Assembly: GCA_015233115.1 (NCBI GenBank)
Contig: JADFYJ010000010.1
Coordinates: 5,083-69,082 of the forward strand
Direction of reading: 5' to 3'
DNA: 64,000 nucleotides
Origin: Candidatus Omnitrophota bacterium
GTDB lineage: Bacteria > Omnitrophota > Gorgyraeia > Zapsychrales > Zapsychraceae
Positions 1-64,000 of this stretch are shown here, piece by piece; within the stretch, counting starts at the first letter, position 1, and each line of letters opens with the position of its first letter. A program made the translations under genes and the position numbers. The notes under the pieces were generated by a model. That model was given only the letters and a program-made list of their open reading frames with translations. It had not been told where the DNA came from and made no database searches.

Positions 1-593
1 ACCAACTCTACCAGAGTCACCATCATAATACTATAAAAAACCATCCATCCTTGTCCATGAGGGGTTTTCCACGAATTCAATTTAAAATACGCGGTACTTA
101 ATAAAGCTAAAATTCCCGCGACAACCACAAATAATTCCGGGCGGAGTCCAATAAAAGCAATCTGTAAAGGAATGAGCAGCAAAATCGCGTCAAAATCATC
201 AAACACCGCCAACACTTGAGCTTTTTGAAACACCCAGGTTTTTTTCAAGCCCGCGGCCGCCAGCATCGCGAACAAAACTCCAGCAGACGTGGGCGCGGCA
301 AACACGCCGATCAACAGCGCGTGATTCCAATTCGTCTTAAAAACCATAGCAAAATATACCGCGCACAAAATCCACGGTAAAGCGGCAGCCAAAAAAGCGA
401 ATAAAAAATCAAACCCGTAATTCTTAAGCCGTTTTTTATCAATAATAAATTCCAGGCCGACGCCAATCATGATATAGGCCAGACAAATCTTGGTTATCAA
501 ATCTAGCCCGGGTTTAATGGAAGACAAATTCACGGCCTGAGAACAAACCATACCGGAGATAAGGAGGATGCTATATAAAATGACTAAAAACAT
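1..593 (-). CDS. Partial (N-terminal part only; continues past window start) polytopic membrane protein resembling a cation:proton antiporter (CPA family). Translation begins MFLVILYSILLISG...GVGLEFI...
   Basis: Reverse-strand ORF open to coordinate 1 with ATG at 593-591. Hydrophobic helices and a GxGLEF-like motif are typical of Na+/H+ exchanger N-termini. Not in the ORF track because it is truncated. Confidence 0.4.
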   Translation of the reverse strand, partial: MFLVILYSILLISGMVCSQAVNLSSIKPGLDLITKICLAYIMIGVGLEFIIDKKRLKNYGFDFLFAFLAAALPWILCAVYFAMVFKTNWNHALLIGVFAAPTSAGVLFAMLAAAGLKKTWVFQKAQVLAVFDDFDAILLLIPLQIAFIGLRPELFVVVAGILALLSTAYFKLNSWKTPHGQGWMVFYSIMMVTLVEL

Positions 594-2149
594 TTTTTGT
601 CCGAATTTTGATGCGGGAGACCTAATTTTTTTCTCAATAAATCCATATCAAAATGCGTTTCATCGGGCATATTTTCGCCCATCTTCTCCATTCTGTTAAT
701 CAGCGCCTCTAACCTTAGCCGCCCTTCTTCAGTTTTAACAGTCTGCAAGGGGGTTTTATTATTCAAGGCCGGTATTTTAGTAACAATCCATTCTTTCAAA
801 TAATAATCTTCCAAATGTTGCCGGATAAATTTATTCAAAACAGGATCATCGTCAATTTTTTTCTGCTCTTCAGCAAATTTTTTTTCGTCTTCAGCGCTTA
901 ACGGCGGCAAGGAAGCCAAATCTTTTCCTTCCACCTTCTCATATTCAACACGTGACCCCAACCCTTTGCTGAGTTTGCTCTTTAGCCGCAGTGCCCTTTC
1001 TAACGAATTGGCTTGACCCACCAGATATTCCCCTTTAATCTCGATGGATCCCAAAATGGTATTCCCCGATAAAGTTTTATTTCCTTTTTTAAACCAAATC
1101 CACGTCTTATTTTGGGCGTCATAGTCAACGCATGGCAAATTATCTATTTTTTCTCTCAGGCCTTCTTTCTCACTAATTTTAAAATAAACTGAGCAGAAAA
1201 TAATTTTTTCTTTGTCTGTGGTGACCATATGTGGTTGACGAACTGATTCTTCTTTAAATCGTGCTTCATGTTCTCTATTTGGATTATTGCTGCGATATAG
1301 ATATTCCGCCCAGAACATACTCGCCGCTTTACTACCGTCCCGGATAGGATCAAAAGATAGTGACCTTGTTTTCATATACTCTTTGAAGCCATCTATATTC
1401 ATTTTAAGAATTTCTAAAAAATCTTTCTTAGCTTCTTTTGAAAATATATAAGGATCGCCAAAACACCATGCCTCATCCATAGTACCGACTAAACGGCAAA
1501 ACCATATGTCCGACTCATGCGCGTCTTTTTGATATGGTTCACCAGTTATTATCATTTTCCAAGTCTTCTTAGTAACCAATTCTTTAAAAATAATAAATTC
1601 TCGCTGAACTTCTTTAACTTCAAAACAGGTGGCATAACTATTGGTTAACCGCGATAACAAATAACGTTCATCAGAATTAAGACTTTTATAATGAATCGAT
1701 TCAGTAAACCGTTCCGCGATAGTTTTTTGATAAGTGCCAAAACGAAAATCCAGAAAAAACCAATTCATGCAAAAACTTTCATGCAGGCCGCCGGGTTGGC
1801 CGGGCCTAAAATCGCGTTCAATTTCCTCATAACAACCGGTCAAAACATCATGAAATTCTTCTTCCCGCATTATAAATGCTCCATACTTGGCAATCATGGC
1901 AAACAAATCAAGAAAGTCACCCAATTTTGTATCTGCCAATTCTTCGGGCACTAGCGTTTTTTCAATACAACATTTTTTGTATTTCTTCCCGCTGCCGCAA
2001 GGGCAAGCGTCGTTACGGCCAACTTTTTCATATAACATAAAAATGCCTTTCAAATTTTTTGCATTCATTGGGCATCCTCTTTTTTTTATCGTCAACAAAA
2101 TGATCACTTCTCGATGCAAGGAGCCAGAAATGACCAATAAAATACGCAT
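584..2149 (-). CDS. SEC-C metal-binding motif protein (CPCGSGKKYKKCC near the N-terminus). Otherwise uncharacterised. The true start is probably the internal MNAKNLKG, around 2071.
   Basis: The CPCGSGKKYKKCC SEC-C zinc-binding motif is visible in the translation. The rest has no motif I recognise. Confidence 0.5.
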   Translation of the reverse strand: MRILLVISGSLHREVIILLTIKKRGCPMNAKNLKGIFMLYEKVGRNDACPCGSGKKYKKCCIEKTLVPEELADTKLGDFLDLFAMIAKYGAFIMREEEFHDVLTGCYEEIERDFRPGQPGGLHESFCMNWFFLDFRFGTYQKTIAERFTESIHYKSLNSDERYLLSRLTNSYATCFEVKEVQREFIIFKELVTKKTWKMIITGEPYQKDAHESDIWFCRLVGTMDEAWCFGDPYIFSKEAKKDFLEILKMNIDGFKEYMKTRSLSFDPIRDGSKAASMFWAEYLYRSNNPNREHEARFKEESVRQPHMVTTDKEKIIFCSVYFKISEKEGLREKIDNLPCVDYDAQNKTWIWFKKGNKTLSGNTILGSIEIKGEYLVGQANSLERALRLKSKLSKGLGSRVEYEKVEGKDLASLPPLSAEDEKKFAEEQKKIDDDPVLNKFIRQHLEDYYLKEWIVTKIPALNNKTPLQTVKTEEGRLRLEALINRMEKMGENMPDETHFDMDLLRKKLGLPHQNSDKKCF

Positions 2150-2245
2150 TAAATTTTAAAAATAAAATTTCAAAGTTGACATTTAGTGACATATATGACA
2201 TATTCAAACTGCGGGACTGGGGCTTTCCTGGGCCCGTTTTTTATT

Positions 2246-2971
2246 TTACGGAAAAGTCTTCAAACCATAACCTAAGCACTTTCCCTCTTTTGCATGAATC
2301 TTGGTTCGCAATACTTCAAACGCGGCATTCTCTCTCTTTTGATCCATAGCCCATTTGCCAATAGGATACGCAACAAGATCAGCAATTTGCATTCCGGCTA
2401 TATTTTGAGATTTTTGATTGAAAGAAAGGTCCGCTAATTTAGCATGAACTTCTTCTTTACTAAACCGTTCGCTTCCCTCCCGAAACGATTCATACTCTTG
2501 TGCCAATTTACGGTCATTATGAGTTTCCCGAGACTCAATCCGTAGCATCATCTGTTCTTTCTGCCGCCCTAAATACATAATCGATCTTTCGAGAATAAAC
2601 CGAAAACACAAGTGATATGGATTATCCGGCTCTGCGTACTGATTCTTAAGGACAGTTTTATTAATTGCTGCAGCAATTATTGTAAAATCCAAATTCAATA
2701 ACATCTCATTTAAGTCGAGATAAAAAGCCTCTCTTTTTCTTTTATCAACCAACGAGGCAAAAGCATTCTTTTGTTTTCGAATGTCATACGACCTTAAAAT
2801 TATAGAATCCTTTGAGAAATGTTTTTGTTTCAGTTCTTGGACAGCAGGCTCAACTATTGCAGTATAATAATCAAAATTAAAAATACATCCCGCCAAAACA
2901 AACACAGGATAAGTAGCATCAATTTTTTCAAGACTATGATCACCTGATTCATCCAAAAACATTATTTTCAT
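2246..2971 (-). CDS. DUF3800-family protein (N-terminus MKIMFLDESGDHS... followed by a hydrophobic VFVLAGCIF stretch).
   Basis: The N-terminal 'xxFLDESGD' motif followed by a hydrophobic strand is the signature of DUF3800 (RNase-H-like fold proteins). Confidence 0.5.
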   Translation of the reverse strand: MKIMFLDESGDHSLEKIDATYPVFVLAGCIFNFDYYTAIVEPAVQELKQKHFSKDSIILRSYDIRKQKNAFASLVDKRKREAFYLDLNEMLLNLDFTIIAAAINKTVLKNQYAEPDNPYHLCFRFILERSIMYLGRQKEQMMLRIESRETHNDRKLAQEYESFREGSERFSKEEVHAKLADLSFNQKSQNIAGMQIADLVAYPIGKWAMDQKRENAAFEVLRTKIHAKEGKCLGYGLKTFP

Positions 2972-3220
2972 TTTCTAATATCCTTATTTAACCTTAAAAC
3001 CAATTCTTTTGCTGATACTTTAAACCATTTTTTCTAAACCTATTGCAAATTCCGAGTTTAATGAAAATCAAATTGGTTTGTATTTTATACTTCTTCATAC
3101 AGGGAGTCAACGGGAATAACGGTTACAAACGGTTCTAAAAAAACTCACAAACCACATGACAGCACCCTAAAATTAATTATATAATTTAAATAATATAAAC
3201 GCGGTTAAAAGGTTGACCCC

Positions 3221-4777
3221 ATGAAAAATCTATCCCAACAACTTTTCAAAATTAAAGACCTTAACCTTATTTTAGCGGAAAGCCATGAGCCGCATAAAAA
3301 ACTTAAACGGGCTTTAACCGCGTTTGATTTAATTGTTTTCGGAGTCGGAGTGACTGTAGGCGCGGGAATTTTCGCGACTGTGGGTACTGCGGCGGCTGGT
3401 GATGCTCTCCGTTTGGGCGCTGGCCCGGCTCTTATCCTCTCGTTCGCGTTAACTGCCATTGCTTGCGCGTTTGCCGCTTTATGTTACGCGGAATTGGCGT
3501 CTTTGGTACCGATATCCGGCAGCGCGTATACTTATTCTTATGCCACATTCGGCGAACTGATTGCCTGGATTATTGGCTGGGACTTGATGCTGGAATACGG
3601 CGTCGGCAGTATCGCCGTTTCCTTAAGCTGGTCAGGATATTTCCAGGGATTCCTGCGAGGGATAGGGATCAATTTGCCGGCCTGGGCCACGATTGATTTT
3701 CGTTCCGCGATTTCCGGATTTGAAAAAGCGTCCAGTCAAATTTGCGCTACGACACCCTTGGAACAATTGAGCCCAGGTTTACAGCACGCCTGGAATGCTG
3801 TGCACAGCGCGCCGCATATTTTCGGCATACCTTTTGTTTGTAATTTACCTGCCAGCTTAGTCGTGCTTTTATTAACCATTGTTTTAGTTATAGGGATCAA
3901 AGAAAGCTCCCGGTTCAATGTCATCATTGTCGCAGTCAAACTCGCGGTCCTCGGATTTTTTATTTTTATTGGCGCGAAACACGTGAATCCGCAAAATTGG
4001 GTGCCGTTTGCTCCTAACGGATTCGCCGGGATTAAAGCAGCGGCGGCTATTGCTTTTTTTGCTTACATCGGCTTTGACGTGGTTTCAACGGCCGCAGAAG
4101 AAACGATTAATCCTAAACGAGATGTTCCTATCGGGATTTTGGGATCGCTTTTGATTTGTACTTTAATTTACATGAGCGTCGCGGCCGTGTTCACCGGACT
4201 TATTCCTTTTCCGGCATTAAAAGCCGCTTTAACCGCGGAAAAAGCTGAACCTTTGGCTTACGCCATGCGTTACGCTCATCTGGGATGGGCCGCCGGCATT
4301 ATAGGCTTTGGTTCCATTGCCGCTCAGCTGGCTGTACTTCTAGTTTTACAGATGGGACAATCCCGGATCTTTTTTTCCATGGCCCGCGACGGACTTCTTC
4401 CCCAAAGTTTCGCGAAAGTCCATCCCCGTTTTAAAACACCATATGTCACGACGATCTTGACCGGAATCATTATTGCGTTGTTTGCCGCGTTTACTAACAT
4501 TGAAGAAATGGTTGACCTCACCAATATCGGAACATTGTTTGCCTTTGCGCTGGTGTGTTTTGGCGTGATTATTTTAAGAGTAAAAGAACCGCATCGTCAC
4601 CGCACCTTTAAAGTGCCGCTCAATCCGGTCATCCCTTTGTTAGGCGTAGCTTCCTGCGTTTTTTTAATGACCGCGCTTCCCGCGATTACCTGGATTAGAT
4701 TTATCGTGTGGCTGTTAATCGGGCTGGTAGTTTATTTTATGTATGGGATTAAACACAGTTTGTTGCATAAAAATTAA
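3221..4777 (+). CDS. APC-superfamily amino-acid permease (about 12 TM).
   Basis: FGVGVTVGAGIFAT motif near the N-terminus and alternating hydrophobic segments over 518 aa. Only substantial plus-strand gene in the window. Its 3' end overlaps the convergent ABC-F gene by 4 nt. Confidence 0.85.
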   Translation: MKNLSQQLFKIKDLNLILAESHEPHKKLKRALTAFDLIVFGVGVTVGAGIFATVGTAAAGDALRLGAGPALILSFALTAIACAFAALCYAELASLVPISGSAYTYSYATFGELIAWIIGWDLMLEYGVGSIAVSLSWSGYFQGFLRGIGINLPAWATIDFRSAISGFEKASSQICATTPLEQLSPGLQHAWNAVHSAPHIFGIPFVCNLPASLVVLLLTIVLVIGIKESSRFNVIIVAVKLAVLGFFIFIGAKHVNPQNWVPFAPNGFAGIKAAAAIAFFAYIGFDVVSTAAEETINPKRDVPIGILGSLLICTLIYMSVAAVFTGLIPFPALKAALTAEKAEPLAYAMRYAHLGWAAGIIGFGSIAAQLAVLLVLQMGQSRIFFSMARDGLLPQSFAKVHPRFKTPYVTTILTGIIIALFAAFTNIEEMVDLTNIGTLFAFALVCFGVIILRVKEPHRHRTFKVPLNPVIPLLGVASCVFLMTALPAITWIRFIVWLLIGLVVYFMYGIKHSLLHKN

Positions 4778-6681
4778 TTATTTTCTTCCAACAGCTCCCA
4801 CCTCTGAAACGCGGCGAGCAGGTCGTCTTCGACTTGTTCTAACTCAGCTTTGATCTTCGCGATCTCAGCTGGTTCTTTTTTAAAAAAGGCTGGATCCGCC
4901 ATCAGCTCATAAAATTGTTCCCGCTTGGCTTCAAGCTCTTCAATTTTCGCTGGAAGGCTTTTCAATTCTTGTTCTTCTTTAAAAGACAATTTTTTTATAA
5001 TCTTAGGTTTTTCACAAAGAGACGGCTCATTCTTCTTTGGCGCAGGGGTTTCTTCTTCCTCGTTCTTCTTCGCTTGTTTCGCGCCTGCTTCACGCTGACT
5101 TAGCCAATCATCATATCCGCCGATGTATTCATTAATCACGCCGTTGCCTTCCATCACAATTGTGGAGGTTACCACATTATTCAAAAACGCACGGTCATGG
5201 CTGACCAATAAAAGCGTACCCGTATAATCAACCAATAATTCTTCCAAAAGTTCCAGCGTTTCAATATCCAAATCATTAGTCGGCTCATCCATGACCAGCA
5301 AATTCGAAGGTTGGGTAAATAAACGAGCCAGTAACAAACGATTGCGTTCTCCGCCAGATAAAACTTTGACCGGTGTTCGCGCGCGGTCTGGTGTGAATAA
5401 AAAATCCTGTAAATAGCCGATGATATGACGAGGCCGGCCATTGATAATGACCGTATCTCCATGACCACACACATTTTCAGCCACAGTTTTTTCGTCATCC
5501 AGCTCTTCCCGCAGTTGATCGTAATAAACGATTTCCAGATTCGTTCCCAACCGGACTGTCCCGCTTTGCGACGGAAGTTTGCCCAGCAATATCCGCAACA
5601 AGGTGGTCTTGCCGCAGCCGTTCGGGCCAATCACGCCGATTTTATCCCCACGCATAATCTGCGTTGAAAAATCCTTAATCAAAACTTTATCCCCAAAACT
5701 ATGATTAAGCCGGGTCGCCTTAAGAACCAAATGCCCTGACTTATCTGTTTCCTGCACCCGAAATCGTACTTGGCCGATCAATTGCCGCTGGGCTCTTCTT
5801 TCTTCGCGCATCACTTGCAATCTTTTTATACGGCCTTCATCGCGGCAACGGCGGGCCTTAACCCCTTGTCTTATCCAAATCTCTTCCTGCGCCAATTTTT
5901 TACCAAACTCTTCCCGCTGAGTCGATTCCACTTCTAACGCCATTTTTTTCCGTTCCAAAAACGTTTTATAATCGCAAGCCCAGGTAAACAATTTTCCACG
6001 GTCCAATTCAATAATCTTCGTCGTTAAATTCTGCATAAAATTCCGGTCATGCGTGACAAAAAAGATTGTACCCGGATACGTTTTTAAAAATCCTTCGAGC
6101 CAGTTAATCGAATCAATATCCAAATGATTGGTCGGCTCATCCAGAAGGAGAACATCGGGTTTAATAACCAAAGCCCTTGCCAAAAGCACCCGGCGTTTCT
6201 GTCCTCCTGACAAAAGTTCAAACTCGGCATCCGGATCCAGTTTCATTTTAGAAATAATGAAATCAACCTGATTACTAATTTCCCACCCGTCGGTATGATC
6301 CAGCGCGGATTGCAAACGGTCCAGCTCATCCATTAATTCCTGAGTATGTTCTGTTTGCAAACGATGACTGACATGATGATATTCGCTCAAATTTTTAGCC
6401 ACATGGCCCAAACCTGACAAAACAATATCAAATACCGTTCCTTTGATATCCGTCGGGACCTCCTGTGGAAGATGCGTGACCTGTATCCCTTTTTGAAAAA
6501 TAACCTGCCCTTCATCCACGCCCAGCTGGCCCGCCATAACTTTCATCAAAGTGGTTTTGCCTGTGCCATTGCGCCCCAAAAGCGCGATCCGCTCTCCTTG
6601 TTCCACCTGCAAACTAATACCGTCGAACAAACGGGGCCCGCCGAATGCTAAATTAATGTCCTGTAAACTAATTAAAGCCAT
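4774..6681 (-). CDS. ABC-F family ATPase (Uup/YheS-like). Two ABC cassettes and a C-terminal coiled-coil/charged domain, no TM domain.
   Basis: Two Walker A motifs (GRNGTGKTT and GPNGCGKTT), two ABC signatures (LSGGQKRRVLLARAL and LSGGERNRLLLARL), and a lysine/glutamate-rich C-terminal coiled coil as in Uup. Confidence 0.85.
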   Translation of the reverse strand: MALISLQDINLAFGGPRLFDGISLQVEQGERIALLGRNGTGKTTLMKVMAGQLGVDEGQVIFQKGIQVTHLPQEVPTDIKGTVFDIVLSGLGHVAKNLSEYHHVSHRLQTEHTQELMDELDRLQSALDHTDGWEISNQVDFIISKMKLDPDAEFELLSGGQKRRVLLARALVIKPDVLLLDEPTNHLDIDSINWLEGFLKTYPGTIFFVTHDRNFMQNLTTKIIELDRGKLFTWACDYKTFLERKKMALEVESTQREEFGKKLAQEEIWIRQGVKARRCRDEGRIKRLQVMREERRAQRQLIGQVRFRVQETDKSGHLVLKATRLNHSFGDKVLIKDFSTQIMRGDKIGVIGPNGCGKTTLLRILLGKLPSQSGTVRLGTNLEIVYYDQLREELDDEKTVAENVCGHGDTVIINGRPRHIIGYLQDFLFTPDRARTPVKVLSGGERNRLLLARLFTQPSNLLVMDEPTNDLDIETLELLEELLVDYTGTLLLVSHDRAFLNNVVTSTIVMEGNGVINEYIGGYDDWLSQREAGAKQAKKNEEEETPAPKKNEPSLCEKPKIIKKLSFKEEQELKSLPAKIEELEAKREQFYELMADPAFFKKEPAEIAKIKAELEQVEDDLLAAFQRWELLEENN

Positions 6682-6771
6682 AGTTTAAAATTCTTTCTGG
6701 TAATTATTTATAAATAATGAGGGAAAGTGTATCATGGAGAGAAACGGCTGTCTATAGATATGACTTTGACG

Positions 6772-7575
6772 TTATCCAATTTGAAAACTTCTCATGGATA
6801 TTGATCCATTTTGTATGCCTTCATACATAAACTTTAACGACTCGCCTTTTTCCTGTAAACCTAATGCGTAGATCATGGGTAAATAATGATCCAGGGTCGG
6901 AATCGCTAAAGCGGCATTTTTTTCGTGGTTTAAAATATCTATCAAATACGCATGATCTTCATGGGACAATTTTTCCTTCATTTTTTCATCTAATTTTAAT
7001 GCCCAATCATAAACTGGGGTTTCGATGTCATATTCGATCTGACTCAGATTATGCACCATATTCCCGCTAGCCATAATCAAGACCCCTTGGGTTCTTAAAT
7101 CAACAAATCTCTGCGCCAACCCATAATGATAACGCAAGGGTTTAGGTTCCCACTGATTAAACAAATAATCCAGGCTTACTTCGAATACGGGAATATCCGC
7201 GGCAGGGAACATATATTTTAATACCGCGTAAGCCGCGTGATCCAAGCCGCGGACATGATCACACTCGATGAGATCGGCAGATGAGGCTTGAATCTGTCGC
7301 GCGAATTCTGAAGCTCCGGGGCAGGCATATTTAAAATTATATAGCTCTTTTGGAAAACCGGAAAAATCATAAATCATTTCCGGCTTATCTCCGCTCGCCA
7401 CGCGCGTCCCCTTGCTCAGCCAATGCGCGGAAATCACCATAATCGCTTTCGGCCGAGGCAATGCTTTGCCCCAGCGGATCAAACTCCTGGTGAAATCATT
7501 ATCCAAAATCATATTCATGGGCGAGCCATGACCGACAAATAAAACCGGCATCTTTTTTTTATCAGCTTTATTCAT
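6772..7575 (-). CDS. ygiD: DODA-type extradiol ring-cleavage dioxygenase (4,5-DOPA dioxygenase, YgiD-like). The track ORF extends to 7665, but the likely start is MNKADKKKMPVLFVGHGSPMN at 7575.
   Basis: PVLFVGHGSPMN N-terminal motif and overall length match the YgiD/LigB class III extradiol dioxygenase family. The upstream ORF extension is produced by an in-frame 8-mer tandem repeat and is probably not coding. Confidence 0.75.
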   Translation of the reverse strand: MNKADKKKMPVLFVGHGSPMNMILDNDFTRSLIRWGKALPRPKAIMVISAHWLSKGTRVASGDKPEMIYDFSGFPKELYNFKYACPGASEFARQIQASSADLIECDHVRGLDHAAYAVLKYMFPAADIPVFEVSLDYLFNQWEPKPLRYHYGLAQRFVDLRTQGVLIMASGNMVHNLSQIEYDIETPVYDWALKLDEKMKEKLSHEDHAYLIDILNHEKNAALAIPTLDHYLPMIYALGLQEKGESLKFMYEGIQNGSISMRSFQIG

Positions 7576-7591
7576 ATACCCATCCATTAAG

Positions 7592-7640
7592 TAACAAAGT
7601 AACAGAGTGACAGAGTAACAGAGTGACAGAGTGACAGAGT
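7592..7640. repeat. Tandem 8-nt repeat ((A/G)ACAGAGT, about 6 copies) immediately upstream of the ygiD-like start.
   Basis: Direct reading: gtaacaaagtaacagagtgacagagtaacagagtgacagagtgacagagtg. Confidence 0.8.
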
Positions 7641-7843
7641 GTCTGTAGGACGGCAGGTTAATCAATAGAACAAATCCGCATGTGCCATCCGCGCTCTAGT
7701 CTTTCGGCAACAGTTCATGCCATATCCAGGCGGCTTGAAAGCATGTTGTCGCTAAGCAAAGAAATACAATATTTGTTAAAGAAATTTTTTCGTTAAAATC
7801 CATATACATCTCCTAACATATATAACCCTGAATCCCTCGTGGT

Positions 7844-9034
7844 TTAGGGTTCAACCACAATTTTTCCCCGCATATCTTCATGCCCTTCGCCGCAAAATAT
7901 ATCGCAAAAAAACTCAAAAGTGCCAATTTTTTGAGGTGTTATATGCACAGCAGCAGCCTTCCCAGGCCTAATTTCCGCGTGAATACCCAACTCAGGGCAA
8001 TTAAAACCATGAACCACATCTTTGGTCGTTAATTCCAAAGATACAGGAACACCTTTTTTTAACACGATTTTATTGGGATTATATTCAAATTTCTTGGCTG
8101 TAATTTGAATCACCTTCTCTGGCGAATCCACATCAGCCATTGCCATTTTCATGACTCCTTCCACAGAATATTCCATAATGACAAATTCCCCGGAAGCTTT
8201 AACCGTTATACTACGAAAACCTAAACCGTTATATGGTGATGCCGGATCCCACGACACTGGCGCTTTTTTCTCCACAGAACCGGGCGCGGGCAAAGGATAC
8301 ATTAATCCCTTGGCCGCATGAAACGTGATATCCCCTTCTGTATGTTCATTAAGCTGATGAATATGGCCATAAAATACTTGCACATTTTTAAACGGCTTAA
8401 GCATCTCTAAAGCCTTTGCCCCGTCTTTGGTCCACCAGTCCCATTGAGGATACAAATCAAAAAGAGGCCGGTGCGTTAAAACCACAATCCTGGCATCTGG
8501 AGGAAGTTTAGCCACTTCCATCTTCATCCACTGTAACTGCTCATCTCCTAAAGTAGACTTTGGGTCTGAAACATTATCGAGCGCGATAAAATATATTCCT
8601 TTATGCTCAAACACATAATGAGTTTCCCCAAAAACCTCTTTATACGCCTGTCCGTTATCCAATGCTGCGTCATGCTCTCCGGGTAAAAATTTTAAATCTT
8701 TAATTTGCAGGCCGCTCACGATATCCCGGAATCCCATAAGCCGCTTACGCCGTTCTTTGGCATCGCTGGTGGTGTGAGTCAAATCTCCGGTAAAAACAAT
8801 AAAATCCGGCTGCGGATTCATGGCATTGACAGCGGTAATCGCTTTTTTCAAAGTGAGGGAAGCATCCGGGTTAATTTTTGGATCATTAAATCCCCAATGA
8901 GTGTCGGAAAGCTGAACAAATGTGAAATCTTCCATTTTTGTCACGGTGTCTGCCGCATGAACAAAATGGCAAAAAAATAATCCATATGCTAAAACTAAAA
9001 AACCTAAAATTTTTCTAAAACGAATCCCTATCAT
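7844..9034 (-). CDS. Secreted calcineurin-like metallophosphoesterase fused to a C-terminal CuA-type cupredoxin domain.
   Basis: N-terminal signal peptide (MIGIRFRKILGFLVLAYGLFFCHFVHA). The phosphoesterase motifs GDLTH and GHIH are present. The C-terminus carries H...CDIFCGEGHEDM, i.e. H-x(n)-C-x3-C-x3-H-x2-M, the binuclear CuA ligand pattern of COX subunit II and NosZ. Strong RBS (AGGAGG) before the ATG at 9034. Confidence 0.7.
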   Translation of the reverse strand: MIGIRFRKILGFLVLAYGLFFCHFVHAADTVTKMEDFTFVQLSDTHWGFNDPKINPDASLTLKKAITAVNAMNPQPDFIVFTGDLTHTTSDAKERRKRLMGFRDIVSGLQIKDLKFLPGEHDAALDNGQAYKEVFGETHYVFEHKGIYFIALDNVSDPKSTLGDEQLQWMKMEVAKLPPDARIVVLTHRPLFDLYPQWDWWTKDGAKALEMLKPFKNVQVFYGHIHQLNEHTEGDITFHAAKGLMYPLPAPGSVEKKAPVSWDPASPYNGLGFRSITVKASGEFVIMEYSVEGVMKMAMADVDSPEKVIQITAKKFEYNPNKIVLKKGVPVSLELTTKDVVHGFNCPELGIHAEIRPGKAAAVHITPQKIGTFEFFCDIFCGEGHEDMRGKIVVEP

Positions 9035-9103
9035 TTTTTCCTCCTTTTTCTTTCTTGCTATAGTCTAAAAGAAAGAACGATTTTGTAAATTCTCAGAATC
9101 CGC

Positions 9104-9124
9104 TTTTTATTGACTTTTTTCTAC
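9104..9124 (+). promoter_or_regulatory. 21-nt motif TTTTTATTGACTTTTTTCTAC. It recurs identically at 17216-17236 and nearly identically at 27646-27661. Candidate shared transcription-factor site or promoter element.
   Basis: Exact string match found by eye at three intergenic positions. Each lies upstream of a minus-strand gene start: the phosphoesterase-cupredoxin gene, the SDR gene, and the small-ORF/MCO operon. Confidence 0.45.
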
Positions 9125-9131
9125 TAAATAT

Positions 9132-9152
9132 GGACCACCGACGCGGTGGTCC
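9132..9152. terminator. Perfect 9-bp inverted repeat (GGACCACCG-acg-CGGTGGTCC) directly 3' of the yihY stop. Possible terminator or attenuator hairpin.
   Basis: Palindrome read from the sequence. No clear U-tract follows, so intrinsic-terminator status is uncertain. Confidence 0.35.
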
Positions 9153-9157
9153 AAAGG

Positions 9158-10486
9158 TTAAATATCTTTTAGCAGATGATTGGCAGGAGATTTTTTGAGC
9201 AGATCTTCAAAATGCTTCAATGACTGTTCAAGCTTAGTTAATTCTTCGTTGTGTGTGACAGGGACAGATCCTGTACCCTTTTTCTCTAAAACATCCGTCA
9301 CAAACTGAATAGTAAGATGATTAACATCTTGAGCTGGCTGATACAATGGCAGACGATACGCGCTGTTCTGCATTTCAGAAATAATTCCCGCTTCCGTCAA
9401 TTCAAATAAAATATCGCGCACTAACCGGATCGGGATATCCACTTCATCGGAAATTTGGGTGGCAGTCAATGGTTTTTCCCCCTTAACAAAACGTTTGACT
9501 AATATACTGGTGATCTGTAAAGAAACTAATCTTTTAAAAGCATGACTTACGCTCAAACAATCCTGTTCGAATTCATAGGTATCGACATTCTGATGGGCAA
9601 ACGTGACTTCTGTACCGAACAACACAACCCGCCAACTCACTTGGAGCCAGACGAGAAATAAGGGCAGAGCAGCGAAACTTCCGTAAATAGCATTGGCTTT
9701 AGCCGCAGCAACCTGAAACTGAATATATGTGACCTGCACGACCTGATAAATCGTCCCTGCCACAATGCCGCCAATAATCCCAGCGGATAATTTCACTTTG
9801 GTGTTAGGCATAAAAATATAAATAAACGCGAATAAAATCCAGATCATCACATATGGCAACAGCGCCAGTAAAAAAAAGATCGCCGGACTCAACGGGCCAA
9901 GAAAAGACAATTTTTGTAAAATCATTTCGACTTGTGTCGCAGCAAATACCGTGACGCCGCTGGAGGCAATGACAAAAAACGGACACACCAGCATGATGGA
10001 TAAATAATCGGTAATCTTACGGCCCAGACTCCGTCCAGTTTTTATTCCCCAAATATCGTTAAAAGATGTTTCAATACTATTTAAAACTTGGATAACAGTC
10101 CAAAACAACACCATGACTCCCACTCCAGCGACCAGCCCGCCCTGAGTATTATCCAGAAGATTATTAGCAAAAGTGATAATCTGCGTGATCGTTACTTCCT
10201 GCCCAGGAAATTTTTCTAAAACTTGTTTTTCCAGCAGGCGGTCAAACCCGAATCCTTTGGCAATCCCAAAGGCCATAGCCGCAACTGGAACAACTGACAA
10301 TAAAGAATAAAACGTCAATGCCGAAGCGTTTAGCTGACATTTATTACTACGGAATTCCCGAACTGCCAGCACAATAATCCGCAATTGCTTGATCAAAAAA
10401 GACCGTTGACGGGGGAGCTTTTTAGTGTGAATCCGCCAAATATCTTTATCGATAAAATCAAATAATTTAGTAATAATTCGCCGCAT
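9158..10486 (-). CDS. yihY: YihY/BrkB (virulence factor BrkB / former 'RNase BN') family inner-membrane protein with a C-terminal cytoplasmic extension. The likely start is MRRIITK at 10486, preceded by AGGAG.
   Basis: ALTFYSLLSVVPVAAMAFG motif and a six-TM core are typical of YihY. Confidence 0.8.
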   Translation of the reverse strand: MRRIITKLFDFIDKDIWRIHTKKLPRQRSFLIKQLRIIVLAVREFRSNKCQLNASALTFYSLLSVVPVAAMAFGIAKGFGFDRLLEKQVLEKFPGQEVTITQIITFANNLLDNTQGGLVAGVGVMVLFWTVIQVLNSIETSFNDIWGIKTGRSLGRKITDYLSIMLVCPFFVIASSGVTVFAATQVEMILQKLSFLGPLSPAIFFLLALLPYVMIWILFAFIYIFMPNTKVKLSAGIIGGIVAGTIYQVVQVTYIQFQVAAAKANAIYGSFAALPLFLVWLQVSWRVVLFGTEVTFAHQNVDTYEFEQDCLSVSHAFKRLVSLQITSILVKRFVKGEKPLTATQISDEVDIPIRLVRDILFELTEAGIISEMQNSAYRLPLYQPAQDVNHLTIQFVTDVLEKKGTGSVPVTHNEELTKLEQSLKHFEDLLKKSPANHLLKDI

Positions 10487-10569
10487 ATAATCTCCTAATG
10501 ATACGCGCCACGTTTGACCCACCCAGCGCTTTTACAACAATCGCTTTTCACTACATGCTACATGCACTT

Positions 10570-11439
10570 TTAAATATTTACGTTAAACACATTCCGGATC
10601 ACCACGCCGATTACAAAAGTGATAGCCGCGATACTCAGGCTCAAGACCGCCATTTCGGTAAATCTTTTTTTGAAATTTAATTTTTGCGCGACCGAGATGT
10701 AAAAAGTAAAAGACCCAATTTCCAGTAAAGCAACGCTCAACGCGATCGCCAAACAAACAAAAACATTTTTTAATAAAAAATACGGTAAGACCAGAACAAT
10801 AACTGTTCCCAAATAAGAAACACCCGTATACCAACAAGCTTTAATAGGATCCTTATCCGTTTCCTCACCTTTCGTCGACAAATATTCTGACGCCGCCATG
10901 GACATGGCCGCAGCGATCCCCGTGATCAAGCCCACGATCCCAATCAATTTGGTATTATTCAAGGCCAGAGTAAAACCCGCCAAGGTCGCGGTCAATTCTA
11001 CTAAAGCATCATTTAAACCTAAAATCATGGAGCTGACATACTTAAACCGATCCTCATCGATCAGATCGAGCAAAGCACTTTCATGCGCTTTTTCGTCACC
11101 TATAATCATTTTAACCTCTGGGGTCTCATCTTTAAGCGGGGAATAGAAATCTTGAGCCGATAATTCCCCCCGCTCCATAAGCCGCAAACTAAAATTCAAT
11201 CCGCATATTCTCGCCATCAGCACATAATAAAATATTTTCCATTGATCAGGCTGAACATCTTCACCGGATATTTTTTTAAAAATTTCGTAATGCTTGAATT
11301 CCTCATTGGATATTCTTTGTAAAATACCTGATTGTCCTTCCTTCTTTACAATTTCTGAAAGTTTTTGATAAACATGATATTCTGTCAGCTCATTTTTTTG
11401 AGCTATTAAAATTTTTTTTCTTGATTCAGAATTTAGCAT
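10570..11439 (-). CDS. Ferritin-like (rubrerythrin/erythrin) domain fused to a VIT1/CCC1-family iron/manganese transporter.
   Basis: The N-terminal roughly 140 aa carry EExxH-type ferritin-like pairs (ELTEYHVYQ, EEFKHYEIF). The C-terminal half has the VIT1 TM helices and conserved acidic residues. Confidence 0.7.
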   Translation of the reverse strand: MLNSESRKKILIAQKNELTEYHVYQKLSEIVKKEGQSGILQRISNEEFKHYEIFKKISGEDVQPDQWKIFYYVLMARICGLNFSLRLMERGELSAQDFYSPLKDETPEVKMIIGDEKAHESALLDLIDEDRFKYVSSMILGLNDALVELTATLAGFTLALNNTKLIGIVGLITGIAAAMSMAASEYLSTKGEETDKDPIKACWYTGVSYLGTVIVLVLPYFLLKNVFVCLAIALSVALLEIGSFTFYISVAQKLNFKKRFTEMAVLSLSIAAITFVIGVVIRNVFNVNI

Positions 11440-11451
11440 TTAACTCCTTAT

Positions 11452-11820
11452 CTAGACTGCAGCCATATTAATTTTTTCTAAGAAAAACTCATGATTAAAC
11501 GGTTTCGATATGACACCGGAAACAAGATGAGCCACCTTTTCCTCTTTTAACATTTTTTCAATAAATGGTTTCCCGGTTACAATAAATACTTTGGTCATAG
11601 GATTTTTCTGGTTCATGCTCTTAAGCAGATCAATCCCGCTGACCCGGGGCATTTTAAAATCAAATATGGCGATTTCAAAATCATGTTGTTGGATCCACCT
11701 CATGCCTTCGTCGGGGTCAGAAGTATTCTTAACTTCATAACCCTCATCCATAAGGAAATCCGCCATACCTTCGCATAAATCAACATCATCATCAATAATT
11801 AAAATTCGTTTTTTATCCAT
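11452..11820 (-). CDS. Stand-alone response-regulator receiver (REC) protein. The likely start is MDKKRILIIDDD at 11820.
   Basis: ILIIDDD...D...K pattern of the CheY-like fold. It overlaps the upstream hybrid kinase stop by about 8 nt. Confidence 0.7.
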   Translation of the reverse strand: MDKKRILIIDDDVDLCEGMADFLMDEGYEVKNTSDPDEGMRWIQQHDFEIAIFDFKMPRVSGIDLLKSMNQKNPMTKVFIVTGKPFIEKMLKEEKVAHLVSGVISKPFNHEFFLEKINMAAV

Positions 11821-13318
11821 TGGTTTTTTGGGGCAAGTTAACAACCACGGTGGTTCCTTTGCCAGGTTCACTGGTAAAACCGATCGAACCGCCGTGCATG
11901 CTTAAAATACGATAGCACACGGTTAAGCCCAGCCCTGTCCCTTTCGCTTTAGTTGTAAAAAAAGGATCGAAAATTTTGTCCAAATTTTCCTTCGAAATTC
12001 CTTCTCCATTGTCCCTTATAAAAATTTTTATAAATTCTTGTTCACGGATCATCTCGATCTCAACGTTCCCTCCCATATTAGGGATCGCATCAAACGCGTT
12101 ATTGATCAAATTTGAAAACACTTCCCTCATTTGAAGCGGATCCGCATTAATTAAAACTTTTTTTATAGGATCATGTTTCATATCAACCACGACAGCCTTA
12201 TTCGACTGTTTTTTCGCTAAATCAATGCACTCTTGCAAAATTTCCGCGATACTGATTTCCTCGTTATGCGGCGGTCGCAGCCGGGAATAAAACAATAAAT
12301 TATTAATGATCTGGTCACTCTCCATAACCTTCTTATCAATAGCCTTCAAATGCTTCTCTATCGACGCTGTATCTTTTGCTTTGCGCTTGATCAGCGCCGC
12401 GGCCATACCAATGGCCGCCAAAGGATTACGTAATTCATGCGCCACAGTAGCGGCGAGCGTTCCGATATCAGAAAGACGCTTAGCTCTTTCCAGTTCAACT
12501 TGAATGCCCATCAACTCTTGAGATCGTTTTTTAACCATCCCTTCTAACATTTCCTTGTCTCGTTTCAGAACTTCTCCGGCTTGTTTTCGAACCGTGATAT
12601 CACGAACCAAAACCTGAACCGAGCGAACTCCTTTTTCAAAAAAAGGTGAAGCGACAACTTCCACGTTCACCGTAGTCCCGTCACAACGTAAAATTTTAGC
12701 TTCAATCAAAGGAGCAGACAGCCCTTCTAATACCCTCTGGATTTCTTCACATATTTGGTGTTGCGGATCAGGACAAAATAAATCAAACAAGGATTTTCCG
12801 GCGATTTGTTCCATGGTAGAAGCCCCCAACAATTGTAACGCTGCCTGATTAACAAACGCGATCTTATTCTCCCGGTTAACAAAAATCGCTTCCGGAGACA
12901 TTTCAATCAAACTACGATACCGGCTTTCACCTTCCCTACGCTCGACTGAATACAAAATACTGCGAACCAATAAATTGCGATTAATCTCTCCCTTAATCAA
13001 ATAATCGCTGGCCTGTCTCTGTATGGCCTGTAAACCCACATCTTGATCATTAAGCCCGGTGAGCACAATAATCGGAATTCCCTGCTCTTGTAACGTAATC
13101 TTTTCCAAACCCTCCAGCCCGCGGCTGTCAGGCAAGTTGATATCTAATAAAATAATATCAAACTTATCCTTACGCAAAATCTTTATTGCCTCGTCCACCA
13201 AATTCGCATGAAATATAGTAAAAAAAGGAGACACACTTTCTGTCAACATTTCAGAAACCAGTCTAAAATCTGCCGGGTTGTCTTCAACAACTAAAACTTT
13301 TATTTCATTTCTGCTCAT
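11813..13318 (-). CDS. Hybrid sensor: N-terminal REC domain, PAS domain, HisKA and HATPase_c histidine kinase core.
   Basis: VLVVEDNPADF (REC), AHELRNPLAAI (H-box), N/G1/G2 boxes (NNAFDA, DNGEGI, GTGLGL). Confidence 0.8.
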   Translation of the reverse strand: MSRNEIKVLVVEDNPADFRLVSEMLTESVSPFFTIFHANLVDEAIKILRKDKFDIILLDINLPDSRGLEGLEKITLQEQGIPIIVLTGLNDQDVGLQAIQRQASDYLIKGEINRNLLVRSILYSVERREGESRYRSLIEMSPEAIFVNRENKIAFVNQAALQLLGASTMEQIAGKSLFDLFCPDPQHQICEEIQRVLEGLSAPLIEAKILRCDGTTVNVEVVASPFFEKGVRSVQVLVRDITVRKQAGEVLKRDKEMLEGMVKKRSQELMGIQVELERAKRLSDIGTLAATVAHELRNPLAAIGMAAALIKRKAKDTASIEKHLKAIDKKVMESDQIINNLLFYSRLRPPHNEEISIAEILQECIDLAKKQSNKAVVVDMKHDPIKKVLINADPLQMREVFSNLINNAFDAIPNMGGNVEIEMIREQEFIKIFIRDNGEGISKENLDKIFDPFFTTKAKGTGLGLTVCYRILSMHGGSIGFTSEPGKGTTVVVNLPQKTNG

Positions 13319-13336
13319 ACATTTTGCTTTGCTTTT

Positions 13337-13786
13337 TTAATTCTTAGGCGGCAATTTCACTATTGTAAACCAAAATTCTTGTATTGTCTTAGCCACTTTA
13401 ACAAACTGTTCAAGATCAACCGGTTTAGTAATATAACAATTCGCATGCAAATTATATGTCTTAATTATATCTTCTTCAGCCTTAGATACGGTCAACACCA
13501 CCACAGGTATGGCTTTTAATTTTTCATCATTTTTAATTTCCTTTAAAACCTCCCGGCCATCTTTTTTAGGAAGATTTAGATCTAGTAGTATAAGATCCGG
13601 GCGGACTGCCTGAGCATATCGGCCTTCTTTCTTCAAATACGCGACAGCTTCAACTCCGTCAGTCACCACATTTAGATTATTGAAAATCTTTTCTTCTTTC
13701 AAAGCTTCGGTAGTCAATCTGACATCGGCCGGGTTGTCCTCCACTAATAAGATTTCAATCGGTTGAATATTATTATCACGAAACAT
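13337..13786 (-). CDS. Single-domain CheY-like response regulator.
   Basis: [13 protein letters not shown]...[11 protein letters not shown]...K receiver signature. Confidence 0.8.
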
Positions 13787-13800
13787 GACATCCTCTCTTT

Positions 13801-15678
13801 CTAAACCTTTTTAGGAATTGTAAAATAAAATATAGAGCCTTTTCCATTCTCTGACTCAACCCATATCCGACCCCCACGCGTTTCCACAATTTTTTTGCAT
13901 ATCGACAATCCTATTCCAGTTCCGGAGTATTCTTCCCGGCCATGCAAACGCTGGAAAATAAGAAATATCCGGTCTTTATATTGTGCTTCTATTCCGATCC
14001 CATTATCCTTGACAGAAAATAACCACTCGTGTTCTTGCTCGGTCGCGCTAACGTGAACCCGGGGCGCTTCCCGGCTATGAAATTTAACCGCATTTCCCAA
14101 CAAATTTTGAAACAATTGAATAAAATTCGTTTCTAACCCATTTACTACCGGCAAATGATCGCGGGTTATCACCGCTTTTTGGCTATCGATCACAAACTTC
14201 ATGCTGTTGAAAATCCGATCAAATATCAAGTTACAATCAACAGCCACCATCGGCTTTTCAGCCCGGCCAACCCGGGAATAAGCGAGAAGGTCATTAATCA
14301 AATTCTGCATACGCCTCGCGCCATCGATTATAAAACTGATAAACTCATCCGCGTCAGAATCTAATTTTCCTTTATAACGCCTTTCCAAAAGACCGGCATA
14401 GCTCCCCATCACCCTTAAGGGTTCCTGTAGATCGTGTGATGCCACGTACGCAAATTGCTCCAGATTCTCATTGGAGCTTCTCAGTTCCTTCTCCACATGC
14501 ATCCGTTCATTCACTTCTTTGTTTAAATCATCTCTCGACGCGGTAATTAATTTCAAATCCCGGGTCATCTTATCAAAAGACCGGGAAAGATCGCCGATCT
14601 CATTCTTAATCGGCAAGGATACTTGATGTTCCAAATTTCCGGCCCCGATGATTTCCGCCCCTTTTATTAGATCTTTGATCGGCTTAGAAATCGTCCACCC
14701 CATCACAAAAGCCATGGCCCCAGTCACAATAATAATGACCAAAATAATCCGTACAATGAGTCGCTTTAAATGCTCCACATCTTCAAATGCTTCCTGAGTA
14801 TCAATTTTAGCCACCATCCCCCACTGCAAATATGGAATATAGTGCCACGCCGCTATCACTTCCTTGCCCCGATAATCAGTAAGTATCCCTGAACCTTCCT
14901 GACCTTGCACGGCCCGTTGAATAGGTTCGCCGTTTTTATCGCCCATTTTAATGCTTCTTTGAAGCGTTGCTTGAGAGTCATGCCGCAAAGGATTTAAAAA
15001 TATGACCTGATCCCCAATTTTTTTCCCGATCAAGGTTTCTCCCGTCTTCCCCAATCCGGTTGCTTCCCCAATAAGCTGGAAAATGGGTTTCGCGTCAACT
15101 TCAAAAACAACCAGCCCTGCCTCCACATCTTTTGAATCATAAGCTGGGCCTGCCACCATAATCTCAAAATTTTTCCCCATGGATTTGTTCAAAAAAATAT
15201 TGGAAAAATAAATTCGTTTTTTCCCTTCTTCAAAAACGGTTTGATCTGGGTCGGACAAAAGTTTCTCGAATTCCCAAAGGTAATGTTGAGGATTAGTGGT
15301 ATATACGACCTTTCCCTCAAGATCAACCAGCATAATATCCGATAAACCCAAAACCTTTTGCATTTTGGGTAATTGTTCATCCAGCATCTTTTTAGCGTTA
15401 ATGAATTTTAAATTATTGGGATCTCTCGCAAATTGAACTAATATCGGAAGGTTTTGTCTTATATTATAAAGACTTTGCGCGATTTCCAAATTCGCCTTTA
15501 ATCCGGTAAAATAAACTTCGATTTTGTCGGCTTTATATTTAGCCAAGTCTTTCAACTGAGAAAGCCGGTTTTTTTCCAAAGAATATCTATAATTATTAAA
15601 TGTAATCGCGCTGGCCATGATGAGCGGAATCGTGGCCACAATCAAAAACATGATAATTAATTTTACACGAATTGACAT
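13801..15678 (-). CDS. Membrane sensor histidine kinase with an N-terminal TM helix, an extracytoplasmic Cache-like domain, a second TM helix, HAMP, then a HisKA (phytochrome-type HDLQEPLR H-box) and HATPase core.
   Basis: [11 protein letters not shown]-box and GTGIGL G2 box. Two TM helices flank a periplasmic domain of about 270 aa. Confidence 0.8.
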
Positions 15679-16046
15679 TAGGTTAGCATATCCTTCATAG
15701 TGTTTCCCAGCTTCGCCAAATCAAAAGGTTTTAAAATAATTCGAGCTGACGAAATCTTTTGAATACGGTCGAGTGTTGGTGTATCCGCGTATCCGGAAAT
15801 AAACAAGATTGGAATATCCGCGAAAAATCGAATATTTTTTGCGATAGCCACCCCATCCATATCTCCGGATAATTTCAAATCCATCAAAATTAAATCCGGT
15901 TGATGGTCTTTGACCCATTGGATCGCATCAGGCCCTGACGAGGAAATATACGGAACCTCAAAACCAATGCTCGGTAAAAATTCCTGCAATCCATGAGCAA
16001 TAGCGAGGTCATCTTCAACAATAAAAATTTGGGGAATTTTAGGCAT
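15678..16046 (-). CDS. Single-domain response-regulator receiver protein.
   Basis: IFIVEDDLAIA...LILMDLKL...K motifs. The stop overlaps the downstream kinase start by 1 nt. Confidence 0.8.
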   Translation of the reverse strand: MPKIPQIFIVEDDLAIAHGLQEFLPSIGFEVPYISSSGPDAIQWVKDHQPDLILMDLKLSGDMDGVAIAKNIRFFADIPILFISGYADTPTLDRIQKISSARIILKPFDLAKLGNTMKDMLT

Positions 16047-16223
16047 AGTGTGTATATAATTTATCAGAATAATACATTTTACACAATTTTTAATTCCGCA
16101 GGTAATTTATTAATTTGAACCGCCTCTCCCCAATTCCGAATTATAATTCTTAATTGGGAGGGCATAGTATGTCGCATGTAACATCGATATTTTTTAAAAA
16201 TCATTTTTAAAATAAAATTATCT

Positions 16224-16244
16224 TTTCACCCAACGGGTGAAAAT
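16224..16244. promoter_or_regulatory. Perfect 9-bp inverted repeat (TTTTCACCC-aac-GGGTGAAAA) in the 276-bp intergenic region upstream of the TCS cluster.
   Basis: Read directly. It sits between a second hairpin (16285-16317) and the start of the REC gene at 16046. Candidate operator or terminator. Confidence 0.4.
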
Positions 16245-16284
16245 TTTCAACAACCACATACCACATACTACGCACAACACACTG

Positions 16285-16317
16285 CCCTAATTCTCAATTT
16301 CTAATTCAGAATTAGGG
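16285..16317. terminator. 10-bp inverted repeat (CCCTAATTCT-n13-AGAATTAGGG) immediately 3' of the SDR gene stop. Candidate terminator hairpin.
   Basis: Read directly. No strong U-tract follows. Confidence 0.4.
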
Positions 16318-16322
16318 GCTTC

Positions 16323-17165
16323 TCAGTCCCGATTATGAGGTTGATCACGACTGCCTGTTTCTCGCGCCGTTCTTCTTCTCTCACGCCCAGAATACAACGC
16401 ACGATCAGATCCTTGATCAAAATTTTGTCCATTTTCTTCCTCCAACAAATGGCGGCCGCCATCTAAAAAAAGAACTTGGCCAGTCATAAAATCATTTTTT
16501 AACAAATATAACACCGCCGCTGTAATATCCTCCAATTCACCGTGACGATTTAACGGAAGATTCTGGGCTAAATGATCTAAATAACTCTCATCTTTCCCGA
16601 TAGGCGGAAGGATCAGACCCGGCGCAACCGCATTAACAGATACGGCCGGAGCAAATTTTTGAGCAGACATTTTGATTAAATCAAACAGCAGATGTTTACT
16701 TAGAATATATGATACATGCTTCCAATCATACCCTTTGATCCGGGTATCCAAAATATTGACCACACTCCCCTGGGTCAGATGAGCAAACTCCCTCATCAAC
16801 AAAAAAGGCACCCACGCATTAATTCCAACATGCCGGGATAATGTTGTAAAATCTATATCATCAATTGTATCAGTAGAAAATATCGACGCATTATTAATTA
16901 ATATATCCAAATGGCCGGTTAAGGCCATGGCTCTTTTAATCAGAGTTTCATATTCATACGGATTTTCAAAATCCGCGTTAATCGTCCATGCCTTTAACCC
17001 ACGGCCGGCGATTTGTGCACAAATGTCTGCCGCTTCAACGGATGACAAAGAATAATGAACAATAACATTAACCCCCTCTTCAGCTAAGGCCAATGATATC
17101 GCTTTCCCTATCCGTTTCGCTCCACCTGTAACTAACGCTATTTTACCTTTTAAACTTTTAATCAT
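16323..17165 (-). CDS. SDR-family NAD(P)-dependent oxidoreductase (pteridine reductase/FolM-like glycine motif). The probable start is MIKSLKGKIALVTGG at 17165.
   Basis: IALVTGGAKRIGKAI Rossmann motif, NNAS, and a YxxxK catalytic-dyad region. Confidence 0.75.
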   Translation of the reverse strand: MIKSLKGKIALVTGGAKRIGKAISLALAEEGVNVIVHYSLSSVEAADICAQIAGRGLKAWTINADFENPYEYETLIKRAMALTGHLDILINNASIFSTDTIDDIDFTTLSRHVGINAWVPFLLMREFAHLTQGSVVNILDTRIKGYDWKHVSYILSKHLLFDLIKMSAQKFAPAVSVNAVAPGLILPPIGKDESYLDHLAQNLPLNRHGELEDITAAVLYLLKNDFMTGQVLFLDGGRHLLEEENGQNFDQGSDRALYSGRERRRTARETGSRDQPHNRD

Positions 17166-17258
17166 TAGACTTATATTAATAAAAAATATCAATACACAGA
17201 ATAGCCTTTTTCTCCTTTTTATTGACTTTTTTCTACAGGATAGGAAGAATTTATAAAA

Positions 17259-18788
17259 CTACCAGTCTATCGGAAAATAATCTTTGAGAAATTTTCCGCA
17301 CCAGTGCGTACCAGCGATGATACCGTGAAAAAACGGATCGCAGACGCGGGCTGCTCCATCAACAATGTCTAACGGCGGCTGAAAATCATGCTGCTCTTGT
17401 TTAAAGGTTGCCAATGCAGCCGGATCCTCATCTGTGACCCATCCGGTATCAACGGCGTTCATAAAAATACCGTATTTCGCTAAATCACTTGCCGAAGTAT
17501 GCGTGAGCATATTCAAGGCCGCCTTGGCCATGTTCGTATGCGGATGCCGGTCCGCTTTCTTAAACCGTAAAAATTTTCCTTCCATAGCTGTCACATTCAC
17601 AATATGTTTTTTGCCGGTATTATCCCGTTTCATCATGGGAGCCAGTTTATTGCAGAGAACAAACGGCGCGATCGCGTTAACCAGTTGAATTTCAATCATC
17701 TCAGCCGTCGGAACTTCACCTAAACGGAGACGCCAGCTGTTAGTCGCGCGTAAATCCACCTGCTGAAGGTCCGCGTCTAATTTTCCGGCAGGAAAAATGT
17801 GTTCCCCGGCTAAAGTGTCATCGTGGGTATAAGGAATTTGGGACAATTGCGCGGAACCCCGCAAACCTACACCAGGCATTTTTCCGTCCCATTTGACCGG
17901 TAAATTAATTTCCGGGACTGCTTCTGACGAAGCATAAGTTAATAACTGGTTTTTACATTCTTCGAACGACCGCAACAATTGCCGCGCGGATTCTGGTTGG
18001 TGTTCAAATAGTTTATTTTCATTCGGCATGAGATGGGCATAAAACCCGACCGGACGGCGAACAGTTTGAGCGGCGTTATTAATCAGAATATCCAGACGGT
18101 CATATTTTTGCTGAATATAATTGCAAAAGATTTCCACGCTCGGCGTATGACGCAAATCCAATCCGTACACATGCAACCGATCCGCCCACTGTTTAAAATC
18201 TTCTTCACGTGAAAACCGTAACGCGGAATCAACAGGGAAACGAGTCGTAGCGATAACACGACAGCCAGCTCTCAGCATCATCAAAGTGGCTTGATAACCA
18301 ATTTTTAGACGAGACCCCGTAATCAAGGCCACTTGCCCGGTCAAATCCGCGGTCTGAAAACGTTTTTGATAATTAAAATCCGCGCAAGCCGGGCACATAG
18401 AGTCATAAAAAAAATGCAGGGTGGTAAATTCCGTCTTGCACACATAACAATTCCGGGGCGAATTTAATTCGCCCTTACTTTCTTGTGCCGCGGCGCCTTG
18501 ATGAGCAACTTGTTTCGGAGCGATAAATATCGCGGATTCTCTCGCCGAACGGATGCCCGTGGCTTTGCGCGCAATCCGCTCTTCCCTGACAATTTTTTGC
18601 CGGGTCAAATCTTTGATTTTCTTTTTGCGTTTGATGATCTCGTGTTTATCCGGACGGGAAAGCTGGCCCGCGGCAGTTAAAAGCGCGATCCGTTCTTCGT
18701 CCGACAACAAAGCAAGCTGGTCGCTATCGCTCACCATACTTTCAAGAAATTTTATGCTTTTATGGATTTCTTCCGGAGAATGTTTCAT
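17259..18788 (-). CDS. SDR-family oxidoreductase with an N-terminal extension of about 170 aa containing a CxxC-x(n)-CxxC zinc-ribbon-like motif.
   Basis: CYVCK...CPACADF precedes [14 protein letters not shown] (Rossmann) and INNAA. The start is ambiguous (18809 or the internal ATG at 18788). It overlaps the upstream methyltransferase gene. Confidence 0.6.
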
Positions 18789-19735
18789 AACGCGGTCATT
18801 TTCCAGCACCGGTGAACCTGCCGGTTGCGGTAATCTTCAGGAATAGATTTTGGGGTCAGCTCTACCAAATCCTTGATAGATAAGCCTTCCAATTTTGGTT
18901 CGAACCGTTGATGATTGGTGGAAAAAAATACTAATGAGCCGGGCGCCATAATTTTTAAAACCTGACGTATCAACTCCGGATGATCTCGGTTAATATCAAA
19001 CGATACTCCCGCATCATGATTCTTATAAAACGAAGGCGGATCGATCAATGCCAAAGTAAAACGACGTCCATACCGGACCGCTTGTCTTAAATACATCGTA
19101 ACATCGGATTGTACCATTTCATGCTGAGGCGTCAAAAGTCCGTTTAATTGTAAATTATCCTCAGCCCATTTCAGATACGTGGCTGACCTATCAACTGTCA
19201 CGGAACTTTTAACTCCACCGAGTGCGGCAGCACAAGTAAAAGTGCCGGTATACCCGTAAAGATTTAAAAAATCTTTCTCTTTGGCCAATTTTCCGATGAG
19301 CACCCGCGTATCCCGGTGGTCTGAAAATAATCCGGTATCCAAAAAATCATCCAGATTAACCCAAAATTGCAGATCCCGTTCACGCACTTTCATCCGCTCT
19401 CCGGTTGATGCCAATTTACTATAGCGAGGGCCTTCTTCAGTTTTTGTTTGACGTCGTTTAACGTGCGTACGGTAAGATGGCACGCCCAAAGCCTCAGCAA
19501 CGGCTTCAGCCATTTGCGGTAGCCACTCCGGGCCGGTCTGTAAATGCACATATTCACCGACCACTAAATGTCCGGCATACCAATCCACGACAGCCCTGAC
19601 TTCCGGAATATCCCAGTCAAACAACCGGAAACAATCAATATTCTGCTTGGCATACCGCTTGGCCAAATGCGCAAAATTCTTCCGCACGCGGTTCGCTAAA
19701 ATTTCTGATTGATATTTAATTTGCTCTGGGGTCAT
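18785..19735 (-). CDS. Class I SAM-dependent methyltransferase of the rRNA large-subunit (RlmI/RlmK, Methyltrans_SAM) type.
   Basis: [18 protein letters not shown]... and DPPSF motifs are typical of the RlmK/RlmI catalytic domain. Confidence 0.6.
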
Positions 19736-20042
19736 AATATTAAAATGTTTGATTGTTTAAAAAACGTAACCGCGTGCCAATACACAAGGTTGGCGTTGAA
19801 ACCGAATCCCCGAGCGAGTTTCCTTGGCGCTTCGCCAAGGTTGTTTGAGCGAAGGATTTGGTTTAAATGCAAACCGCCCAACCGCGCGCTTTATTATCAA
19901 TGTAACAATGAAAAAACGATTCTCTTTGGTGAAACATCATGATATGAGAGATTAGGGCAGGATGCAATATTTATTAATAAACGCAAAACATAACCCTTAA
20001 TTTAAACTATTAACCCGAATTAAGTTTTATGTCCTAAGTACT

Positions 20043-20402
20043 TTATTTCGATAAAATCATATTTAAAGAAACTAACAAAAGAAACATTCCAAATAAACGT
20101 TTTAAATGCAGGTCAGAAAGATTTTGTGCTAAATTGGCGCCCCATAAGCCGCCAAAAAGAAAACCAATACAGATAAAAGTGACCACTGTTAAATTAACGT
20201 GTCCGCTCTGATAATAACGCCATGCAGCCAGCAAGCCAATTGGAGGAACCAAAATGGCCAGCGTAGTCCCTTGCGCCTGATGTTGAGTGAAACCGAACAT
20301 ATAAGTCAAAGCAGGAATAATAATCAAACCGCCGCCGATTCCCAAAATACCGGCCATGGTCCCCGCGACTAAACCAATAATCATGTACAAAAGAATTTTC
20401 AT
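20043..20402 (-). CDS. Small TSUP (TauE/SafE) family membrane protein, half-size 4-TM form.
   Basis: GILGIGGGLIIIPAL motif characteristic of TSUP transporters. Confidence 0.65.
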   Translation of the reverse strand: MKILLYMIIGLVAGTMAGILGIGGGLIIIPALTYMFGFTQHQAQGTTLAILVPPIGLLAAWRYYQSGHVNLTVVTFICIGFLFGGLWGANLAQNLSDLHLKRLFGMFLLLVSLNMILSK

Positions 20403-20780
20403 TTACTTTTTTTTATTTTTTAAAAGTTCTACTATTTTAGCGCTTAAAACATCCAAATCAAAGGGCTTTGTCATATAAAAATCCGCACCAATAACCCGGC
20501 CGATCACCCGGTCCGCATCTGAATCTTTTGAGGTCAGCATGATAATCGGGGTTTTTGCTATTTTCGCGTCACTTCGGATCTCTTTGCAAACAGCTTCACC
20601 GGGCAATTGCGGCAGTTTCAAATCCAAAATAATTAAATCAGGGTTACGGAGCCTTGCCTTCTCCAGCCCTTCTTTACCATTAGCCGCGATCGCGACATCA
20701 TAACCCGCATCTTCCAATACAAACCTAACCGTCTTTGTAATATCCACTTCATCATCGATCATGAGTATCATTTCGTGCAT
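20403..20780 (-). CDS. Single-domain response regulator (REC).
   Basis: ILMIDDEVDI...LIILDLKLP...K motifs. Directly abuts the TSUP gene. Confidence 0.8.
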   Translation of the reverse strand: MHEMILMIDDEVDITKTVRFVLEDAGYDVAIAANGKEGLEKARLRNPDLIILDLKLPQLPGEAVCKEIRSDAKIAKTPIIMLTSKDSDADRVIGRVIGADFYMTKPFDLDVLSAKIVELLKNKKK

Positions 20781-20810
20781 AATTAACTCCTGCTTGATAT
20801 ATGTTCATGA

Positions 20811-22916
20811 TTACACTGGTACAGGGTCCCGCTTTTCTTGTTCCACCGAAAAAGAAAAATAAAAAGAACTGCCTTTATTTAACTCTGACTCTACCCAAAT
20901 TTTACCACCTTGCGCCTCAATCAGACCCTTAGTGATCGCCAACCCCAAACCACTGCCCCCTTCATGACGAACCCGGACATCAGATGATCTATAAAACTTA
21001 TTAAATATTTGCTGTGAATCCTCCCGCGACATTCCAAAGCCTGTATCCGTCACACTAGCTTGAACTTCCCATCCTTTATCTTCTATTATAACAGTTACCT
21101 CCCCATTTTCTGGAGTAAATTTTATAGCATTGTGAATTAGATTTGTAAAAACTCTTCGCGTCTTTTCCGGATCAATCAAAATGACCACTAATTCTTTTTC
21201 TGCCGAAATCCGCAAACTAATCTTTTTTTCATCCGCGTAAGATTGCAAAGCGGCCATCACTTCCCTGGCCAAAACAAAAAGGTTAGTAGGCACTTTGTAT
21301 ACCGTCAAAACACCCGCTTCAATTTTTGAAATATCTAAAAGATCACTGACAATACGCGCCAACCGGTCCGTATTATTTAAAATCATTTCCAAAAATTCTT
21401 TCCGGTCATCAGTATCCATTTTCCCAGAAGCCCCATCTTTTAATAATATCGTAGCCGCATTTTTTACCGAAGTTAAAGGCGTCCTTAACTCATGAGAAAC
21501 GATCGCGACAAAATCATTCTTCATCTTATCCACTGAATTTAATTTTTCATTCATTTCATTAACCAATGCAATCATAGTCTCTCTTCGTTTTAACGCGATA
21601 AAAAAAACGACCGTCAGAATACAAACGAACATAGTAAAAAAAATGCTTAACAAACGATATTGAATTATCGGCGAAGCGGAAATATTTTTCTTCAAAACTA
21701 CGACGCCCAAAATTTTATCTTTCTCATCTTTAATAGGAAAACTCACATAATAAACTCTTTGGGCATAAATAGCCCCTAAAGTAAAATAATATCCAGTCTT
21801 GCCATTCATGGCTTGTTTAAAGTACGAGGCAGAAACAAACGATTGATCCGTGGCTGTCCCCAAAGCATTCCCTCCAATGCTCAACACAGTTTTGCCGCCA
21901 ACATCCAGCATAAAAAACTCCACACTACTAAATTTTCCCATATAATCCTGAATCATCAAAACCGCCCGAGTCAAATCTTTGTCTTGGCGAGTCAAAAGCG
22001 CGGTCTTGACCGGACGAGAATGGCTAATAACTTTTCCGATTTTTTCTAATTGAGCCAATTCTTTGATAAGACGATTAAATGGTGAATATTCACTCTCCCG
22101 GCTTTTTTTAATGAGTTGAATTCCCGCGTAATAATCCAAGTAGTTCGTAAAAACCCAACCTGCCCCGATAAAAATGATCAAGGTTATCAAAATGATCCAT
22201 TTGGAAGGCTTTAAATAGACAAAAGGTTTTTTAGATAAAAGTTCGTTTCTTTGCGGAGTATAGGGGTAAAACCATAACGCCATAGCAGAAACTAATGCCA
22301 ACATTCCTCGCACCAACTGAACCGGAACTCCTATTTGCTGATAAAAAAATTCATCATTCAGCCATGATGCCCACAAATAATCAGCTTTAGGGACGATCAA
22401 TCCAGATAAAATAGCATAAACAAATAACCCAATACTTAAAACCCGCAAAGAATTTCTTTTAGACGGATTTGCTTGTGAAGCAGAGAAAATAATCCACGCC
22501 GATAATACACCAGCAGGGAATCCCACAAAATATCTGAACGTGATATTTAAACCGAGCAATCCTCCCTGAATACCCGAAAACGCCAAAGGCAGTATAAACG
22601 CGTATACCCACAAACTTCCTAATTTTTTCCCTTGCAACCGAAAGCCTATTCTCGCGAACTCCCAAAAACATATATACGAAAAAAATAAAACAGCTAAATG
22701 AGCAGCAGAAAAAGTAAAACTTAAATCATGGTTAATCTCCAGAATTTCCATCCACTCATTCAATCCATGAACCAAACCAAATAAACCTAACCAAAACCAA
22801 GGCAATAATTGTTCCCGATCATGGCGGAGACTGAAGCACAAAATCGACAATAAGAAGAAGGCGAGTCCATAAAAAAAATACACATAATCGTATTGAACAT
22901 TGAAAAAATTTTGCAT
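20811..22916 (-). CDS. Sensor histidine kinase: N-terminal multi-TM (7TMR-like) region, internal extracytoplasmic Cache-like domain, HisKA and HATPase_c.
   Basis: SHELRTPLTSV H-box, N box (HNAIKFT), DTGFGM, GGSGLGL. Confidence 0.8.
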   Translation of the reverse strand: MQNFFNVQYDYVYFFYGLAFFLLSILCFSLRHDREQLLPWFWLGLFGLVHGLNEWMEILEINHDLSFTFSAAHLAVLFFSYICFWEFARIGFRLQGKKLGSLWVYAFILPLAFSGIQGGLLGLNITFRYFVGFPAGVLSAWIIFSASQANPSKRNSLRVLSIGLFVYAILSGLIVPKADYLWASWLNDEFFYQQIGVPVQLVRGMLALVSAMALWFYPYTPQRNELLSKKPFVYLKPSKWIILITLIIFIGAGWVFTNYLDYYAGIQLIKKSRESEYSPFNRLIKELAQLEKIGKVISHSRPVKTALLTRQDKDLTRAVLMIQDYMGKFSSVEFFMLDVGGKTVLSIGGNALGTATDQSFVSASYFKQAMNGKTGYYFTLGAIYAQRVYYVSFPIKDEKDKILGVVVLKKNISASPIIQYRLLSIFFTMFVCILTVVFFIALKRRETMIALVNEMNEKLNSVDKMKNDFVAIVSHELRTPLTSVKNAATILLKDGASGKMDTDDRKEFLEMILNNTDRLARIVSDLLDISKIEAGVLTVYKVPTNLFVLAREVMAALQSYADEKKISLRISAEKELVVILIDPEKTRRVFTNLIHNAIKFTPENGEVTVIIEDKGWEVQASVTDTGFGMSREDSQQIFNKFYRSSDVRVRHEGGSGLGLAITKGLIEAQGGKIWVESELNKGSSFYFSFSVEQEKRDPVPV

Positions 22917-22983
22917 ACATCTCTTTCGTTAAAATATCAAACGCATGTTTACATTATAAATCAATTTTCCAAATAAATAACAT

Positions 22984-23014
22984 AAAAAAACGGGGAGGGT
23001 TTAAACCCTCCCCG
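22984..23014 (-). terminator. Rho-independent terminator downstream of the multicopper-oxidase gene: CGGGGAGGGTTTAAACCCTCCCCG hairpin with a U7 tail on the minus strand (and an A-tract on the other side).
   Basis: Perfect 10-bp GC-rich stem with a 4-nt loop, followed by TTTTTTT on the minus-strand transcript. Confidence 0.75.
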
Positions 23015-23037
23015 TCTCATATTATCGATTTACTTTT

Positions 23038-26000
23038 TTACGGGGTTGTAACATTTAATGTTACCCACGCTGATGTACTCACTGTATTAGTTGCTTGTAT
23101 CCGATAATAATAGGTAGTGCCTCGGCTCAAACCTAAATTCAAATAGGATCTAGCTGTAGAAGCAACCACATACTTAGTCACATTTTGAGTAAAGGCAGAA
23201 TCTGTCGCCCTTTGGATCGAGAATCCTGTCAAAGGTGTTCCGGTTTCCTGCCAAGAAAGCAAAACTTGCGCCATAATCGTTCCGAACAGTGACGCAGATC
23301 CCGCAAAACTCGTCGGGGCTGCTAAAATGGCAGCCGACGGCGTGACGCTATTCGTTGCTGCTGATGCCGCGCTGGTTCCGATGGCGTTCGTTGCGGTTAC
23401 GGTAAACGTATACGCTGTGCCATTCGTTAATCCTGTCACCACTATCGGCGCCGCATTCGTTGTTCCAACTCCGACTATACCTCCGGGGTTAGACGTCGCG
23501 GTATATCCTGTGATCACACTCCCGCCATTCGATGCTGGAGCTGTGAAACTTACAGTTGCTTGCGCGTTTCCTGCCACTGCACTTGCTGCGGTCGGTGCGC
23601 CTGGGACTGTTGCTGGAGCCAATGGTGTTACACTATTCGTCGGTGCTGATGCCGCGCTGGTTCCAATGGCGTTCGTTGCGGTTACGGTAAACGTATACGC
23701 TGTGCCATTCGTTAATCCTGTCACCACTATCGGCGCCGCATTCGTTGTTCCAACTCCGACTATACCTCCGGGGTTAGACGTCGCGGTATATCCTGTGATC
23801 ACACTCCCGCCATTCGATGCTGGAGCTGTGAAACTTACAGTTGCTTGCGCGTTTCCTGCCACTGCACTTGCCGCAGTTGGTGCGCCTGGGACTGTAACAA
23901 CAACTGGAACAAACGTAAACCTAAAAGCATCCGCGACAACAATTCCATTGGTGGTTCCTGTTGTCCGGATCCGTACAAAACCAGTTTGCCCTGCGGCAAA
24001 CGTATATGTCCCAATGGGGAACCACTGACTGCCATTCAGTCGCTCATTCACATTGACTGTGCTGATCCCGGTTGTTGAAGAAACATCAACAGGAACAGCG
24101 GTGGCCTGATTAGCTCGGGCAGGATACCACATTTCTACTTTATATTGTCCTGCCGTCGGAAGATTAGGCTTAAACGTGAACGTCTTGGTCCCTTTCCCTG
24201 TATTATTATCCGTCCGGTAATTGGTTGCCCAATATCCGGCATTCGTGGTTGCCGTGGTCCATGTTCCAACAATAGCTATTGCTGGTACAGGGTCAGCATT
24301 GTCCACAATAATCGGCGGCTGTGTCGGAATCACAGTATTTGACGGGATTGAAGGCAACCCTGTCCCCACAGCGTTAGTCGCTGTGACTGTAAACGTATAC
24401 GCCGTACCATTCGTTAAACCTGAAACGACAATCGGACTTGATGCTCCAAGAGCTATTATGCTTCCAGGATTAGACGTCACGGTATATCCTGTAATCGGAC
24501 TGCCGCCAGTTCCTATCGGCGGATTAAAGCTTACTGTGGCCTGAGCATTGCCAGCTACTGCTGTCACTGCCATTGGTTCAGGCGGAACAGTTTGGAATAT
24601 GACCGGACGCATCATATCCATCTCTTCATGACCGAGCAAGTGACAATGCCAGACGTATTCATTTCCGAAATTGGTCATCTGATTAACCACCGTAATCGGT
24701 CCGCCAGTGAGAGGATCAAAACTACTAAATGTCGTTCCTAACGGCATCGTCGGATCCAAAGGCCGGATACTGTCTGGCACAGCGAATGGAACATTCTTTT
24801 GCGAAATCGGTCTTAACGCCACAATCGCATCTTCCAATGGATTCATCCTCACTGTATCCTTCCATCCCAGCTCATTAGGTTCTGGCGGCTTAACAACTCC
24901 AGCCCAGTCAACCCGGTTAATCAGCTGAACATTGAATAAGTGAAAATGAATCGCATGTGTATCTACCCCATTATGGGTGACTTTCCAAATTTGGGTTTCA
25001 CCATCTTTAATAATTTCCGTCGCCGGAGCGATATACCCTAGAGGAACAGTCGTTTGAGTATTGGAATTTGTAAACGGCAATTCAACACCCAAAATAGAAT
25101 TCATCCGACCATAATCAAGTTCAAAAAGCTCTTGTATGGCCTTGGGCTTCATCGGCATGGTGATCGGTGCTGTCGCCCCAATAGGAGTGTAAGTTAATGA
25201 CGTGTCTTGTATCTTTGAATATACATTTGGTAGAGTCTTTCCATACGCTGGACCATAAGCAGCTTGCGGCACTAAAGGCGCAGGCTGAGACGCCACAAAT
25301 GCGGCCGGTAATGCTGACTGCAAAGCGGCTAAATTAAATGCCGGATCTGCTGTCGGACTAGATACCTGGAATTGCATAATGGTACGGGTATTAGGACCAT
25401 AACCAGGCAACGTCGTTGGCGCACCGCCGATAGCCGTTTGATCCAGATCGCCGGTATAATAATCTAAGCGGGGATCGCCTGCCGGAACCGGCGCAGGAGA
25501 ATCATTATAGAGAATAATTTTTGAACCGTCCGGAACTTGCGAAAAGTCAATGATGACATCAGCCCGTTCAGCCGGCCCTAAAAACAAATTATGTTCTTTA
25601 ACATTCAAAACCGTAATACTTCTTTTATCCAAATCGTAACCAATGGGGATATTAGGAAGTACAACCGGCGCTGGCAAAAATCCGCCTTCTGTACCGATCT
25701 GAATCATGGATGGACCAACCATCGTCGGGTCTGGCCATCCGCCATTTCTGCCATCTGGTGTCGGCCATCCTGTCGGCCAAACGCCAGGGATAGCTGGAAC
25801 TGTTTTAATTTCCGTCGGATTTGCCGGATCAACATAATACAATTGCAAATTAAGGAAGCGGTCATTACAAGCATTTAAAATACGAAACCGGTATGCTTTG
25901 CGAGCAACCTTTACATAAGGATAAGCTGTCCCATTCACCAACGGCGTATCCATAAATGCTTCCATAACCATGGATGTATCCGGTGTACCAGGCTTTTGAA

Positions 26001-27228
26001 ATCCAGTTACAGGGTCTACAACCGGACCATGAACCAGACCAGCTGCTGTCGTGACTGGCGGCCAAAACCAGGGGCCATAATCCCAACGGCCAAACGCATT
26101 AACACCTAATGGGTCATTAGGATTCTGATTCGGCATATACACATGAGGAAACCATAAATCGCCCGTCATAGGCATCCCTGGCATAGATCCGGAATTCCAA
26201 GTAGGATCTGTGGCCGCGATCTTAGTTGCATCCACAAAAGTTTTATCCTGAATAATCAAAGGAATACCATAATGATAAACACCGCCTAAATCCGGAAGAA
26301 CTTTTTGTGTGCTGATCAAATTCTCTTCAGTCGGATCTGATAACACATAACCTGCGGCCTCACCTGCATAAACATTCAAGCGCGTAATACCAAAGGCGTG
26401 ATCATGATAAAACATGAGGCGTGCGCTTTGTTGATTCGTATAAAAAAACGTTTGCGAACCATCGCCTGGATCAGGCATGTCCGGGACATTGGTCACACTG
26501 ACACCTTTAGGGTAGGAAGTAATTTCTCCAGCTGGAGTGATCCATTGGTGCGGAGTGCCGTCGCTAATCCAAGGAGTGTTGCCCCCATGAAGATGCAAGG
26601 TAGCCCGGTTTTGAGTATAACTTTCTTTCATGCCCGGCATGCCTGGCATATCCGTCGGCCCCATCCCTGCTCCCATCACAGTTGTATCAACCGGGATAAA
26701 TAAATTACCGCCTGCGCCGGTCGGAAGTAAATTTGTAAACTTCACGCGCGTCGGACGGTTCATCTGGGCAATAATAACCGGCCCCAAATAATGCGGTTGC
26801 GGCCACGCTGTGATCTTCCCAGTAAGCGGATCACGAGTCGCCGGGTTAGCCGGATCATTCAATTGGACATAACCTCGCATCTTGGTTCCAGATTTGGGCA
26901 AATCAGAATGCATCTGTTCATTATATTCGACCAACCCAATTTCATAATAATCAGATCCGGGATAAGTTACCGTATCTGCTACAGCGACAGGAATAAACTG
27001 TCCCAGATTATTCGCGTTAGACGCTCCTAACCCAGGCAAAGAATCCACAAACTTTCTTAATAGCGGACTATTCGTCCAATTGGGAACATTAAAATAATCC
27101 GGAGCTGCTCCAGGAGTAGCCATAGGCATAGTTTGCGCTGAAACGTTAGGTGCAGTATATCCTCCCAAAACCATCATAAGCGTCAAAGCCAAGCTGGTTA
27201 ATTTTCGGGTCAAAGTATTCTTATTCAT
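23038..27228 (-). CDS. Giant secreted multicopper oxidase (three-cupredoxin laccase/CotA type) with several C-terminal fibronectin type III repeats and a beta-sandwich (carbohydrate-binding-like) domain. The likely start is MNKNTL at 27228, with an AAGGAGG RBS.
   Basis: All four MCO copper-ligand motifs are present: HLHGG, HDH, HAIHFH and WHCHLLGHEEMDMM. Sec signal peptide. Three FN3-like units share the motif AVAGNAQATVSF...SNGGS.ITGYT...VTGLTNGTAYTFTVTATN. The track ORF extends to 27318, but the in-frame ATG with an RBS is at 27228. Confidence 0.8.
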   Translation of the reverse strand: MNKNTLTRKLTSLALTLMMVLGGYTAPNVSAQTMPMATPGAAPDYFNVPNWTNSPLLRKFVDSLPGLGASNANNLGQFIPVAVADTVTYPGSDYYEIGLVEYNEQMHSDLPKSGTKMRGYVQLNDPANPATRDPLTGKITAWPQPHYLGPVIIAQMNRPTRVKFTNLLPTGAGGNLFIPVDTTVMGAGMGPTDMPGMPGMKESYTQNRATLHLHGGNTPWISDGTPHQWITPAGEITSYPKGVSVTNVPDMPDPGDGSQTFFYTNQQSARLMFYHDHAFGITRLNVYAGEAAGYVLSDPTEENLISTQKVLPDLGGVYHYGIPLIIQDKTFVDATKIAATDPTWNSGSMPGMPMTGDLWFPHVYMPNQNPNDPLGVNAFGRWDYGPWFWPPVTTAAGLVHGPVVDPVTGFQKPGTPDTSMVMEAFMDTPLVNGTAYPYVKVARKAYRFRILNACNDRFLNLQLYYVDPANPTEIKTVPAIPGVWPTGWPTPDGRNGGWPDPTMVGPSMIQIGTEGGFLPAPVVLPNIPIGYDLDKRSITVLNVKEHNLFLGPAERADVIIDFSQVPDGSKIILYNDSPAPVPAGDPRLDYYTGDLDQTAIGGAPTTLPGYGPNTRTIMQFQVSSPTADPAFNLAALQSALPAAFVASQPAPLVPQAAYGPAYGKTLPNVYSKIQDTSLTYTPIGATAPITMPMKPKAIQELFELDYGRMNSILGVELPFTNSNTQTTVPLGYIAPATEIIKDGETQIWKVTHNGVDTHAIHFHLFNVQLINRVDWAGVVKPPEPNELGWKDTVRMNPLEDAIVALRPISQKNVPFAVPDSIRPLDPTMPLGTTFSSFDPLTGGPITVVNQMTNFGNEYVWHCHLLGHEEMDMMRPVIFQTVPPEPMAVTAVAGNAQATVSFNPPIGTGGSPITGYTVTSNPGSIIALGASSPIVVSGLTNGTAYTFTVTATNAVGTGLPSIPSNTVIPTQPPIIVDNADPVPAIAIVGTWTTATTNAGYWATNYRTDNNTGKGTKTFTFKPNLPTAGQYKVEMWYPARANQATAVPVDVSSTTGISTVNVNERLNGSQWFPIGTYTFAAGQTGFVRIRTTGTTNGIVVADAFRFTFVPVVVTVPGAPTAASAVAGNAQATVSFTAPASNGGSVITGYTATSNPGGIVGVGTTNAAPIVVTGLTNGTAYTFTVTATNAIGTSAASAPTNSVTPLAPATVPGAPTAASAVAGNAQATVSFTAPASNGGSVITGYTATSNPGGIVGVGTTNAAPIVVTGLTNGTAYTFTVTATNAIGTSAASAATNSVTPSAAILAAPTSFAGSASLFGTIMAQVLLSWQETGTPLTGFSIQRATDSAFTQNVTKYVVASTARSYLNLGLSRGTTYYYRIQATNTVSTSAWVTLNVTTP
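23331..23880. repeat. Near-identical tandem duplication of about 288 bp (two copies) inside the MCO gene, each encoding one FN3 repeat. A third, diverged copy lies at about 24330-24600.
   Basis: The two DNA copies, starting about 23331 and about 23620, are identical over more than 250 nt apart from a few substitutions. Confidence 0.85.
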
Positions 27229-27526
27229 TTTTACCTCCTTCACCCATTCCGCAGGCAGCACCAGAAACTGTGGTTGTTTCAACCGGCCCGTCGTTGGTTG
27301 TGCTAAGAGTTGCCGCATTTTGTTGCTCAGATCGACGAGCTGCCGCTGCTTCTCTTTGCTCTGTGGTCACGCGTTTCATTCGGCGTTGCATGATGGCTTG
27401 TGCATCATGACTTTTCAACGGCGGCTGAGGCGTTTGTTCCTGCGCCCGAACCTGAGCAACGCCTGCCCAAAGAGCAGTAGCACTCAGAAGCACACTTCCC
27501 ATGATAATAAGTTTATTCTTGTTCAT
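27221..27526 (-). CDS. Small (101 aa) secreted protein of unknown function encoded immediately upstream of the MCO gene, overlapping its start by 8 nt.
   Basis: AAGGAGG RBS 5 nt before the ATG at 27526. Signal peptide MNKNKLIIMGSVLLSATALWAGVAQVRA, a Q/R/A-rich middle and a C-terminal ...SGAACGMGEGG. Confidence 0.45.
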   Translation of the reverse strand: MNKNKLIIMGSVLLSATALWAGVAQVRAQEQTPQPPLKSHDAQAIMQRRMKRVTTEQREAAAARRSEQQNAATLSTTNDGPVETTTVSGAACGMGEGGKNE

Positions 27527-27667
27527 GATTCCTCCTTAATACTTACGTTTTTATTATTTTTCTGTCATAGATTAATTCGAATTGATGTTCTTTAAAAAAT
27601 TATAAAACATTTTAAACTTTTAAAAATCGGCATTTTCCACCAGCTATTGACTTTTTTCCACCTGATT

Positions 27668-27697
27668 CCATAATTACAAAAAAACCCTGTACCATGC
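27668..27697 (-). terminator. Rho-independent terminator after the yqjE-like gene: CCCTGTATCGCATGGTACAGGG hairpin with a U7 tail on the minus strand.
   Basis: 7-bp stem with an 8-nt loop, followed by TTTTTTT on the minus-strand transcript. Confidence 0.65.
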
Positions 27698-27727
27698 GAT
27701 ACAGGGCTACCATTGTTCGATCATCGT

Positions 27728-28144
27728 TTATTTATTGGCATTCTCGCCTTGATTAGATTTATTTTTTATTGCATAATTTACAACGTGGTGAATTTCTGAG
27801 AAATGCGCCCAGGTTTTTTCGCTGAACAAATAAGTTAGAACACCAACCGCGGCAATAAGCTCGACGACACCCAATAAAAGTGCCGCAGAAAATTTCATTT
27901 CAACGGTCCAGCCGGAATAAGCGAAAAGAGCGATGTGTAACAAAAGTAAACCGGAGACAAACATAATAAAAGCAAACAACCATAATAATGCGCCTATATG
28001 GAAAGTTCGAATTTTCTTTATTCCTAAGACATACGCTCTCGCGGCTTTAATCTTGAATATAGATACTCGGCCTTCAACCTTTTTGCCCATAACCATCAAA
28101 GACAAAAAAAACATAATTTTACGCATCATATTTACAATTGTCAT
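27728..28144 (-). CDS. YqjE-like / 'phage holin family' (DUF1469) small membrane protein, partner of the adjacent DUF883 gene.
   Basis: Two to three TM helices. Position directly downstream of a YqjD/ElaB-like gene, as in the E. coli yqjD-yqjE-yqjK module. Confidence 0.45.
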   Translation of the reverse strand: MTIVNMMRKIMFFLSLMVMGKKVEGRVSIFKIKAARAYVLGIKKIRTFHIGALLWLFAFIMFVSGLLLLHIALFAYSGWTVEMKFSAALLLGVVELIAAVGVLTYLFSEKTWAHFSEIHHVVNYAIKNKSNQGENANK

Positions 28145-28157
28145 ATTCTTTCCAATT

Positions 28158-28463
28158 CTATCGTCGTTTTGATCCCATAAAATAGCCTAGGACAATGGAA
28201 AACAATGCCACACCACCGATATATGGCCACGGATTTTCCCTCACTTGAGCATCCACGACCTTAACCGTTTCCAGGGCTTTCTTTTTGCCTTCTTCGATAA
28301 TCTGTTTTCCGTGATTAGCCCCTTCCATAACAGCCTGCTTCATGCTTAAATATTTTTCAGACATTAAATCCTTTAACTCGTTTTTCTTCTCTTTAGCTGC
28401 TTCATTCAACAGTTCCAGAGCTTCCGTGATCTTGGCATTAGTAGTTTTCGTAATATTTTCCAT
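28158..28463 (-). CDS. DUF883 (YqjD/ElaB/YgaM family) membrane-anchored protein.
   Basis: N-terminal coiled-coil. The C-terminal ENPWPYIGGVALFSIVLGYFMG tail-anchor is a hallmark of ElaB/YqjD. Confidence 0.7.
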   Translation of the reverse strand: MENITKTTNAKITEALELLNEAAKEKKNELKDLMSEKYLSMKQAVMEGANHGKQIIEEGKKKALETVKVVDAQVRENPWPYIGGVALFSIVLGYFMGSKRR

Positions 28464-28508
28464 GTTTTTTTCTCCTATTATGAGTGCTAGCCTTGGGGCA
28501 TTAATAAA

Positions 28509-28676
28509 TTAAGTTTTTTTTCCCATTAAAAAATAAAGGGCCATACCTACTATTGGCAAAACCAGTATTAAAATAATCCATAAAGCTTTACTCCCCGTCG
28601 ACATTGTGCTTTTTAAGACATCAATAATGGCAATAATGTCTAATACAAAAATAATGAGCCCTAATAATCCATACAT
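28509..28676 (-). CDS. Unlisted small ORF (55 aa) encoding a PLDc_N-type two-TM membrane protein: MYGLLGLIIFVLDIIAIIDVLKSTMSTGSKALWIILILVLPIVGMALYFLMGKKT.
   Basis: Not in the ORF track (under 60 aa). AGGAGG RBS upstream of the ATG at 28676. The 'DIIAIIDVLKS...KALWIILILVLPIVGxxLYFLMG' pattern matches the PLD nuclease N-terminal small-protein family. Confidence 0.55.
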   Translation of the reverse strand: MYGLLGLIIFVLDIIAIIDVLKSTMSTGSKALWIILILVLPIVGMALYFLMGKKT

Positions 28677-28684
28677 AAGACCTC

Positions 28685-29146
28685 CTATTCATTCAACAAA
28701 GACACGCGGTTATTTTGAATTTGCGGTAAAACCCTTGCGAAAGAAACCATCATTTCGTCGATGGATTTGAGCCTGGACACCTTCACATTATTTTGATTCA
28801 GCTTCACCTCATATCCAGTTTGCTCTTTAATAATTTTTTCAATGCTGGCTGTTGTGCAATGTTTAGAATCAAATTTAACCTGTTTCATATTTTTTAAATC
28901 CAGAGAACTTCTAAACGTTCCCGGAAGATAAATCGTTCCATTATTAAAATCAACCGCGTATGCAATAACTCCAGGAATAAGGAAAAATAACAATCCAATT
29001 CCATCTAGCACGGCCACTCCCACATCAATTCTTCCACTTCTTTGACCTTTTCGTTCCGGATATAAAATGGTTCCACAACCAGTTAATTGAACAATCAATA
29101 ACGCGCTGATTAATACATTTAAAAATTTTTTTAATTTGTCCGCCAT
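28685..29146 (-). CDS. Predicted lipoprotein of unknown function.
   Basis: Signal peptide with a lipobox-like LTGC. Confidence 0.4.
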   Translation of the reverse strand: MADKLKKFLNVLISALLIVQLTGCGTILYPERKGQRSGRIDVGVAVLDGIGLLFFLIPGVIAYAVDFNNGTIYLPGTFRSSLDLKNMKQVKFDSKHCTTASIEKIIKEQTGYEVKLNQNNVKVSRLKSIDEMMVSFARVLPQIQNNRVSLLNE

Positions 29147-29249
29147 ATATTCTCCTTTACCTTTTTTAACGTGGATATGACTAATTTAGTTTGACATTAT
29201 TCTGAAAAATGAATATTGGATGAATCCTCTATCTTTTGACTTTATTCCA

Positions 29250-30623
29250 CTATTCTTTAAAACTCACTTTTCCAGACCGGATAATATCTGAATATTTTTG
29301 TGCTGATGGCCGGATTGTCCGCTCCTGCGTCGCATAATTTACTTCGATCAATCCAAAACGAGGACTAAATCCTTCTGCCCATTCATAATTATCCATTAAT
29401 GACCAATAAAGATAACCGAAGACTGAAACTCCCTCTTTCATCGCCTGGGCTGTAGCTCGAAGGTGTGCTGTAATAAACTCTGCCCGCTGAGTATCATCAT
29501 TTGTACAAATACCATTTTCCGAAATTAAAAGCGGCAGTTTATATCGGGAAAATTCTTTCAAAAACGTATAAAGTCCCTGCGGATAAATTTCCCAACCTAA
29601 ACCATTTCTCTGACCTTGAAGATTTTTTATTAAGCATTCATTTCCTAAAATATCCGGAAGCAAAAACCCCCGGCTACGAACATATTCCCGGGTATAATAA
29701 TTCAAACCAATAAAATCCAAAGTTCTGGCTCGGGGAAGACGCACCTTGAAAAGCCCCAGTACTTTGACTTTTCCCTTGATTAACGCTTCAACAAATAAAT
29801 GATTAATCACCTGACTTCTTACCCGCGCGGAAAGCCGATCCCACATTGAAAAACCTGAACACGGCTCGAATAAAACCACTTGTTGGGCTATTCCCACCAT
29901 GGGATGCTTCCATCCCTTTAGAACATAAATTTTTTTGATCTTTTCATAGGCCATAACATGGGCTTTAGCTAAATTTCGAACCACTTGAAATGCCTTTTGG
30001 TTTGATTTCTCCCCCGGTGGCCACTGTCCGGTCATATACCCTTTATAGGCATACACAGCGGGTTCATTTAACGTAATCCAATACTTTACATCGCCGCCTA
30101 AAGCTTCAATCGCGATTTGAGTATATCGGGCAAAAAGTTCTGGACTATTATCCGCAAGCCAGCCTCCCTGATTCGCCAACCATAAAGGAATCGTAAAATG
30201 ATTGAGCGTGATGATGGGCTCCATTCCCTTAGTTTTTAAAGAAAGGATCATTTGGCGGTAATGATCAAGTGCAGCTTGGTCGAACTGACCGGGAAAAGGT
30301 TCAATCCGGCTCCATTCCAAAGAAAAACGATACGCTGTTAATCCTAACTTTTGTGCCAATAGGAAATCGCTCTCAAAACGGTTCCATTCATCACACGCCA
30401 CGCCGGAACGCATCGCCGCCGGTATATGCTGTTCCCATTGCCACCAATCATTATGAGTATTATTACCTTCAACCTGGTGAGATGATGTGCCCGCTCCCCA
30501 CAAAAAATTTTGAGGGAAAGTAAATTCCTGCGGTACTTTTTCTCTTATTGTTTTTTGAGTGCCTGCACAACCTTGTCCCAAAACAACAAAAAAAACTAAA
30601 ACAAGGGCAGTTATCCTTCTCAT
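29250..30623 (-). CDS. Secreted glycoside hydrolase family 1 (beta-glucosidase or beta-galactosidase type). The likely start is MRRITALV at 30623, overlapping the upstream gene stop (TAATG).
   Basis: GH1 signatures are present: YRFSLEWSRIEP, WITLNEP (acid/base Glu) and LISENG (nucleophile Glu). N-terminal signal peptide. Confidence 0.85.
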   Translation of the reverse strand: MRRITALVLVFFVVLGQGCAGTQKTIREKVPQEFTFPQNFLWGAGTSSHQVEGNNTHNDWWQWEQHIPAAMRSGVACDEWNRFESDFLLAQKLGLTAYRFSLEWSRIEPFPGQFDQAALDHYRQMILSLKTKGMEPIITLNHFTIPLWLANQGGWLADNSPELFARYTQIAIEALGGDVKYWITLNEPAVYAYKGYMTGQWPPGEKSNQKAFQVVRNLAKAHVMAYEKIKKIYVLKGWKHPMVGIAQQVVLFEPCSGFSMWDRLSARVRSQVINHLFVEALIKGKVKVLGLFKVRLPRARTLDFIGLNYYTREYVRSRGFLLPDILGNECLIKNLQGQRNGLGWEIYPQGLYTFLKEFSRYKLPLLISENGICTNDDTQRAEFITAHLRATAQAMKEGVSVFGYLYWSLMDNYEWAEGFSPRFGLIEVNYATQERTIRPSAQKYSDIIRSGKVSFKE

Positions 30624-31282
30624 TATTGTGAGGTAGTTACCGTCGTAGTTGTGGTTGTGGTACTCGTCCCTTTCGGTAAATACATTGTAATGGAACGGGC
30701 CCATTGTTTTCCATCTTTAACCACAAATTCAATCTTGACGACATTACCCGGCTTCAGGTTTAATTGAACAGGCTGGCTGCTAGGACTTTGCATGACGATA
30801 ATATCTTTAGGTTCAAAAGCGAATGAAGACAGACTATTTTCGCCCTCTTCACCTGCGCCTGGTCTCTCTGTCAACGTCAATGTTCCAGCCGCAAGATCTA
30901 TGGACTGAATTGCGCCATAGGCTATTTGAAATTCAGATGTGGTTCTGGGTTCCGTCGTAATTTTTTGGACAATCTTCTCTTCTTTCCCATAAATCACATC
31001 AACTGTCACATGTTGTCCCGGCTGTAAGTCCTTAATTGAAAGAAACTTCTTATCCGACGGATCTGTAACGCGCGTTTCATTCTCGGTAATTCGGTACTCG
31101 CTTATTTCACCCTTGTTAGGAGGCGCGTCTTTAAGCTGCAGTTTGCCGAGCTTAGTATCTATCCAGGTGATTTCTCCTGACACGTGATGCACAGACTCAT
31201 TCGCTGCCGCGCATATAGAAACTCCAGTCAATAACACCCCAGCCGTAACCGCAAAAAACATTTTAAAATAATTTATGTTCAT
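30623..31282 (-). CDS. Secreted protein of unknown function with a poly-Thr C-terminus (TSTTTTTTTVTTSQ).
   Basis: Signal peptide. No recognisable catalytic motif. Confidence 0.4.
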   Translation of the reverse strand: MNINYFKMFFAVTAGVLLTGVSICAAANESVHHVSGEITWIDTKLGKLQLKDAPPNKGEISEYRITENETRVTDPSDKKFLSIKDLQPGQHVTVDVIYGKEEKIVQKITTEPRTTSEFQIAYGAIQSIDLAAGTLTLTERPGAGEEGENSLSSFAFEPKDIIVMQSPSSQPVQLNLKPGNVVKIEFVVKDGKQWARSITMYLPKGTSTTTTTTTVTTSQ

Positions 31283-31302
31283 AGTCTTTTCCTTTCTTTT
31301 TA

Positions 31303-31563
31303 TTAGAACTTTAATTTAACTTGGCCTTCCCCTTTATCCTGAGCTTTATCCGCGTTCTTTTTTGTTTCTATCTCATTTTTAGCTCTAGTCTCTTTGTTCT
31401 CTTGATTGTTGATCACATCCCCATCGGTGTTTATTTTTCCATTGTCGCCTGTCTGCTCATTCACTGATCCCTTAGGATCTAGCACCCTCATCTCATCAGC
31501 AAAAACTAACACCGAAGTAGAAAACAATAAAACTGCTGTAATAATCATGAATGGCTTGTTCAT
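31303..31563 (-). CDS. Small secreted acidic/lysine-rich protein (86 aa).
   Basis: Signal peptide MNKPFMIITAVLLFSTSVLVFA. Low-complexity body. Confidence 0.35.
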   Translation of the reverse strand: MNKPFMIITAVLLFSTSVLVFADEMRVLDPKGSVNEQTGDNGKINTDGDVINNQENKETRAKNEIETKKNADKAQDKGEGQVKLKF

Positions 31564-31584
31564 TTCTTTCCCCTTTCTTACCCC

Positions 31585-32205
31585 TTACCGCCCATACAAA
31601 GCCCGTAATTGCTCGACGGATGGCATGTTAGGATAATATTCGCCCTGCGGGCCGATAAAACCACTTCCCGACCTTTTTATATTGACTGCCGTATACCCGC
31701 CTCGTGAGTTAGGAATATTTATCGTCAAATAATCCGCAGATTGTTGCATGTGTGGTGAGCCCTGAACAGGCGGTTGAACAACAATATACGAGCCATCAGG
31801 TAATTGCTGATAGTACACATTTTTGTCATAGTAGTAAGAATCATTATCAACAACAACAGTTGTGTGCCGAGGCGGCAAAGACTCTACTAAAGCTCCAATG
31901 ACGAGACCAGAAACCGCAAATTCCCATCCAAACCAACCCCTTTTGTACCACCGGCCCTCACGGTAGTGATACCGCTCTCCATGATTATATTGCCGGTTGT
32001 TTTCCCGGCTGATTCCCCGGTTATCCCGATTATCCGCCCGCTTAACGCCCCACTGGTCTTGTCGGTTATTATCTTTTTGGTCTTCTCGATCATTTTCCTT
32101 TTGGTTTCCGCGGTTGTCATGACTCTGCGCCAAAACACCCGAACATGACAAGGTCGTTGCCAAAACAAAAATTAAAAACACTCTACCCTTTATATTATAT
32201 TTCAT
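31585..32205 (-). CDS. Secreted/membrane protein with a low-complexity DNR/Q-rich region (DNRGNQKENDREDQKDNNRQDQW...), one TM helix and a C-terminal Y-rich domain. The likely start is MKYNIKG at 32205.
   Basis: Signal peptide followed by a D/N/R/Q repeat region. The track ORF extends to 32253, but the start chosen here avoids the SOD gene. Confidence 0.35.
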   Translation of the reverse strand: MKYNIKGRVFLIFVLATTLSCSGVLAQSHDNRGNQKENDREDQKDNNRQDQWGVKRADNRDNRGISRENNRQYNHGERYHYREGRWYKRGWFGWEFAVSGLVIGALVESLPPRHTTVVVDNDSYYYDKNVYYQQLPDGSYIVVQPPVQGSPHMQQSADYLTINIPNSRGGYTAVNIKRSGSGFIGPQGEYYPNMPSVEQLRALYGR

Positions 32206-32216
32206 TTTTTTCTCTC

Positions 32217-32843
32217 CTATTGTTTCCCCAGGTTGTCCGAAGCAAAATTCCAATTGATTAATTTATCCAAAACAGCCGTCACATAATCTCCCCGTAAATT
32301 TTGATAGTCCAGGTAATACGCGTGTTCCCACACATCAATGGTTAATAGCGGCTTCATGCCCTTGACCAGCGGCAAATCCGCATTACTGGTTTTAACCACC
32401 TTAATTTTTCCTCCATCCACGACCAGCCATGCCCAACCGCTGCCGAACTGAGTTGTTGCCGCAGTCGCCAACTCTTTTTTGCAAGCTTCTAATGTACCGA
32501 AAGATTCTTCGATTTTTTGATGTAATGCGGAAGATGGTTTTCCTCCGCCCTTTGGGCTCAAACTCTTCCAATAAAACGCATGATTCCAGGCCTGCGCGGC
32601 ATTATTAAAAATCGGAGCCTTATCAATTTTACCGGCAGTTTCAGTTATAATTTTTTCTAGCGGCATATCTGAAAATTCTGCTCCCGCCACAAGTTTATTT
32701 AAATTATCGACGTAGGCTTTATGATGTTTACCATAGTGAAAACTCATTGTTTTTGCTGAAATAATCGGCTCTAACGCATTTTCCGGGTAAGGCAAAGCCG
32801 GCAAAACATGCAAATATTTATTTTCTGCGTTTTTATCATTCAT
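32217..32843 (-). CDS. Fe/Mn-family superoxide dismutase.
   Basis: Metal-ligand motifs [24 protein letters not shown] and [13 protein letters not shown]. Confidence 0.9.
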
Positions 32844-32945
32844 GGTCTTCTCCTTATGCTACTGGCTCACCACGGCGTTGATCCAGGGGTTCTTGTATGT
32901 ATTTTAACGATAAATTTAATTTTAAAAATTGGCTACATCAGCTAT

Positions 32946-35900
32946 TCATTGACTATTTTCCGCTATCATTCGAACCTCTACTCGGTGATCTTGATGATCA
33001 TCAATAAGTTCGATCATTTTATTCTCTTGTAGATGGCCATCTACTAAGACCCCAGCCAGACCGCTTCCCAGCAGGATCTGTGAAACTTCAATGTGATACA
33101 ACGTATCTCGATAACGGTAATGTATTTTGAATGTTTTCCATTCCGGAGGAAGACAGGGTTCTATTGATAATTGATTCACATTTAATCTTAAGCCCAAAAG
33201 AAACTCCAGGAGTAATCGGTACATCCAGCCCGCTGACCCGGTATACCAGGTCCAACCGCCGCGGCCCACATGAGGAGCAACCGCGTAAACATCTGCCGCA
33301 ACCACGTAAGGCTCCACTTTATATATATTAATTTCTTCCAAAGATTTTCCGTGATTGACGGGATTGATCATATCCAGAAGTTCCCAAGCCATACGGCTAT
33401 CCCCAAGCCGGGCAAAAGCCATAGCCGCCCAAATGGCCGCATGAGTATATTGCCCGCCATTTTCCCTCACACCTGGAACATAGCCCTTGATATAGCCCGG
33501 GTTCATTCCAGATTTATCGAATGGCGGATCAAGCAGTTGAATAATCTGTGTATCCCGGTGGACCAAACGCTGATTAAGAGACGTCATGGCCTTCCGGCCG
33601 CGGTCAGGATCAGCTGCCCCAGAAAGAACAGACCAGCTTTGCGCGATAGAATCAATCTGGCATTCAGAATTACCTGCTGACCCCAGAAGGGCCCCATCAT
33701 CAAAATACGCGCGTCTGTACCATTCTCCGTCCCACCCGTTTTTCTCAATATTTTGCTTTAGTTGAATCAATTGAGCGCGGCAAATTTCCACAAAAGCACT
33801 ATCATCGCGCAGCTGGGCCATTTTAATAAATTGCGTCAACACATCATAAAGAAAAAATCCTAACCAAACACTTTCCCCCTTACCCTGCTGTCCGACACAA
33901 TTCATTCCGTCATTCCAGTCACAGGAACCCATGAGGGGTAATCCATGTTGCCCGATACTCAAACTTTTAATAATAGCCCGCTGGCAATGCTCATACAAAC
34001 TCACTTTTTCAGATGACTGTTTGGGCAAATCGTAATACGAATCTTCCTCTACGGTAACCATCCGACCGCGCAAAAAAGGAACCAACTCATCTAAGACACC
34101 CGTATCCCCTATGCTCAGGACATAATGGCACGTAGCGTATACTAACCAAAGATAATCATCTGAACAATGGGTGCGAACGCCTCTTCCCGAGGGAGGATGC
34201 CACCAGTGTTGGACATCACCTTCGAGGAATTGATGGGACGCGCACAAAAGTAAATGTTCGCGCATGAGGCGCGGTTCGCAATGGTTCAAAGCCATTACAT
34301 CCTGTAACTGATCTCGGAAACCAAACGCCCCGCCGGATTGATAATAACCGCTGCGCCCCCAGAGACGGCAGGCCAAAGTTTGATAAATCAACCAGCCGTT
34401 GGCCAGGACATTGAGCGATGAATCAGGTGTCTCTACCTGCACAGCACCAATCGTATGTGTCCAGTACTTATTCACAGCGTCTAAAGCTTCCTGCGCCCCC
34501 GATGACCCGCAAAAATTCCGCACCAGATTTTTGACCTGCTCAACATTGTGACCCGCTCCCAGAGTAAAAACAATTTCACGTTCTTCTCCATCCGCTAACT
34601 CAAACGGAACCTGAATCGCGGCGCAGGGATCTAAGGCCGAACCCGTTCGTCCAGAAAGATGAGCCCGTAATAACGCGTCCGGCTTATGAATTGATCCATT
34701 GCGCCCTAAAAATTCCGCTCGATCCGCGCATATGGTCCGGCCCATATCATTGGTCGAAAAAAACGCGATGATGTCAGAAAACTCCGAATTGTAAAAATTT
34801 CGGGCATAAATCGCTCCGTTTATAGGATCCACTTCCGTATGGACATGCATGACGGTCTTGGATCTCAAATCTCCCAGCACCCATTCCACATAACCTGTGG
34901 CAGAAAGCCGGCGAGGCCGTCCAGAAATATTCCGTATTTTAAGAACCGAAAATTTGACCGGTGACTCTAGCGCCACATAAACCCATAACTCTGAATGAAG
35001 CCCTCCTTCATCATGCTCAAAAACACTATAACCAAATCCGTGACGAATCAGATACGGGTGCCGGGAATGCACTGGTTGAGGCGCCGGAGACCAAACCTGC
35101 CCAGTTTCTTCATCCCGTAAATAAAAAGCCTCTCCCGTTAAATCGTTCACCGGATCATTATTCCAGGGACTCAAACGAAATTCATGAGCATTCTCGCTCC
35201 ACGTATAGGCCAATCCATTCTCGGAAATAATGGTGCCGAAATGCGCGTTCGCTAACACATTGACCCATGGGGCTGGAGTCACTTGATCTGATGAAAGACA
35301 AATGACATACTCTCGTCCATCCGGAGTAAACCCTCCTAATCCATTGAACAAAATTAAATCATGCCGCGTTTCACCCAAAGATGGGGCGATTGCCGGACGG
35401 AACGTTTTAACAGGAATAAACTGCTCAACAGGAAATTCACTAAAATTATGGCGATAAATTTGATTGGCCAATGTTCCCCTGCGGTCTGAAATAATGGCCC
35501 GAGCAACAGACTGAAACAAAATACGTTCTTCGTCGGATATTTGTTCAGCGGGCCGCACGAATATCTCGCCGGAATTATGCGCAATTTGAGACTGAACAGT
35601 CGCGCTAATCAATCCCATAATTTGTTCCTGTAATAACTGCCGATAACCCGAAAGAGCTTCATTCCAGATCACCAAATCAACAGCGAGCCCTTTTAACCGC
35701 CAATACGCGTGAGCCTGCACCATCTGCCTGACTATTTCAACATTGGCCAAATCTCCAATTTGCAAAATCACCATGGGCAGGTCACCAGAAATGGCCGATC
35801 CCCACAACCCGCTTTGACCACGGCGATTTTGAATAAGCACAGCAGGGTCCGCCCGGAGTGATGCATGGGCATAAATAATAAAACCCGCCAGATGCCCAAA

Positions 35901-38900
35901 AAGCTGGGCATCGGTTTCTGTCGCGTTGATCTGCCGCAAAACCACCTGACTGTGAGTCCAGGACAATTCAAAAACGCGGTCCGCGATACGCCAATCATGA
36001 TATTTTTCAATCAAACTTAAAGCTTTATCGCGCGTTTCACCCATGCCGTAAACCATATTAATAATAACGGTCTGTTCCGGTTCAAGGGACATCTGACCAC
36101 GGATCACTGTCACTGGATCCAGCACGGAGCCCTGGCTCCCGGAAAGATCATGAGACTGAGTCATTGCGTAAGGTTCAGCCAGATTATAACCGCGTCCGAT
36201 AAACTGCATACGGTCAGTTTCATAGGATACCTTTTGAATTTCAGCGTCATGCACGGACATTAAATGAAACATCCATGGCTCCTGTTCAGTAACAGACCTG
36301 GGACGACGAGAACACAAGATAGCCTGCTTTGATTTGATAATTTCAGTCTGCACAAAAAGATTACTAAACATTGGATGTAAGGCATCGGCCATATCCGGAG
36401 CCAGCACCACTTCTGAATAACTGGTCACCTCAATCACCCTCCTGCCCCGGGAACGATTGGTGATCCGCACTCGCCGCAGTTCTATATCATCTTCCGGTGA
36501 AACCACAATTTCCACATGAGTCTCCAATCCATAATCCCGCCGACGGAATTCGGCGCGTCCTTGTGAAAAAATAACTTCATAATTTTCCGGCTGTTTATGC
36601 GTGGGTTGATAGGCCGTCGACCAGAATTTTCCGCTTGCTATGTCGCGAATATAACAAAACACGCCCCAATTATCGCAAGTGGTGTCTTCCCGCCAACGGG
36701 TTACAGCCATATCCTTCCAGCGGCTGTAGCCTCCGCCCGCATTTGTTACCATGACATGATACCGGCCATTAGACAATAACTGTACTTCCGGAACCTGTGT
36801 ATGGGGACTTTTAAGTATGCGAACTGGCGACTGGGTTTCAGCGGCCAGCGCGCGAATATTGGAAAGTTCATTGACGTGAATATAAAATGGGATACTCTTA
36901 GGAATTCTCTCTTGAAGCAATAACATGTTAGCCTGAAAAAGCGGATCAGCTCTGAATCGTTTTTGCATAGGATGATCTAATAATACATATGCTAGAGCAA
37001 GTAAGCTCATCCCTTGATGGTGAGCCAAAAATGACCGGAGTATCGTACTCGACCTACCCCTCACCCGGCGTGATGGTGTATAATCAACCGCTTCATATAG
37101 ACCATACTGGCCCATCATCCCTTCACACGCTAGACGCTGTAAATTGAGACAAGCCGGTTCAGGCGTCACCATCAACGCCAGCAATGAAGCATAAGGCGCT
37201 ATAACCAAGTCTTCTGTTAATCCGCGCTTAAATCCTAATCCAGGAACACCAAACGCGCGATACTGGTAATTGAGATTCGCATCAATGGCATTATACCCAG
37301 ATTCCGAAATACCCCAAGCGACCCCAAACTGTTTTCCGTATTCAATTTGTCTTCCTACCGCGGCTTGATAAGTCTGTCCCAGCAGAGTATTTTCATACGT
37401 TGGCATGACCACCAACGGCATCAAGTATTCAAACATCGAACCGCTCCACGACAAAAGAGTTGGTTTTCCGCCGGAGGTAGTTAACAAACGTCCCAGGGCA
37501 AACCAGCTTTCCGAAGGCACTTGTCCCTGAGCGATCGCGGTAAAATAACATAATCTCGCTTCTGACGCCAAAAGATCATAAAATCCTGAATCTAATTTAC
37601 GTTCTTCCGAATAGTATCCTATAGATAACAATTTCCGTTTTACATCATAAAGAAAATCGTACTCCATCTGAGCAAAATCACCGGCTTGCCTAACTAAACG
37701 TTCAATATCGCTGATTCGTTTCAAAGCACGAGTACTTATCTCGCCTTCAACTTTTGTCAGCTCCCTAAGTGTTGGTATGCCCGTAATACCCGAATAATTT
37801 TTCGGAACCAAAAAGATTAAATCATCGAGTATATGCCGACATTGCTGAACCAGCTTTTGGGTCCACTCGATTGCTTCGGCCTCTGCGGATAGAGAAATTT
37901 TTGTATGAAATTCTTCGGCGTGCTGACCGAACGCTTCAAGCCACAATCGTACCTGCTCGAGTGTAGCCGGTTTAAATTCGTCAGCCGACTCTAAATCTTT
38001 TTCCAATTGATGAGTTGAAAACAAATTCATATCACCTATTGAATCCACCAAAACCAAAAACGTATCTTTCAAACTTTCCAGCCATCGCTCTCCTAAAATT
38101 TTGTCATCGCATAGAGCCAATAGTCCGGGCCGTAATGTCAAAAGAAAACCCGCCAGGTTGCCGCTGTCAACTGTTGAGATGTAGTTAGGAAGAAGCGGCT
38201 GCAAAGATTGTGTATCATACCAATTAAAAAAATGTCCGCGAAAACGTTTTAGCCCTGCCATGGAACGAAACGTATTTTCAGTTCGTTCCAGTAGCCTCTG
38301 CGCTGTCATGATACCAAAATCATACGCTGACAAATTAGCTAAAAGAGCCAGGCCGATATTGGTGGGTGAGGTGCGGTGTGAAATTTTAATCATCCGGGTT
38401 TCCTGGTAGTTATCAGGAGGAAGCCAGTGGTCTTCCTGCCCGACAAAGGTCTCAAAAAAATCCCAAATTTTCCGGGAAAGTTTTCGCAGAAAAAATAGTT
38501 GATTAGCGCTTAGTTTTACTTCCCTGCGGGGCATAAGCCGGCTGAGCCACCAGACACAAGCCGGTGATACCGCCCACAACAATAAAACAGGTCCGGCGAA
38601 CATCAAAGTGTGTGGCGCTGATCCGGCCAAATAAATAAACACCGAAACTGCTGTCACAGGAGCAATCCACATTAAAAGGAACGACCGAATCAAATCATTG
38701 CTGTCCCCATCCGTATCCGCATACAAATTCCATTCCAGAAACCGTTTATGAGTAATCAGCATCCGCACGACCGTACGCACGATCGCATCCAAAGTAAAAA
38801 AAGCTTCATAAGGAAGACATGCAACAGTAAAAGCCCTTTGAGCCAAACGCCCAGCCGCGGCCCGGAAGACTGTTTTTAAATGCTGTTTCCAGAAAACATC

Positions 38901-41543
38901 TTTCGACTTGTGTAATGCGTCTAAAAAGGAAATAAGCAGAGGAGGAAAAAATATCATTTCAAATACGACACACGTCCAATGCCAAGGCGAAGGAATAATC
39001 GTCCAACTCATCAGCAAAAGGGCTATTAACGCAAATGGCACTAGACTACGCCTTAAATTATCAAAAATTTTCCATTGCGACAAAAATGATAAAGTATTTT
39101 TCTGCTTGTGCCCGTCAGATGACGGAACTTTGGACCACAACCAGCCTAATAATTGCCAATCTCCGCGGATCCAACGGTGCCGACGCCTAACATCTGTACT
39201 GTAACGGAAAAGATTTTCCTCGTACAATTCGACGTTACTCAACAGTCCGGAACGGGCATAACATCCTTCCCAAAGGTCATGGCTCAAAATCTTACCTTCA
39301 GGAAACCGTCCTTTGCACGCCCTTTCAAAAATATCCAAATCATAAATCCCTTTGCCGATAAATGAACCTTCCCCAAACAGATCCTGGTAAACATCCGAAA
39401 CCGTACGGGTATAAGGATCTATCCCCGGCTCACCTGCGTATAACCTCGCGTAAAAGGACCGATTCGCTCCTGCCAGGCTGGTACTCACCCGCGGCTGAAG
39501 TATTCCGTAGCCTTCGCAGACACATTGTTTCTGCTCGTCATAACGGGCGCGGTTTAAAGGGTGCGCCATGGTTTCTACCAGCTGACGAGCACAATCACGG
39601 GGTAATTGCGTATCTGTATCCAAGGTAATGATATATTTAACATTTTTCAATACCGCCAAATCACCTACGATGAGTAAAAATTTTTCCTGGGAGCCTCCGC
39701 GCAGCAGGCCATTTAAATCCGCTAATTTCCCGCGTTTACGTTCATATCCCATCCAAATGCCTTCACAAGGATTCCAGCTCCGTGGCCGGTGGAACAGAAA
39801 AAAAATATCAGGCCTGCCTTTTTTATATTTACTGTTAAGCTCTACAATTTTTTCCTGGGTTAATCGTAGAAGCGCATCGTCATCAGGCATAGTTTCTTGA
39901 GGCGCGTCCTGAAAGTCAGTTAATAATCCAAAATGTAATTGTTCATCCTGATTAGCCAAAAACCTCACTTCCAAGGCTTCGATAAGCCGCTCTATGTTCT
40001 GTGAACTTGTGAGCATGGTGGGCACAACTATTAAGGTAAGAAATTCCGACGGAATTCCTTTCGAAAAATCCATACGCGGCAATACCTGCGGCTTGACCAT
40101 TGACATGGCCATGTAGTTGACTAGCTCTAAGGCCAATTGACTCATGGCGACAATTAAAAAAACGCCAAAAGCCGCAGCTTTCCATGCCATAACATTCATG
40201 CCATAGAGATGGATCCAAAGGACACCCATCCCCCAAAATGTTAACACGGCAACAGCCCCGAGATACAGCAACAAGGCAAATCGTTGCGCTAATTTATATG
40301 CTTTTTCTATGATTGAAAACTGGTTCCGTACAGCTTGTTCAAGTTGTGACAATCCTTTATCGATTAAATAAAAACCGACGTGAGCGGTCCGGTCACTGAC
40401 TCCGTTTTTCCCAGCCGCTTCACTTGCTAATTGAACCGCTTTTTGCGCCACCTCACTTTCAAAAATTCCGCTCCTTTTCGCTATGTTCTCAACCACATGA
40501 CGGTAGCGGTCACGAGTAGCAAAATCCATCTGAGCATAAAATCCGGCAGGATCTTTGAGTAAAAACTTTTCGACAATACTCATTGTCTCCACAAATTCAC
40601 GCCAATCCATCGCCGACAACAAACGAAGACTTCCGATGCTATTACTGATAGACACCTGATTAGCCGCTTGTTGTTGATTTTCTAAATTAACCAAATGCTC
40701 AATGGTTAATCCCGACTCTGCCAGCCACTGATTAATCCAGGTCAACGGTAAGGCCAAGGATGGACTATGCCCCTGTAAACGGCGGGTCAGCTCAGCCACA
40801 AAAGAGCTCGACATGGGGGGGGTTGACCGTGCCATGTCCGCGACGATTAAAACTAAAGTTTTAGGTTCTCTCGCGGCAACTTCCGCCATTTGATCCGCCC
40901 AAAAATCAGCCAAATTTTGATCCATTCTTCCCACCGTGATACGAGCAGCCACCCGCCGTAGATTTTCAATCAAGGCCAGCCGCAGCATAATAGGAATGGC
41001 CCACAACTCGCCCAAATTTAACAGGGTGACTTGCTGATAAGCCTTTATAAAATTATTCAAAATTTCCAGATCTATCCGTCCATCACCATGAGCAACCATT
41101 TCTAAAGCAATGTCATACACCCTCGGCAGGCCCTGCGAAGGACCATTCATTAATAGAGGCAATTCCCGATGATAACTTTTGGGTAAATGCCGCTTAGCCG
41201 TACGAACCTGCTCTTCGATCAAATAAAAATTATCCAGCAGCCATTCACCTGCCGGCGTACCTAAACGCTTGGCCTTAACCGCCTCAGTCAGCAAGGCATG
41301 AGTTTCCCCCAGTACCATTTCGTTTTCTGTCAGCCTGGTCAAAAGCAATAGTGAAGAACGTTCCGTCGTTAATTTATGCAACCTGGCCAGCGTTTTGCCA
41401 TATTGTTTCATCTGTTCACTGCTGAACAATTCTGAGCGCAGGGGAGGCTCTTCGCGCATATGTTTGGGGAGCAAAATTTTACCGCGCAAACGCCTTAATA
41501 AATGAGAAAAAAATATTTTGATATCTGTTAATCTTATTTTCAT
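32946..41543 (-). CDS. cgs: Cyclic beta-1,2-glucan synthase (Cgs/NdvB/ChvB-like), 2865 aa: N-terminal polytopic membrane region, GT84-type glycosyltransferase domain, second TM region, and a C-terminal GH94-like (alpha/alpha)6 glucan-phosphorylase domain.
   Basis: The length is almost identical to Brucella/Agrobacterium Cgs/ChvB (about 2830-2870 aa). Domain order is TM, then GT with DxD, then TM, then a six-hairpin glycosidase/phosphorylase. This very large single ORF has no repeats. Its start is 4 nt past the stop of the downstream radical SAM gene. Confidence 0.8.
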   Translation of the reverse strand: MKIRLTDIKIFFSHLLRRLRGKILLPKHMREEPPLRSELFSSEQMKQYGKTLARLHKLTTERSSLLLLTRLTENEMVLGETHALLTEAVKAKRLGTPAGEWLLDNFYLIEEQVRTAKRHLPKSYHRELPLLMNGPSQGLPRVYDIALEMVAHGDGRIDLEILNNFIKAYQQVTLLNLGELWAIPIMLRLALIENLRRVAARITVGRMDQNLADFWADQMAEVAAREPKTLVLIVADMARSTPPMSSSFVAELTRRLQGHSPSLALPLTWINQWLAESGLTIEHLVNLENQQQAANQVSISNSIGSLRLLSAMDWREFVETMSIVEKFLLKDPAGFYAQMDFATRDRYRHVVENIAKRSGIFESEVAQKAVQLASEAAGKNGVSDRTAHVGFYLIDKGLSQLEQAVRNQFSIIEKAYKLAQRFALLLYLGAVAVLTFWGMGVLWIHLYGMNVMAWKAAAFGVFLIVAMSQLALELVNYMAMSMVKPQVLPRMDFSKGIPSEFLTLIVVPTMLTSSQNIERLIEALEVRFLANQDEQLHFGLLTDFQDAPQETMPDDDALLRLTQEKIVELNSKYKKGRPDIFFLFHRPRSWNPCEGIWMGYERKRGKLADLNGLLRGGSQEKFLLIVGDLAVLKNVKYIITLDTDTQLPRDCARQLVETMAHPLNRARYDEQKQCVCEGYGILQPRVSTSLAGANRSFYARLYAGEPGIDPYTRTVSDVYQDLFGEGSFIGKGIYDLDIFERACKGRFPEGKILSHDLWEGCYARSGLLSNVELYEENLFRYSTDVRRRHRWIRGDWQLLGWLWSKVPSSDGHKQKNTLSFLSQWKIFDNLRRSLVPFALIALLLMSWTIIPSPWHWTCVVFEMIFFPPLLISFLDALHKSKDVFWKQHLKTVFRAAAGRLAQRAFTVACLPYEAFFTLDAIVRTVVRMLITHKRFLEWNLYADTDGDSNDLIRSFLLMWIAPVTAVSVFIYLAGSAPHTLMFAGPVLLLWAVSPACVWWLSRLMPRREVKLSANQLFFLRKLSRKIWDFFETFVGQEDHWLPPDNYQETRMIKISHRTSPTNIGLALLANLSAYDFGIMTAQRLLERTENTFRSMAGLKRFRGHFFNWYDTQSLQPLLPNYISTVDSGNLAGFLLTLRPGLLALCDDKILGERWLESLKDTFLVLVDSIGDMNLFSTHQLEKDLESADEFKPATLEQVRLWLEAFGQHAEEFHTKISLSAEAEAIEWTQKLVQQCRHILDDLIFLVPKNYSGITGIPTLRELTKVEGEISTRALKRISDIERLVRQAGDFAQMEYDFLYDVKRKLLSIGYYSEERKLDSGFYDLLASEARLCYFTAIAQGQVPSESWFALGRLLTTSGGKPTLLSWSGSMFEYLMPLVVMPTYENTLLGQTYQAAVGRQIEYGKQFGVAWGISESGYNAIDANLNYQYRAFGVPGLGFKRGLTEDLVIAPYASLLALMVTPEPACLNLQRLACEGMMGQYGLYEAVDYTPSRRVRGRSSTILRSFLAHHQGMSLLALAYVLLDHPMQKRFRADPLFQANMLLLQERIPKSIPFYIHVNELSNIRALAAETQSPVRILKSPHTQVPEVQLLSNGRYHVMVTNAGGGYSRWKDMAVTRWREDTTCDNWGVFCYIRDIASGKFWSTAYQPTHKQPENYEVIFSQGRAEFRRRDYGLETHVEIVVSPEDDIELRRVRITNRSRGRRVIEVTSYSEVVLAPDMADALHPMFSNLFVQTEIIKSKQAILCSRRPRSVTEQEPWMFHLMSVHDAEIQKVSYETDRMQFIGRGYNLAEPYAMTQSHDLSGSQGSVLDPVTVIRGQMSLEPEQTVIINMVYGMGETRDKALSLIEKYHDWRIADRVFELSWTHSQVVLRQINATETDAQLFGHLAGFIIYAHASLRADPAVLIQNRRGQSGLWGSAISGDLPMVILQIGDLANVEIVRQMVQAHAYWRLKGLAVDLVIWNEALSGYRQLLQEQIMGLISATVQSQIAHNSGEIFVRPAEQISDEERILFQSVARAIISDRRGTLANQIYRHNFSEFPVEQFIPVKTFRPAIAPSLGETRHDLILFNGLGGFTPDGREYVICLSSDQVTPAPWVNVLANAHFGTIISENGLAYTWSENAHEFRLSPWNNDPVNDLTGEAFYLRDEETGQVWSPAPQPVHSRHPYLIRHGFGYSVFEHDEGGLHSELWVYVALESPVKFSVLKIRNISGRPRRLSATGYVEWVLGDLRSKTVMHVHTEVDPINGAIYARNFYNSEFSDIIAFFSTNDMGRTICADRAEFLGRNGSIHKPDALLRAHLSGRTGSALDPCAAIQVPFELADGEEREIVFTLGAGHNVEQVKNLVRNFCGSSGAQEALDAVNKYWTHTIGAVQVETPDSSLNVLANGWLIYQTLACRLWGRSGYYQSGGAFGFRDQLQDVMALNHCEPRLMREHLLLCASHQFLEGDVQHWWHPPSGRGVRTHCSDDYLWLVYATCHYVLSIGDTGVLDELVPFLRGRMVTVEEDSYYDLPKQSSEKVSLYEHCQRAIIKSLSIGQHGLPLMGSCDWNDGMNCVGQQGKGESVWLGFFLYDVLTQFIKMAQLRDDSAFVEICRAQLIQLKQNIEKNGWDGEWYRRAYFDDGALLGSAGNSECQIDSIAQSWSVLSGAADPDRGRKAMTSLNQRLVHRDTQIIQLLDPPFDKSGMNPGYIKGYVPGVRENGGQYTHAAIWAAMAFARLGDSRMAWELLDMINPVNHGKSLEEINIYKVEPYVVAADVYAVAPHVGRGGWTWYTGSAGWMYRLLLEFLLGLRLNVNQLSIEPCLPPEWKTFKIHYRYRDTLYHIEVSQILLGSGLAGVLVDGHLQENKMIELIDDHQDHRVEVRMIAENSQ

Positions 41544-43198
41544 GGATGGGACGCAAAAGGATAACCGTCCTGCCGGATATGACCTTTCGCAATCTGCAGT
41601 TTTTCAACAAATCGGTTTTTCTTAAAATTCAAATTCCATTCCTTGACAATACCCCAGCCTAAAACACGAAGCAGATCATTTCGCCAATAGCGATACCAAT
41701 TGATCCATCCCCGCTGAATATCATGAAAGAATATAATCACCGCGGGTAGCATCAAAATATCCAAACCAATTTTTAAAAAATATTTGAACTGATAAAACGA
41801 CGTCATGATTTGCTTCTGGGAGGCCTGCATTTCTTCCGCGGTCAACGGAGCATCCGGTTCAAAAATTGGAAAATTACCGTCATAAAATTCCCAACCAATA
41901 TAACGGATATCATAAATTCTTTTTTGCCGTTTAAGCCGCTCAGTCATTAACGTTCCCGGTAAAGGTACCGGAAGCAAAACTTGCACAGTATCAAGCTTGG
42001 CTTTTCGGATAAATGTTAAATAACGCTCAACCCGCTCTTTCGCTGTCATGGTAAAATGCGTACCTTCATCCAGAGGATATCCAAAAATAAACATGCCATG
42101 CACCAAAAACCCGAAATCATGAAAAATTTTAGTCAGCGCCAGCATATCTTCTGGTTGAATATGTTTATTCATGGCCTTTAATTCTTCAGCAATAGGCGAC
42201 TCATAACCAATACAAACCTTATTAATCCCCGCCTGATACATGGCTGAAAGAAGCTCCGGATCTTTGGCTTTATCCAGCCTAATCTGCGCCGTAAAATCAA
42301 GTTTTTTACCAATACGTTTTTGATAATCTTTAAGGATATAACAAAAACGGATCGTCTCATCCCGGTACTGTCCGAACAGATCATCCACAATAAAAAAATG
42401 CCGGGCATCCCGGGTCTCTACCAAAATACTGATCTGCGCCAAAAGACGTTCCGGTCTCGCCGGCCGCGGCTGACCCTTCACAGTACAAAATTCGCAATCC
42501 ATGCCACAGCCCCGAATTCTTTCTACAGGATAAATTTTTATCCGGGCATACCGTACTAAAGAAAAATCCGGTAAAGGCAATTGATCAAAATCAGCTAACT
42601 TTTCTCTTTCGCCGGTAAAAAATAATTTTCCATTTTTAAAATACGCGAGACCTTTGACTTGATCAATCTCTCCCTGGCCCATAATCGCGGCTAATAATTC
42701 TTTAATGACCAGTTCTCCTTCTCCGATAACGACATAATCGATTCCATGTGACAAAGCATCTAAAATATTATCCCCGGAAAAATGCTGACCTCCCGCGACT
42801 GTAATGACCCCTCTGCTTTTATAAAAACCAGCGACTTCATAAAGCCTGGGAACCGTGCTCGTTAATCCACCATAAAAACCGACCACATCCGCGGGTCTTT
42901 GCCTTTGCATGCGTCCATGATCCGGCTGGTCAAACTCGTCTTTGGGGGCATGCAAGGAAAAATTATTTTCATCAATAACTTCAGCATCCCAATTGGACAT
43001 TTTGTGGACGTTGGTGGCCACATAAACCGGCCCCAAACACGTTGTCATCCTGGCAATGTTCGAATAAACATTAAATGCCGGATAAGCAGGAATAACCATC
43101 CTAAATCTATATTTATTCATAGGTATATTATCTGCAAATTCAGATATAGATAAATGGGCGGAATCGTTTTTATATAGACTTTTTTCGCACATCCACAA
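41540..43198 (-). CDS. B12-binding-domain radical SAM enzyme (class B radical SAM; methyltransferase-like).
   Basis: The N-terminal region is cobalamin-binding-like. The radical SAM motif is CGMDCEFC (CxxxCxxC). Its start overlaps the cgs stop (ATGA). The start is uncertain (43198, or the internal ATG at 43120). Confidence 0.75.
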   Translation of the reverse strand: MWMCEKSLYKNDSAHLSISEFADNIPMNKYRFRMVIPAYPAFNVYSNIARMTTCLGPVYVATNVHKMSNWDAEVIDENNFSLHAPKDEFDQPDHGRMQRQRPADVVGFYGGLTSTVPRLYEVAGFYKSRGVITVAGGQHFSGDNILDALSHGIDYVVIGEGELVIKELLAAIMGQGEIDQVKGLAYFKNGKLFFTGEREKLADFDQLPLPDFSLVRYARIKIYPVERIRGCGMDCEFCTVKGQPRPARPERLLAQISILVETRDARHFFIVDDLFGQYRDETIRFCYILKDYQKRIGKKLDFTAQIRLDKAKDPELLSAMYQAGINKVCIGYESPIAEELKAMNKHIQPEDMLALTKIFHDFGFLVHGMFIFGYPLDEGTHFTMTAKERVERYLTFIRKAKLDTVQVLLPVPLPGTLMTERLKRQKRIYDIRYIGWEFYDGNFPIFEPDAPLTAEEMQASQKQIMTSFYQFKYFLKIGLDILMLPAVIIFFHDIQRGWINWYRYWRNDLLRVLGWGIVKEWNLNFKKNRFVEKLQIAKGHIRQDGYPFASHP

Positions 43199-46100
43199 TT
43201 AAAGGAAGGTGATCTGAGGCTAATTTTCCGAGGTCAGTCCGGGCGACAGCCACATGCGTTACTTCCAAATCTTCGCTCACGAAAACATGATCGATCCGGC
43301 CGATCGGATAATGACTAAACCACGTCGAGCGGGGACGGTGATGTTCCAGTTCGGTCTGGGCATCATTAAGAACTACCTTTATATCGCGGCAAAAAGCGGA
43401 ATTGGGAAGGGAATTTAGGTCACCGCATAAAACTACCGGGCCCGTACACGCGGGATGGCCTAACCACTCTGACCCCAATATTGCTTCAACTTGATGCGTA
43501 CGTTCCCAAGGTAAAACACTTAAATGAGTATTAAGAAATTGCAACCGCATATCTCCGATGTTGATGGCGGTCCACAACGCGCCGCGCGGCTCTGCCCAGG
43601 AATATTTCCCTGTGCCAGGCAAAGCTCCAGCACGAACCAGTTCCATGGGATAACGGCTTAAAATGGCATTGCCATACCGCTCTTCTTCAATCTGAAAAGA
43701 CGGATGAAAATGAACCATCATTTCTAATTGTTGCGCGATAATATGAGGTTGATCAACTCCCCCAGTGCGCGCCCGCTTCATATCTAATTCCTGAAGCGCG
43801 ACAATGTCAGGCTTAAGCCGGGCAATAACCCTGGCGATCCGTTCTGGCGAAATCTTGCCGTCGGTTCCAATACACCCATGGACATTAAAAGTCATAATTC
43901 GAATGGACTTATTAATGCCTTCATTCTGTTTGTAGGGAATAACATTGCCTATGAGCGTTTTGGCACAATCGCTTTCCCGTTCCAAAAATTGCAGGGCCGC
44001 TGTCCGCAAGTCCATAGTCACCACATATGGCTGGTTCTCCGACAAATGGACGACATCGGAAGGCAACAAAGCAAAAGCATTAGTTTCTTCCCAACCAGGT
44101 CCGGCATGAGACCCACTTTCAGAGGGAAAGGTCAGGTTTTTTTGACCCGGCCGGAATCCCATAAACGTAAAATTACCGGCATTAGGATGCTGGCATAGTT
44201 GAATAAGATCAGCGGTGACCGCCGCTAAATAAGGATGATCCTCTCCAAATATTTTTTTAGCATCCTGAGGTAATATAAACTCGCCATCCTCTCTCCACAC
44301 TCTAACCTGTCCATCTTCTTCCGGACGCATAACGACCGGGATTTTCGCCTGCTCAACTAATTTCCGTGCCAGTCTAACCTCATCATCCCTGCTCATTTGA
44401 GCCGGTAAATAGATATTACCCGTCGGGCCGATTGCCGTCACCACCAGTTTCGCCGCCTGTTCTGTGTCGTATGGAAGACTTGTATCCAATTTGGGAGTAT
44501 TTGTCTTGCCCAAAAACCTTACCCGTGTTAACTGGGAGCCAGTCGCCGCCGAAGGATGAACCACAAATTCAGATGAATAAAACTCCTTGAGTATTTCTAC
44601 CACAGCAGTTTCAACACTCCGGCCATATTTTATATGATATGAATCCGCCTCTTCTTGACCATGATCCGAATAAATCCAGACATCATAACGGCGCAGAGAA
44701 GAATGCATGGCTGTATTATAAATATTCTGGATAGCCCGGTCGATCCCTGGTAAAGTCCAACGAGCGGATCTTGATGACGGACCGCGATTATGAGAATGCT
44801 CGTCATAACCCAATAAATTAAAATGGATAATCGGCATACCGCGGGCCAGGTCCATCTTGACTCCCAAAATCACCAGTTCCCGTAACATCACACTTATTAA
44901 AGCGCGCAGATAAATAAATTTTATTTCATTTTTAAAATTTTTTTCCGCGAATAACCGCCAGCCATAATCTATGGTGCCTAAAATAATTTCCCAGCCCATT
45001 AACACAATCATCCGACCAAAAGCGAATAAATGCGTCGTAATTAAAACGGCTAAACTCCAAAGATTAAAATCTTTCCAAATTTTATTCCACCCTAAAAGAG
45101 CCGCACAAAAATGAGCTTCTTTTGCTCCTCCGGTAAAAATGTTTGAATACGAACTTCCGCCATCTAAAAGTCCCGGCCCCGTTAGAGCGAGACGACGTTC
45201 GATTTCGCTGGCCGCATCCCCATCATACATGGTGAATACTTTTTGAGTGTCCTGATCCCTAAATGAAAACGCGGGCACGCTTTGTTTTTTTCCATAAAAT
45301 AATTCTCCCTGAACCGCGGCGGTATTAGAAGGAAGGCCGGTATAAAGGGGATATAGTTCATACTGCTGCCGCGCTAATAGATTTTTCAAAAAAGGCATTT
45401 TATTGTCGGTTAGCGCAATTTTGAGCTGTGTTTGTGAAAATCCGTCGATTTGGATCATGACCAAACCCGGACAACTAGCCGTGTTCCCGCTTTTTAATAC
45501 CGGCTTTTGGGCGACAGTGGTCGCGTCCGACATAGCCATTCCCGTAGCTTTCATCATATTTTTAAACATTTCCCATTCGACTTTTAACCGATTGGCCAAA
45601 GCATGCCACGCCGTATCTTTCTCCTCAGATAAAATAATTTCTTTTTTTAAGACTTCTTCATACACCCTAAGCATTTTGGGGGCACACACCTCAATCGAAA
45701 ATTCTTGAACACTGATCCGTGCCTGTTGTTTCATCCGAAGATATTCTTCGTAGGGCTGATTCACACATCCCTGCAATGCCTCGACAAAATCGCCCTGATC
45801 CTGATGAAAAATTAACCGGCCATTATCCTGGTCTTTCACCACTTCCCTGACTCCTGTGGCGTCCAGAGCGACCACCGGCACGCTGGCAGCCATTGCCTCC
45901 AGAAGTACAATACCCTGTGTTTCACTCAGTGATGCGAAAGCAAAAACATCCATGGCATGATACGCGTCAACCAAATCCTGACCTTGCAAAGGACCAAGTA
46001 ACCGCATTCGTTCTCCTACGCCTGCTTCATGAAAAATTTTTTTGATGTCTTCTTCCAACGGCCCATTCCCGACCAACATCACATAAGCAGATGGATTTTT

Positions 46101-46784
46101 TTTCAAATATTCTGTTGTACACTGACTCAAAAATTCCAAATTTTTTTCTATAGCTAACCTTCCGACAAAACCAACCACCTTGGAGTTAAGGGGTATTCCC
46201 CAACGTTTGCGGATCACGCTTCCTTGTCCGTTGGCAAATTTTTTTAAGTCAATCCCTGTTGGCACAACCGTAATCGGCGACAGCACACCGCGCTCCACCA
46301 AGAGATCCTGGACGCTTTGGCTGGGAGCAATCACCTGGTCAGCCAGATTAGCATAACCGGCAGTCAATTCTATGACAAAACGCCTCATGCCTTCGTTTTG
46401 AACCGGAAGATAATGCATGTGATGTTCAAACATGGTGTGATAGGTAAACACTAAAGGGATATGATTTTGCCGGCATAAACGCAACGCAATGTCACCCATC
46501 CAAAACGGATGGTGGCTATGAACAATATCCGGCTGATACTGTTTCATCAATTCCGGTAAAAGACCCGACATGGGCAGAGCCATGGAAAAATTCGAATGAT
46601 TAAAATTTTGAATAGCTCTTATGCGCACCACACCTTCTTCATCAGGAGGCGCTCCTTCTGCTTCCGGTGCGACAATAATAACCTGATGCCCTAATTTTTC
46701 AAACCTATCCGTGAAGGATTGTATCGACTGCTCAATCCCTCCCACCATAGGAGTAAATGAATTGGTCATCATCAAAATTTTCAT
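43170..46784 (-). CDS. Three-domain enzyme: N-terminal GT4 glycosyltransferase, central alkaline-phosphatase-superfamily (type I phosphodiesterase / phosphotransferase, OpgB/LtaS-like) domain with internal TM helices, and C-terminal endonuclease/exonuclease/phosphatase (EEP) domain.
   Basis: GT4 N-terminus (GGIEQSI...HSHHP). VMIQIDGFSQ and GYDEHSH metal-site-like motifs in the middle. The C-terminus has MTFNVHGC...DIVALQEL...DHVFVS, typical of EEP. Confidence 0.65.
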   Translation of the reverse strand: MKILMMTNSFTPMVGGIEQSIQSFTDRFEKLGHQVIIVAPEAEGAPPDEEGVVRIRAIQNFNHSNFSMALPMSGLLPELMKQYQPDIVHSHHPFWMGDIALRLCRQNHIPLVFTYHTMFEHHMHYLPVQNEGMRRFVIELTAGYANLADQVIAPSQSVQDLLVERGVLSPITVVPTGIDLKKFANGQGSVIRKRWGIPLNSKVVGFVGRLAIEKNLEFLSQCTTEYLKKNPSAYVMLVGNGPLEEDIKKIFHEAGVGERMRLLGPLQGQDLVDAYHAMDVFAFASLSETQGIVLLEAMAASVPVVALDATGVREVVKDQDNGRLIFHQDQGDFVEALQGCVNQPYEEYLRMKQQARISVQEFSIEVCAPKMLRVYEEVLKKEIILSEEKDTAWHALANRLKVEWEMFKNMMKATGMAMSDATTVAQKPVLKSGNTASCPGLVMIQIDGFSQTQLKIALTDNKMPFLKNLLARQQYELYPLYTGLPSNTAAVQGELFYGKKQSVPAFSFRDQDTQKVFTMYDGDAASEIERRLALTGPGLLDGGSSYSNIFTGGAKEAHFCAALLGWNKIWKDFNLWSLAVLITTHLFAFGRMIVLMGWEIILGTIDYGWRLFAEKNFKNEIKFIYLRALISVMLRELVILGVKMDLARGMPIIHFNLLGYDEHSHNRGPSSRSARWTLPGIDRAIQNIYNTAMHSSLRRYDVWIYSDHGQEEADSYHIKYGRSVETAVVEILKEFYSSEFVVHPSAATGSQLTRVRFLGKTNTPKLDTSLPYDTEQAAKLVVTAIGPTGNIYLPAQMSRDDEVRLARKLVEQAKIPVVMRPEEDGQVRVWREDGEFILPQDAKKIFGEDHPYLAAVTADLIQLCQHPNAGNFTFMGFRPGQKNLTFPSESGSHAGPGWEETNAFALLPSDVVHLSENQPYVVTMDLRTAALQFLERESDCAKTLIGNVIPYKQNEGINKSIRIMTFNVHGCIGTDGKISPERIARVIARLKPDIVALQELDMKRARTGGVDQPHIIAQQLEMMVHFHPSFQIEEERYGNAILSRYPMELVRAGALPGTGKYSWAEPRGALWTAINIGDMRLQFLNTHLSVLPWERTHQVEAILGSEWLGHPACTGPVVLCGDLNSLPNSAFCRDIKVVLNDAQTELEHHRPRSTWFSHYPIGRIDHVFVSEDLEVTHVAVARTDLGKLASDHLPLIVDVRKKSI

Positions 46785-46805
46785 ATCATGGGGATAATAA
46801 AGACC

Positions 46806-49064
46806 CTATTTATCAAACTCATAAAAACTTGTTTTTGCTGGTACAGTAATTTTTGGAAAACCAGTCAAATAAATTTCCATCTCTGGTTCTTTGGTAAACC
46901 ATGTCCCCTGCCATTCAACCATAATTTTTTGCCCTACCGGCTTTATCAAAATTTTAATATCTCCAAAACTTGTTGGCGCGGGGCCAAAAATCATATCCGT
47001 TTTGGTGTCGAGCCAGGTTTGCGGGATTCCTGAACATAAAATCAACCGGCCTTGTTCTTCACGGACAAAACAATTTCGAATCATGAGCGCCCATTCAGCG
47101 GCTGCCCAAACGTGCTGTCCATCACCCATACATCCGCCCAAGGTGCGGGGATGAATCGCTTCAGGCCACTGTCCAGTCGAGGTTGCGCCATCCGCAACCG
47201 CTGTCATAAGTTCAAAATACCGAGGATCGCCCGCGCGTAAAAAAGTTTGGGCTAAATGTAAAGTCAAGTAAGGATTAATGCCTGAATGAGTCATATCATG
47301 AAAAAACCCGCCTTTTACTAAACAATTCTCCATTAAAAAATTTGCCGTTCCCAAAACTCGCTGATCATGGGGCTTTAAAAGCCGAAGCGGATAGCTGGCA
47401 GCCAAAGAACCAATGGCCCCTGAATCTAAACGGCGGTATGGCGACGCTGGTATAGACTCATTTTTTATACGGTCTGCTGCTTTTAATAAACTTTTATCAA
47501 TACTGTCCGACAGAGCGTAAGCTTCATTTTCAAAATCCACAGCCTGATTGTGATCATGATACCCTTCACATAAGTATGCCGCAGCCTGCAAACCTGATAC
47601 GGACCAAAAATCATCCCAAAAATAAAAATCGTTCGGTCCTAAATGTTCAGCGCTAAAGCCTGACGGCATTAATCCAGCATGGACAAATTTTAAATCTTTA
47701 GACAACCTTTTTTTGACAATCCACCTTCCTCCTTTATAAATGGACTCTTTCCATTTTGGCGATGGCGCTTCGCCGGTCATTTCGCAATATTGACGCATAA
47801 TCCATAACGCTTCCCCATTCGAATCCCACTCTCCTTCTTGGGAAAGAAAATAGCCTGGGGGCGTTTGTCTAGACCGAAAAGTCTCTAACGCCCTGGCTAC
47901 CCGTCTTTTAAACCCTGTGCACAACAAAGCATATAAAATAAAAGCCGCGTCCCTAAACCAAAATCGTTTATAAATATACGGGCCAGGATAAACCTCATGA
48001 GGGGAATGTAAAATCATGGTTCTAACGGCAGTGTCATAAAGAAATTGAAAATGCTGATCAGGAATTTGCAAAGCACACATTCCACTCAAACTTTGATCCC
48101 AGGCTTCCTCAGCATTTTCCTGGTATTCTGCCACTTTCTCTTTTACAAAAACATTTTTCGTTAAAGGAATTGAAACCGTAACCTCCCGATTCAATTCTGG
48201 TTCAAGTTTAAATAACGCGGCGGCAGTGGCCATACCGACTTTGCAAAATACTCCCGGCTCATCGTCTTGAATTGACAACCGCGTATAAACATCCCCTTGG
48301 TGATAATAAGAAAAAATATTGCGGTCAGGAGGTTGATCAAAATCTATCTGGTCTTTTTCATTGACTTGCCAGCTTGAACGATCAGCCATCACTTTGATAT
48401 TATGGACAAAACTGACACCTTCCGGATTATACGGACGCAAAGAAATGACCAGCCATCCCGCCGACGGCATGGTTCCTGAAATGCGAATTTGACATACCGG
48501 GCATAAAGCCGTTCCCACCATTTGCACTTTATTCTGAAGTTTTAATTGGTCCTGCTGGCATATGGTTATAATACTTAAATTTTTGTCACTCATGAAGTGT
48601 TGCGACACCTCAAGCAAGCGGGAAGGGAGTAAAGGCGTTCCTTTTTCCGGAATGAGCCACGCATCAATCGACCAGCCATCGTATAACGGCGTCACTAGTC
48701 CCCGTCCGTCAACAATGGAATATTCATTGCTGTCCGGAATACCTACTGCTGTCCAGTTGCGATGCGTCAAATTGATTTGGGTTAAAGAAAAAGCCCGGGG
48801 AATGAATGCGTCATTACGCGGATCATACTGACACTCAATCCAATATGGCCAAATCCAATCTAAATTATGTTGAATAGCCAAGCTATTGATCAAGCCCCGG
48901 CTGTGCAACACAACTCCTGAGCGCAACAATTCTGTAGGCGCGGTTACTTCTGATGGTTGCGCAAAATTTTGTAACTGAGCTAAAATTTTAATTGGATCTA
49001 AAAACCCGTGTTTGCGCGCCGCACTGCGAATCAGATATCTCCAAGGAAGCCATTTGAGCCACAT
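46806..49064 (-). CDS. Large (alpha/alpha)6-barrel glycoside-hydrolase-like protein (GDE_C/GH15/GH63-type fold). Assignment is tentative.
   Basis: The C-terminal half shows the periodic W/G/D-rich helix pairs of six-hairpin glycosidases. No unambiguous catalytic signature was identified. Confidence 0.4.
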   Translation of the reverse strand: MWLKWLPWRYLIRSAARKHGFLDPIKILAQLQNFAQPSEVTAPTELLRSGVVLHSRGLINSLAIQHNLDWIWPYWIECQYDPRNDAFIPRAFSLTQINLTHRNWTAVGIPDSNEYSIVDGRGLVTPLYDGWSIDAWLIPEKGTPLLPSRLLEVSQHFMSDKNLSIITICQQDQLKLQNKVQMVGTALCPVCQIRISGTMPSAGWLVISLRPYNPEGVSFVHNIKVMADRSSWQVNEKDQIDFDQPPDRNIFSYYHQGDVYTRLSIQDDEPGVFCKVGMATAAALFKLEPELNREVTVSIPLTKNVFVKEKVAEYQENAEEAWDQSLSGMCALQIPDQHFQFLYDTAVRTMILHSPHEVYPGPYIYKRFWFRDAAFILYALLCTGFKRRVARALETFRSRQTPPGYFLSQEGEWDSNGEALWIMRQYCEMTGEAPSPKWKESIYKGGRWIVKKRLSKDLKFVHAGLMPSGFSAEHLGPNDFYFWDDFWSVSGLQAAAYLCEGYHDHNQAVDFENEAYALSDSIDKSLLKAADRIKNESIPASPYRRLDSGAIGSLAASYPLRLLKPHDQRVLGTANFLMENCLVKGGFFHDMTHSGINPYLTLHLAQTFLRAGDPRYFELMTAVADGATSTGQWPEAIHPRTLGGCMGDGQHVWAAAEWALMIRNCFVREEQGRLILCSGIPQTWLDTKTDMIFGPAPTSFGDIKILIKPVGQKIMVEWQGTWFTKEPEMEIYLTGFPKITVPAKTSFYEFDK

Positions 49065-49083
49065 TTTTTTATCCTTTGAAAGG

Positions 49084-49229
49084 CATGTAGCATGTCGTAT
49101 GTAGTATGTAGTAAAAACGTAAAGTAAAAAAACATAAATATTTCTTTAAAATTTGGTTATCAAGTTTTTGCATTTATTTTACACCAATCGCTTGTTCGCC
49201 ACATGCTACATGCTACATACGACATACTA
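49084..49229. repeat. About 146-bp element bounded by roughly 30-bp imperfect inverted repeats built from CATGTAG/TCGTATG/TAGTATG heptamer units, enclosing an AT-rich core. Candidate miniature inverted-repeat element or structured regulatory region.
   Basis: The left arm is CATGTAGCATGTCGTATGTAGTATGTAGTA (49084-49113). The right arm is ACATGCTACATGCTACATACGACATACTA (49201-49229), which is its approximate reverse complement. Confidence 0.55.
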
Positions 49230-49265
49230 TTTTTTAAACACCAACCATTTAAACCTATTCATCGA

Positions 49266-49991
49266 TTATTCGTAAAGATCAACTTTTATTTTAGTCTTCA
49301 TTTTTTCTTCATCGCCCTTTCTACTTTTCATAGTCAAAAGGTAGTTATGTCCAGCGCCACCCAATAATTTCAAAGGAACCCTTGCCTGATCTTGGCTGAT
49401 CCAAACTTCAAATTTCCTCGGATCACTAACAAAATGATACGCTTTATAAATACCAGCTGGAATTTTGATCTCCTCAATTGACGCAAGCGTAATTTTATAA
49501 GCATCCGGCAAATACGTGTAATACGTCCACCCCAATCCAGGCGCAGAAACAGTCCGCAAATAAAACGGCAAAAGTACGGCACTTTGAATCGCGCCTTTAG
49601 CCTTGAAGTGATACTCCTTGATCACTCTCTCTCCCTTATATTTTTTTATGACTACCGAGCAAGCATCCGCAGAATACTCCTCAATAATATGCTCTTTTAC
49701 AAAAAGAAATTTTATTTGCCGTTCTACTTTGACCGGTAAAAATTTGACAGGATCAGCATAAATTTTTTCGAGATCATCAAACCCAAAAACATGCGTTCTA
49801 AAAGTGATCAATCTCACTGTTTTTCCGTCGAGCTCAGTCAATCCCCAATCGTTATATTCTGCTATTCCCAAACCTGCTATTTTGTAAATAATTTTTTCCA
49901 CCGAATGATCGACGGCGAAACTTTGCTTTGTCCACAAAAAACCAACGGCAAAGATTATAAAAACCACGAAAGTAATAAATAGTTTTCTCAT
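49266..49991 (-). CDS. Secreted hypothetical protein (signal peptide; possible DUF3108-like beta-rich protein).
   Basis: N-terminal signal peptide MRKLFITFVVFIIFAVGFLWTKQSFA. No catalytic motifs. Confidence 0.35.
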   Translation of the reverse strand: MRKLFITFVVFIIFAVGFLWTKQSFAVDHSVEKIIYKIAGLGIAEYNDWGLTELDGKTVRLITFRTHVFGFDDLEKIYADPVKFLPVKVERQIKFLFVKEHIIEEYSADACSVVIKKYKGERVIKEYHFKAKGAIQSAVLLPFYLRTVSAPGLGWTYYTYLPDAYKITLASIEEIKIPAGIYKAYHFVSDPRKFEVWISQDQARVPLKLLGGAGHNYLLTMKSRKGDEEKMKTKIKVDLYE

Positions 49992-49993
49992 GT

Positions 49994-50464
49994 TTATTTT
50001 TTTCGCCCCTCATATTTACTTATCACCCACAATATTAAAAAATAAAACAAAACCCCCGCTAGAATAGCGATAAGCATACTGCCGACGAATAACGGATAAT
50101 ACAAATGAAAAAAAACCTTATAGGAAAAATGCCTGAAAATTTCCCAATTCAAAACGGGATATTGACTTCCCAGGATACCTCTCCCAACGCTATATCCTGC
50201 CCACGTTATAAAAGGAAAAGTCAGAATCGAAGAAAAATTAGTCCCTATTAAAATCGCGATTTTATTCACCGGTTTTATTAAAATGGCCACAATAATAACT
50301 AAAATTGTGTGGAAACCATACAAAGGAAGAATGGAAATAAATACTCCAAGAGCAACACCCAACGCAATTTCTTGGGATGAATTATTTAACTGCAATATCC
50401 ATCGCCATCTCTCTCTTATGGTCTGACCTTTTGTGGTCATAATTCTTTCCCCAAAACATAACAT
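49994..50464 (-). CDS. DUF2062-family membrane protein.
   Basis: ALGVALGVFISILPLYGFHTILVIIVAILIKPVNK matches the DUF2062 conserved core. Confidence 0.55.
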   Translation of the reverse strand: MLCFGERIMTTKGQTIRERWRWILQLNNSSQEIALGVALGVFISILPLYGFHTILVIIVAILIKPVNKIAILIGTNFSSILTFPFITWAGYSVGRGILGSQYPVLNWEIFRHFSYKVFFHLYYPLFVGSMLIAILAGVLFYFLILWVISKYEGRKK

Positions 50465-51153
50465 GTCACTTCCTTCCCCAAATAAACTTTCAAATAGGTC
50501 CGCGGACTTTGATAAATAACCCGAAAACCCATAGACACAAAAAAATCTTTAGCAATCTCGGAAATCGTTCCCATATGCACCGCTTTGACCTGAGCATTTT
50601 TCAAATAGTCCAGATAGGCGACCAGTAATTTTTTCCCCACCCCTTCCCTGCGGTATCCATGCTTCACATTAATATGCAATGTGGCTGGAAATTCTTTCGT
50701 AAAATTCGGCATTACAAACTCACCCTTTAATGCGCCCTGCAAAGACTGAATAAAAAATTTTAAGTTGGCTTTTCTCAAAAAAACACCGCGTTGTAACGCT
50801 TTCATAAAAAGCGGCAGCATAGTTTTACTGCTGATTTGGTTATGGTTATGGAGATCTAGCGAACCAATAATGTAACCGACAACTTTTCCTTTCATATCCG
50901 CCACATAACAGGATTCTGGCTCAAAATCCACATAAGATGACACTAAGGCATCCGCTAAAACTTCATCATCGGTAAAAATATTTCCCCGGGGCAATTCCAA
51001 AAACGCGGTTTCACAGCTAATCCGGCGCACATGCGGACGGTCTTCAATACGATATTTCCGTATCGTAACATGCCGCTTAGCAGACCGGATACTTCGGTCT
51101 TTATGTAAATTTAGTTCTTTTTGAGGGAAAATATCTTGGGGCTGATTAATCAT
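50437..51153 (-). CDS. GNAT-family N-acetyltransferase.
   Basis: Acetyl-CoA binding motif RREGVGKKLL at the expected position. Confidence 0.7.
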   Translation of the reverse strand: MINQPQDIFPQKELNLHKDRSIRSAKRHVTIRKYRIEDRPHVRRISCETAFLELPRGNIFTDDEVLADALVSSYVDFEPESCYVADMKGKVVGYIIGSLDLHNHNQISSKTMLPLFMKALQRGVFLRKANLKFFIQSLQGALKGEFVMPNFTKEFPATLHINVKHGYRREGVGKKLLVAYLDYLKNAQVKAVHMGTISEIAKDFFVSMGFRVIYQSPRTYLKVYLGKEVTCYVLGKEL

Positions 51154-51217
51154 TCTTCTCTCCTTTAGTATTTATACTTTAAATATAAAGGCCGGAAAGA
51201 ACAATGGCACTAAGGTA

Positions 51218-52597
51218 CTATTTTTTCTTTTTTGGCAGATTAACGATTACAGTGGTACCTGCTCCGGGTTCGCTTTGAAATCTGATTGATCCCCCGTGCA
51301 TTTTGATGATCTGGTGACAGACAGTAAGACCCAGACCCGTTCCTTTGACTTTGGTCGTAAAAAAAGGATCGTATATCTTTTCTAAATTCGCTTTGGCTAT
51401 TCCCACCCCGTTATCTTTAATATAAACATTAATAAAATTTTTATCATGCGTCGCCAAAATTTCAACACTGCCTCTCGCATCCGGAACAGCGTCGCAGGCA
51501 TTATTCATGATATTCATAAACATTTCTTTCATCTGCAAAGGGTCCCCATCAATGGAAACATTTTTTACATCTTCTATTTTTTTTTCAACCCATAATGTCT
51601 TTGGGGACATTTCCCGTGCCGTATCAACGCATTCATTCAAAACATTATAAATATATAAATTTTCATGCTGAGGCGGTCTTAGGCGCGAATAAAACAATAA
51701 ATTGTTAATAATCTGATCGCTTTCAATAATTTTTTTTTCGATTGTTTGTAAATGCCGTTCAATTGGAGCATCAACCACTTTCCTTTTAATATTACCCGCC
51801 GCAATACTAATGGCCGCTAAAGGGTTACGCAATTCATGGGCAATCGTTGCTGCCAAAGTTCCTATATCCGAAAGTCGTTTCGACTGTTCCAATTCTACAT
51901 GAATATCCAACAACTCCTGTGACCGCACTTTAATGATCTTTTCCAGGGTTTCGTTATCCCGCTTCAAAACTTCTTCCGCCAGTTTGCGATCAGTAATATC
52001 CCTGCCCACCCCCACTAAACCGACCGGTTTTCCATCTTGATTCATTAACACAACCTTACTGGTTGAAAGAATCCGCATCCGGTTATATTCATCAATGACC
52101 GATTCTTCCATGTCAATTTTTGATTTCCCTAAACGCAATATCTCCTGTTCATCCTTAAAAAATTTCTCCGCCAACTCTTTCGCATAAAAATCAAAATCTG
52201 TTTTTCCTAAAATATCCTCTTGGCTTTTGCAACGCATAATACGGATCGTAGCTAAGTTAGCCATGATAAACTTACTGTTAATATCTTTAAAATAAATATA
52301 ATCCGGAATACTATCAATAAGATCCCGTAACTGCTTGCGTTCATTCCCAAGAATCTCTTCCAGTTTTTTTCGATCAATTATTTCTTGTTCCAGTTTTGCC
52401 GTGCGCTCCTGAACTAAATCTTCCAAATGATTCTGGGTTACCAACAAGGCTTTATGCTCGCGTTTGAATAGGTAGGATAATATAACTAGAGAGAAAAAAA
52501 TAATAATAAAACCTAAGCCTAATATTTCCGGATGGGTGTGGAAAAGGGCATTCATGATATCAAGTTTACACTTTTTGCATTGGCTGTCAAGTAACAC
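51218..52597 (-). CDS. PAS-domain sensor histidine kinase (one TM helix, PAS, HisKA, HATPase_c). A close paralog of the kinase core of the gene at 11813..13318.
   Basis: SDIGTLAATIAHELRNPLAAI...IINNLLFYSRLRPP...GTGLGLTVC is near-identical to the corresponding segments of the 11813..13318 protein. The start is uncertain. Confidence 0.8.
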   Translation of the reverse strand: MLLDSQCKKCKLDIMNALFHTHPEILGLGFIIIFFSLVILSYLFKREHKALLVTQNHLEDLVQERTAKLEQEIIDRKKLEEILGNERKQLRDLIDSIPDYIYFKDINSKFIMANLATIRIMRCKSQEDILGKTDFDFYAKELAEKFFKDEQEILRLGKSKIDMEESVIDEYNRMRILSTSKVVLMNQDGKPVGLVGVGRDITDRKLAEEVLKRDNETLEKIIKVRSQELLDIHVELEQSKRLSDIGTLAATIAHELRNPLAAISIAAGNIKRKVVDAPIERHLQTIEKKIIESDQIINNLLFYSRLRPPQHENLYIYNVLNECVDTAREMSPKTLWVEKKIEDVKNVSIDGDPLQMKEMFMNIMNNACDAVPDARGSVEILATHDKNFINVYIKDNGVGIAKANLEKIYDPFFTTKVKGTGLGLTVCHQIIKMHGGSIRFQSEPGAGTTVIVNLPKKKK

Positions 52598-52634
52598 AAA
52601 AGTAACAGTAACGCGAGCCTAAAACAAATCAAAT

Positions 52635-52688
52635 AAATAGTGACAGGCACCAATTTTTTAATAACAAAATTGGTGCCTGTCACTATTT
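52635..52688 (-). terminator. Long-stem (about 23 bp) perfect hairpin immediately after the hypB stop, followed by a U-rich tract on the minus strand. Probable operon terminator.
   Basis: AAATAGTGACAGGCACCAATTTT-loop-AAAATTGGTGCCTGTCACTATTT, then ATTTATTTGATTTGTTTT on the minus-strand transcript. Confidence 0.6.
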
Positions 52689-53361
52689 ATTTAAAACATT
52701 CCGCAATCTTATGAACTAAAACACAATCTTGGACAAAATCAATCCATGAAGCAAAGCCCTCTCCCGAACAACTATCAACAGTAATGACTTCTCCTTTTTT
52801 ATTCAATTGTTTAAACGCGGCAAGAGCTATCGCTAAATTAAAATTTGTATGCTCAATCAGTTTTAATTTGGTGATAACTAATATCTCTGCTTCTGAAAAA
52901 AGCAAAGGATATTTCTCAACCTTGTCATCTCCTTCTGTGACGCTTAACACCGCGATCTTTCCATCCTCACCAATATCAAATTCTGCGGGACAGACCAGAT
53001 TGCCGATGTTTTCCACAAAAATCAATTCCGGGTTAACATCATTGATCAATTCTTTTAAAGCGGTATTAACCAAATGCGCGTCTAAATGACAGGCGTTACC
53101 CGTATTGATCTGATATGCCGCCACTCCCATTTTTTCAATCCGCGCCGCGTCTTTCGTAGTCGCGATATCTCCTTCGATGACCGCCATTTTAATTGTTTTA
53201 CCTAAAAGCGCGATCGTCTGTTCCAGCAATGTCGTCTTACCTGCGCCGGGAGAACCAATAATATTGAGCATGGTGATGCCGTGTTTTCTTAGCAATAACC
53301 GGTTTTCTTCTGCCCAGGCGTCGTTCGCGCTTAATAATTTATCCATCACATTAATTTTCAT
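52687..53361 (-). CDS. hypB: Hydrogenase nickel-incorporation GTPase HypB.
   Basis: GSPGAGKTT P-loop and the CxxC...C metal site of HypB. Context next to hypA. Confidence 0.9.
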   Translation of the reverse strand: MKINVMDKLLSANDAWAEENRLLLRKHGITMLNIIGSPGAGKTTLLEQTIALLGKTIKMAVIEGDIATTKDAARIEKMGVAAYQINTGNACHLDAHLVNTALKELINDVNPELIFVENIGNLVCPAEFDIGEDGKIAVLSVTEGDDKVEKYPLLFSEAEILVITKLKLIEHTNFNLAIALAAFKQLNKKGEVITVDSCSGEGFASWIDFVQDCVLVHKIAECFK

Positions 53362-53701
53362 CTTCTACCTCCAGTTTATGAATGTAGGGAGCACGCCGAG
53401 CTTCGACCACTGACCGGCACGAATGGCAAATCGGACATAAGCCCTCGATGGAGTCGTGATCGTCGAACTCAAGCGCGCATTGAGAACAAAAATATTTACT
53501 GATAACCCGCCGCACAGAGACTTTCGCCTGATTCAAGCACTGATCCGAAAGATGACTAAGAACAAACTCTAAATTGTCCGCGCTTACTGAATTGTACGGA
53601 CCACAGATGATCTCGATCTCCCTGACCCGGTTAAATCGATGAAAAAGTTTTAATTCCTTAACCTGCTGAACGATTCCTTCTACAAAAGCCAACTCGTGCA
53701 T
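53351..53701 (-). CDS. hypA: Hydrogenase nickel-insertion protein HypA.
   Basis: MHELAFVEGIV N-terminus (Ni site MHE) and the CSQC...CPICHS zinc motif. Confidence 0.85.
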   Translation of the reverse strand: MHELAFVEGIVQQVKELKLFHRFNRVREIEIICGPYNSVSADNLEFVLSHLSDQCLNQAKVSVRRVISKYFCSQCALEFDDHDSIEGLCPICHSCRSVVEARRAPYIHKLEVEDEN

Positions 53702-53711
53702 GATTCCTCCT

Positions 53712-54473
53712 TTACAAATTGAAAACTTTAATTATAATCCCACAAAAAAAGATAACTAACCCCGCGGTCGCATGTGAAAAGACGGCAATACCCTTAGCGT
53801 GTTTCTCAACCTTAAAGGAAACCGCTTTCAATCCAGACAAAGACAAAAAAACCATAACCTGCATAGTGATGACGGTTACCACGCTAAACGCAGCAGCCAC
53901 CATAAACACCGCTTGCCAATTCGATTTTAAAGCAGGATACATAATGAGAGGAATCAACGGTTCACAAGGGCCAAAGAAAAAAATTATAAAGAGGATCCAC
54001 GGAGTCAAACTAGCTTGCCCTGCTTCTGCCTCGTGCATATGCAAATGATCATGATGATGATTGTGAACGTGAAAATGTTCTTTCCCCTGATCATGGACAT
54101 GCTCATGCCCATGCTCTTGGCTCCGGATCCTTTTGATGGCGAACCAAACAAAATAGGTCAAACCGAAAGCAATCAAAAACCACGTTGTGATTTCCCCGCG
54201 GACTGATTCAATGAATTTCAGTCTAACCATGGTTATGCCTGCCGTTATGCCGATAAATCCCAGCATAACGGATGACGCGACATGCCCGATCCCGCAGATC
54301 AGCGTGATGACAAATGTTTTTCTTTTATTCCAATGCCGGGCCTGAGCTAAGGCGGCAAAAGGAATATAATGATCCGGCCCCAAAAGAGTATGCATAAAGC
54401 CTACGGTTAAAGCTGTCAATGTCAAAATTCCCATACCAGGATCCATAGTCTTTTCTCCTATTTTTTTATTCAA
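53712..54473 (-). CDS. Polytopic nickel/cobalt transporter (NicO/HupE-UreJ-like) with a His-rich cytoplasmic loop.
   Basis: GFMHTLLGPDHY motif (HPxxGxDH-like). Central loop HGHEHVHDQGKEHFHVHNHHHDHLHMH. Embedded between tatC and hypA. Confidence 0.6.
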   Translation of the reverse strand: MNKKIGEKTMDPGMGILTLTALTVGFMHTLLGPDHYIPFAALAQARHWNKRKTFVITLICGIGHVASSVMLGFIGITAGITMVRLKFIESVRGEITTWFLIAFGLTYFVWFAIKRIRSQEHGHEHVHDQGKEHFHVHNHHHDHLHMHEAEAGQASLTPWILFIIFFFGPCEPLIPLIMYPALKSNWQAVFMVAAAFSVVTVITMQVMVFLSLSGLKAVSFKVEKHAKGIAVFSHATAGLVIFFCGIIIKVFNL

Positions 54474-55215
54474 CTAACGGTTCTTGCCCGATCATTCTTT
54501 GGGCCCGTTGATAAATCACCTGAGAAACAATGATCGATACAACATATAAAAACAAAAGAGGCACCGCCATACAAAATTGACTAAAAATATCTGGACTGGG
54601 AGTCAATACACCCGCGGCAATAAAAATAAGCACCACGGCATACCGCCATTTATTCACCAAGACTGCTGGGGTGATCAGCCCGATCTGTGTCAAAAAAGCC
54701 ATAACAATAGGGAGTTGAAACACCGCCCCAAACGCGAGACACATTGACGCCACAAAAGAAACATACGAACTGATCGTAAGGGTTGGCGTCATAAAATCAT
54801 GACCAAATGAAAGCAGAAATTTAATCCCTGCCGTGATCACAAAAGTAAAACCAAAATATACGCCGGTAACAAACAACAGGAAAGATGCCGGCATGATGAT
54901 ATAAACATACTTGCGCTCACGCGGCGCCAACCCCGCCGCGATGAACTGCCATATCTCAAAGATGACATAAGGGGAAGACAAAAATAATCCAGCCCAAAAT
55001 GCCACTTTTAAGTAAGTCATAAAAGCTTCTGATGGATCAATGAATATCAAATGACCGACTGGCTTAGCAATGACCCGCAAAATATTATCCGTGTACATAT
55101 ACGCGCCTACAGTCATGACCAAAACCACCAAGCTGGCCCGAATCACCCTTTGTCTGAGTTCATCGATATGTTCCAGAATCGAAAGGTGCCGGTTGTTTAT
55201 TTTCATATATTTCAC
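54466..55215 (-). CDS. tatC: Twin-arginine translocase subunit TatC.
   Basis: Six TM helices with conserved TatC motifs (HLxELRxR-like N-terminus, PSPDIFSQ). Confidence 0.9.
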   Translation of the reverse strand: MKYMKINNRHLSILEHIDELRQRVIRASLVVLVMTVGAYMYTDNILRVIAKPVGHLIFIDPSEAFMTYLKVAFWAGLFLSSPYVIFEIWQFIAAGLAPRERKYVYIIMPASFLLFVTGVYFGFTFVITAGIKFLLSFGHDFMTPTLTISSYVSFVASMCLAFGAVFQLPIVMAFLTQIGLITPAVLVNKWRYAVVLIFIAAGVLTPSPDIFSQFCMAVPLLFLYVVSIIVSQVIYQRAQRMIGQEPLVE

Positions 55216-55225
55216 CCTGCCGTTC

Positions 55226-55456
55226 TTATGAACTTTTTTTAGAATTCAATTCCAACGTTTTACCATTTGTATCGACGGGTTTAGTATCCATAGTCATTTC
55301 CGCGTCAATGGTTTCCTTGATTTCACTAGTCGCTTTTTTAAATTCCCGCATGGACTTCCCCAGTGTGCGCGCCAATTCCGGTAAATTTTTTGAACCAAAC
55401 AACAGTAAAATAATAAACAAAATTACCATTAATTCACCCATGCCTAATCCAAACAT
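55226..55456 (-). CDS. tatA: Twin-arginine translocase TatA/E-family protein (copy 1).
   Basis: MFGLGMGELMVILFIILLLFG...F-K amphipathic helix. GGAGG RBS. Confidence 0.85.
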   Translation of the reverse strand: MFGLGMGELMVILFIILLLFGSKNLPELARTLGKSMREFKKATSEIKETIDAEMTMDTKPVDTNGKTLELNSKKSS

Positions 55457-55526
55457 ACAGCCTCCTTTTTAAAGTAAAAAGTTAAAATTAAAAAGTGAAA
55501 GTAAAGCAAAACCAAAAACGTAAAAA

Positions 55527-55694
55527 TTATTTTTTTGATTCGGCCAGATTCTTTTCTTCTGTATCCCGGCCTGCTTTTTTGAATTCTCTGATGGACTCTC
55601 CTAACGACCGGGCTAAATCCGGAAGCCGGCGCGCGCCAAACAACACCAAAATAATCATCAAAATCACTAGTAATTCGCCCATACCTAAATTCAT
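55527..55694 (-). CDS. tatA: Twin-arginine translocase TatA/B-family protein (copy 2). The start is MNLGMGELL at 55694, with a GGAGG RBS.
   Basis: [37 protein letters not shown]. The track ORF begins upstream at 55730, but the RBS supports 55694. Confidence 0.8.
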
Positions 55695-55744
55695 AAAACC
55701 TCCATTTTTTAAAAACCACCCAGGGTCCACCGCGTCAGTGGACT

Positions 55745-56194
55745 TTAAGCCGCCGACGCGGTGATTAACTCTATTACTATTTCAACAACCTTTGGAACCA
55801 TCACCGCGACTTCGGGGGTTAGGTCCAATGACCACTCAATTCGATAAGGTTCAATTCCGATTACTGTAACCGGCAACTCTGTCGTTCGACCGGTCAAAGC
55901 TAATACGTGTTGCAAATTAAACCCATGCAAAGAACCCATAAACTCTTTCTCTGCACACTCATCGAGAGAAAAAGAATATATAGTGCCAGGCTTAGCTCCC
56001 CCTTTACAAGCATCTATGACAATCATTTGGTCTGCCTCTTCAATCTGCGGCAACACATCAAGGACCGCCGTGCCTGCATCCACAATGCAGACATTTTCGT
56101 CCTGGAGGAGTTCTGCGAGGACATGCGCCGCATGAACACCAACCCCTTCATCAGCTAATAAAAGATTACCTAAGCCCAGCACTAAAGTTTTCAC
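55745..56194 (-). CDS. [NiFe] hydrogenase maturation endopeptidase (HyaD/HybD/HoxM family).
   Basis: [18 protein letters not shown] motif and size. Confidence 0.85.
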
Positions 56195-56226
56195 TCTTTT
56201 CGCCTTTCAAAACTATTGCTTCAGGT

Positions 56227-57660
56227 TTAACAAGTTACTGCGGGCACTTCCAATACCATAGGTTCCTCTTTGGGCCGCATCACATGAACCGCGCATGATA
56301 GGCAAGGATCAAAAGAATGAATCACCCTCAGCACTTCAATCGGCTGTGTCGGATCCATAACTGGCGTGCCAACCAAAGCTTGTTCAATTGGACCACGAAC
56401 ATTTTTGTCATCCTGCGGTGAAGCATTCCAACAAGTGGGAGTAATCACCTGATAATGGGCAATTGTCCCACCGGCAATTTTCACCCAATGGCCCAAAGCG
56501 CCCCGCGGAGCCTCAGTCAAGCCAATACCTTCTCCATCAGAAAGCAGATTATTCTGCTCATACGATGGCGCACCCATGGTCAGCTGATCCAGCCACGTTA
56601 ACATCGCTTCTGCCACTTTTAACGTTTCCTGCGCCCGAGCTAAATGCCGATCCATAACAGAAACGCCATTTTGATAGTCTCCGGTCACCCACATCCGAGC
56701 CAGAGCTCCGGTTTCAAAAGGTTTACCCTGATGACGCGGCGCTTTCAACCAGGAATATCCGTTTGTTTTTGGATATACCGGTTGGGTATCTCCGCTACGC
56801 GGCGTCAAATTATTAGTCGCATCCGCATACCACGAGTGAGTGACTGACTCCGTAATCTGATTTAAAAACACATTATTAGGATTCCCTTTTGTCGCGTTTT
56901 CAACACACCCGCGATGGAACAATTTATCCGTCCCGGAAGCATTCAAATCAAATACGCCATATGCCAATAAATTTTTCCATCCGCCTCCAATGTTGAAATA
57001 ATCGGAATAGATCTGGCTCAAGGCAATAGAATCCGGGATATAAATATTTCTGATAAAATCCAAGAGTAAATTCAACTGAGTTCTGAATTTGGTAATCATC
57101 GCCGCATTGGGCACCACAGTATGCCCGCCAGAAATAATCGCCGCAGTAATCGGCATGCGACCGCTCAATAACGCCCCCATCTCATGCGCTCTGCGTCGGG
57201 CTGCAACAGCTTGCACAAAATGATCCATGATCGGGTAAGTTGGATTTGATGCGGGAAAACGCATATCCACATTATAAGCCGGGGTCCATGGGCTGGTTTG
57301 CGGGCCAGCGACATAATCCAGTAAAGACAGCAAATAAAAATGCAAAATATGCGATTGGACATAATTTGAGCCCAAGGTTAAGTTGCGTAAAATACGGCCA
57401 TTATCCGGCACGCTCCGTCCTGACGCGTTATCCAGAGCCATGGACGCGGCGAGCCCATGAGAAATCGGACACACTCCGCATATGCGCTGAGTAAGAATAG
57501 GCGCGTCCCACGGATGGCGGCCGGCGAGTATCTTTTCAAAACCGCGAAACAGCGTTCCAGTACATTTCGCGTCGGTAACCCGGTTTTGATCAATCGTTAC
57601 TTCCACTTTCAAGTGACCTTCAATCCGGGTCACCGGATCCATAATTGTAATAGTTGCCAT
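56227..57660 (-). CDS. [NiFe] hydrogenase large (catalytic) subunit.
   Basis: N-terminal L1 motif RIEGH...RICGVCPISH. C-terminal DPCLSCAVH followed by an 18-aa extension for proteolytic maturation. Confidence 0.9.
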   Translation of the reverse strand: MATITIMDPVTRIEGHLKVEVTIDQNRVTDAKCTGTLFRGFEKILAGRHPWDAPILTQRICGVCPISHGLAASMALDNASGRSVPDNGRILRNLTLGSNYVQSHILHFYLLSLLDYVAGPQTSPWTPAYNVDMRFPASNPTYPIMDHFVQAVAARRRAHEMGALLSGRMPITAAIISGGHTVVPNAAMITKFRTQLNLLLDFIRNIYIPDSIALSQIYSDYFNIGGGWKNLLAYGVFDLNASGTDKLFHRGCVENATKGNPNNVFLNQITESVTHSWYADATNNLTPRSGDTQPVYPKTNGYSWLKAPRHQGKPFETGALARMWVTGDYQNGVSVMDRHLARAQETLKVAEAMLTWLDQLTMGAPSYEQNNLLSDGEGIGLTEAPRGALGHWVKIAGGTIAHYQVITPTCWNASPQDDKNVRGPIEQALVGTPVMDPTQPIEVLRVIHSFDPCLSCAVHVMRPKEEPMVLEVPAVTC

Positions 57661-57688
57661 TGTTTATCCTTTCCTATTAACATGACTG

Positions 57689-59671
57689 TTAATTATCTGA
57701 CGTGTTCGACATATTTATTCTCACCACACTTTTTTCGACTATTTCCAGTCCGGATACAGCTCTCACTCTTCCCGGCTGAGAACTAACACCAGCCGCTCTG
57801 ACTGACCAAGAACCGTCAGAAGAAATCGTCGTTGTGGTGTATATTTTTCCGCTTGTCGCATTACTGACAGTCACTCTCGCTCTAGCCTTACCCTGACCGG
57901 ACACTGTTAAAGTTCTGTTATGATAATCCCATACCGCTCTGGTTATCGTCAGAACCGTAGATGGCGGCGGTGGAGGTGGCGGCAGCGGCACATTACTGAC
58001 AGACACCGTCAGGCTTTGTCCTTGCGACGAAGCTATTATTGTCGACGGTATCGATGCTGGATTTGTCAGCGTGAACATCCATTGGCCATTCGCCGTAACG
58101 GGGGTTTGACCTAGCGTTATGCCGCTGGAATTTTTGATGACAACAACTGCCGCTGCCACACCTGTCCCTTGAACATTTAATTGATTAGACCCCGCAATCC
58201 ATTGCGCGTTGCTAATGGCAAACACGACCGGAGGCGGCGGGGGTGGAGGCACATTGCTAACCTGGACCGTCAGACTTTGCCCTTGGGACGTTGCCGTCAC
58301 TGTCGCCGGTATCGTAGCCGGATTTGTCAGCGTGTACGTCCACTGACCATTCGCCGCAATCGTGGTTTGCCCTAACGTGGTGCCGCCAGCATTTTGGATG
58401 ACCACAACTGCCGCTGCCGCACCTGTCCCTTGTACATATAATTGATTAGAAGCCGCTATCCATTGCGCGTTGCTGATGGTAAACACCAGTGGCGGCGGCA
58501 TTGCCGGAACATTACTGACGGGTGCAAATAAAACATCCGCATTTAATTTAGCCACAATCGAAACGGGCACAGCCGCCGGGTTATTCACCGTCAACGTCCA
58601 GGCTCCGGATGAATTCGGAACAGACTGCCCGATCAGCGCACCTAAATATTCTTCAACAATGACGGTTGAAGCAGGTGTCCCTTTCCCTGAAACAGTTAAC
58701 TGTTTTGATGTATTATTCCAGGCGGCAGATACGACCTCAAATAGAGCCGGACCAGTCCCTGTCACGGCAGTCAGACTATACATAGGAGAAAATCCGTCAG
58801 GAAATCGGCTGTCCGTACATCCCATACACTGCGAATTAGCGCCAATGCACCAATTCGTCCCATTGTTCCATAAACGTTTAGGACAATCTGCTTGAGTCGA
58901 AGGGCCTTTACAACCAAGATTTCTCATACACAAAGAATCTACCCCGAAGGTCGTGGCTTTACTGCGATCTTGCCGCGGACAATTTTCATGGACATTATTG
59001 TTCTCCCCGCCATACAGGGCAGATGGTCTTCCTGAACTATCCAATGCCGGTATAATACCAGCAATCAGTTGCGCAATGGTCCAGATAATCCAATCCGGAT
59101 GGGCAGGACAGCCAGCGATATTGATGGTTGGTTTGCCGATGGCAGCACTTAAGCTTTGAATTTGTGTCGGATTCGGTGCAGCGGCAGATATACCACCAAA
59201 ACTAGCGCAAGTCCCAATCGCTAAATTAGCGATGGAATTGGCTGACAACTGACGTACAGCGTCTAACGCGGTTATTTCCTGCCCGTTTTCTGTCCACAAA
59301 AGACAGGTATTACCATTAAATGCCGTCGGGATTCCGCCTTCGACAGCCAAAACGTAAGGATTTTTGGTCGCATTACGGAGATTGGCCACCGCTAAATCAC
59401 CAGCCGCGCCCATAAGATTGGGATGAAATGCCAGATCAATATGATTGATCAAAAGATCTGCGACATCTAAAGGTTCAGTAGCGGATATACGATTCGCCAA
59501 TGATACGGTACAACCGGTGCAGGTCGCTGTGCTCAGCCAAATGACTGTGGGTATCCCCGGCCCGCTGGCGGCAAACGCCTTTTGCAGCTGGCCGATCGCC
59601 GAGGCGTCCAACCCCAATAATGCTGCTGAAGAAACACAATACTTTAAAAATTCTCTCCGACTTATTCGCAT
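57689..59671 (-). CDS. [NiFe] hydrogenase small subunit with a Tat signal peptide and an unusual C-terminal extension of about 300 aa made of tandem Ig-like repeats separated by polyproline linkers.
   Basis: MRISRREFLKYCVSSAALLGL (twin-Arg). Fe-S cluster cysteine motifs (ATCTGCTVS, GTCASFGG, GCPAHPD, CxxC-rich distal region). Three repeats with VSNVPPPPPPP linkers. No hydrophobic C-terminal anchor. Confidence 0.85.
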   Translation of the reverse strand: MRISRREFLKYCVSSAALLGLDASAIGQLQKAFAASGPGIPTVIWLSTATCTGCTVSLANRISATEPLDVADLLINHIDLAFHPNLMGAAGDLAVANLRNATKNPYVLAVEGGIPTAFNGNTCLLWTENGQEITALDAVRQLSANSIANLAIGTCASFGGISAAAPNPTQIQSLSAAIGKPTINIAGCPAHPDWIIWTIAQLIAGIIPALDSSGRPSALYGGENNNVHENCPRQDRSKATTFGVDSLCMRNLGCKGPSTQADCPKRLWNNGTNWCIGANSQCMGCTDSRFPDGFSPMYSLTAVTGTGPALFEVVSAAWNNTSKQLTVSGKGTPASTVIVEEYLGALIGQSVPNSSGAWTLTVNNPAAVPVSIVAKLNADVLFAPVSNVPAMPPPLVFTISNAQWIAASNQLYVQGTGAAAAVVVIQNAGGTTLGQTTIAANGQWTYTLTNPATIPATVTATSQGQSLTVQVSNVPPPPPPPVVFAISNAQWIAGSNQLNVQGTGVAAAVVVIKNSSGITLGQTPVTANGQWMFTLTNPASIPSTIIASSQGQSLTVSVSNVPLPPPPPPPSTVLTITRAVWDYHNRTLTVSGQGKARARVTVSNATSGKIYTTTTISSDGSWSVRAAGVSSQPGRVRAVSGLEIVEKSVVRINMSNTSDN

Positions 59672-59691
59672 GTCTTCTCCTTTTTTAATGT

Positions 59692-61179
59692 TTAAAAATA
59701 CAAATCCCTTTCTCCCCGGGAAATTCGTTCATAATATCGCATAAAATGCGGATACGAATTCGGCGCCGTATTCCGAATCTCATTAATCTCTTTTTCTAAA
59801 AGTCCTTTAGCCAGCTCTTGAGTTTTAGCACTGCCAAAATCATCAACCCATTCGCGAAAGGTCAGCACAGCATTGAGTTTACAAAATTTCCCTTCTTTGC
59901 CAGAACGCAAAAGATCCATGATACATTTTCCCGTTCTGTTGCAACGGTAGCCAGCTGTACAAAAAGACGTGATATGTCCGAGACGGGTAAATTCCTGGAT
60001 CACTTCATCCAGACTACGGGTATCCCCCAACATAAATTGCTGACGGCGGCCTTCCTGGGTCATACTGCCGTCGCTGTAAGCGCCAAGGCCAATCTTGGTG
60101 GACGCATCCGTCTGCGTAATACCTAATTCAATTGATGCGCGTTTGAGTTCAGGGGTTTCGCGGCTAGTAATGATCATGCCGGCATGAGGCACCGCCAGTC
60201 TTAATACCATCATTATTTTTTTAAATTCTTCGTCGGAAACTTTGTGTTTTGACTGATGGGTAAACGGAACATTTTCCGCCGGTTCAAGCCGCGGAAAAGA
60301 AATAGTATGCGCGCCAATGCCGAATTTTTTTTCCAATTCGATATTATGCGCAACCAAACCTAATACTTCGTATCTCCAGTCATACAGCCCAAAAAGTGCG
60401 CCAATACCCACATCATCAATTCCAGCTTCGAGTGCCCGGTGCATAGCATAAAGCCGCCACAGATAATTCGCTTTAATGGTGTTTTTCGGGTGGAGGGATT
60501 GGTACGTCGGATGGTGATATGTTTCTTGAAACACTTGATAGGTCCCAATACCAGCATGGCCTAAAATTTTCAAGTCATCCACACAAAGGGGCGCGGCATT
60601 GACATTAACCCGCCGGATCTGTCCATACCCTACTCTGGCTTTAACGCGCACATCGTATATTGTACGGATAGTATCGGCCATATAATGCACATCATTGTCC
60701 GGATGTTCGCCGTAAACCACGATCAGCCGTTTATGCCCTATCTGACCCGCCAGTACTTTGGTTTCCTCCGTTACCTCATCCAGCGTTAAGGTTTTACGCT
60801 GAGTTTTAATATTCGAACAGCGAAAACCGCAATAGACACAATCATTAACGCAGGCATTACTCAAATAAAGCGGCGCGAACGTGACAATACGGTTATCGTA
60901 AACTTTCTTTTTTACCGCCAGAGCGGTTTCTTTCATTTTTTCAAGCAAGTACGAATCTGTCACCCGCATCAGCAGAGCTGTTTCTTCCAACGTAAGAGTC
61001 TCAACATCCAAAGATTTTTGTAGGATGTCTAGTATTATTCTTTTATCAGGAATTTTTGTGAAGCAAAGAGCGGCATCCATCCGTTCCTCATCAATAAAAG
61101 ATTTTCCGCGAGTCAGATACTTTTCAATTTCATCTTCATTAATCCGGGTTTGAGCCCAAGATTTTGTCATGATATCCAT
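59692..61179 (-). CDS. HydG-like radical SAM enzyme (tyrosine-lyase/ThiH-HydG family) with a divergent C-terminal Cys-rich auxiliary-cluster domain.
   Basis: APLYLSNACVNDCVYCGF (CxxxCxxC, HydG/ThiH type). The 495-aa length includes a C-terminal HydG-like domain, FCTAGYRCNRTGKC...FCKLNAVLTF. For comparison, the canonical HydG motif is CTACYR...CHPNA. Confidence 0.7.
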   Translation of the reverse strand: MDIMTKSWAQTRINEDEIEKYLTRGKSFIDEERMDAALCFTKIPDKRIILDILQKSLDVETLTLEETALLMRVTDSYLLEKMKETALAVKKKVYDNRIVTFAPLYLSNACVNDCVYCGFRCSNIKTQRKTLTLDEVTEETKVLAGQIGHKRLIVVYGEHPDNDVHYMADTIRTIYDVRVKARVGYGQIRRVNVNAAPLCVDDLKILGHAGIGTYQVFQETYHHPTYQSLHPKNTIKANYLWRLYAMHRALEAGIDDVGIGALFGLYDWRYEVLGLVAHNIELEKKFGIGAHTISFPRLEPAENVPFTHQSKHKVSDEEFKKIMMVLRLAVPHAGMIITSRETPELKRASIELGITQTDASTKIGLGAYSDGSMTQEGRRQQFMLGDTRSLDEVIQEFTRLGHITSFCTAGYRCNRTGKCIMDLLRSGKEGKFCKLNAVLTFREWVDDFGSAKTQELAKGLLEKEINEIRNTAPNSYPHFMRYYERISRGERDLYF

Positions 61180-62525
61180 TAAAGTGCTCCTTCCGTTATA
61201 GACTGTTCCATCAGAAAAATTTTTTCACTCACTCCCAAATCGGTAGGCGCTCGTCCCAAAGAGCGGAGTAAGGCGAGAATATCCTGAATTTGACTGTTGA
61301 TCGATTCAGAGACATGAGCCCGGTTTGGATAAAGCGAATATAAAGCGCGATATTTAGCCGGCGTCACATTCAACATGACCGAATTAGCTCCGCAAAGCAG
61401 GCCTTCTTTGCGGGCATCAGGATGGAGAGTTTCAAATGCGGTCGTAACTAAAATTTTAGCATTTTCCGGATCAAGGATCCTTGCGATTGCCAAAACCTTA
61501 AATATTTTATCCTTATCCCACGGTAGATACCCGGCAATCGGCGTATTAGGGTGAGGCAAAAATGGTCCAAACGAAAACATCTCAGCGTTTAACTCTTTTG
61601 CCAGAAAAATATCATTGAAAACATCATCGGGTGTTTGACCTGGGATTCCAACTAAGGCTCCGGTCATAATCAAATACCCTAGTTCCCCTGCCCTCTTCAG
61701 GTGGGCGATCCGGGTGTCCAAATTACGGCCGGGATGAAGACGGCTATATACCAATGGATTCGAGGTTTCAAAACGCATCAACATAGCCCGGGCGCCCGCA
61801 TCGTATACGGTTTTCAATCCATCAAAACCAATTTCCCCAAAACTAATCGCGATCAGCACTCCAGCTTGTTTTTTTATTTCTCTTATAATTTTGGCTATTT
61901 TATCCGGGGAGAAGAAAGAGTCTTCTCCGCTCTGCAAAACCAAAGCTTTAAATCCGTAATCTTTGATGGCGGAAAGGGCAGTATCAACAATTTCCTGCTC
62001 ACTCATCCGATAGCGCTTGATTTGTTGATTATGGGAAGAAATACCGCAATAAAAACAATTTTGGGAACAAATATTGGAGATTTCAATAATACCGTGAACA
62101 CAACATGAATTTTTTAAATATTTTTGCCGCAAAAAATTTGCGCATTTATAGATGAAAGCATTAGCCGCTTTTTCTTCAACAGAAAAAAGATAATGCAGGT
62201 CTGAACGCGATAAAGAACTTCGCTCTAAAGCTCGGTCTAAAATACGGGAAAGTTTAGTATCATGATATCCTTCCTCAAAATAAAGTTTGGAAAGGCGCAC
62301 ATCCACTTCCTGCAATTCAAAAAAGGTTTCTTTCCATAAAGCCAGTACTTCCAAAGCCTGGGCAGGAGCAACCTTTTCAATAACATAGCCGCCTTGCGCG
62401 TAAATATAATCCCCGATGTTCAAATTAATCAAATCATTAATGGCCCTCTTTTCTTCTCCAAAGTAATCGACAACAACTGTCTTATCATTGATCGCCTTTA
62501 CCTGACCAGGAATCGCATAACACAT
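61179..62525 (-). CDS. Fusion protein: an N-terminal HypC/HupF-like hydrogenase-maturation scaffold domain (MCYAIPGQV...IGDYIYAQGGYVIEKV) joined to a HydE/BioB/PylB-type radical SAM domain.
   Basis: Residues 1-80 align by eye with HypC/HybG (MC-x-x-[IV]P at the N-terminus, GDYVLVHVGFAI-like core). Residues from about 140 onward carry CSQNCFYC (CxxxCxxC) and the biotin-synthase-like TIM-barrel pattern. The stop overlaps the HydG-like start by 1 nt. Confidence 0.65.
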   Translation of the reverse strand: MCYAIPGQVKAINDKTVVVDYFGEEKRAINDLINLNIGDYIYAQGGYVIEKVAPAQALEVLALWKETFFELQEVDVRLSKLYFEEGYHDTKLSRILDRALERSSLSRSDLHYLFSVEEKAANAFIYKCANFLRQKYLKNSCCVHGIIEISNICSQNCFYCGISSHNQQIKRYRMSEQEIVDTALSAIKDYGFKALVLQSGEDSFFSPDKIAKIIREIKKQAGVLIAISFGEIGFDGLKTVYDAGARAMLMRFETSNPLVYSRLHPGRNLDTRIAHLKRAGELGYLIMTGALVGIPGQTPDDVFNDIFLAKELNAEMFSFGPFLPHPNTPIAGYLPWDKDKIFKVLAIARILDPENAKILVTTAFETLHPDARKEGLLCGANSVMLNVTPAKYRALYSLYPNRAHVSESINSQIQDILALLRSLGRAPTDLGVSEKIFLMEQSITEGAL

Positions 62526-62674
62526 ATGCCCCCCCTTTAAACAGGATCTCGAAAAATTATGTCTGAATTTATCACAATGAAAATTAATTGAAGATTAAAT
62601 TAAAATTAAAATCCTTTAATCTTATGGAAATGGTAGAGATTGTTGCGACGGAAACAAATTAAATTAACGCAGAT

Positions 62675-64000
62675 TTATGCTAAGGGGAGAGTGACGGTAA
62701 AAATTGATCCTTTATCCGGTTCGCTCGCCACAGTGATGCTTCCATGATGAGCTTGAACAATTGACTGAGCAATATAAAGACCCAGCCCATAACCTGAAGA
62801 ACGAGAAGGATTTTTTCCTCGATAAAACCGATTAAATATTTTGTCCAGATCTTCTTTTTTAATTCCGACGCCTGAGTCCGTGATGGATACCGCAACTGTG
62901 CTTTTTTCTAAATGAACACCAATCAGTACACGGCCGTTTTCCGGTGAGAATTTTAACGCATTATCAATCAAATTAAAAAATACCCTTCTTAAATGAACCG
63001 CATCGCCTAAAACCAATATTTCCTGCGCAAGAACATCATAAGTCATATCAATATTTTTTTCTTTGGCGAAAAGCCGCATTTGTTCATAAATATCATTCAG
63101 AAAATTCGTTAAATCAATTTCCTGAAAAACTTTGCGGTCAGTGCGGTATTCAATTTTGGCCATCAAAAGAAGATCATCAATAATTTTATTAATCCGGTCC
63201 ACCTCTTCAATGGTTAACTGGATTACCCGTTTATATTCTTCGATATCCCGTTCTTTTCGTAACGTCAGCCCAGCTTCGCCTTTTATAATGGACAAAGGGG
63301 TCTTTAATTCATGCGCCACATGCGAACTGAATTCCGAAATATAAGTAAATGATTCTTCCAGACGCGTGATCATATCATTAAACGCGTCAGCCAGATATTT
63401 CATTTCCGCATCCATCTTATCCGTAGCCACACGCGCTTTAAGATTTTCTTGCGAAATACTACTCGCGGTCACCGCGATCTGCACTACTGGTTTTAAAACC
63501 AGAGCAATAAAAAATCTTCCTACGATGCCTGCGCCGACAAGTATGACAATAATACCGATAGCAAGATATTTCAGCTGATGTTGTAAAATATGCAATACTG
63601 GCCGCCGCGGGCTGACTACCTGCAAAATATAATACTGTCCTCCGGGAACATGAGCGAAAGGGACATTAATAATCCTTACATTGATATTGTCACTTTCAAT
63701 CGTAGCGCTTTCATAAAAAGGACCGTCTAACGCTTTTTTAATGCCTCGGCTTAATAGCGGCCGTAAATTAGGCGGAAGCGGCCGAGACGAAACAATAAGC
63801 TTTTCATTCGCATTATAAAAATTCACATAATCATCATTCAAACTGAATTTATTGGGGCTCTGCAGCCATTTGCTTTCAACTTCCGCGATTTTCGCTTCAG
63901 CCGAATGCCGCGGGCCTAACAGCATAGCCCTGCGCACGGCAAAAACCAAAGTCCCGGAATCACCGCCGAGAATCTGAACATAAGAACTAATCGTCGCTGA
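62675..64000 (-). CDS. Sensor histidine kinase (periplasmic sensor domain, TM helix, HAMP, HisKA, HATPase_c). The N-terminus runs off the window end.
   Basis: SHVAHELKTPLSII H-box and GYGLGL G2 box. The reading frame is open to coordinate 64000 (the track's 'M' at 63949 is a TTG). Confidence 0.75.
   Translation of the reverse strand, partial: SATISSYVQILGGDSGTLVFAVRRAMLLGPRHSAEAKIAEVESKWLQSPNKFSLNDDYVNFYNANEKLIVSSRPLPPNLRPLLSRGIKKALDGPFYESATIESDNINVRIINVPFAHVPGGQYYILQVVSPRRPVLHILQHQLKYLAIGIIVILVGAGIVGRFFIALVLKPVVQIAVTASSISQENLKARVATDKMDAEMKYLADAFNDMITRLEESFTYISEFSSHVAHELKTPLSIIKGEAGLTLRKERDIEEYKRVIQLTIEEVDRINKIIDDLLLMAKIEYRTDRKVFQEIDLTNFLNDIYEQMRLFAKEKNIDMTYDVLAQEILVLGDAVHLRRVFFNLIDNALKFSPENGRVLIGVHLEKSTVAVSITDSGVGIKKEDLDKIFNRFYRGKNPSRSSGYGLGLYIAQSIVQAHHGSITVASEPDKGSIFTVTLPLA

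Follow-up and report, generated by a model that had tools for sequence, protein, structure and literature searches.

A [NiFe] hydrogenase small subunit with a C-terminal tail of four Ig-like domains in an Omnitrophota bacterium

The minus-strand open reading frame (ORF) at 57689..59671 is a genuine [NiFe] hydrogenase small subunit of 660 aa and comprises a Tat signal, an Fe-S core and a tail of four Ig-like domains. Positions are those of the window, that is, the whole 64-kb stretch of DNA that was analysed, and all the genes described here lie on its minus strand. Judged from sequence comparisons, the tail is a trait of a whole, apparently undescribed family of group-1a-like small subunits. 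The best explanation for it, with a probability of about 0.45, is a spacer with a docking tip that would tether a soluble periplasmic hydrogenase in the cell envelope.

Small subunit and export signal

The protein is 100% identical to the NCBI entry 'MAG: hydrogenase small subunit [Candidatus Omnitrophica bacterium]'. Pfam identified Oxidored_q6 at aa 51-202 and NiFe_hyd_SSU_C at aa 225-298, both above cutoff, and the NCBIfam model TIGR00391 (hydA) scored 210 bits against a cutoff of 179.5. Together with the Tat signal and an ORF running exactly from 57689 to 59671, these domains bear out the identification of the gene in an earlier, sequence-only reading of this DNA.

The twin-arginine signal peptide, read from the sequence, comprises about aa 1-34 (59570..59671), from RREFLK to a probable cleavage site between AFA and AS. 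The N-terminus, MRISRREFLK, fits RRxFxK, and R5, R6, F8 and L9 are near-invariant in an alignment of 96 homologues. The Fe-S core follows at about aa 35-300 (58772..59569) and has a net charge of -4. Its cluster ligands are all invariant in the homologue alignment, being H228, C231, C248 and C254 in what we take, by homology with the Desulfovibrio enzymes, to be the distal cluster and C263, C275, C282 and C285 in the medial one. A medial cluster with four Cys implies the 4Fe-4S form, as in [NiFeSe]-type enzymes.

Enzyme subgroup

The large subunit (56227..57660, 477 aa; Pfam NiFeSe_Hases, 7.8e-116) contains the motifs RIEGH and RICGVC and the C-terminal DPCLSCAVH, beyond which the chain runs on for 18 aa that serve proteolytic maturation. 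This last motif is encoded with a Cys codon and no in-frame TGA; having Cys and no selenocysteine, the enzyme is a [NiFe] and not a [NiFeSe] member. The best PDB matches of both subunits are nonetheless [NiFeSe] enzymes: 2wpn_A (1.5e-63) and 3ze6_A for the small subunit, where the matches end at residue ~305, and 5jsu_B (6.8e-119) for the large one, which scored 401 bits against [NiFeSe] enzymes and 302 against standard [NiFe] ones. In NCBIfam the large subunit reached 584 bits with NF033181, under the cutoff of 600, compared with 289 for Hyb and 248 for Hya. Placed by these HMM and PDB scores, the enzyme appears closest to group 1a, the soluble periplasmic [NiFeSe] type.

The best-scoring solved relatives of both subunits are of the HysAB type (D. 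vulgaris Hildenborough and Desulfomicrobium baculatum; 2wpn, 5jsu, 1cc1). Shared with them are the small-subunit Tat signal, a short large subunit (477 aa here), the four-Cys medial cluster, the lack of a TM anchor and of cytochrome b, and an operon of small subunit, large subunit and protease. The differences are the Cys in the DPCxxC motif, the lack of a large-subunit lipobox (MATITIMD...) and of a cytochrome c3 gene nearby and, unlike every solved hydrogenase, the C-terminal array of four Ig-like domains, ~360 aa in length.

The E. coli Hyd-1 and Hyd-2 and the Cupriavidus necator MBH (groups 1c/1d) have the same Fe-S core fold and Tat export, and they also bear an extension past the core that sets the location of the enzyme. 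In those enzymes, however, the extension is a single TM helix docking cytochrome b or HybB, neither of which is present here, and their HMM and PDB scores to the window enzyme are much lower. A search for a C-terminal TM helix in the small subunit gave a maximum Kyte-Doolittle 19-residue mean of 1.48 overall and only 0.73 in the last 120 aa, and cytochrome b (Ni_hydr_CYTB) had no Pfam match in the window ORFs scanned, so that the membrane-bound, cytochrome-b-linked class was ruled out. The earlier statements that there is neither a TM anchor nor a cytochrome b gene in the operon were right, and no cytochrome b gene was identified elsewhere among the window ORFs scanned.

To our knowledge, neither a TM anchor nor cytochrome b ever accompanies the soluble periplasmic enzymes of the [NiFeSe]/group-1a type. 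The nearest tail-less genome relatives also lack an anchor, among the matches listed, which are mostly tail-less group-1a loci. The absence of both elements is therefore normal for the lineage. The tail had been described as standing in place of a membrane anchor; since the closest core relatives (2wpn, 5jsu, 1cc1 and the tail-less genome relatives) are soluble and anchor-less, it is better seen as an addition than as a replacement.

Operon and neighbouring genes

A hydrogenase maturation endopeptidase of the HycI/HybD family (55745..56194; Pfam HycI, 2.5e-24) follows the large subunit, an order of the three genes that is kept in six related loci (L001-L004, L087, L088) and in many of the genome loci listed. 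Next are two TatA/B/E-family proteins of 67 aa (55527..55730; TatA_B_E, 3e-20) and 76 aa (55226..55456; 3.4e-20) and a TatC (54466..55215; 1.1e-66), together a Tat translocase encoded within the hydrogenase operon. The same TatA-TatA-TatC block is found downstream of HycI in the Omnitrophota relative L001.

The following gene (53712..54473) encodes a His-rich polytopic membrane protein of 253 aa with a weak Pfam match to DsbD_2, a putative Ni/Co transporter (UreH/NicO/TauE-like). It was considered as a cytochrome b and rejected, with no match to a solved hydrogenase cytochrome b at E<=10 and with homologues annotated as nickel/cobalt exporter, NicO or TauE. The nickel metallochaperone HypA (53351..53701; TIGR00100, 3.5e-12, under the curated cutoff) and the nickel-insertion GTPase HypB (52687..53361; TIGR00073, 259.7 bits, cutoff 121) come after it.

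Directly upstream of the small subunit, an operon neighbour encodes a HydG-like radical-SAM enzyme (59692..61179; TIGR03955, 427.7 bits, cutoff 312), whose role for this hydrogenase is hypothetical and which has orthologues in two other loci (L085, L086). The adjoining operon neighbour (61179..62525) is a fusion of a HypC domain with a HydE-like radical-SAM protein (HupF_HypC, 1.6e-13, plus Radical_SAM), scoring 246.7 bits with TIGR03956, below the cutoff of 254.6; the same architecture was identified in more than 120 Omnitrophota clusters. A literature search on Omnitrophota group-1 hydrogenases and HydG/HypC/HydE fusions found no description of them.

No ORF bearing a CxxCH cytochrome motif was identified anywhere in the 64 kb. 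The six related operons (L001-L004, L087, L088) contain no cytochrome b or c either, except downstream of the operon of L004, a locus with a two-domain tail, where there is an SLH-anchored nine-haem cytochrome c. A conserved operon-encoded redox partner was thus ruled out for these six loci.

Domains and linkers of the tail

The tail is C-terminal to the Fe-S core and comprises four domains of ~80 aa each, not the three tandem repeats counted before. The proximal domain, R1 (aa 309-388; 58508..58747), was delimited by the domain HMM and the AF2 model and is followed by a PPP linker (aa 392-394; 58490..58498). The domain HMM also places the spacer-type R2 (aa 395-474; 58250..58489), which has 0 charged residues and leads through a P7 linker in mixed CCN codons (aa 475-481; 58229..58249) to R3 (aa 482-561; 57989..58228), recognised by sequence comparison as a duplicate of R2 with 1 charged residue. 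After an LP7 linker (aa 563-570; 57962..57985) comes the terminal domain R4 (aa 572-652; 57716..57958; domain HMM), which is basic, with 15 charged residues and a net charge of +7. The linkers are thus not the P7-P10 given earlier, and polyproline linkers occur in the window protein only, being absent from its relatives. The domain HMM matches the small-subunit ORF alone, so a derivation of the domains from another gene in the window was ruled out.

The Pfam family Big_6 (PF17936, bacterial Ig domain) covers four stretches of the protein with 79.5 bits against a cutoff of 27.6. In the AF2 model each domain is 7-stranded, the beta-sandwich fold of Big_6 domains, with a pLDDT of 93 for the four domains and above 90 in each (about 93-97 in R1); the linkers are of low confidence. 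This supports the beta-sandwich character proposed in the sequence-only reading and, of the fold families named there, points to the Ig-like one. The hinge at aa 298-306 has a pLDDT below 50, and the model contains no confident contact between tail and core. Its pTM of 0.45-0.47 makes the geometry between domains unreliable, so that statements on the rigidity and length of the tail are estimates from general knowledge.

By structure comparison the domains are most like the extender domains of giant bacterial adhesins, and their nearest sequence relatives outside hydrogenases are proteins of 3,400-7,069 aa with 15-32 domain copies each. The extenders of RTX/Bap-type adhesins (MpIBP RII, SiiE, LapA, Bap) are likewise tandem 7-stranded Ig-like domains of ~80-100 aa, and in both they and the window tail a set of spacers, variable in copy number, leads to a terminal module of a different kind. 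Unlike the adhesins, the window tail has only four copies, sits on a redox enzyme, is exported by Tat and not by T1SS, and lacks acidic Ca2+-binding junctions (0-1 charged residues in R2/R3); its stiffening would come from polyproline instead. With so few charged residues and domains, and with no RTX repeats or T1SS genes, membership of the RTX-type giant adhesins was rejected. So was a T9SS C-terminal sorting domain, which would go with Sec-exported cargo in a T9SS-bearing Bacteroidota-type organism.

The tail contains 0 Cys and 1 His, and S, T, N, Q, A and V are abundant in it. With no Cys or haem motifs it does not carry electrons, and a role as an electron wire was ruled out. Among anchoring motifs, neither a lipobox nor an SLH, LysM, sortase or PEP-CTERM signal was recognised in it, and its end is not hydrophobic.

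R2 and R3 are the sole close pair among the domains, with 75% aa and 81% DNA identity, and only to them do the earlier figures of 60-80% protein and ~80% DNA identity apply. Outside this pair the domains are about 20-35% identical: R1 shares 35% of its residues with R2/R3, and R4 shares 11-19% with the other three ungapped and up to 31% aligned. Tandem Repeats Finder reported a single array (58005-58486, period 261, 1.8 copies). The single MAG contig and the DNA similarity of the pair would speak for an artefact of assembly or annotation, in which repeats had collapsed or expanded or a chimera had been joined. This is very unlikely: the longest exact DNA word common to R2 and R3 is 17 nt, 43 codons differ between them, 22 synonymously and 21 non-synonymously, the frame is continuous through four well-folded domains, and independent assemblies from other samples encode versions with 3-5 domains in the same order, including the same 4-5-domain architecture. 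The assembly hazard raised before can thus be set aside. The short shared word, the synonymous differences and the mixed CCN codons of the polyproline tracts point to an old, selected duplication and to linkers selected at the protein level.

The family of tailed small subunits

The domain HMM identified an Ig-like tail in 105 of the 120 best homologue clusters, an answer to the earlier call for a search for such extensions. One domain is present in 46 of these clusters, two in 40, three in 5, four in 12 and five in 2. All the tailed homologues in the sequence sets searched come from uncultured bacteria, and a search for a cultured organism among the cluster members added none. Tails were also identified in Desulfobacterota-type MAGs. 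No published description of Ig-like or extended hydrogenase small subunits was found in the literature.

The domains appear to follow, for the most part, a pattern of position: the first domain is orthologous, the middle ones are variable and duplicated, and the last is again orthologous, and basic. In close homologues the first and last domains are mostly mutual best matches across proteins, and the first domains of Omnitrophota-like homologues find one another at 60-70% identity. The window R1 and R4 fit less cleanly, R1 having no clear first-domain partner (its best match is the fourth domain of P0002, 48%). In its charged, basic character R4 resembles the domains that end the tails of its relatives. 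Middle domains find their best match inside their own protein (63-97% identity), which indicates independent recent duplications, and in the Omnitrophota-like group they carry 0-2 charged residues. The mean net charge is about +6 for the last or only domain and about 0 for first and middle domains; of 59 proteins with several domains, 58 have a last domain more positive than the first (Wilcoxon p=9e-11, with related proteins counted as independent). In the 46 single-domain clusters the basic domain lies directly beside the core and should be close to the expected position of the distal cluster.

Sister small subunits with 55-66% core identity carry other modules at the same insertion point, after the core end ...FSP(F/M)Y. 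Six of them (L008-L013) have 1-4 haem-binding units of the type 'GHP...CxxCH' where the window protein has Big_6-type domains, and L005/P0074 have an Ig domain of the different, ASH/HYDIN type. The haem motifs indicate that this site is used for electron-acceptor modules in sister lineages. The C-terminus of the clade is a modular docking point, which may bear between one and five Ig domains, Ig domains of another type or 1-4 haem motifs. That cytochromes c act as partners within the clade is suggested by the fusion of the L008 small subunit to four haem motifs and by the operon-linked nine-haem protein of L004. Both the modularity across the family and the basic terminal domain had been overlooked in the sequence-only reading.

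Proposed function and alternatives

On the favoured reading, a soluble [NiFe] hydrogenase of group-1a type, [NiFeSe]-like with all-Cys ligation, is exported by Tat and oxidises H2 in the periplasm. Electrons would pass from the Ni-Fe site through the three Fe-S clusters of the small subunit, the distal one handing them to an external acceptor not encoded nearby. Past a short flexible hinge, the four BIg/Big_6 domains and their polyproline linkers would form a cofactor-free, beads-on-a-string tail, about 20 nm long when extended (an estimate from general knowledge), acting as in giant adhesins. Its first domain may be a fixed adaptor, its near-uncharged middle domains spacers that set the length and change in number by duplication, and its conserved basic last domain may dock on an anionic envelope component, which could be the surface of the membrane, the cell wall or an acidic partner. 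A hydrogenase that would otherwise diffuse freely would in this way have its position and spacing within the envelope fixed. The earlier suggestion that the enzyme is periplasmic or tethered to the envelope, and attached in a non-canonical way, was a reasonable one.

Other roles for the tail are conceivable. The Ig domains, chiefly the basic one, could instead recruit a specific acidic redox partner, such as a multihaem cytochrome or some other oxidoreductase of the envelope, to the distal cluster. By homology with the Desulfovibrio enzymes the small-subunit C-terminus is at the electron-exit side, the sister proteins bear c-type haem-binding motifs at the same position, and the two-domain L004 is followed by its SLH-anchored cytochrome. 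Since the basic domain adjoins the core in single-domain relatives, partner docking or cluster shielding fits those proteins at least as well as a tether. Yet none of the six operons inspected shares a conserved partner gene, the 64-kb window contains no cytochrome, and the variable number, near lack of charge and fast duplication of the middle domains, together with the proline linkers, resemble spacers and not a specific interface; we consider partner recruitment unlikely. In Desulfovibrio hydrogenases cytochrome c3 docks through basic-acidic complementarity, and a basic terminal domain might similarly fold back on the acidic distal-cluster patch of its own or a neighbouring enzyme for gating, protection or oligomerisation. 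The basic charge conserved in the last domain, or in the only one, and the net charge of -4 of the core are in keeping with this. Such a regulator or shield is nevertheless quite improbable, as the AF2 model has no confident tail-core contact (hinge pLDDT below 50, pTM 0.45) and as fold-back in the window protein would be geometrically awkward across three domains and their stiff polyproline linkers.

Display at the surface, with the enzyme moved to or through the outer membrane and the tail projecting it or sticking the cell onto a host or mineral, would agree with the adhesin-like fold and sequence relatives and with the residue composition of the tail. It would also fit the epibiotic lifestyle proposed for Omnitrophota, which have been put forward as host-dependent nanobacteria (PMC10066038). 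It is nevertheless distinctly unlikely, as Tat is the sole secretion signal present, no T1SS, T5SS or T9SS signature or secretion gene was identified nearby among the window ORFs scanned, an extracellular O2-sensitive Fe-S enzyme would be without an obvious electron return path, and the same tails occur in Desulfobacterota-type MAGs without such a lifestyle. Neutral accretion of promiscuous Ig domains at a permissive C-terminus, or their service as a general stabiliser or solubility tag, would account for the many modules accepted there in the clade (Big_6 Ig, ASH/HYDIN Ig, haem motifs). It has poor prospects given that position-specific orthology and charge pattern persist whatever the lineage or the number of copies, that R2 and R3 have kept frame and fold through substantial synonymous divergence, and that the tail is kept in more than 100 clusters.

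Implications of a possible tethering tail

Positioning and acceptor coupling decide whether H2 oxidation by a hydrogenase conserves energy. The periplasmic hydrogenases known so far rely on a TM helix plus cytochrome b, on a lipid anchor, or on free diffusion with cytochrome c3; an architecture of adaptor, variable spacer and basic tip provides a concrete, testable hypothesis of a fourth strategy. A bolder version of the tethering reading, and a rather improbable one, is that the tail is a molecular ruler tuned by duplication: holding on with its basic tip to the outer membrane, to the cell wall or to an adjacent cell, it would set the height of the hydrogenase in the envelope. If true, periplasmic hydrogenases would have a new means, free of cofactors, of being connected to extracytoplasmic electron-transfer chains or, in epibiotic Omnitrophota, of harvesting H2 at the cell-cell interface. 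It would stand beside the TM helices, lipids and cytochrome fusions that other lineages use.

For enzyme immobilisation on electrodes, a soluble [NiFeSe]-like hydrogenase that is tethered by nature, through a handle free of cofactors, could also be of interest. Annotation pipelines label the tailed proteins merely 'hydrogenase small subunit', and the family is worth flagging.

Domain layout of the small subunit

The hydrogenase small subunit (SSU) is encoded at 57689-59671 on the minus strand and comprises 660 residues; a Candidatus Omnitrophica MAG at NCBI has an entry of identical sequence. The protein opens with a twin-arginine signal (residues 1-34, MRISRREFLK...AFA|AS), followed at residues ~35-300 by the complete [NiFe] hydrogenase SSU core (Pfam Oxidored_q6 and NiFe_hyd_SSU_C), where none of the cluster ligands varies across 96 aligned homologues; it scores 210 bits against NCBIfam hydA (cutoff 179.5). 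A low-confidence hinge (residues 298-306) separates core and tail, and after it Pfam identified four copies of the 'bacterial Ig domain' Big_6 (79.5 bits, cutoff 27.6). These domains, R1 next to the core and R4 at the C-terminus, were placed with a custom domain HMM at residues 309-388, 395-474, 482-561 and 572-652, with PPP, PPPPPPP and LPPPPPPP as linkers; the same HMM found no copy in other ORFs of the window. A hydropathy scan of the SSU identified no segment hydrophobic enough for a transmembrane (TM) helix.

The sequence-only reading had counted three repeats with linkers of seven to ten prolines; the domains are four by both Pfam and the domain HMM, and the longest proline run is seven. 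It had also given the repeats as 60-80% identical in protein and about 80% in DNA, which holds only for R2 and R3, the one close pair (75% and 81%, respectively), detected by TRF as a single array (period 261, 1.8 copies). R1 shares 35% identity with R2 and R3, and R4 matches the other domains at 11-19% ungapped and at most 31% aligned. The assembly hazard suspected from this similarity is minor: the longest exact DNA word common to R2 and R3 is 17 nt, and 43 codons differ, 22 synonymously and 21 non-synonymously. Because the shared word is short, the codons have diverged, the proline runs mix CCN codons and the order of 3-5 domains is the same in independent assemblies, an assembly artefact is very unlikely as the source of the tail.

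AlphaFold2 and the family alignment predict four 7-stranded beta-sandwiches, with pLDDT 88-97 in the full model and a mean of 93 in a tail-only model; the linkers are of low confidence and the inter-domain geometry is undefined (pTM 0.45-0.47). The top Foldseek matches were extender Ig arrays of giant adhesins (5irb, SiiE 2yn5, Bap 7c7u and GhpA, probability 1.0 each). With the tail as HMMER query, 323 matches at E<=1e-3 were obtained among 1.84 billion representatives, the best ones outside hydrogenases being proteins of 3,400-7,069 aa with 15-32 domain copies. All four domains belong to Big_6/BIg. As a whole, the tail is not an RTX adhesin, having only four copies and neither Ca2+ junctions nor a T1SS.

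Type of hydrogenase and operon

The enzyme is a group-1 [NiFe] hydrogenase. Its large subunit (LSU, 477 aa, 56227-57660, minus strand) adjoins the SSU, and both the LSU and the SSU core have their closest counterparts in soluble periplasmic [NiFeSe] enzymes from Desulfovibrio and Desulfomicrobium (LSU to 5jsu_B, 6.8e-119; SSU to 2wpn_A, 1.5e-63). NCBIfam profiles scored 584 bits for NiFeSe_hydrog, 289 for Hyb and 248 for Hya. The LSU carries DPCLSC as its C-terminal motif and is therefore an all-cysteine version of the [NiFeSe]-like enzyme; by homology, four Cys would bind the medial cluster, a trait of [NiFeSe]-type enzymes. Similarity thus points to the 1a/[NiFeSe]-like subgroup in a Cys variant, and the enzyme lacks what defines the membrane-bound groups linked to cytochrome b.

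Soluble enzymes of group 1a/[NiFeSe] type are not known to carry a TM anchor or cytochrome b, and the closest tail-less relatives among the genome matches listed are also anchor-less. For both reasons the tail is, judged from sequence, an addition to an already soluble enzyme, and describing it as a replacement for a membrane anchor, as had been done, was the wrong frame. The absence of a cytochrome b gene from the operon was borne out and extends to the whole 64 kb, where no cytochrome b or c gene was identified.

The operon, entirely on the minus strand, comprises a histidine kinase, a HypC-HydE fusion, a HydG-like protein, SSU, LSU, the HycI protease, two TatA, TatC, a nickel transporter, HypA and HypB. 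Its only polytopic membrane protein (53712-54473, minus strand, between TatC and HypA) is a putative nickel transporter, NicO/UreH/TauE-like, with a His-rich loop of 30 residues (HGHEHVHDQGKEHFHVHNHHHDHLHMH); it is labelled 'hypothetical' at NCBI, homologues are named TauE/SafE, NicO or RcnA, and it is probably the nickel importer of this operon. A complete Tat translocase, two TatA/B/E-family proteins and TatC, lies at 54466-55730 (minus strand), flanked by the maturation protease and the nickel genes, and the same block is found at 14090-15283 of L001, an Omnitrophota locus with a five-domain tail. This translocase may be dedicated to exporting the very large folded hydrogenase cargo.

The tail across the family

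All 120 best homologue clusters carry 80-420 residues beyond the core and no TM segment, and the ~80-aa Ig domain is present in 105 of them: one copy in 46, two in 40, three in 5, four in 12 and five in 2. The named sources are uncultured Omnitrophota, 'Deltaproteobacteria'/Thermodesulfobacteriota, Deferrisomatales and Nitrospinales. Ig-tailed small subunits are real and widespread in uncultured bacteria, and apparently undescribed, a literature search having found no paper on them. Other members of the clade have ASH/HYDIN-type Ig domains at the same spot (L005 and P0074) or one to four haem-binding 'GHP...CxxCH' units (loci L008-L013). The latter are short 'P.GHP....SC.SCH' repeats closing the 3' end of the SSU gene (8253-9176 in L008); c-type haem-binding motifs are here joined to an Fe-S subunit exported by Tat, at the site where the window SSU has Ig domains. 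Their carriers, the nearest relatives without Ig tail among the matches listed, are Desulfobacteraceae, Syntrophobacteraceae and Acidobacteria MAGs.

With one His and no Cys, the window tail is by composition structural and would be unable to bind Fe-S clusters or haem. In other lineages, charged-type domains (alignment A2: P0007, P0012, P0013, P0018, P0023-P0030 and others) have one Cys in a '...VPCRV...' strand and a second in a trailing 'NAPxxC(V/L/G)', where many two-domain proteins terminate exactly; the pair is probably an intradomain disulfide, and both positions are missing from the window tail.

Domains keep their place along the tail across proteins. Among close Omnitrophota-like homologues first domains pair with first domains (60-70%) and last with last (56-59%). 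In the window, R1 has its best match in a non-first domain of homologue P0002 (48%), and R4, charged and basic like the last domains of homologues, has its top single match in the third domain of P0011 (44%). Middle domains are closest to neighbours in their own protein (75% in the window, 97% in P0003, 89% in P0012), therefore they were duplicated repeatedly and independently. In the Omnitrophota-like group middle domains hold 0-2 charged residues of 80 and the terminal domain 10-21, with a net charge of +4 to +9 (+7 in R4). Family-wide the mean net charge is ~+6 for the last or only domain and ~0 for first and middle ones; in 58 of 59 proteins with several domains the last is more positive than the first (Wilcoxon p=9e-11, uncorrected for relatedness).

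Possible role of the tail

An Ig domain spans ~3.5-4 nm and a polyproline-II helix 0.31 nm per residue; from these general figures the extended tail is estimated at roughly 20 nm, the order of the Gram-negative periplasm. The preferred reading (probability about 0.45) is that a Tat-exported soluble uptake hydrogenase would be tethered in the envelope by an adhesin-style tail, working like an RTX-adhesin extender and built of an adaptor domain, neutral length-setting spacers and a basic tip. Enzyme identity, export route, fold, absence of cofactors, modular build and charge pattern are what the analysis shows; that the tip would dock to an anionic envelope component, and so keep the enzyme at a set place or distance, is inferred.

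In the main rival, which is rather unlikely, the basic domain would bring a specific redox partner to the side where electrons exit; it is favoured by the haem motifs fused at the same position in sister lineages and by the basic domain lying directly beside the core in single-domain relatives. SSU-LSU-HycI is the conserved core of the related operons inspected, and no conserved redox partner gene was identified across them. Surface display, a shield formed by folding back on the enzyme and neutral accretion of domains are less likely, as is an artefact. The mechanism is experimentally tractable, with tethering the reading we favour.

In L004 (GCA_900174595.1, FWPV01000136.1) a 726-aa protein at 13431-15611, directly downstream of a hydrogenase operon with two Ig domains, joins three SLH domains, which bind the cell wall, to nine CxxCH motifs of cytochrome c7/c3-like type, and is a candidate wall-anchored acceptor of electrons from a tailed hydrogenase.

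Maturases and other genes of the window

Directly upstream of the SSU (59692-62525, minus strand) are a radical-SAM enzyme of HydG-like type (428 bits to TIGR03955, cutoff 312) and a HypC-domain/HydE-like radical-SAM fusion, the latter common among Omnitrophota (>120 clusters). HypC outside the fusion, HypD, HypE, HypF, HydF and [FeFe] hydrogenase were not identified in the window; L001, with its Ig-tailed enzyme, has ordinary HypF/C/D/E instead. The same pair occurs on two other Omnitrophota contigs (L085, 10001-13480; L086, 10001-13467), directly downstream of a group-4 Mbh/Mrp-type [NiFe] hydrogenase with HycI and HypA. 'FeFe-type' maturases are thus repeatedly linked to [NiFe] clusters, a linkage for which no literature was found. 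At 62-66% identity, the three HydG-like proteins have in common the C-terminal motif SFCTAGYRCxRTGKC...FC, which we take to differ from CxxCx22C, the canonical HydG motif. The pair may be a radical-SAM route by which CO/CN ligands reach a HypC-like carrier that serves [NiFe] enzymes.

Three other ORFs, all on the minus strand, are of note. The first (1426 aa, 23038-27318) combines a multicopper-oxidase domain, four FN3 and Golvesin_C, a second redox-type enzyme of the window with an Ig/FN3-like array. Another (2865 aa, 32946-41543) contains GT2, glucoamylase-like and GH94 domains (supersandwich and catalytic), arranged as in cyclic beta-1,2-glucan synthases, enzymes that produce periplasmic glucans. 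The last (396 aa, 7844-9034) has an unusual pairing of calcineurin-like metallophosphoesterase and cupredoxin/COX2-like domain, the latter being the one further domain seen in the window that is a candidate for periplasmic electron transfer.

Follow-up and report, generated by a model that had tools for sequence, protein, structure and literature searches.

A HypC-like/HydE-like radical SAM fusion beside HydG in [NiFe] hydrogenase operons: a candidate route for the HydG iron synthon into [NiFe] maturation

Why would a [NiFe] hydrogenase operon begin with genes that resemble [FeFe] hydrogenase maturases? In the 64,000-nucleotide stretch of a Candidatus Omnitrophota contig analysed here (the window), such an operon opens with a radical SAM protein that carries an N-terminal HypC-like domain. 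The next gene is hydG. In [NiFe] maturation, chaperones of the HypC/HybG/HupF family work with HypD as carriers of Fe(CN)2CO. HydG is a tyrosine lyase making CO, CN and an Fe(CO)2(CN)(Cys) synthon; no other enzyme is known to produce CO and CN on iron under anaerobic conditions. A sequence-only reading of the window had proposed a radical SAM route to a HypC-bound iron and had described the anaerobic origin of the [NiFe] CO ligand as open, in agreement with a 2025 review in which this source is unresolved and radical SAM enzymes are not mentioned.

The fusion and HydG reading frames named in that reading are both present on the minus strand, with the fusion gene preceding hydG (Table 1). The fusion ORF starts at Met-Cys, with a GGGGGG Shine–Dalgarno sequence 5 nt upstream, and no earlier in-frame start codon was found. 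The 1-nt overlap put forward as translational coupling is real: at the junction (...CTT TAATG GAT...) hydG overlaps the fusion stop codon, and AAGGAG lies upstream. The small subunit has a Tat signal and four Ig-like repeats at its C-terminus; the large subunit carries the motifs RICGVC and DPCLSCAVH plus a cleavable tail. The His-rich membrane protein further down the operon is possibly a nickel transporter.

Table 1. Features of the hydrogenase operon, in positions of the window.
Feature	Position	Strand	Basis or remark
AT-rich leader: weak promoter-like site and GGGGGG ribosome-binding site	62526..62674	-	consensus match only
HypC-like/HydE-like radical SAM fusion, 448 aa	61179..62525	-	operon gene 1; ORF and profile matches
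HypC-like domain, fusion residues 1-78	62292..62525	-	HypC structure alignments and conservation in 120 relatives
HydE-like radical SAM domain, fusion residues 95-437	61215..62243	-	phmmer, Foldseek, residue mapping
Cys142-Val143-His144 codons, family signature (vs TmHydE His52-x-Arg54)	62094..62102	-	residue mapping
hydG, 495 aa	59692..61179	-	TIGR03955, 4WCX alignment
[NiFe] hydrogenase small subunit	57689..59671	-	PF01058, PF14720, PF17936; TIGR00391 210 bits
[NiFe] hydrogenase large subunit, group 1 type	56227..57660	-	PF00374 388 bits; NF033181 584 bits
Hydrogenase maturation endopeptidase, HycI/HybD family	55745..56194	-	PF01750 86 bits
tatA, tatA, tatC	54466..55730	-	PF02416 twice, PF00902
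His-rich membrane protein	53712..54473	-	sequence; DsbD_2 match weak
hypA	53351..53701	-	PF01155 56 bits
hypB	52687..53361	-	PF02492 77 bits; phmmer vs E. coli HypB 186 bits
Terminator hairpin closing the operon	52638..52685	-	20-bp stem, then T run

The claimed N-terminal HypC/HupF-like domain with a conserved Cys2 is well founded. Fusion residues 1-64 match PF01455 (HupF_HypC) with 51 bits (gathering cutoff 28.5) and can be aligned to HypC structures (2Z1C, 3VYR, 3D3R and 2OT2). The domain has the features of HypC/HybG/HupF proteins: the Met-Cys-x-x-x-Pro-Gly start, the OB-fold strands and the C-terminal helix. The N-terminus reads MCYAIPG, in which M1-C2-Y-A-I-P-G is invariant; Cys2 is retained in 120/120 relatives and 20 further positions of the domain are also invariant, a pattern that points to strong selection. 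The domain differs from the known chaperones in that it is never free-standing, scores 36.4 bits on TIGR00074, under the stricter cutoff of 48, and has lost His51, which in E. coli HypC is thought important for iron binding. Gln44 is aligned to this histidine (2Z1C, 3D3R, 2OT2), and the equivalent residue is Gln in 120/120 relatives and Thr, Ala or Tyr in divergent members. Residues 64-97, which connect the two domains, are highly conserved, and the AlphaFold2 model of the fusion is confident (pLDDT 90.5, pTM 0.89) and forms a single rigid body.

For the second half, the call of a HydE-type radical SAM domain holds, but its identity as HydE does not. The fusion matches PF04055 (Radical_SAM, 64 bits), and its HydE-like domain aligns to structures of Thermotoga maritima HydE (TmHydE; PDB 3CIX, 7O1O, 8QMK) in phmmer at E = 4e-78, and the two share ~40% identity. 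The (beta-alpha)8 HydE fold is present (Foldseek vs 3CIX: rmsd 1.5 Å over 336 columns, target-normalised TM 0.93), as is the CX3CX2C motif, whose cysteines (C153-X3-C157-X2-C160) are invariant, like the QSGED motif. In TmHydE, M224 and M291 hold Fe(CO)2CN intermediates; for the roles of these and the other TmHydE residues we relied on two studies (PMC10114646, PMC11826987). Both methionines are kept in the fusion, as Met316 (118/120 relatives) and Met384 (120/120), and the equivalents of L157, V105 and T269 are conserved in the family.

The bottom of the barrel is different. At the S3/exit site, where mutation of one residue in HydE reportedly impairs hydrogenase maturation (PMC10114646), the window fusion has Cys142 for H52, His144 for R54, Ala226 for T134 and Ala247 for R155. 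The same replacement runs through all 42 HypC-bearing representatives (H52 to Cys, R54 to His, T134 to Phe, Cys or Ala, R155 to Gly or Ala), whereas canonical HydEs (n = 217) have R-T-R at 54/134/155, with Arg54 in 217/217 and His52 in 160/217. Loss of the S3-site residues correlates perfectly with presence of the HypC domain, and all HypC-bearing sequences form one clade by neighbour-joining. The fusion scores 246.7 bits on TIGR03956 (HydE), slightly below the cutoff of 254.6, while free Omnitrophota HydEs reach 332-370 bits; three contigs (L046, L073 and L063) encode the fusion together with such a free HydE and HydF (516 bits). These three observations (a free HydE on shared contigs, the sub-cutoff score and the single clade) mark the HydE-like half as a distinct paralog, present alongside true HydE and not itself the organism's HydE. 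Its gene usually adjoins hydG, as that of HydE does, but it carries the extra N-terminal domain and resides in [NiFe], not [FeFe], gene clusters.

The fusion family comprises >450 metagenome relatives in about 20 clusters at 50% identity. A Candidatus Omnitrophota MAG encodes a protein, MBF0479167.1, with 100% identity to the window fusion. We read gene neighbourhoods at 84 distinct loci, with flanks of up to 10 kb. The claimed tie to [NiFe] hydrogenases was upheld in this survey of how often the pair occurs with [NiFe] structural genes: where at least 8 kb was available on both sides, a large subunit was found in 20/21 and HydG in 18/21 distinct loci. The hydrogenases belong to three groups (3b-like at 39 loci, 4g-like at 15 and group 1 at 1). 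The HycI protease lies directly upstream of the fusion in 38/51 loci with at least 2.5 kb upstream, and the commonest order is LSU-HycI-(HypA)-fusion, so that the gene stands where hypC would, right after the protease and hypA. None of the fusion loci has a free hypC; the fusion therefore fills the normal hypC slot, and it does so in group 1, 3b and 4g [NiFe] operons. Two independent proteins (P0123, 906 aa; P0128, 881 aa, with 36% identity to the window fusion) are HypC–HydE-like–HydG triple fusions, each within a 3b-like [NiFe] operon. A non-fused clade member (P0140) directly follows a large-subunit C-terminus (...DPCMSCAAH...) and precedes HydG. Conservation across this set identifies the fusion as a conserved, undescribed family.

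The partner enzyme turned out to be less unusual than supposed. The window HydG scores 427.7 bits on TIGR03955 (cutoff 312.15), can be aligned over its full length (residues 26-495) to HydG of T. italicus (4WCX, E = 2e-121) and has the N-terminal CX3CX2C radical SAM cluster (CVNDCVYC) as well as a complete C-terminal domain for the auxiliary cluster. An altered C-terminal auxiliary-cluster motif had been reported, and it is real: C-X5-C-X5-C-X14-C instead of the usual C-X2-C-X22-C, which serves the auxiliary [4Fe-4S] cluster and dangler iron, with the outer cysteines keeping their 25-residue spacing, the middle one shifted by 3 and one cysteine added. It is not special, because the C-X5-C form, the sole difference from HydG, is common to Syntrophomonas and Gelria HydG of ordinary hydG-hydE-hydF operons (L009-L011). 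Nor did the idea of a HydG paralog dedicated to the [NiFe] operon survive. Window-type HydGs (742-745 bits to the window HydG) sit between HydF and free HydE in L046 and L073, and these orthologs in hydF-hydG-hydE clusters indicate that the window HydG is an ordinary maturase. The usual gene neighbour of window-type HydG is nonetheless the fusion, not HydE or HydF.

The identity of the domains, the conservation and residue pattern of the family, its coexistence with a true HydE, its gene linkage and the triple fusions are shown by the data. From these we infer a substrate, a transfer to Cys2 and a delivery to the large subunit, at a probability of about 0.45: the fusion may be a HypC-like chaperone joined to a neofunctionalised HydE paralog that feeds the iron synthon of HydG into [NiFe] maturation. 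HydG, as the ordinary tyrosine lyase of the cell, would build the Fe(CO)2(CN)-cysteine synthon, which would reach not only its usual acceptor (free HydE, then HydF, then HydA) but also the HydE-like domain of the fusion. Radical SAM chemistry would then process it at conserved sites, namely the upper pocket and the pair of methionines. The bottom exit would have been rebuilt from a HydF-facing anion site (His-x-Arg, Thr, Arg) to Cys-x-His, from which the Fe-carbonyl/cyanide unit would pass to Cys2 of the tethered HypC-like domain. The apo large subunit of the [NiFe] hydrogenase encoded nearby would receive the unit from that domain, after which HypA and HypB would supply nickel and the endopeptidase would cut the tail. 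The ligand count speaks against this scheme as it stands: the [NiFe] site needs Fe(CN)2(CO) and the HydG synthon is Fe(CO)2(CN), so that a further step would be required.

The earlier proposal of a radical SAM route to HypC-bound iron thus keeps its domains, its [NiFe] and HydG linkage and, in addition, the triple fusions, but loses its argument that HydG has no [FeFe] client. Both hydA and hydF are absent from the 64-kb window, as claimed; at the level of the lineage the claim fails, since at 8/84 distinct loci, among them loci on related Omnitrophota contigs, HydA, HydF or free HydE is no more than 10 kb away from the fusion. That the HydE-like half is a separate paralog, which the earlier proposal had not recognised, is a stronger argument for a new function than a missing [FeFe] client.

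These [FeFe] genes also speak for a more ordinary explanation, which we consider rather unlikely: the two halves would act independently in a fusion of convenience, with HydG and the HydE-like domain serving an [FeFe] hydrogenase, the HypC-like domain being a plain [NiFe] chaperone that works with HypD, HypE and HypF, and the genes for these three and for HydF and HydA lying elsewhere. Omnitrophota often have [FeFe] hydrogenases of group A3, as reported in PMC10066038, and HydF, too, forms a large family there. At eight loci HydA or HydF is no more than 10 kb from the fusion, and the window-type HydG is orthologous to that of hydF-hydG-hydE clusters. Neither HydG nor HydE lies within 10 kb of HydF at two loci (L115, L116), the pattern expected if those genes sit at the [NiFe] locus; a Rex regulator often stands between the fusion and HydG, and canonical HydE-HydG fusions exist (P0145). 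Against this, a true HydE is encoded on the same contig as the fusion and free HydE is itself a large family in the phylum. Moreover, all three S3-site residues are lost, in perfect step with the HypC domain, and mutating one such residue is reported to impair maturation; independent halves would also fit poorly with the conserved interdomain segment, the rigid model and the triple fusions inside [NiFe] operons. As a separate observation that counts against the routing of the synthon by the fusion, the FUS-Rex-HydG adjacency could stem from an ancestral hydE-hydG pair instead of present function.

Different chemistry would be implied if the HypC-like domain served only to bring the enzyme to a client, be it the [NiFe] large subunit or something else, with the radical SAM domain carrying out a post-translational modification or making a different sulfur or organometallic ligand, and HydG a neighbour for historical or regulatory reasons. 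HypC proteins do bind the apo large subunit, the remodelled Cys-x-His bottom site and sub-cutoff HydE score show a changed function, and two loci (L007, L117) have the fusion with no hydrogenase in view. We nevertheless judge this improbable, as the retained equivalents of M224, M291, L157, V105 and T269, which in TmHydE hold the complex-B and Fe(CO)2CN species, argue for the same substrate class, and two lineages carry HydG in the same polypeptide. Hardly credible, finally, is the idea that the fusion has no catalytic activity and acts as a scaffold or regulator, or that it arose from an annotation or assembly error: nothing specific speaks for it beyond the fact that MAG-derived sequence can hold chimeras, whereas the relatives come from independent metagenomes on contigs of up to 0.9 Mb, the SAM-cluster cysteines and QSGED are all invariant, and the window ORF is free of frame problems.

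How far the proposed route would depend on the standard Hyp proteins bears on its scope. In general, [NiFe] large subunits have HypE, HypC, HypD and HypF among their most frequent neighbours (PMC12727194). Yet neither the 84 distinct loci (flanks of up to 10 kb) nor the 64-kb window contained any hypD, hypE or hypF, which favours the synthon-routing reading; hypD, adjacent in 0/84 loci, marks a further difference from HypC/HybG/HupF. It is quite unlikely, in our estimate, that the fusion and HydG replace HypC, HypD, HypE and HypF altogether, with an Fe(CN)x(CO)y unit that radical SAM chemistry derives from tyrosine and the tethered HypC then hands over; any such independence from HypDEF belongs to the inferred part of the scheme. 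Were it so, the fusion, HydG, structural genes, protease, HypA and HypB would be a self-contained maturation set, and this second, evolutionarily independent [NiFe] cofactor route would answer the question of anoxic CO origin. Literature tables list Omnitrophota genomes both with and without hypD, hypE and hypF, and genomes 104 and 231 do have hypC, hypD, hypE and hypF (PMC10066038 source data), so the standard route may exist in the same cells. Like the Gln in place of HypC His51, the presence of hypCDEF in some Omnitrophota genomes counts against the synthon-routing reading.

Natural fusions of [FeFe] maturases, such as algal HydEF, offer a precedent. In these and in the HydE-HydG protein P0145, as here, the joining of consecutive enzymes is taken as evidence of hand-over; theirs link a canonical R-T-R HydE to [FeFe] partners, whereas here a [NiFe] chaperone domain is linked to an altered HydE and sometimes to HydG too. 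A functional parallel, if the synthon-routing reading is right, would be HypX, which under aerobic conditions provides [NiFe] hydrogenases with CO from N10-formyl-THF (PMC12134894): both would be accessory routes giving a CO ligand to HypC-bound iron. They differ in protein family and chemistry, HypX being oxic and the present system, since it is radical SAM based, anaerobic.

A [NiFe] chaperone domain that shares one polypeptide with an altered HydE, and in two lineages with HydG as well, within operons of three hydrogenase groups yields a concrete, testable hypothesis: that the [NiFe] and [FeFe] maturation systems, thought separate until now, share a HydG-made iron synthon. In some anaerobes the HydG product may be the starting material for the [NiFe] iron centre, which, if true, would explain the origin of its CO; should the ordinary [FeFe] reading be right instead, a clear HydE paralog would still stand. 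Database names for the family are currently inconsistent (HydE, HypC-family chaperone or plain 'radical SAM protein'), and its annotation can now be corrected by a signature that combines an N-terminal MC(Y/L)xIP... with Cys-x-His-G-I-I-E on strand beta-1.

The hydrogenase operon was described in the sequence-only reading as headed by a HydG and a HypC–HydE-like fusion, and this held up in profile searches. Residues 1–64 of the fusion match PF01455 (HupF/HypC) above threshold and the remainder belongs to the radical SAM family, with HydE (TIGR03956) as the best NCBIfam model at 246.7 bits, slightly below the cutoff of 254.6. The second protein can be assigned to HydG with confidence: it scores 427.7 bits against the NCBIfam model (cutoff, 312) and aligns over its full length with structure 4WCX. 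Its gene shares one base (TAATG) with that of the fusion. Inspection of the sequence shows an AT-rich leader and a strong ribosome-binding site ahead of the first gene. A Candidatus Omnitrophota metagenome-assembled genome (MAG) encodes a protein (MBF0479167.1) that matches the fusion at 100% identity.

Several other features of the operon were observed. The small subunit carries an extension with poly-proline linkers between four Ig-like repeats, which takes the place of the membrane anchor or cytochrome partner usual in group 1 enzymes and may attach the hydrogenase to the cell surface. The tat genes, flanked by the protease gene and the nickel genes, look like a dedicated export set. The membrane protein encoded next to them has a His-rich loop (HGHEHVHDQGKEHFHVHNHHHDHLHMHE) and is possibly an undescribed type of nickel transporter.

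Coordinates of features in the window and, where a locus number is given, in loci retrieved with flanks of up to 10 kb
Feature	Location	Strand	Remarks
Hydrogenase operon	62525-52687	minus	Closed by a perfect 20-bp hairpin terminator
Gene 1, 448-aa fusion	62525-61179	minus	PF01455 and radical SAM matches
Gene 2, 495-aa HydG	61179-59692	minus	NCBIfam model and 4WCX alignment
Gene 3, [NiFe] small subunit	57689-59671	minus	Tat signal
Ig-like extension of small subunit	57689-58770	minus	C-terminal third, ~360 aa, Big_6 repeats
Gene 4, [NiFe] large subunit		minus	RICGVC and DPCLSCAVH motifs
Gene 5, HycI-type endopeptidase		minus	After the large subunit
Genes 6-8, tatA, tatA, tatC	54466-55730	minus	
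Gene 9, His-rich membrane protein	53712-54473	minus	253 aa; only a weak DsbD_2 match
Last genes, hypA then hypB		minus	Operon end at 52687
GH94/glucoamylase-type protein	32946-41543	minus	2865 aa
Golvesin_C/fibronectin-III protein	23038-27318	minus	1426 aa
B12-binding radical SAM protein	41540-43198	minus	
Triple fusion P0123	L112 10001-12721		906 aa; inside a 3b-like [NiFe] operon
Triple fusion P0128	L114 10001-12646		881 aa; inside a 3b-like [NiFe] operon
Non-fused clade member	L118 1-1244		Followed by HydG
Rex-type regulator	L001 11321-11977		
Short HypA	L001 9722-9964		80 aa
Lyase_1 gene and HydF	L063 3366-6021; L115 8608-11263; L116 8457-11278		Lyase_1 precedes HydF
106-aa ORF	L009 1988-2308; L010 3559-3879; L011 9667-9987		Between hydG and hydE

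Gene neighbourhoods link the fusion to [NiFe] hydrogenases and to HydG. Counting distinct loci with enough flanking sequence, a hydrogenase endopeptidase gene lies immediately upstream of the fusion in 38 of 51, and of the 21 loci that extend 8 kb or more on each side of it, 20 contain a [NiFe] large subunit and 18 contain HydG. Large subunits are 3b-like (39 loci) or 4g-like (15 loci), with group 1 found in the window only. The commonest gene order is large subunit, HycI endopeptidase, (HypA), fusion, (Rex), HydG, and the fusion therefore occupies the exact position usual for hypC. An E. coli HypC phmmer probe was too insensitive, missing even the fusions, and was replaced by a hidden Markov model (HMM) of the fused HypC-like domain, with which no free hypC was detected at any of the loci. 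HypD, HypE and HypF were likewise not found in any of the 84 distinct loci (flanks of up to 10 kb), although a survey of 951 [NiFe] large subunits ranks Hyp proteins, these three included, among those most often encoded next to them (PMC12727194).

Further gene arrangements tie the same parts together. Two independent proteins join a HypC-like domain, a HydE-like domain with the Cys-x-His signature and a complete HydG in a single chain. At another locus (L118), a non-fused protein with the same signature overlaps the stop codon of a large subunit ending in ...DPCMSCAAHFLKVRWNEA. A Rex-type redox-sensing regulator mostly lies between fusion and HydG in 4g and 3b loci (L001, L025, L027, L030 and others) and is missing from the window, in which the fusion and HydG genes overlap. 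HypA has only 80 aa in L001 and its equivalents compared with 116 aa in the window, so part of the usual HypA is missing there.

Both domains are present in all 120 database clusters among the matches listed (56–64% identity to the fusion), and more than 450 relatives occur in metagenomes. The family comprises ~20 clusters at 50% identity, with a lowest identity of 36%; named members are mostly Omnitrophota, together with some MAGs labelled WOR-1, Brocadiia, Planctomycetia and Pseudomonadota. In a neighbour-joining tree, one clade holds all HypC-bearing sequences and three non-fused sequences with the same residue signature. Annotation is inconsistent: NCBI uses '[FeFe] hydrogenase H-cluster radical SAM maturase HydE', 'HypC/HybG/HupF family hydrogenase formation chaperone' and 'radical SAM protein' for members such as P0001, P0003 and P0007, and JGI uses 'biotin synthase'.

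To compare the fusion family with HydE, we mapped onto it the functional residues of the Thermotoga maritima enzyme (TmHydE), in which Met224 and Met291 ligate an Fe(CO)2CN species and the product is staged for HydF at the S3 site at the barrel bottom, where one mutation impairs maturation (PMC10114646, PMC11826987). The SAM-cluster cysteines, Met224, Met291, Leu157, Val105 and Thr269 (TmHydE numbering) are retained. Upper-pocket residues and methionines are common to both proteins, whereas the S3 site differs in the fusion: Arg54 is replaced by His, His52 by Cys, Thr134 by Phe, Cys or Ala, and Arg155 by Gly or Ala. Every one of the 120 close relatives listed and of the 42 fused representatives shows this altered pattern; Arg-Thr-Arg is present in 217 canonical HydEs, those of Omnitrophota included. 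An N-terminal MC..IP together with C-x-H-G-I-I-E serves as a signature of the family, the Cys and His of the latter being Cys142 and His144 in the window protein. An AlphaFold2 model of the fusion is confident (pLDDT, 90.5; pTM, 0.89), and the radical SAM domain of the model fits TmHydE with an rmsd of 1.5 Å. The HypC-like half has an invariant Met-Cys-Tyr-Ala-Ile-Pro-Gly start and about twenty further invariant positions, and the interdomain segment is also largely invariant. An invariant Gln aligns with the conserved HypC His of E. coli, Thermococcus and Shewanella structures; more distant fusions have Thr, Ala or Tyr there. We rejected the idea that the fusion is simply the organism's HydE with hypC attached, given its score below the HydE cutoff, the loss of the S3 site and its co-occurrence on single contigs with a genuine free HydE.

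The sequence-only reading had also stressed the lack of hydA and hydF. This stands for the window (64 kb of a 90.7-kb contig), where no HydA, HydF, HypC, HypD, HypE or HypF was found besides the operon proteins, but not for the lineage: [FeFe] components lie within 10 kb of the fusion at 8 of 84 distinct loci, and HydA, HydF and free HydE on relatives' contigs mean that HydG there does have a possible [FeFe] client. At L046 and L073 the fusion shares a contig with HycI, HypA and a 3b-like [NiFe] hydrogenase of four subunits, as well as with HydF (TIGR03918, 516 bits), a free HydE (TIGR03956, 360–370 bits) and a HydG that matches the window HydG at 742–745 bits. The order is [FeFe] hydrogenase, fusion, HydF, HydG and HydE at L058/L063, and [NiFe] hydrogenase, HycI, fusion, Rex, three A3-type [FeFe] subunits, HydG and HydE at L054, L065 and L078. 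Within Omnitrophota, HydF and free HydE each form large families, and genome surveys report A3 [FeFe] together with 4g/4f [NiFe] hydrogenases in many members (PMC10066038).

HydG itself appears unexceptional. Its C-X5-C motif, in place of C-X2-C, is shared with HydG from plain hydG-hydE-hydF operons of Syntrophomonas and Gelria, and we therefore reject the altered auxiliary-cluster motif as a sign of new function and consider the window-type protein best viewed as the normal HydG of the cell, and probably its only one. Two HydG copies were not seen at any locus, and the classical CX2CX22C motif is present in HydG of the triple fusions and of L006. Two side observations concern maturase loci. 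Omnitrophota HydF always follows an aspartate-ammonia-lyase-like gene (Lyase_1), which fits a role in synthesis of the dithiomethylamine ligand recently proposed for ammonia-lyases (PMC11736057). The Syntrophomonas and Gelria operons contain a conserved 106-aa ORF without a Pfam match.

The most economical reading, held tentatively at a probability of roughly 0.45, is a branch point at which one HydG feeds both canonical HydE and the fusion. HydG would make an Fe(CO)2(CN)-cysteine synthon, which canonical HydE would hand on towards HydF and HydA. Because the upper pocket and methionines are conserved, the HydE-like domain of the fusion would accept the same type of substrate; from this step onwards the scheme is inferred. 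The product would leave by the remodelled Cys-x-His site at the barrel bottom and pass to Cys2 in the tethered HypC-like domain, which would then serve the adjacent [NiFe] large subunit. In this scheme the HydE-like domain would take over HypD's role as the partner of HypC. Weighing against this are the ligand ratio (Fe(CO)2CN versus Fe(CN)2CO), the loss of HypC His51 and the presence of HypCDEF in some Omnitrophota, the last being recorded for individual genomes tabulated by Seymour et al. 2023. One genome in published tables, perhaps an incomplete MAG and perhaps without the fusion, encodes [NiFe] proteases and HydEFG with zero Hyp TIGRFAM matches.

The main rival, which we consider less likely, is that the two halves perform their standard jobs separately. 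Such independence agrees with how common [FeFe] systems are among Omnitrophota and with HydF loci that have neither HydG nor HydE within 10 kb (L115 and L116), but leaves unexplained the paralogy of the fusion to true HydE, the perfect correlation of HypC fusion with S3-site loss, and the triple fusions. The literature searched, with incomplete coverage, and a current specialist review contain no earlier description of a HypC–HydE fusion, nor of HydG use or other radical SAM input in [NiFe] maturation. The components belong to known families; the way they are combined, the residue signature of the fusion family and the cross-talk that these imply are new relative to that literature. Elsewhere in the window, three large genes are unrelated to the hydrogenase operon and encode a GH94/glucoamylase-type protein, a Golvesin_C/fibronectin-III protein and a B12-binding radical SAM protein.
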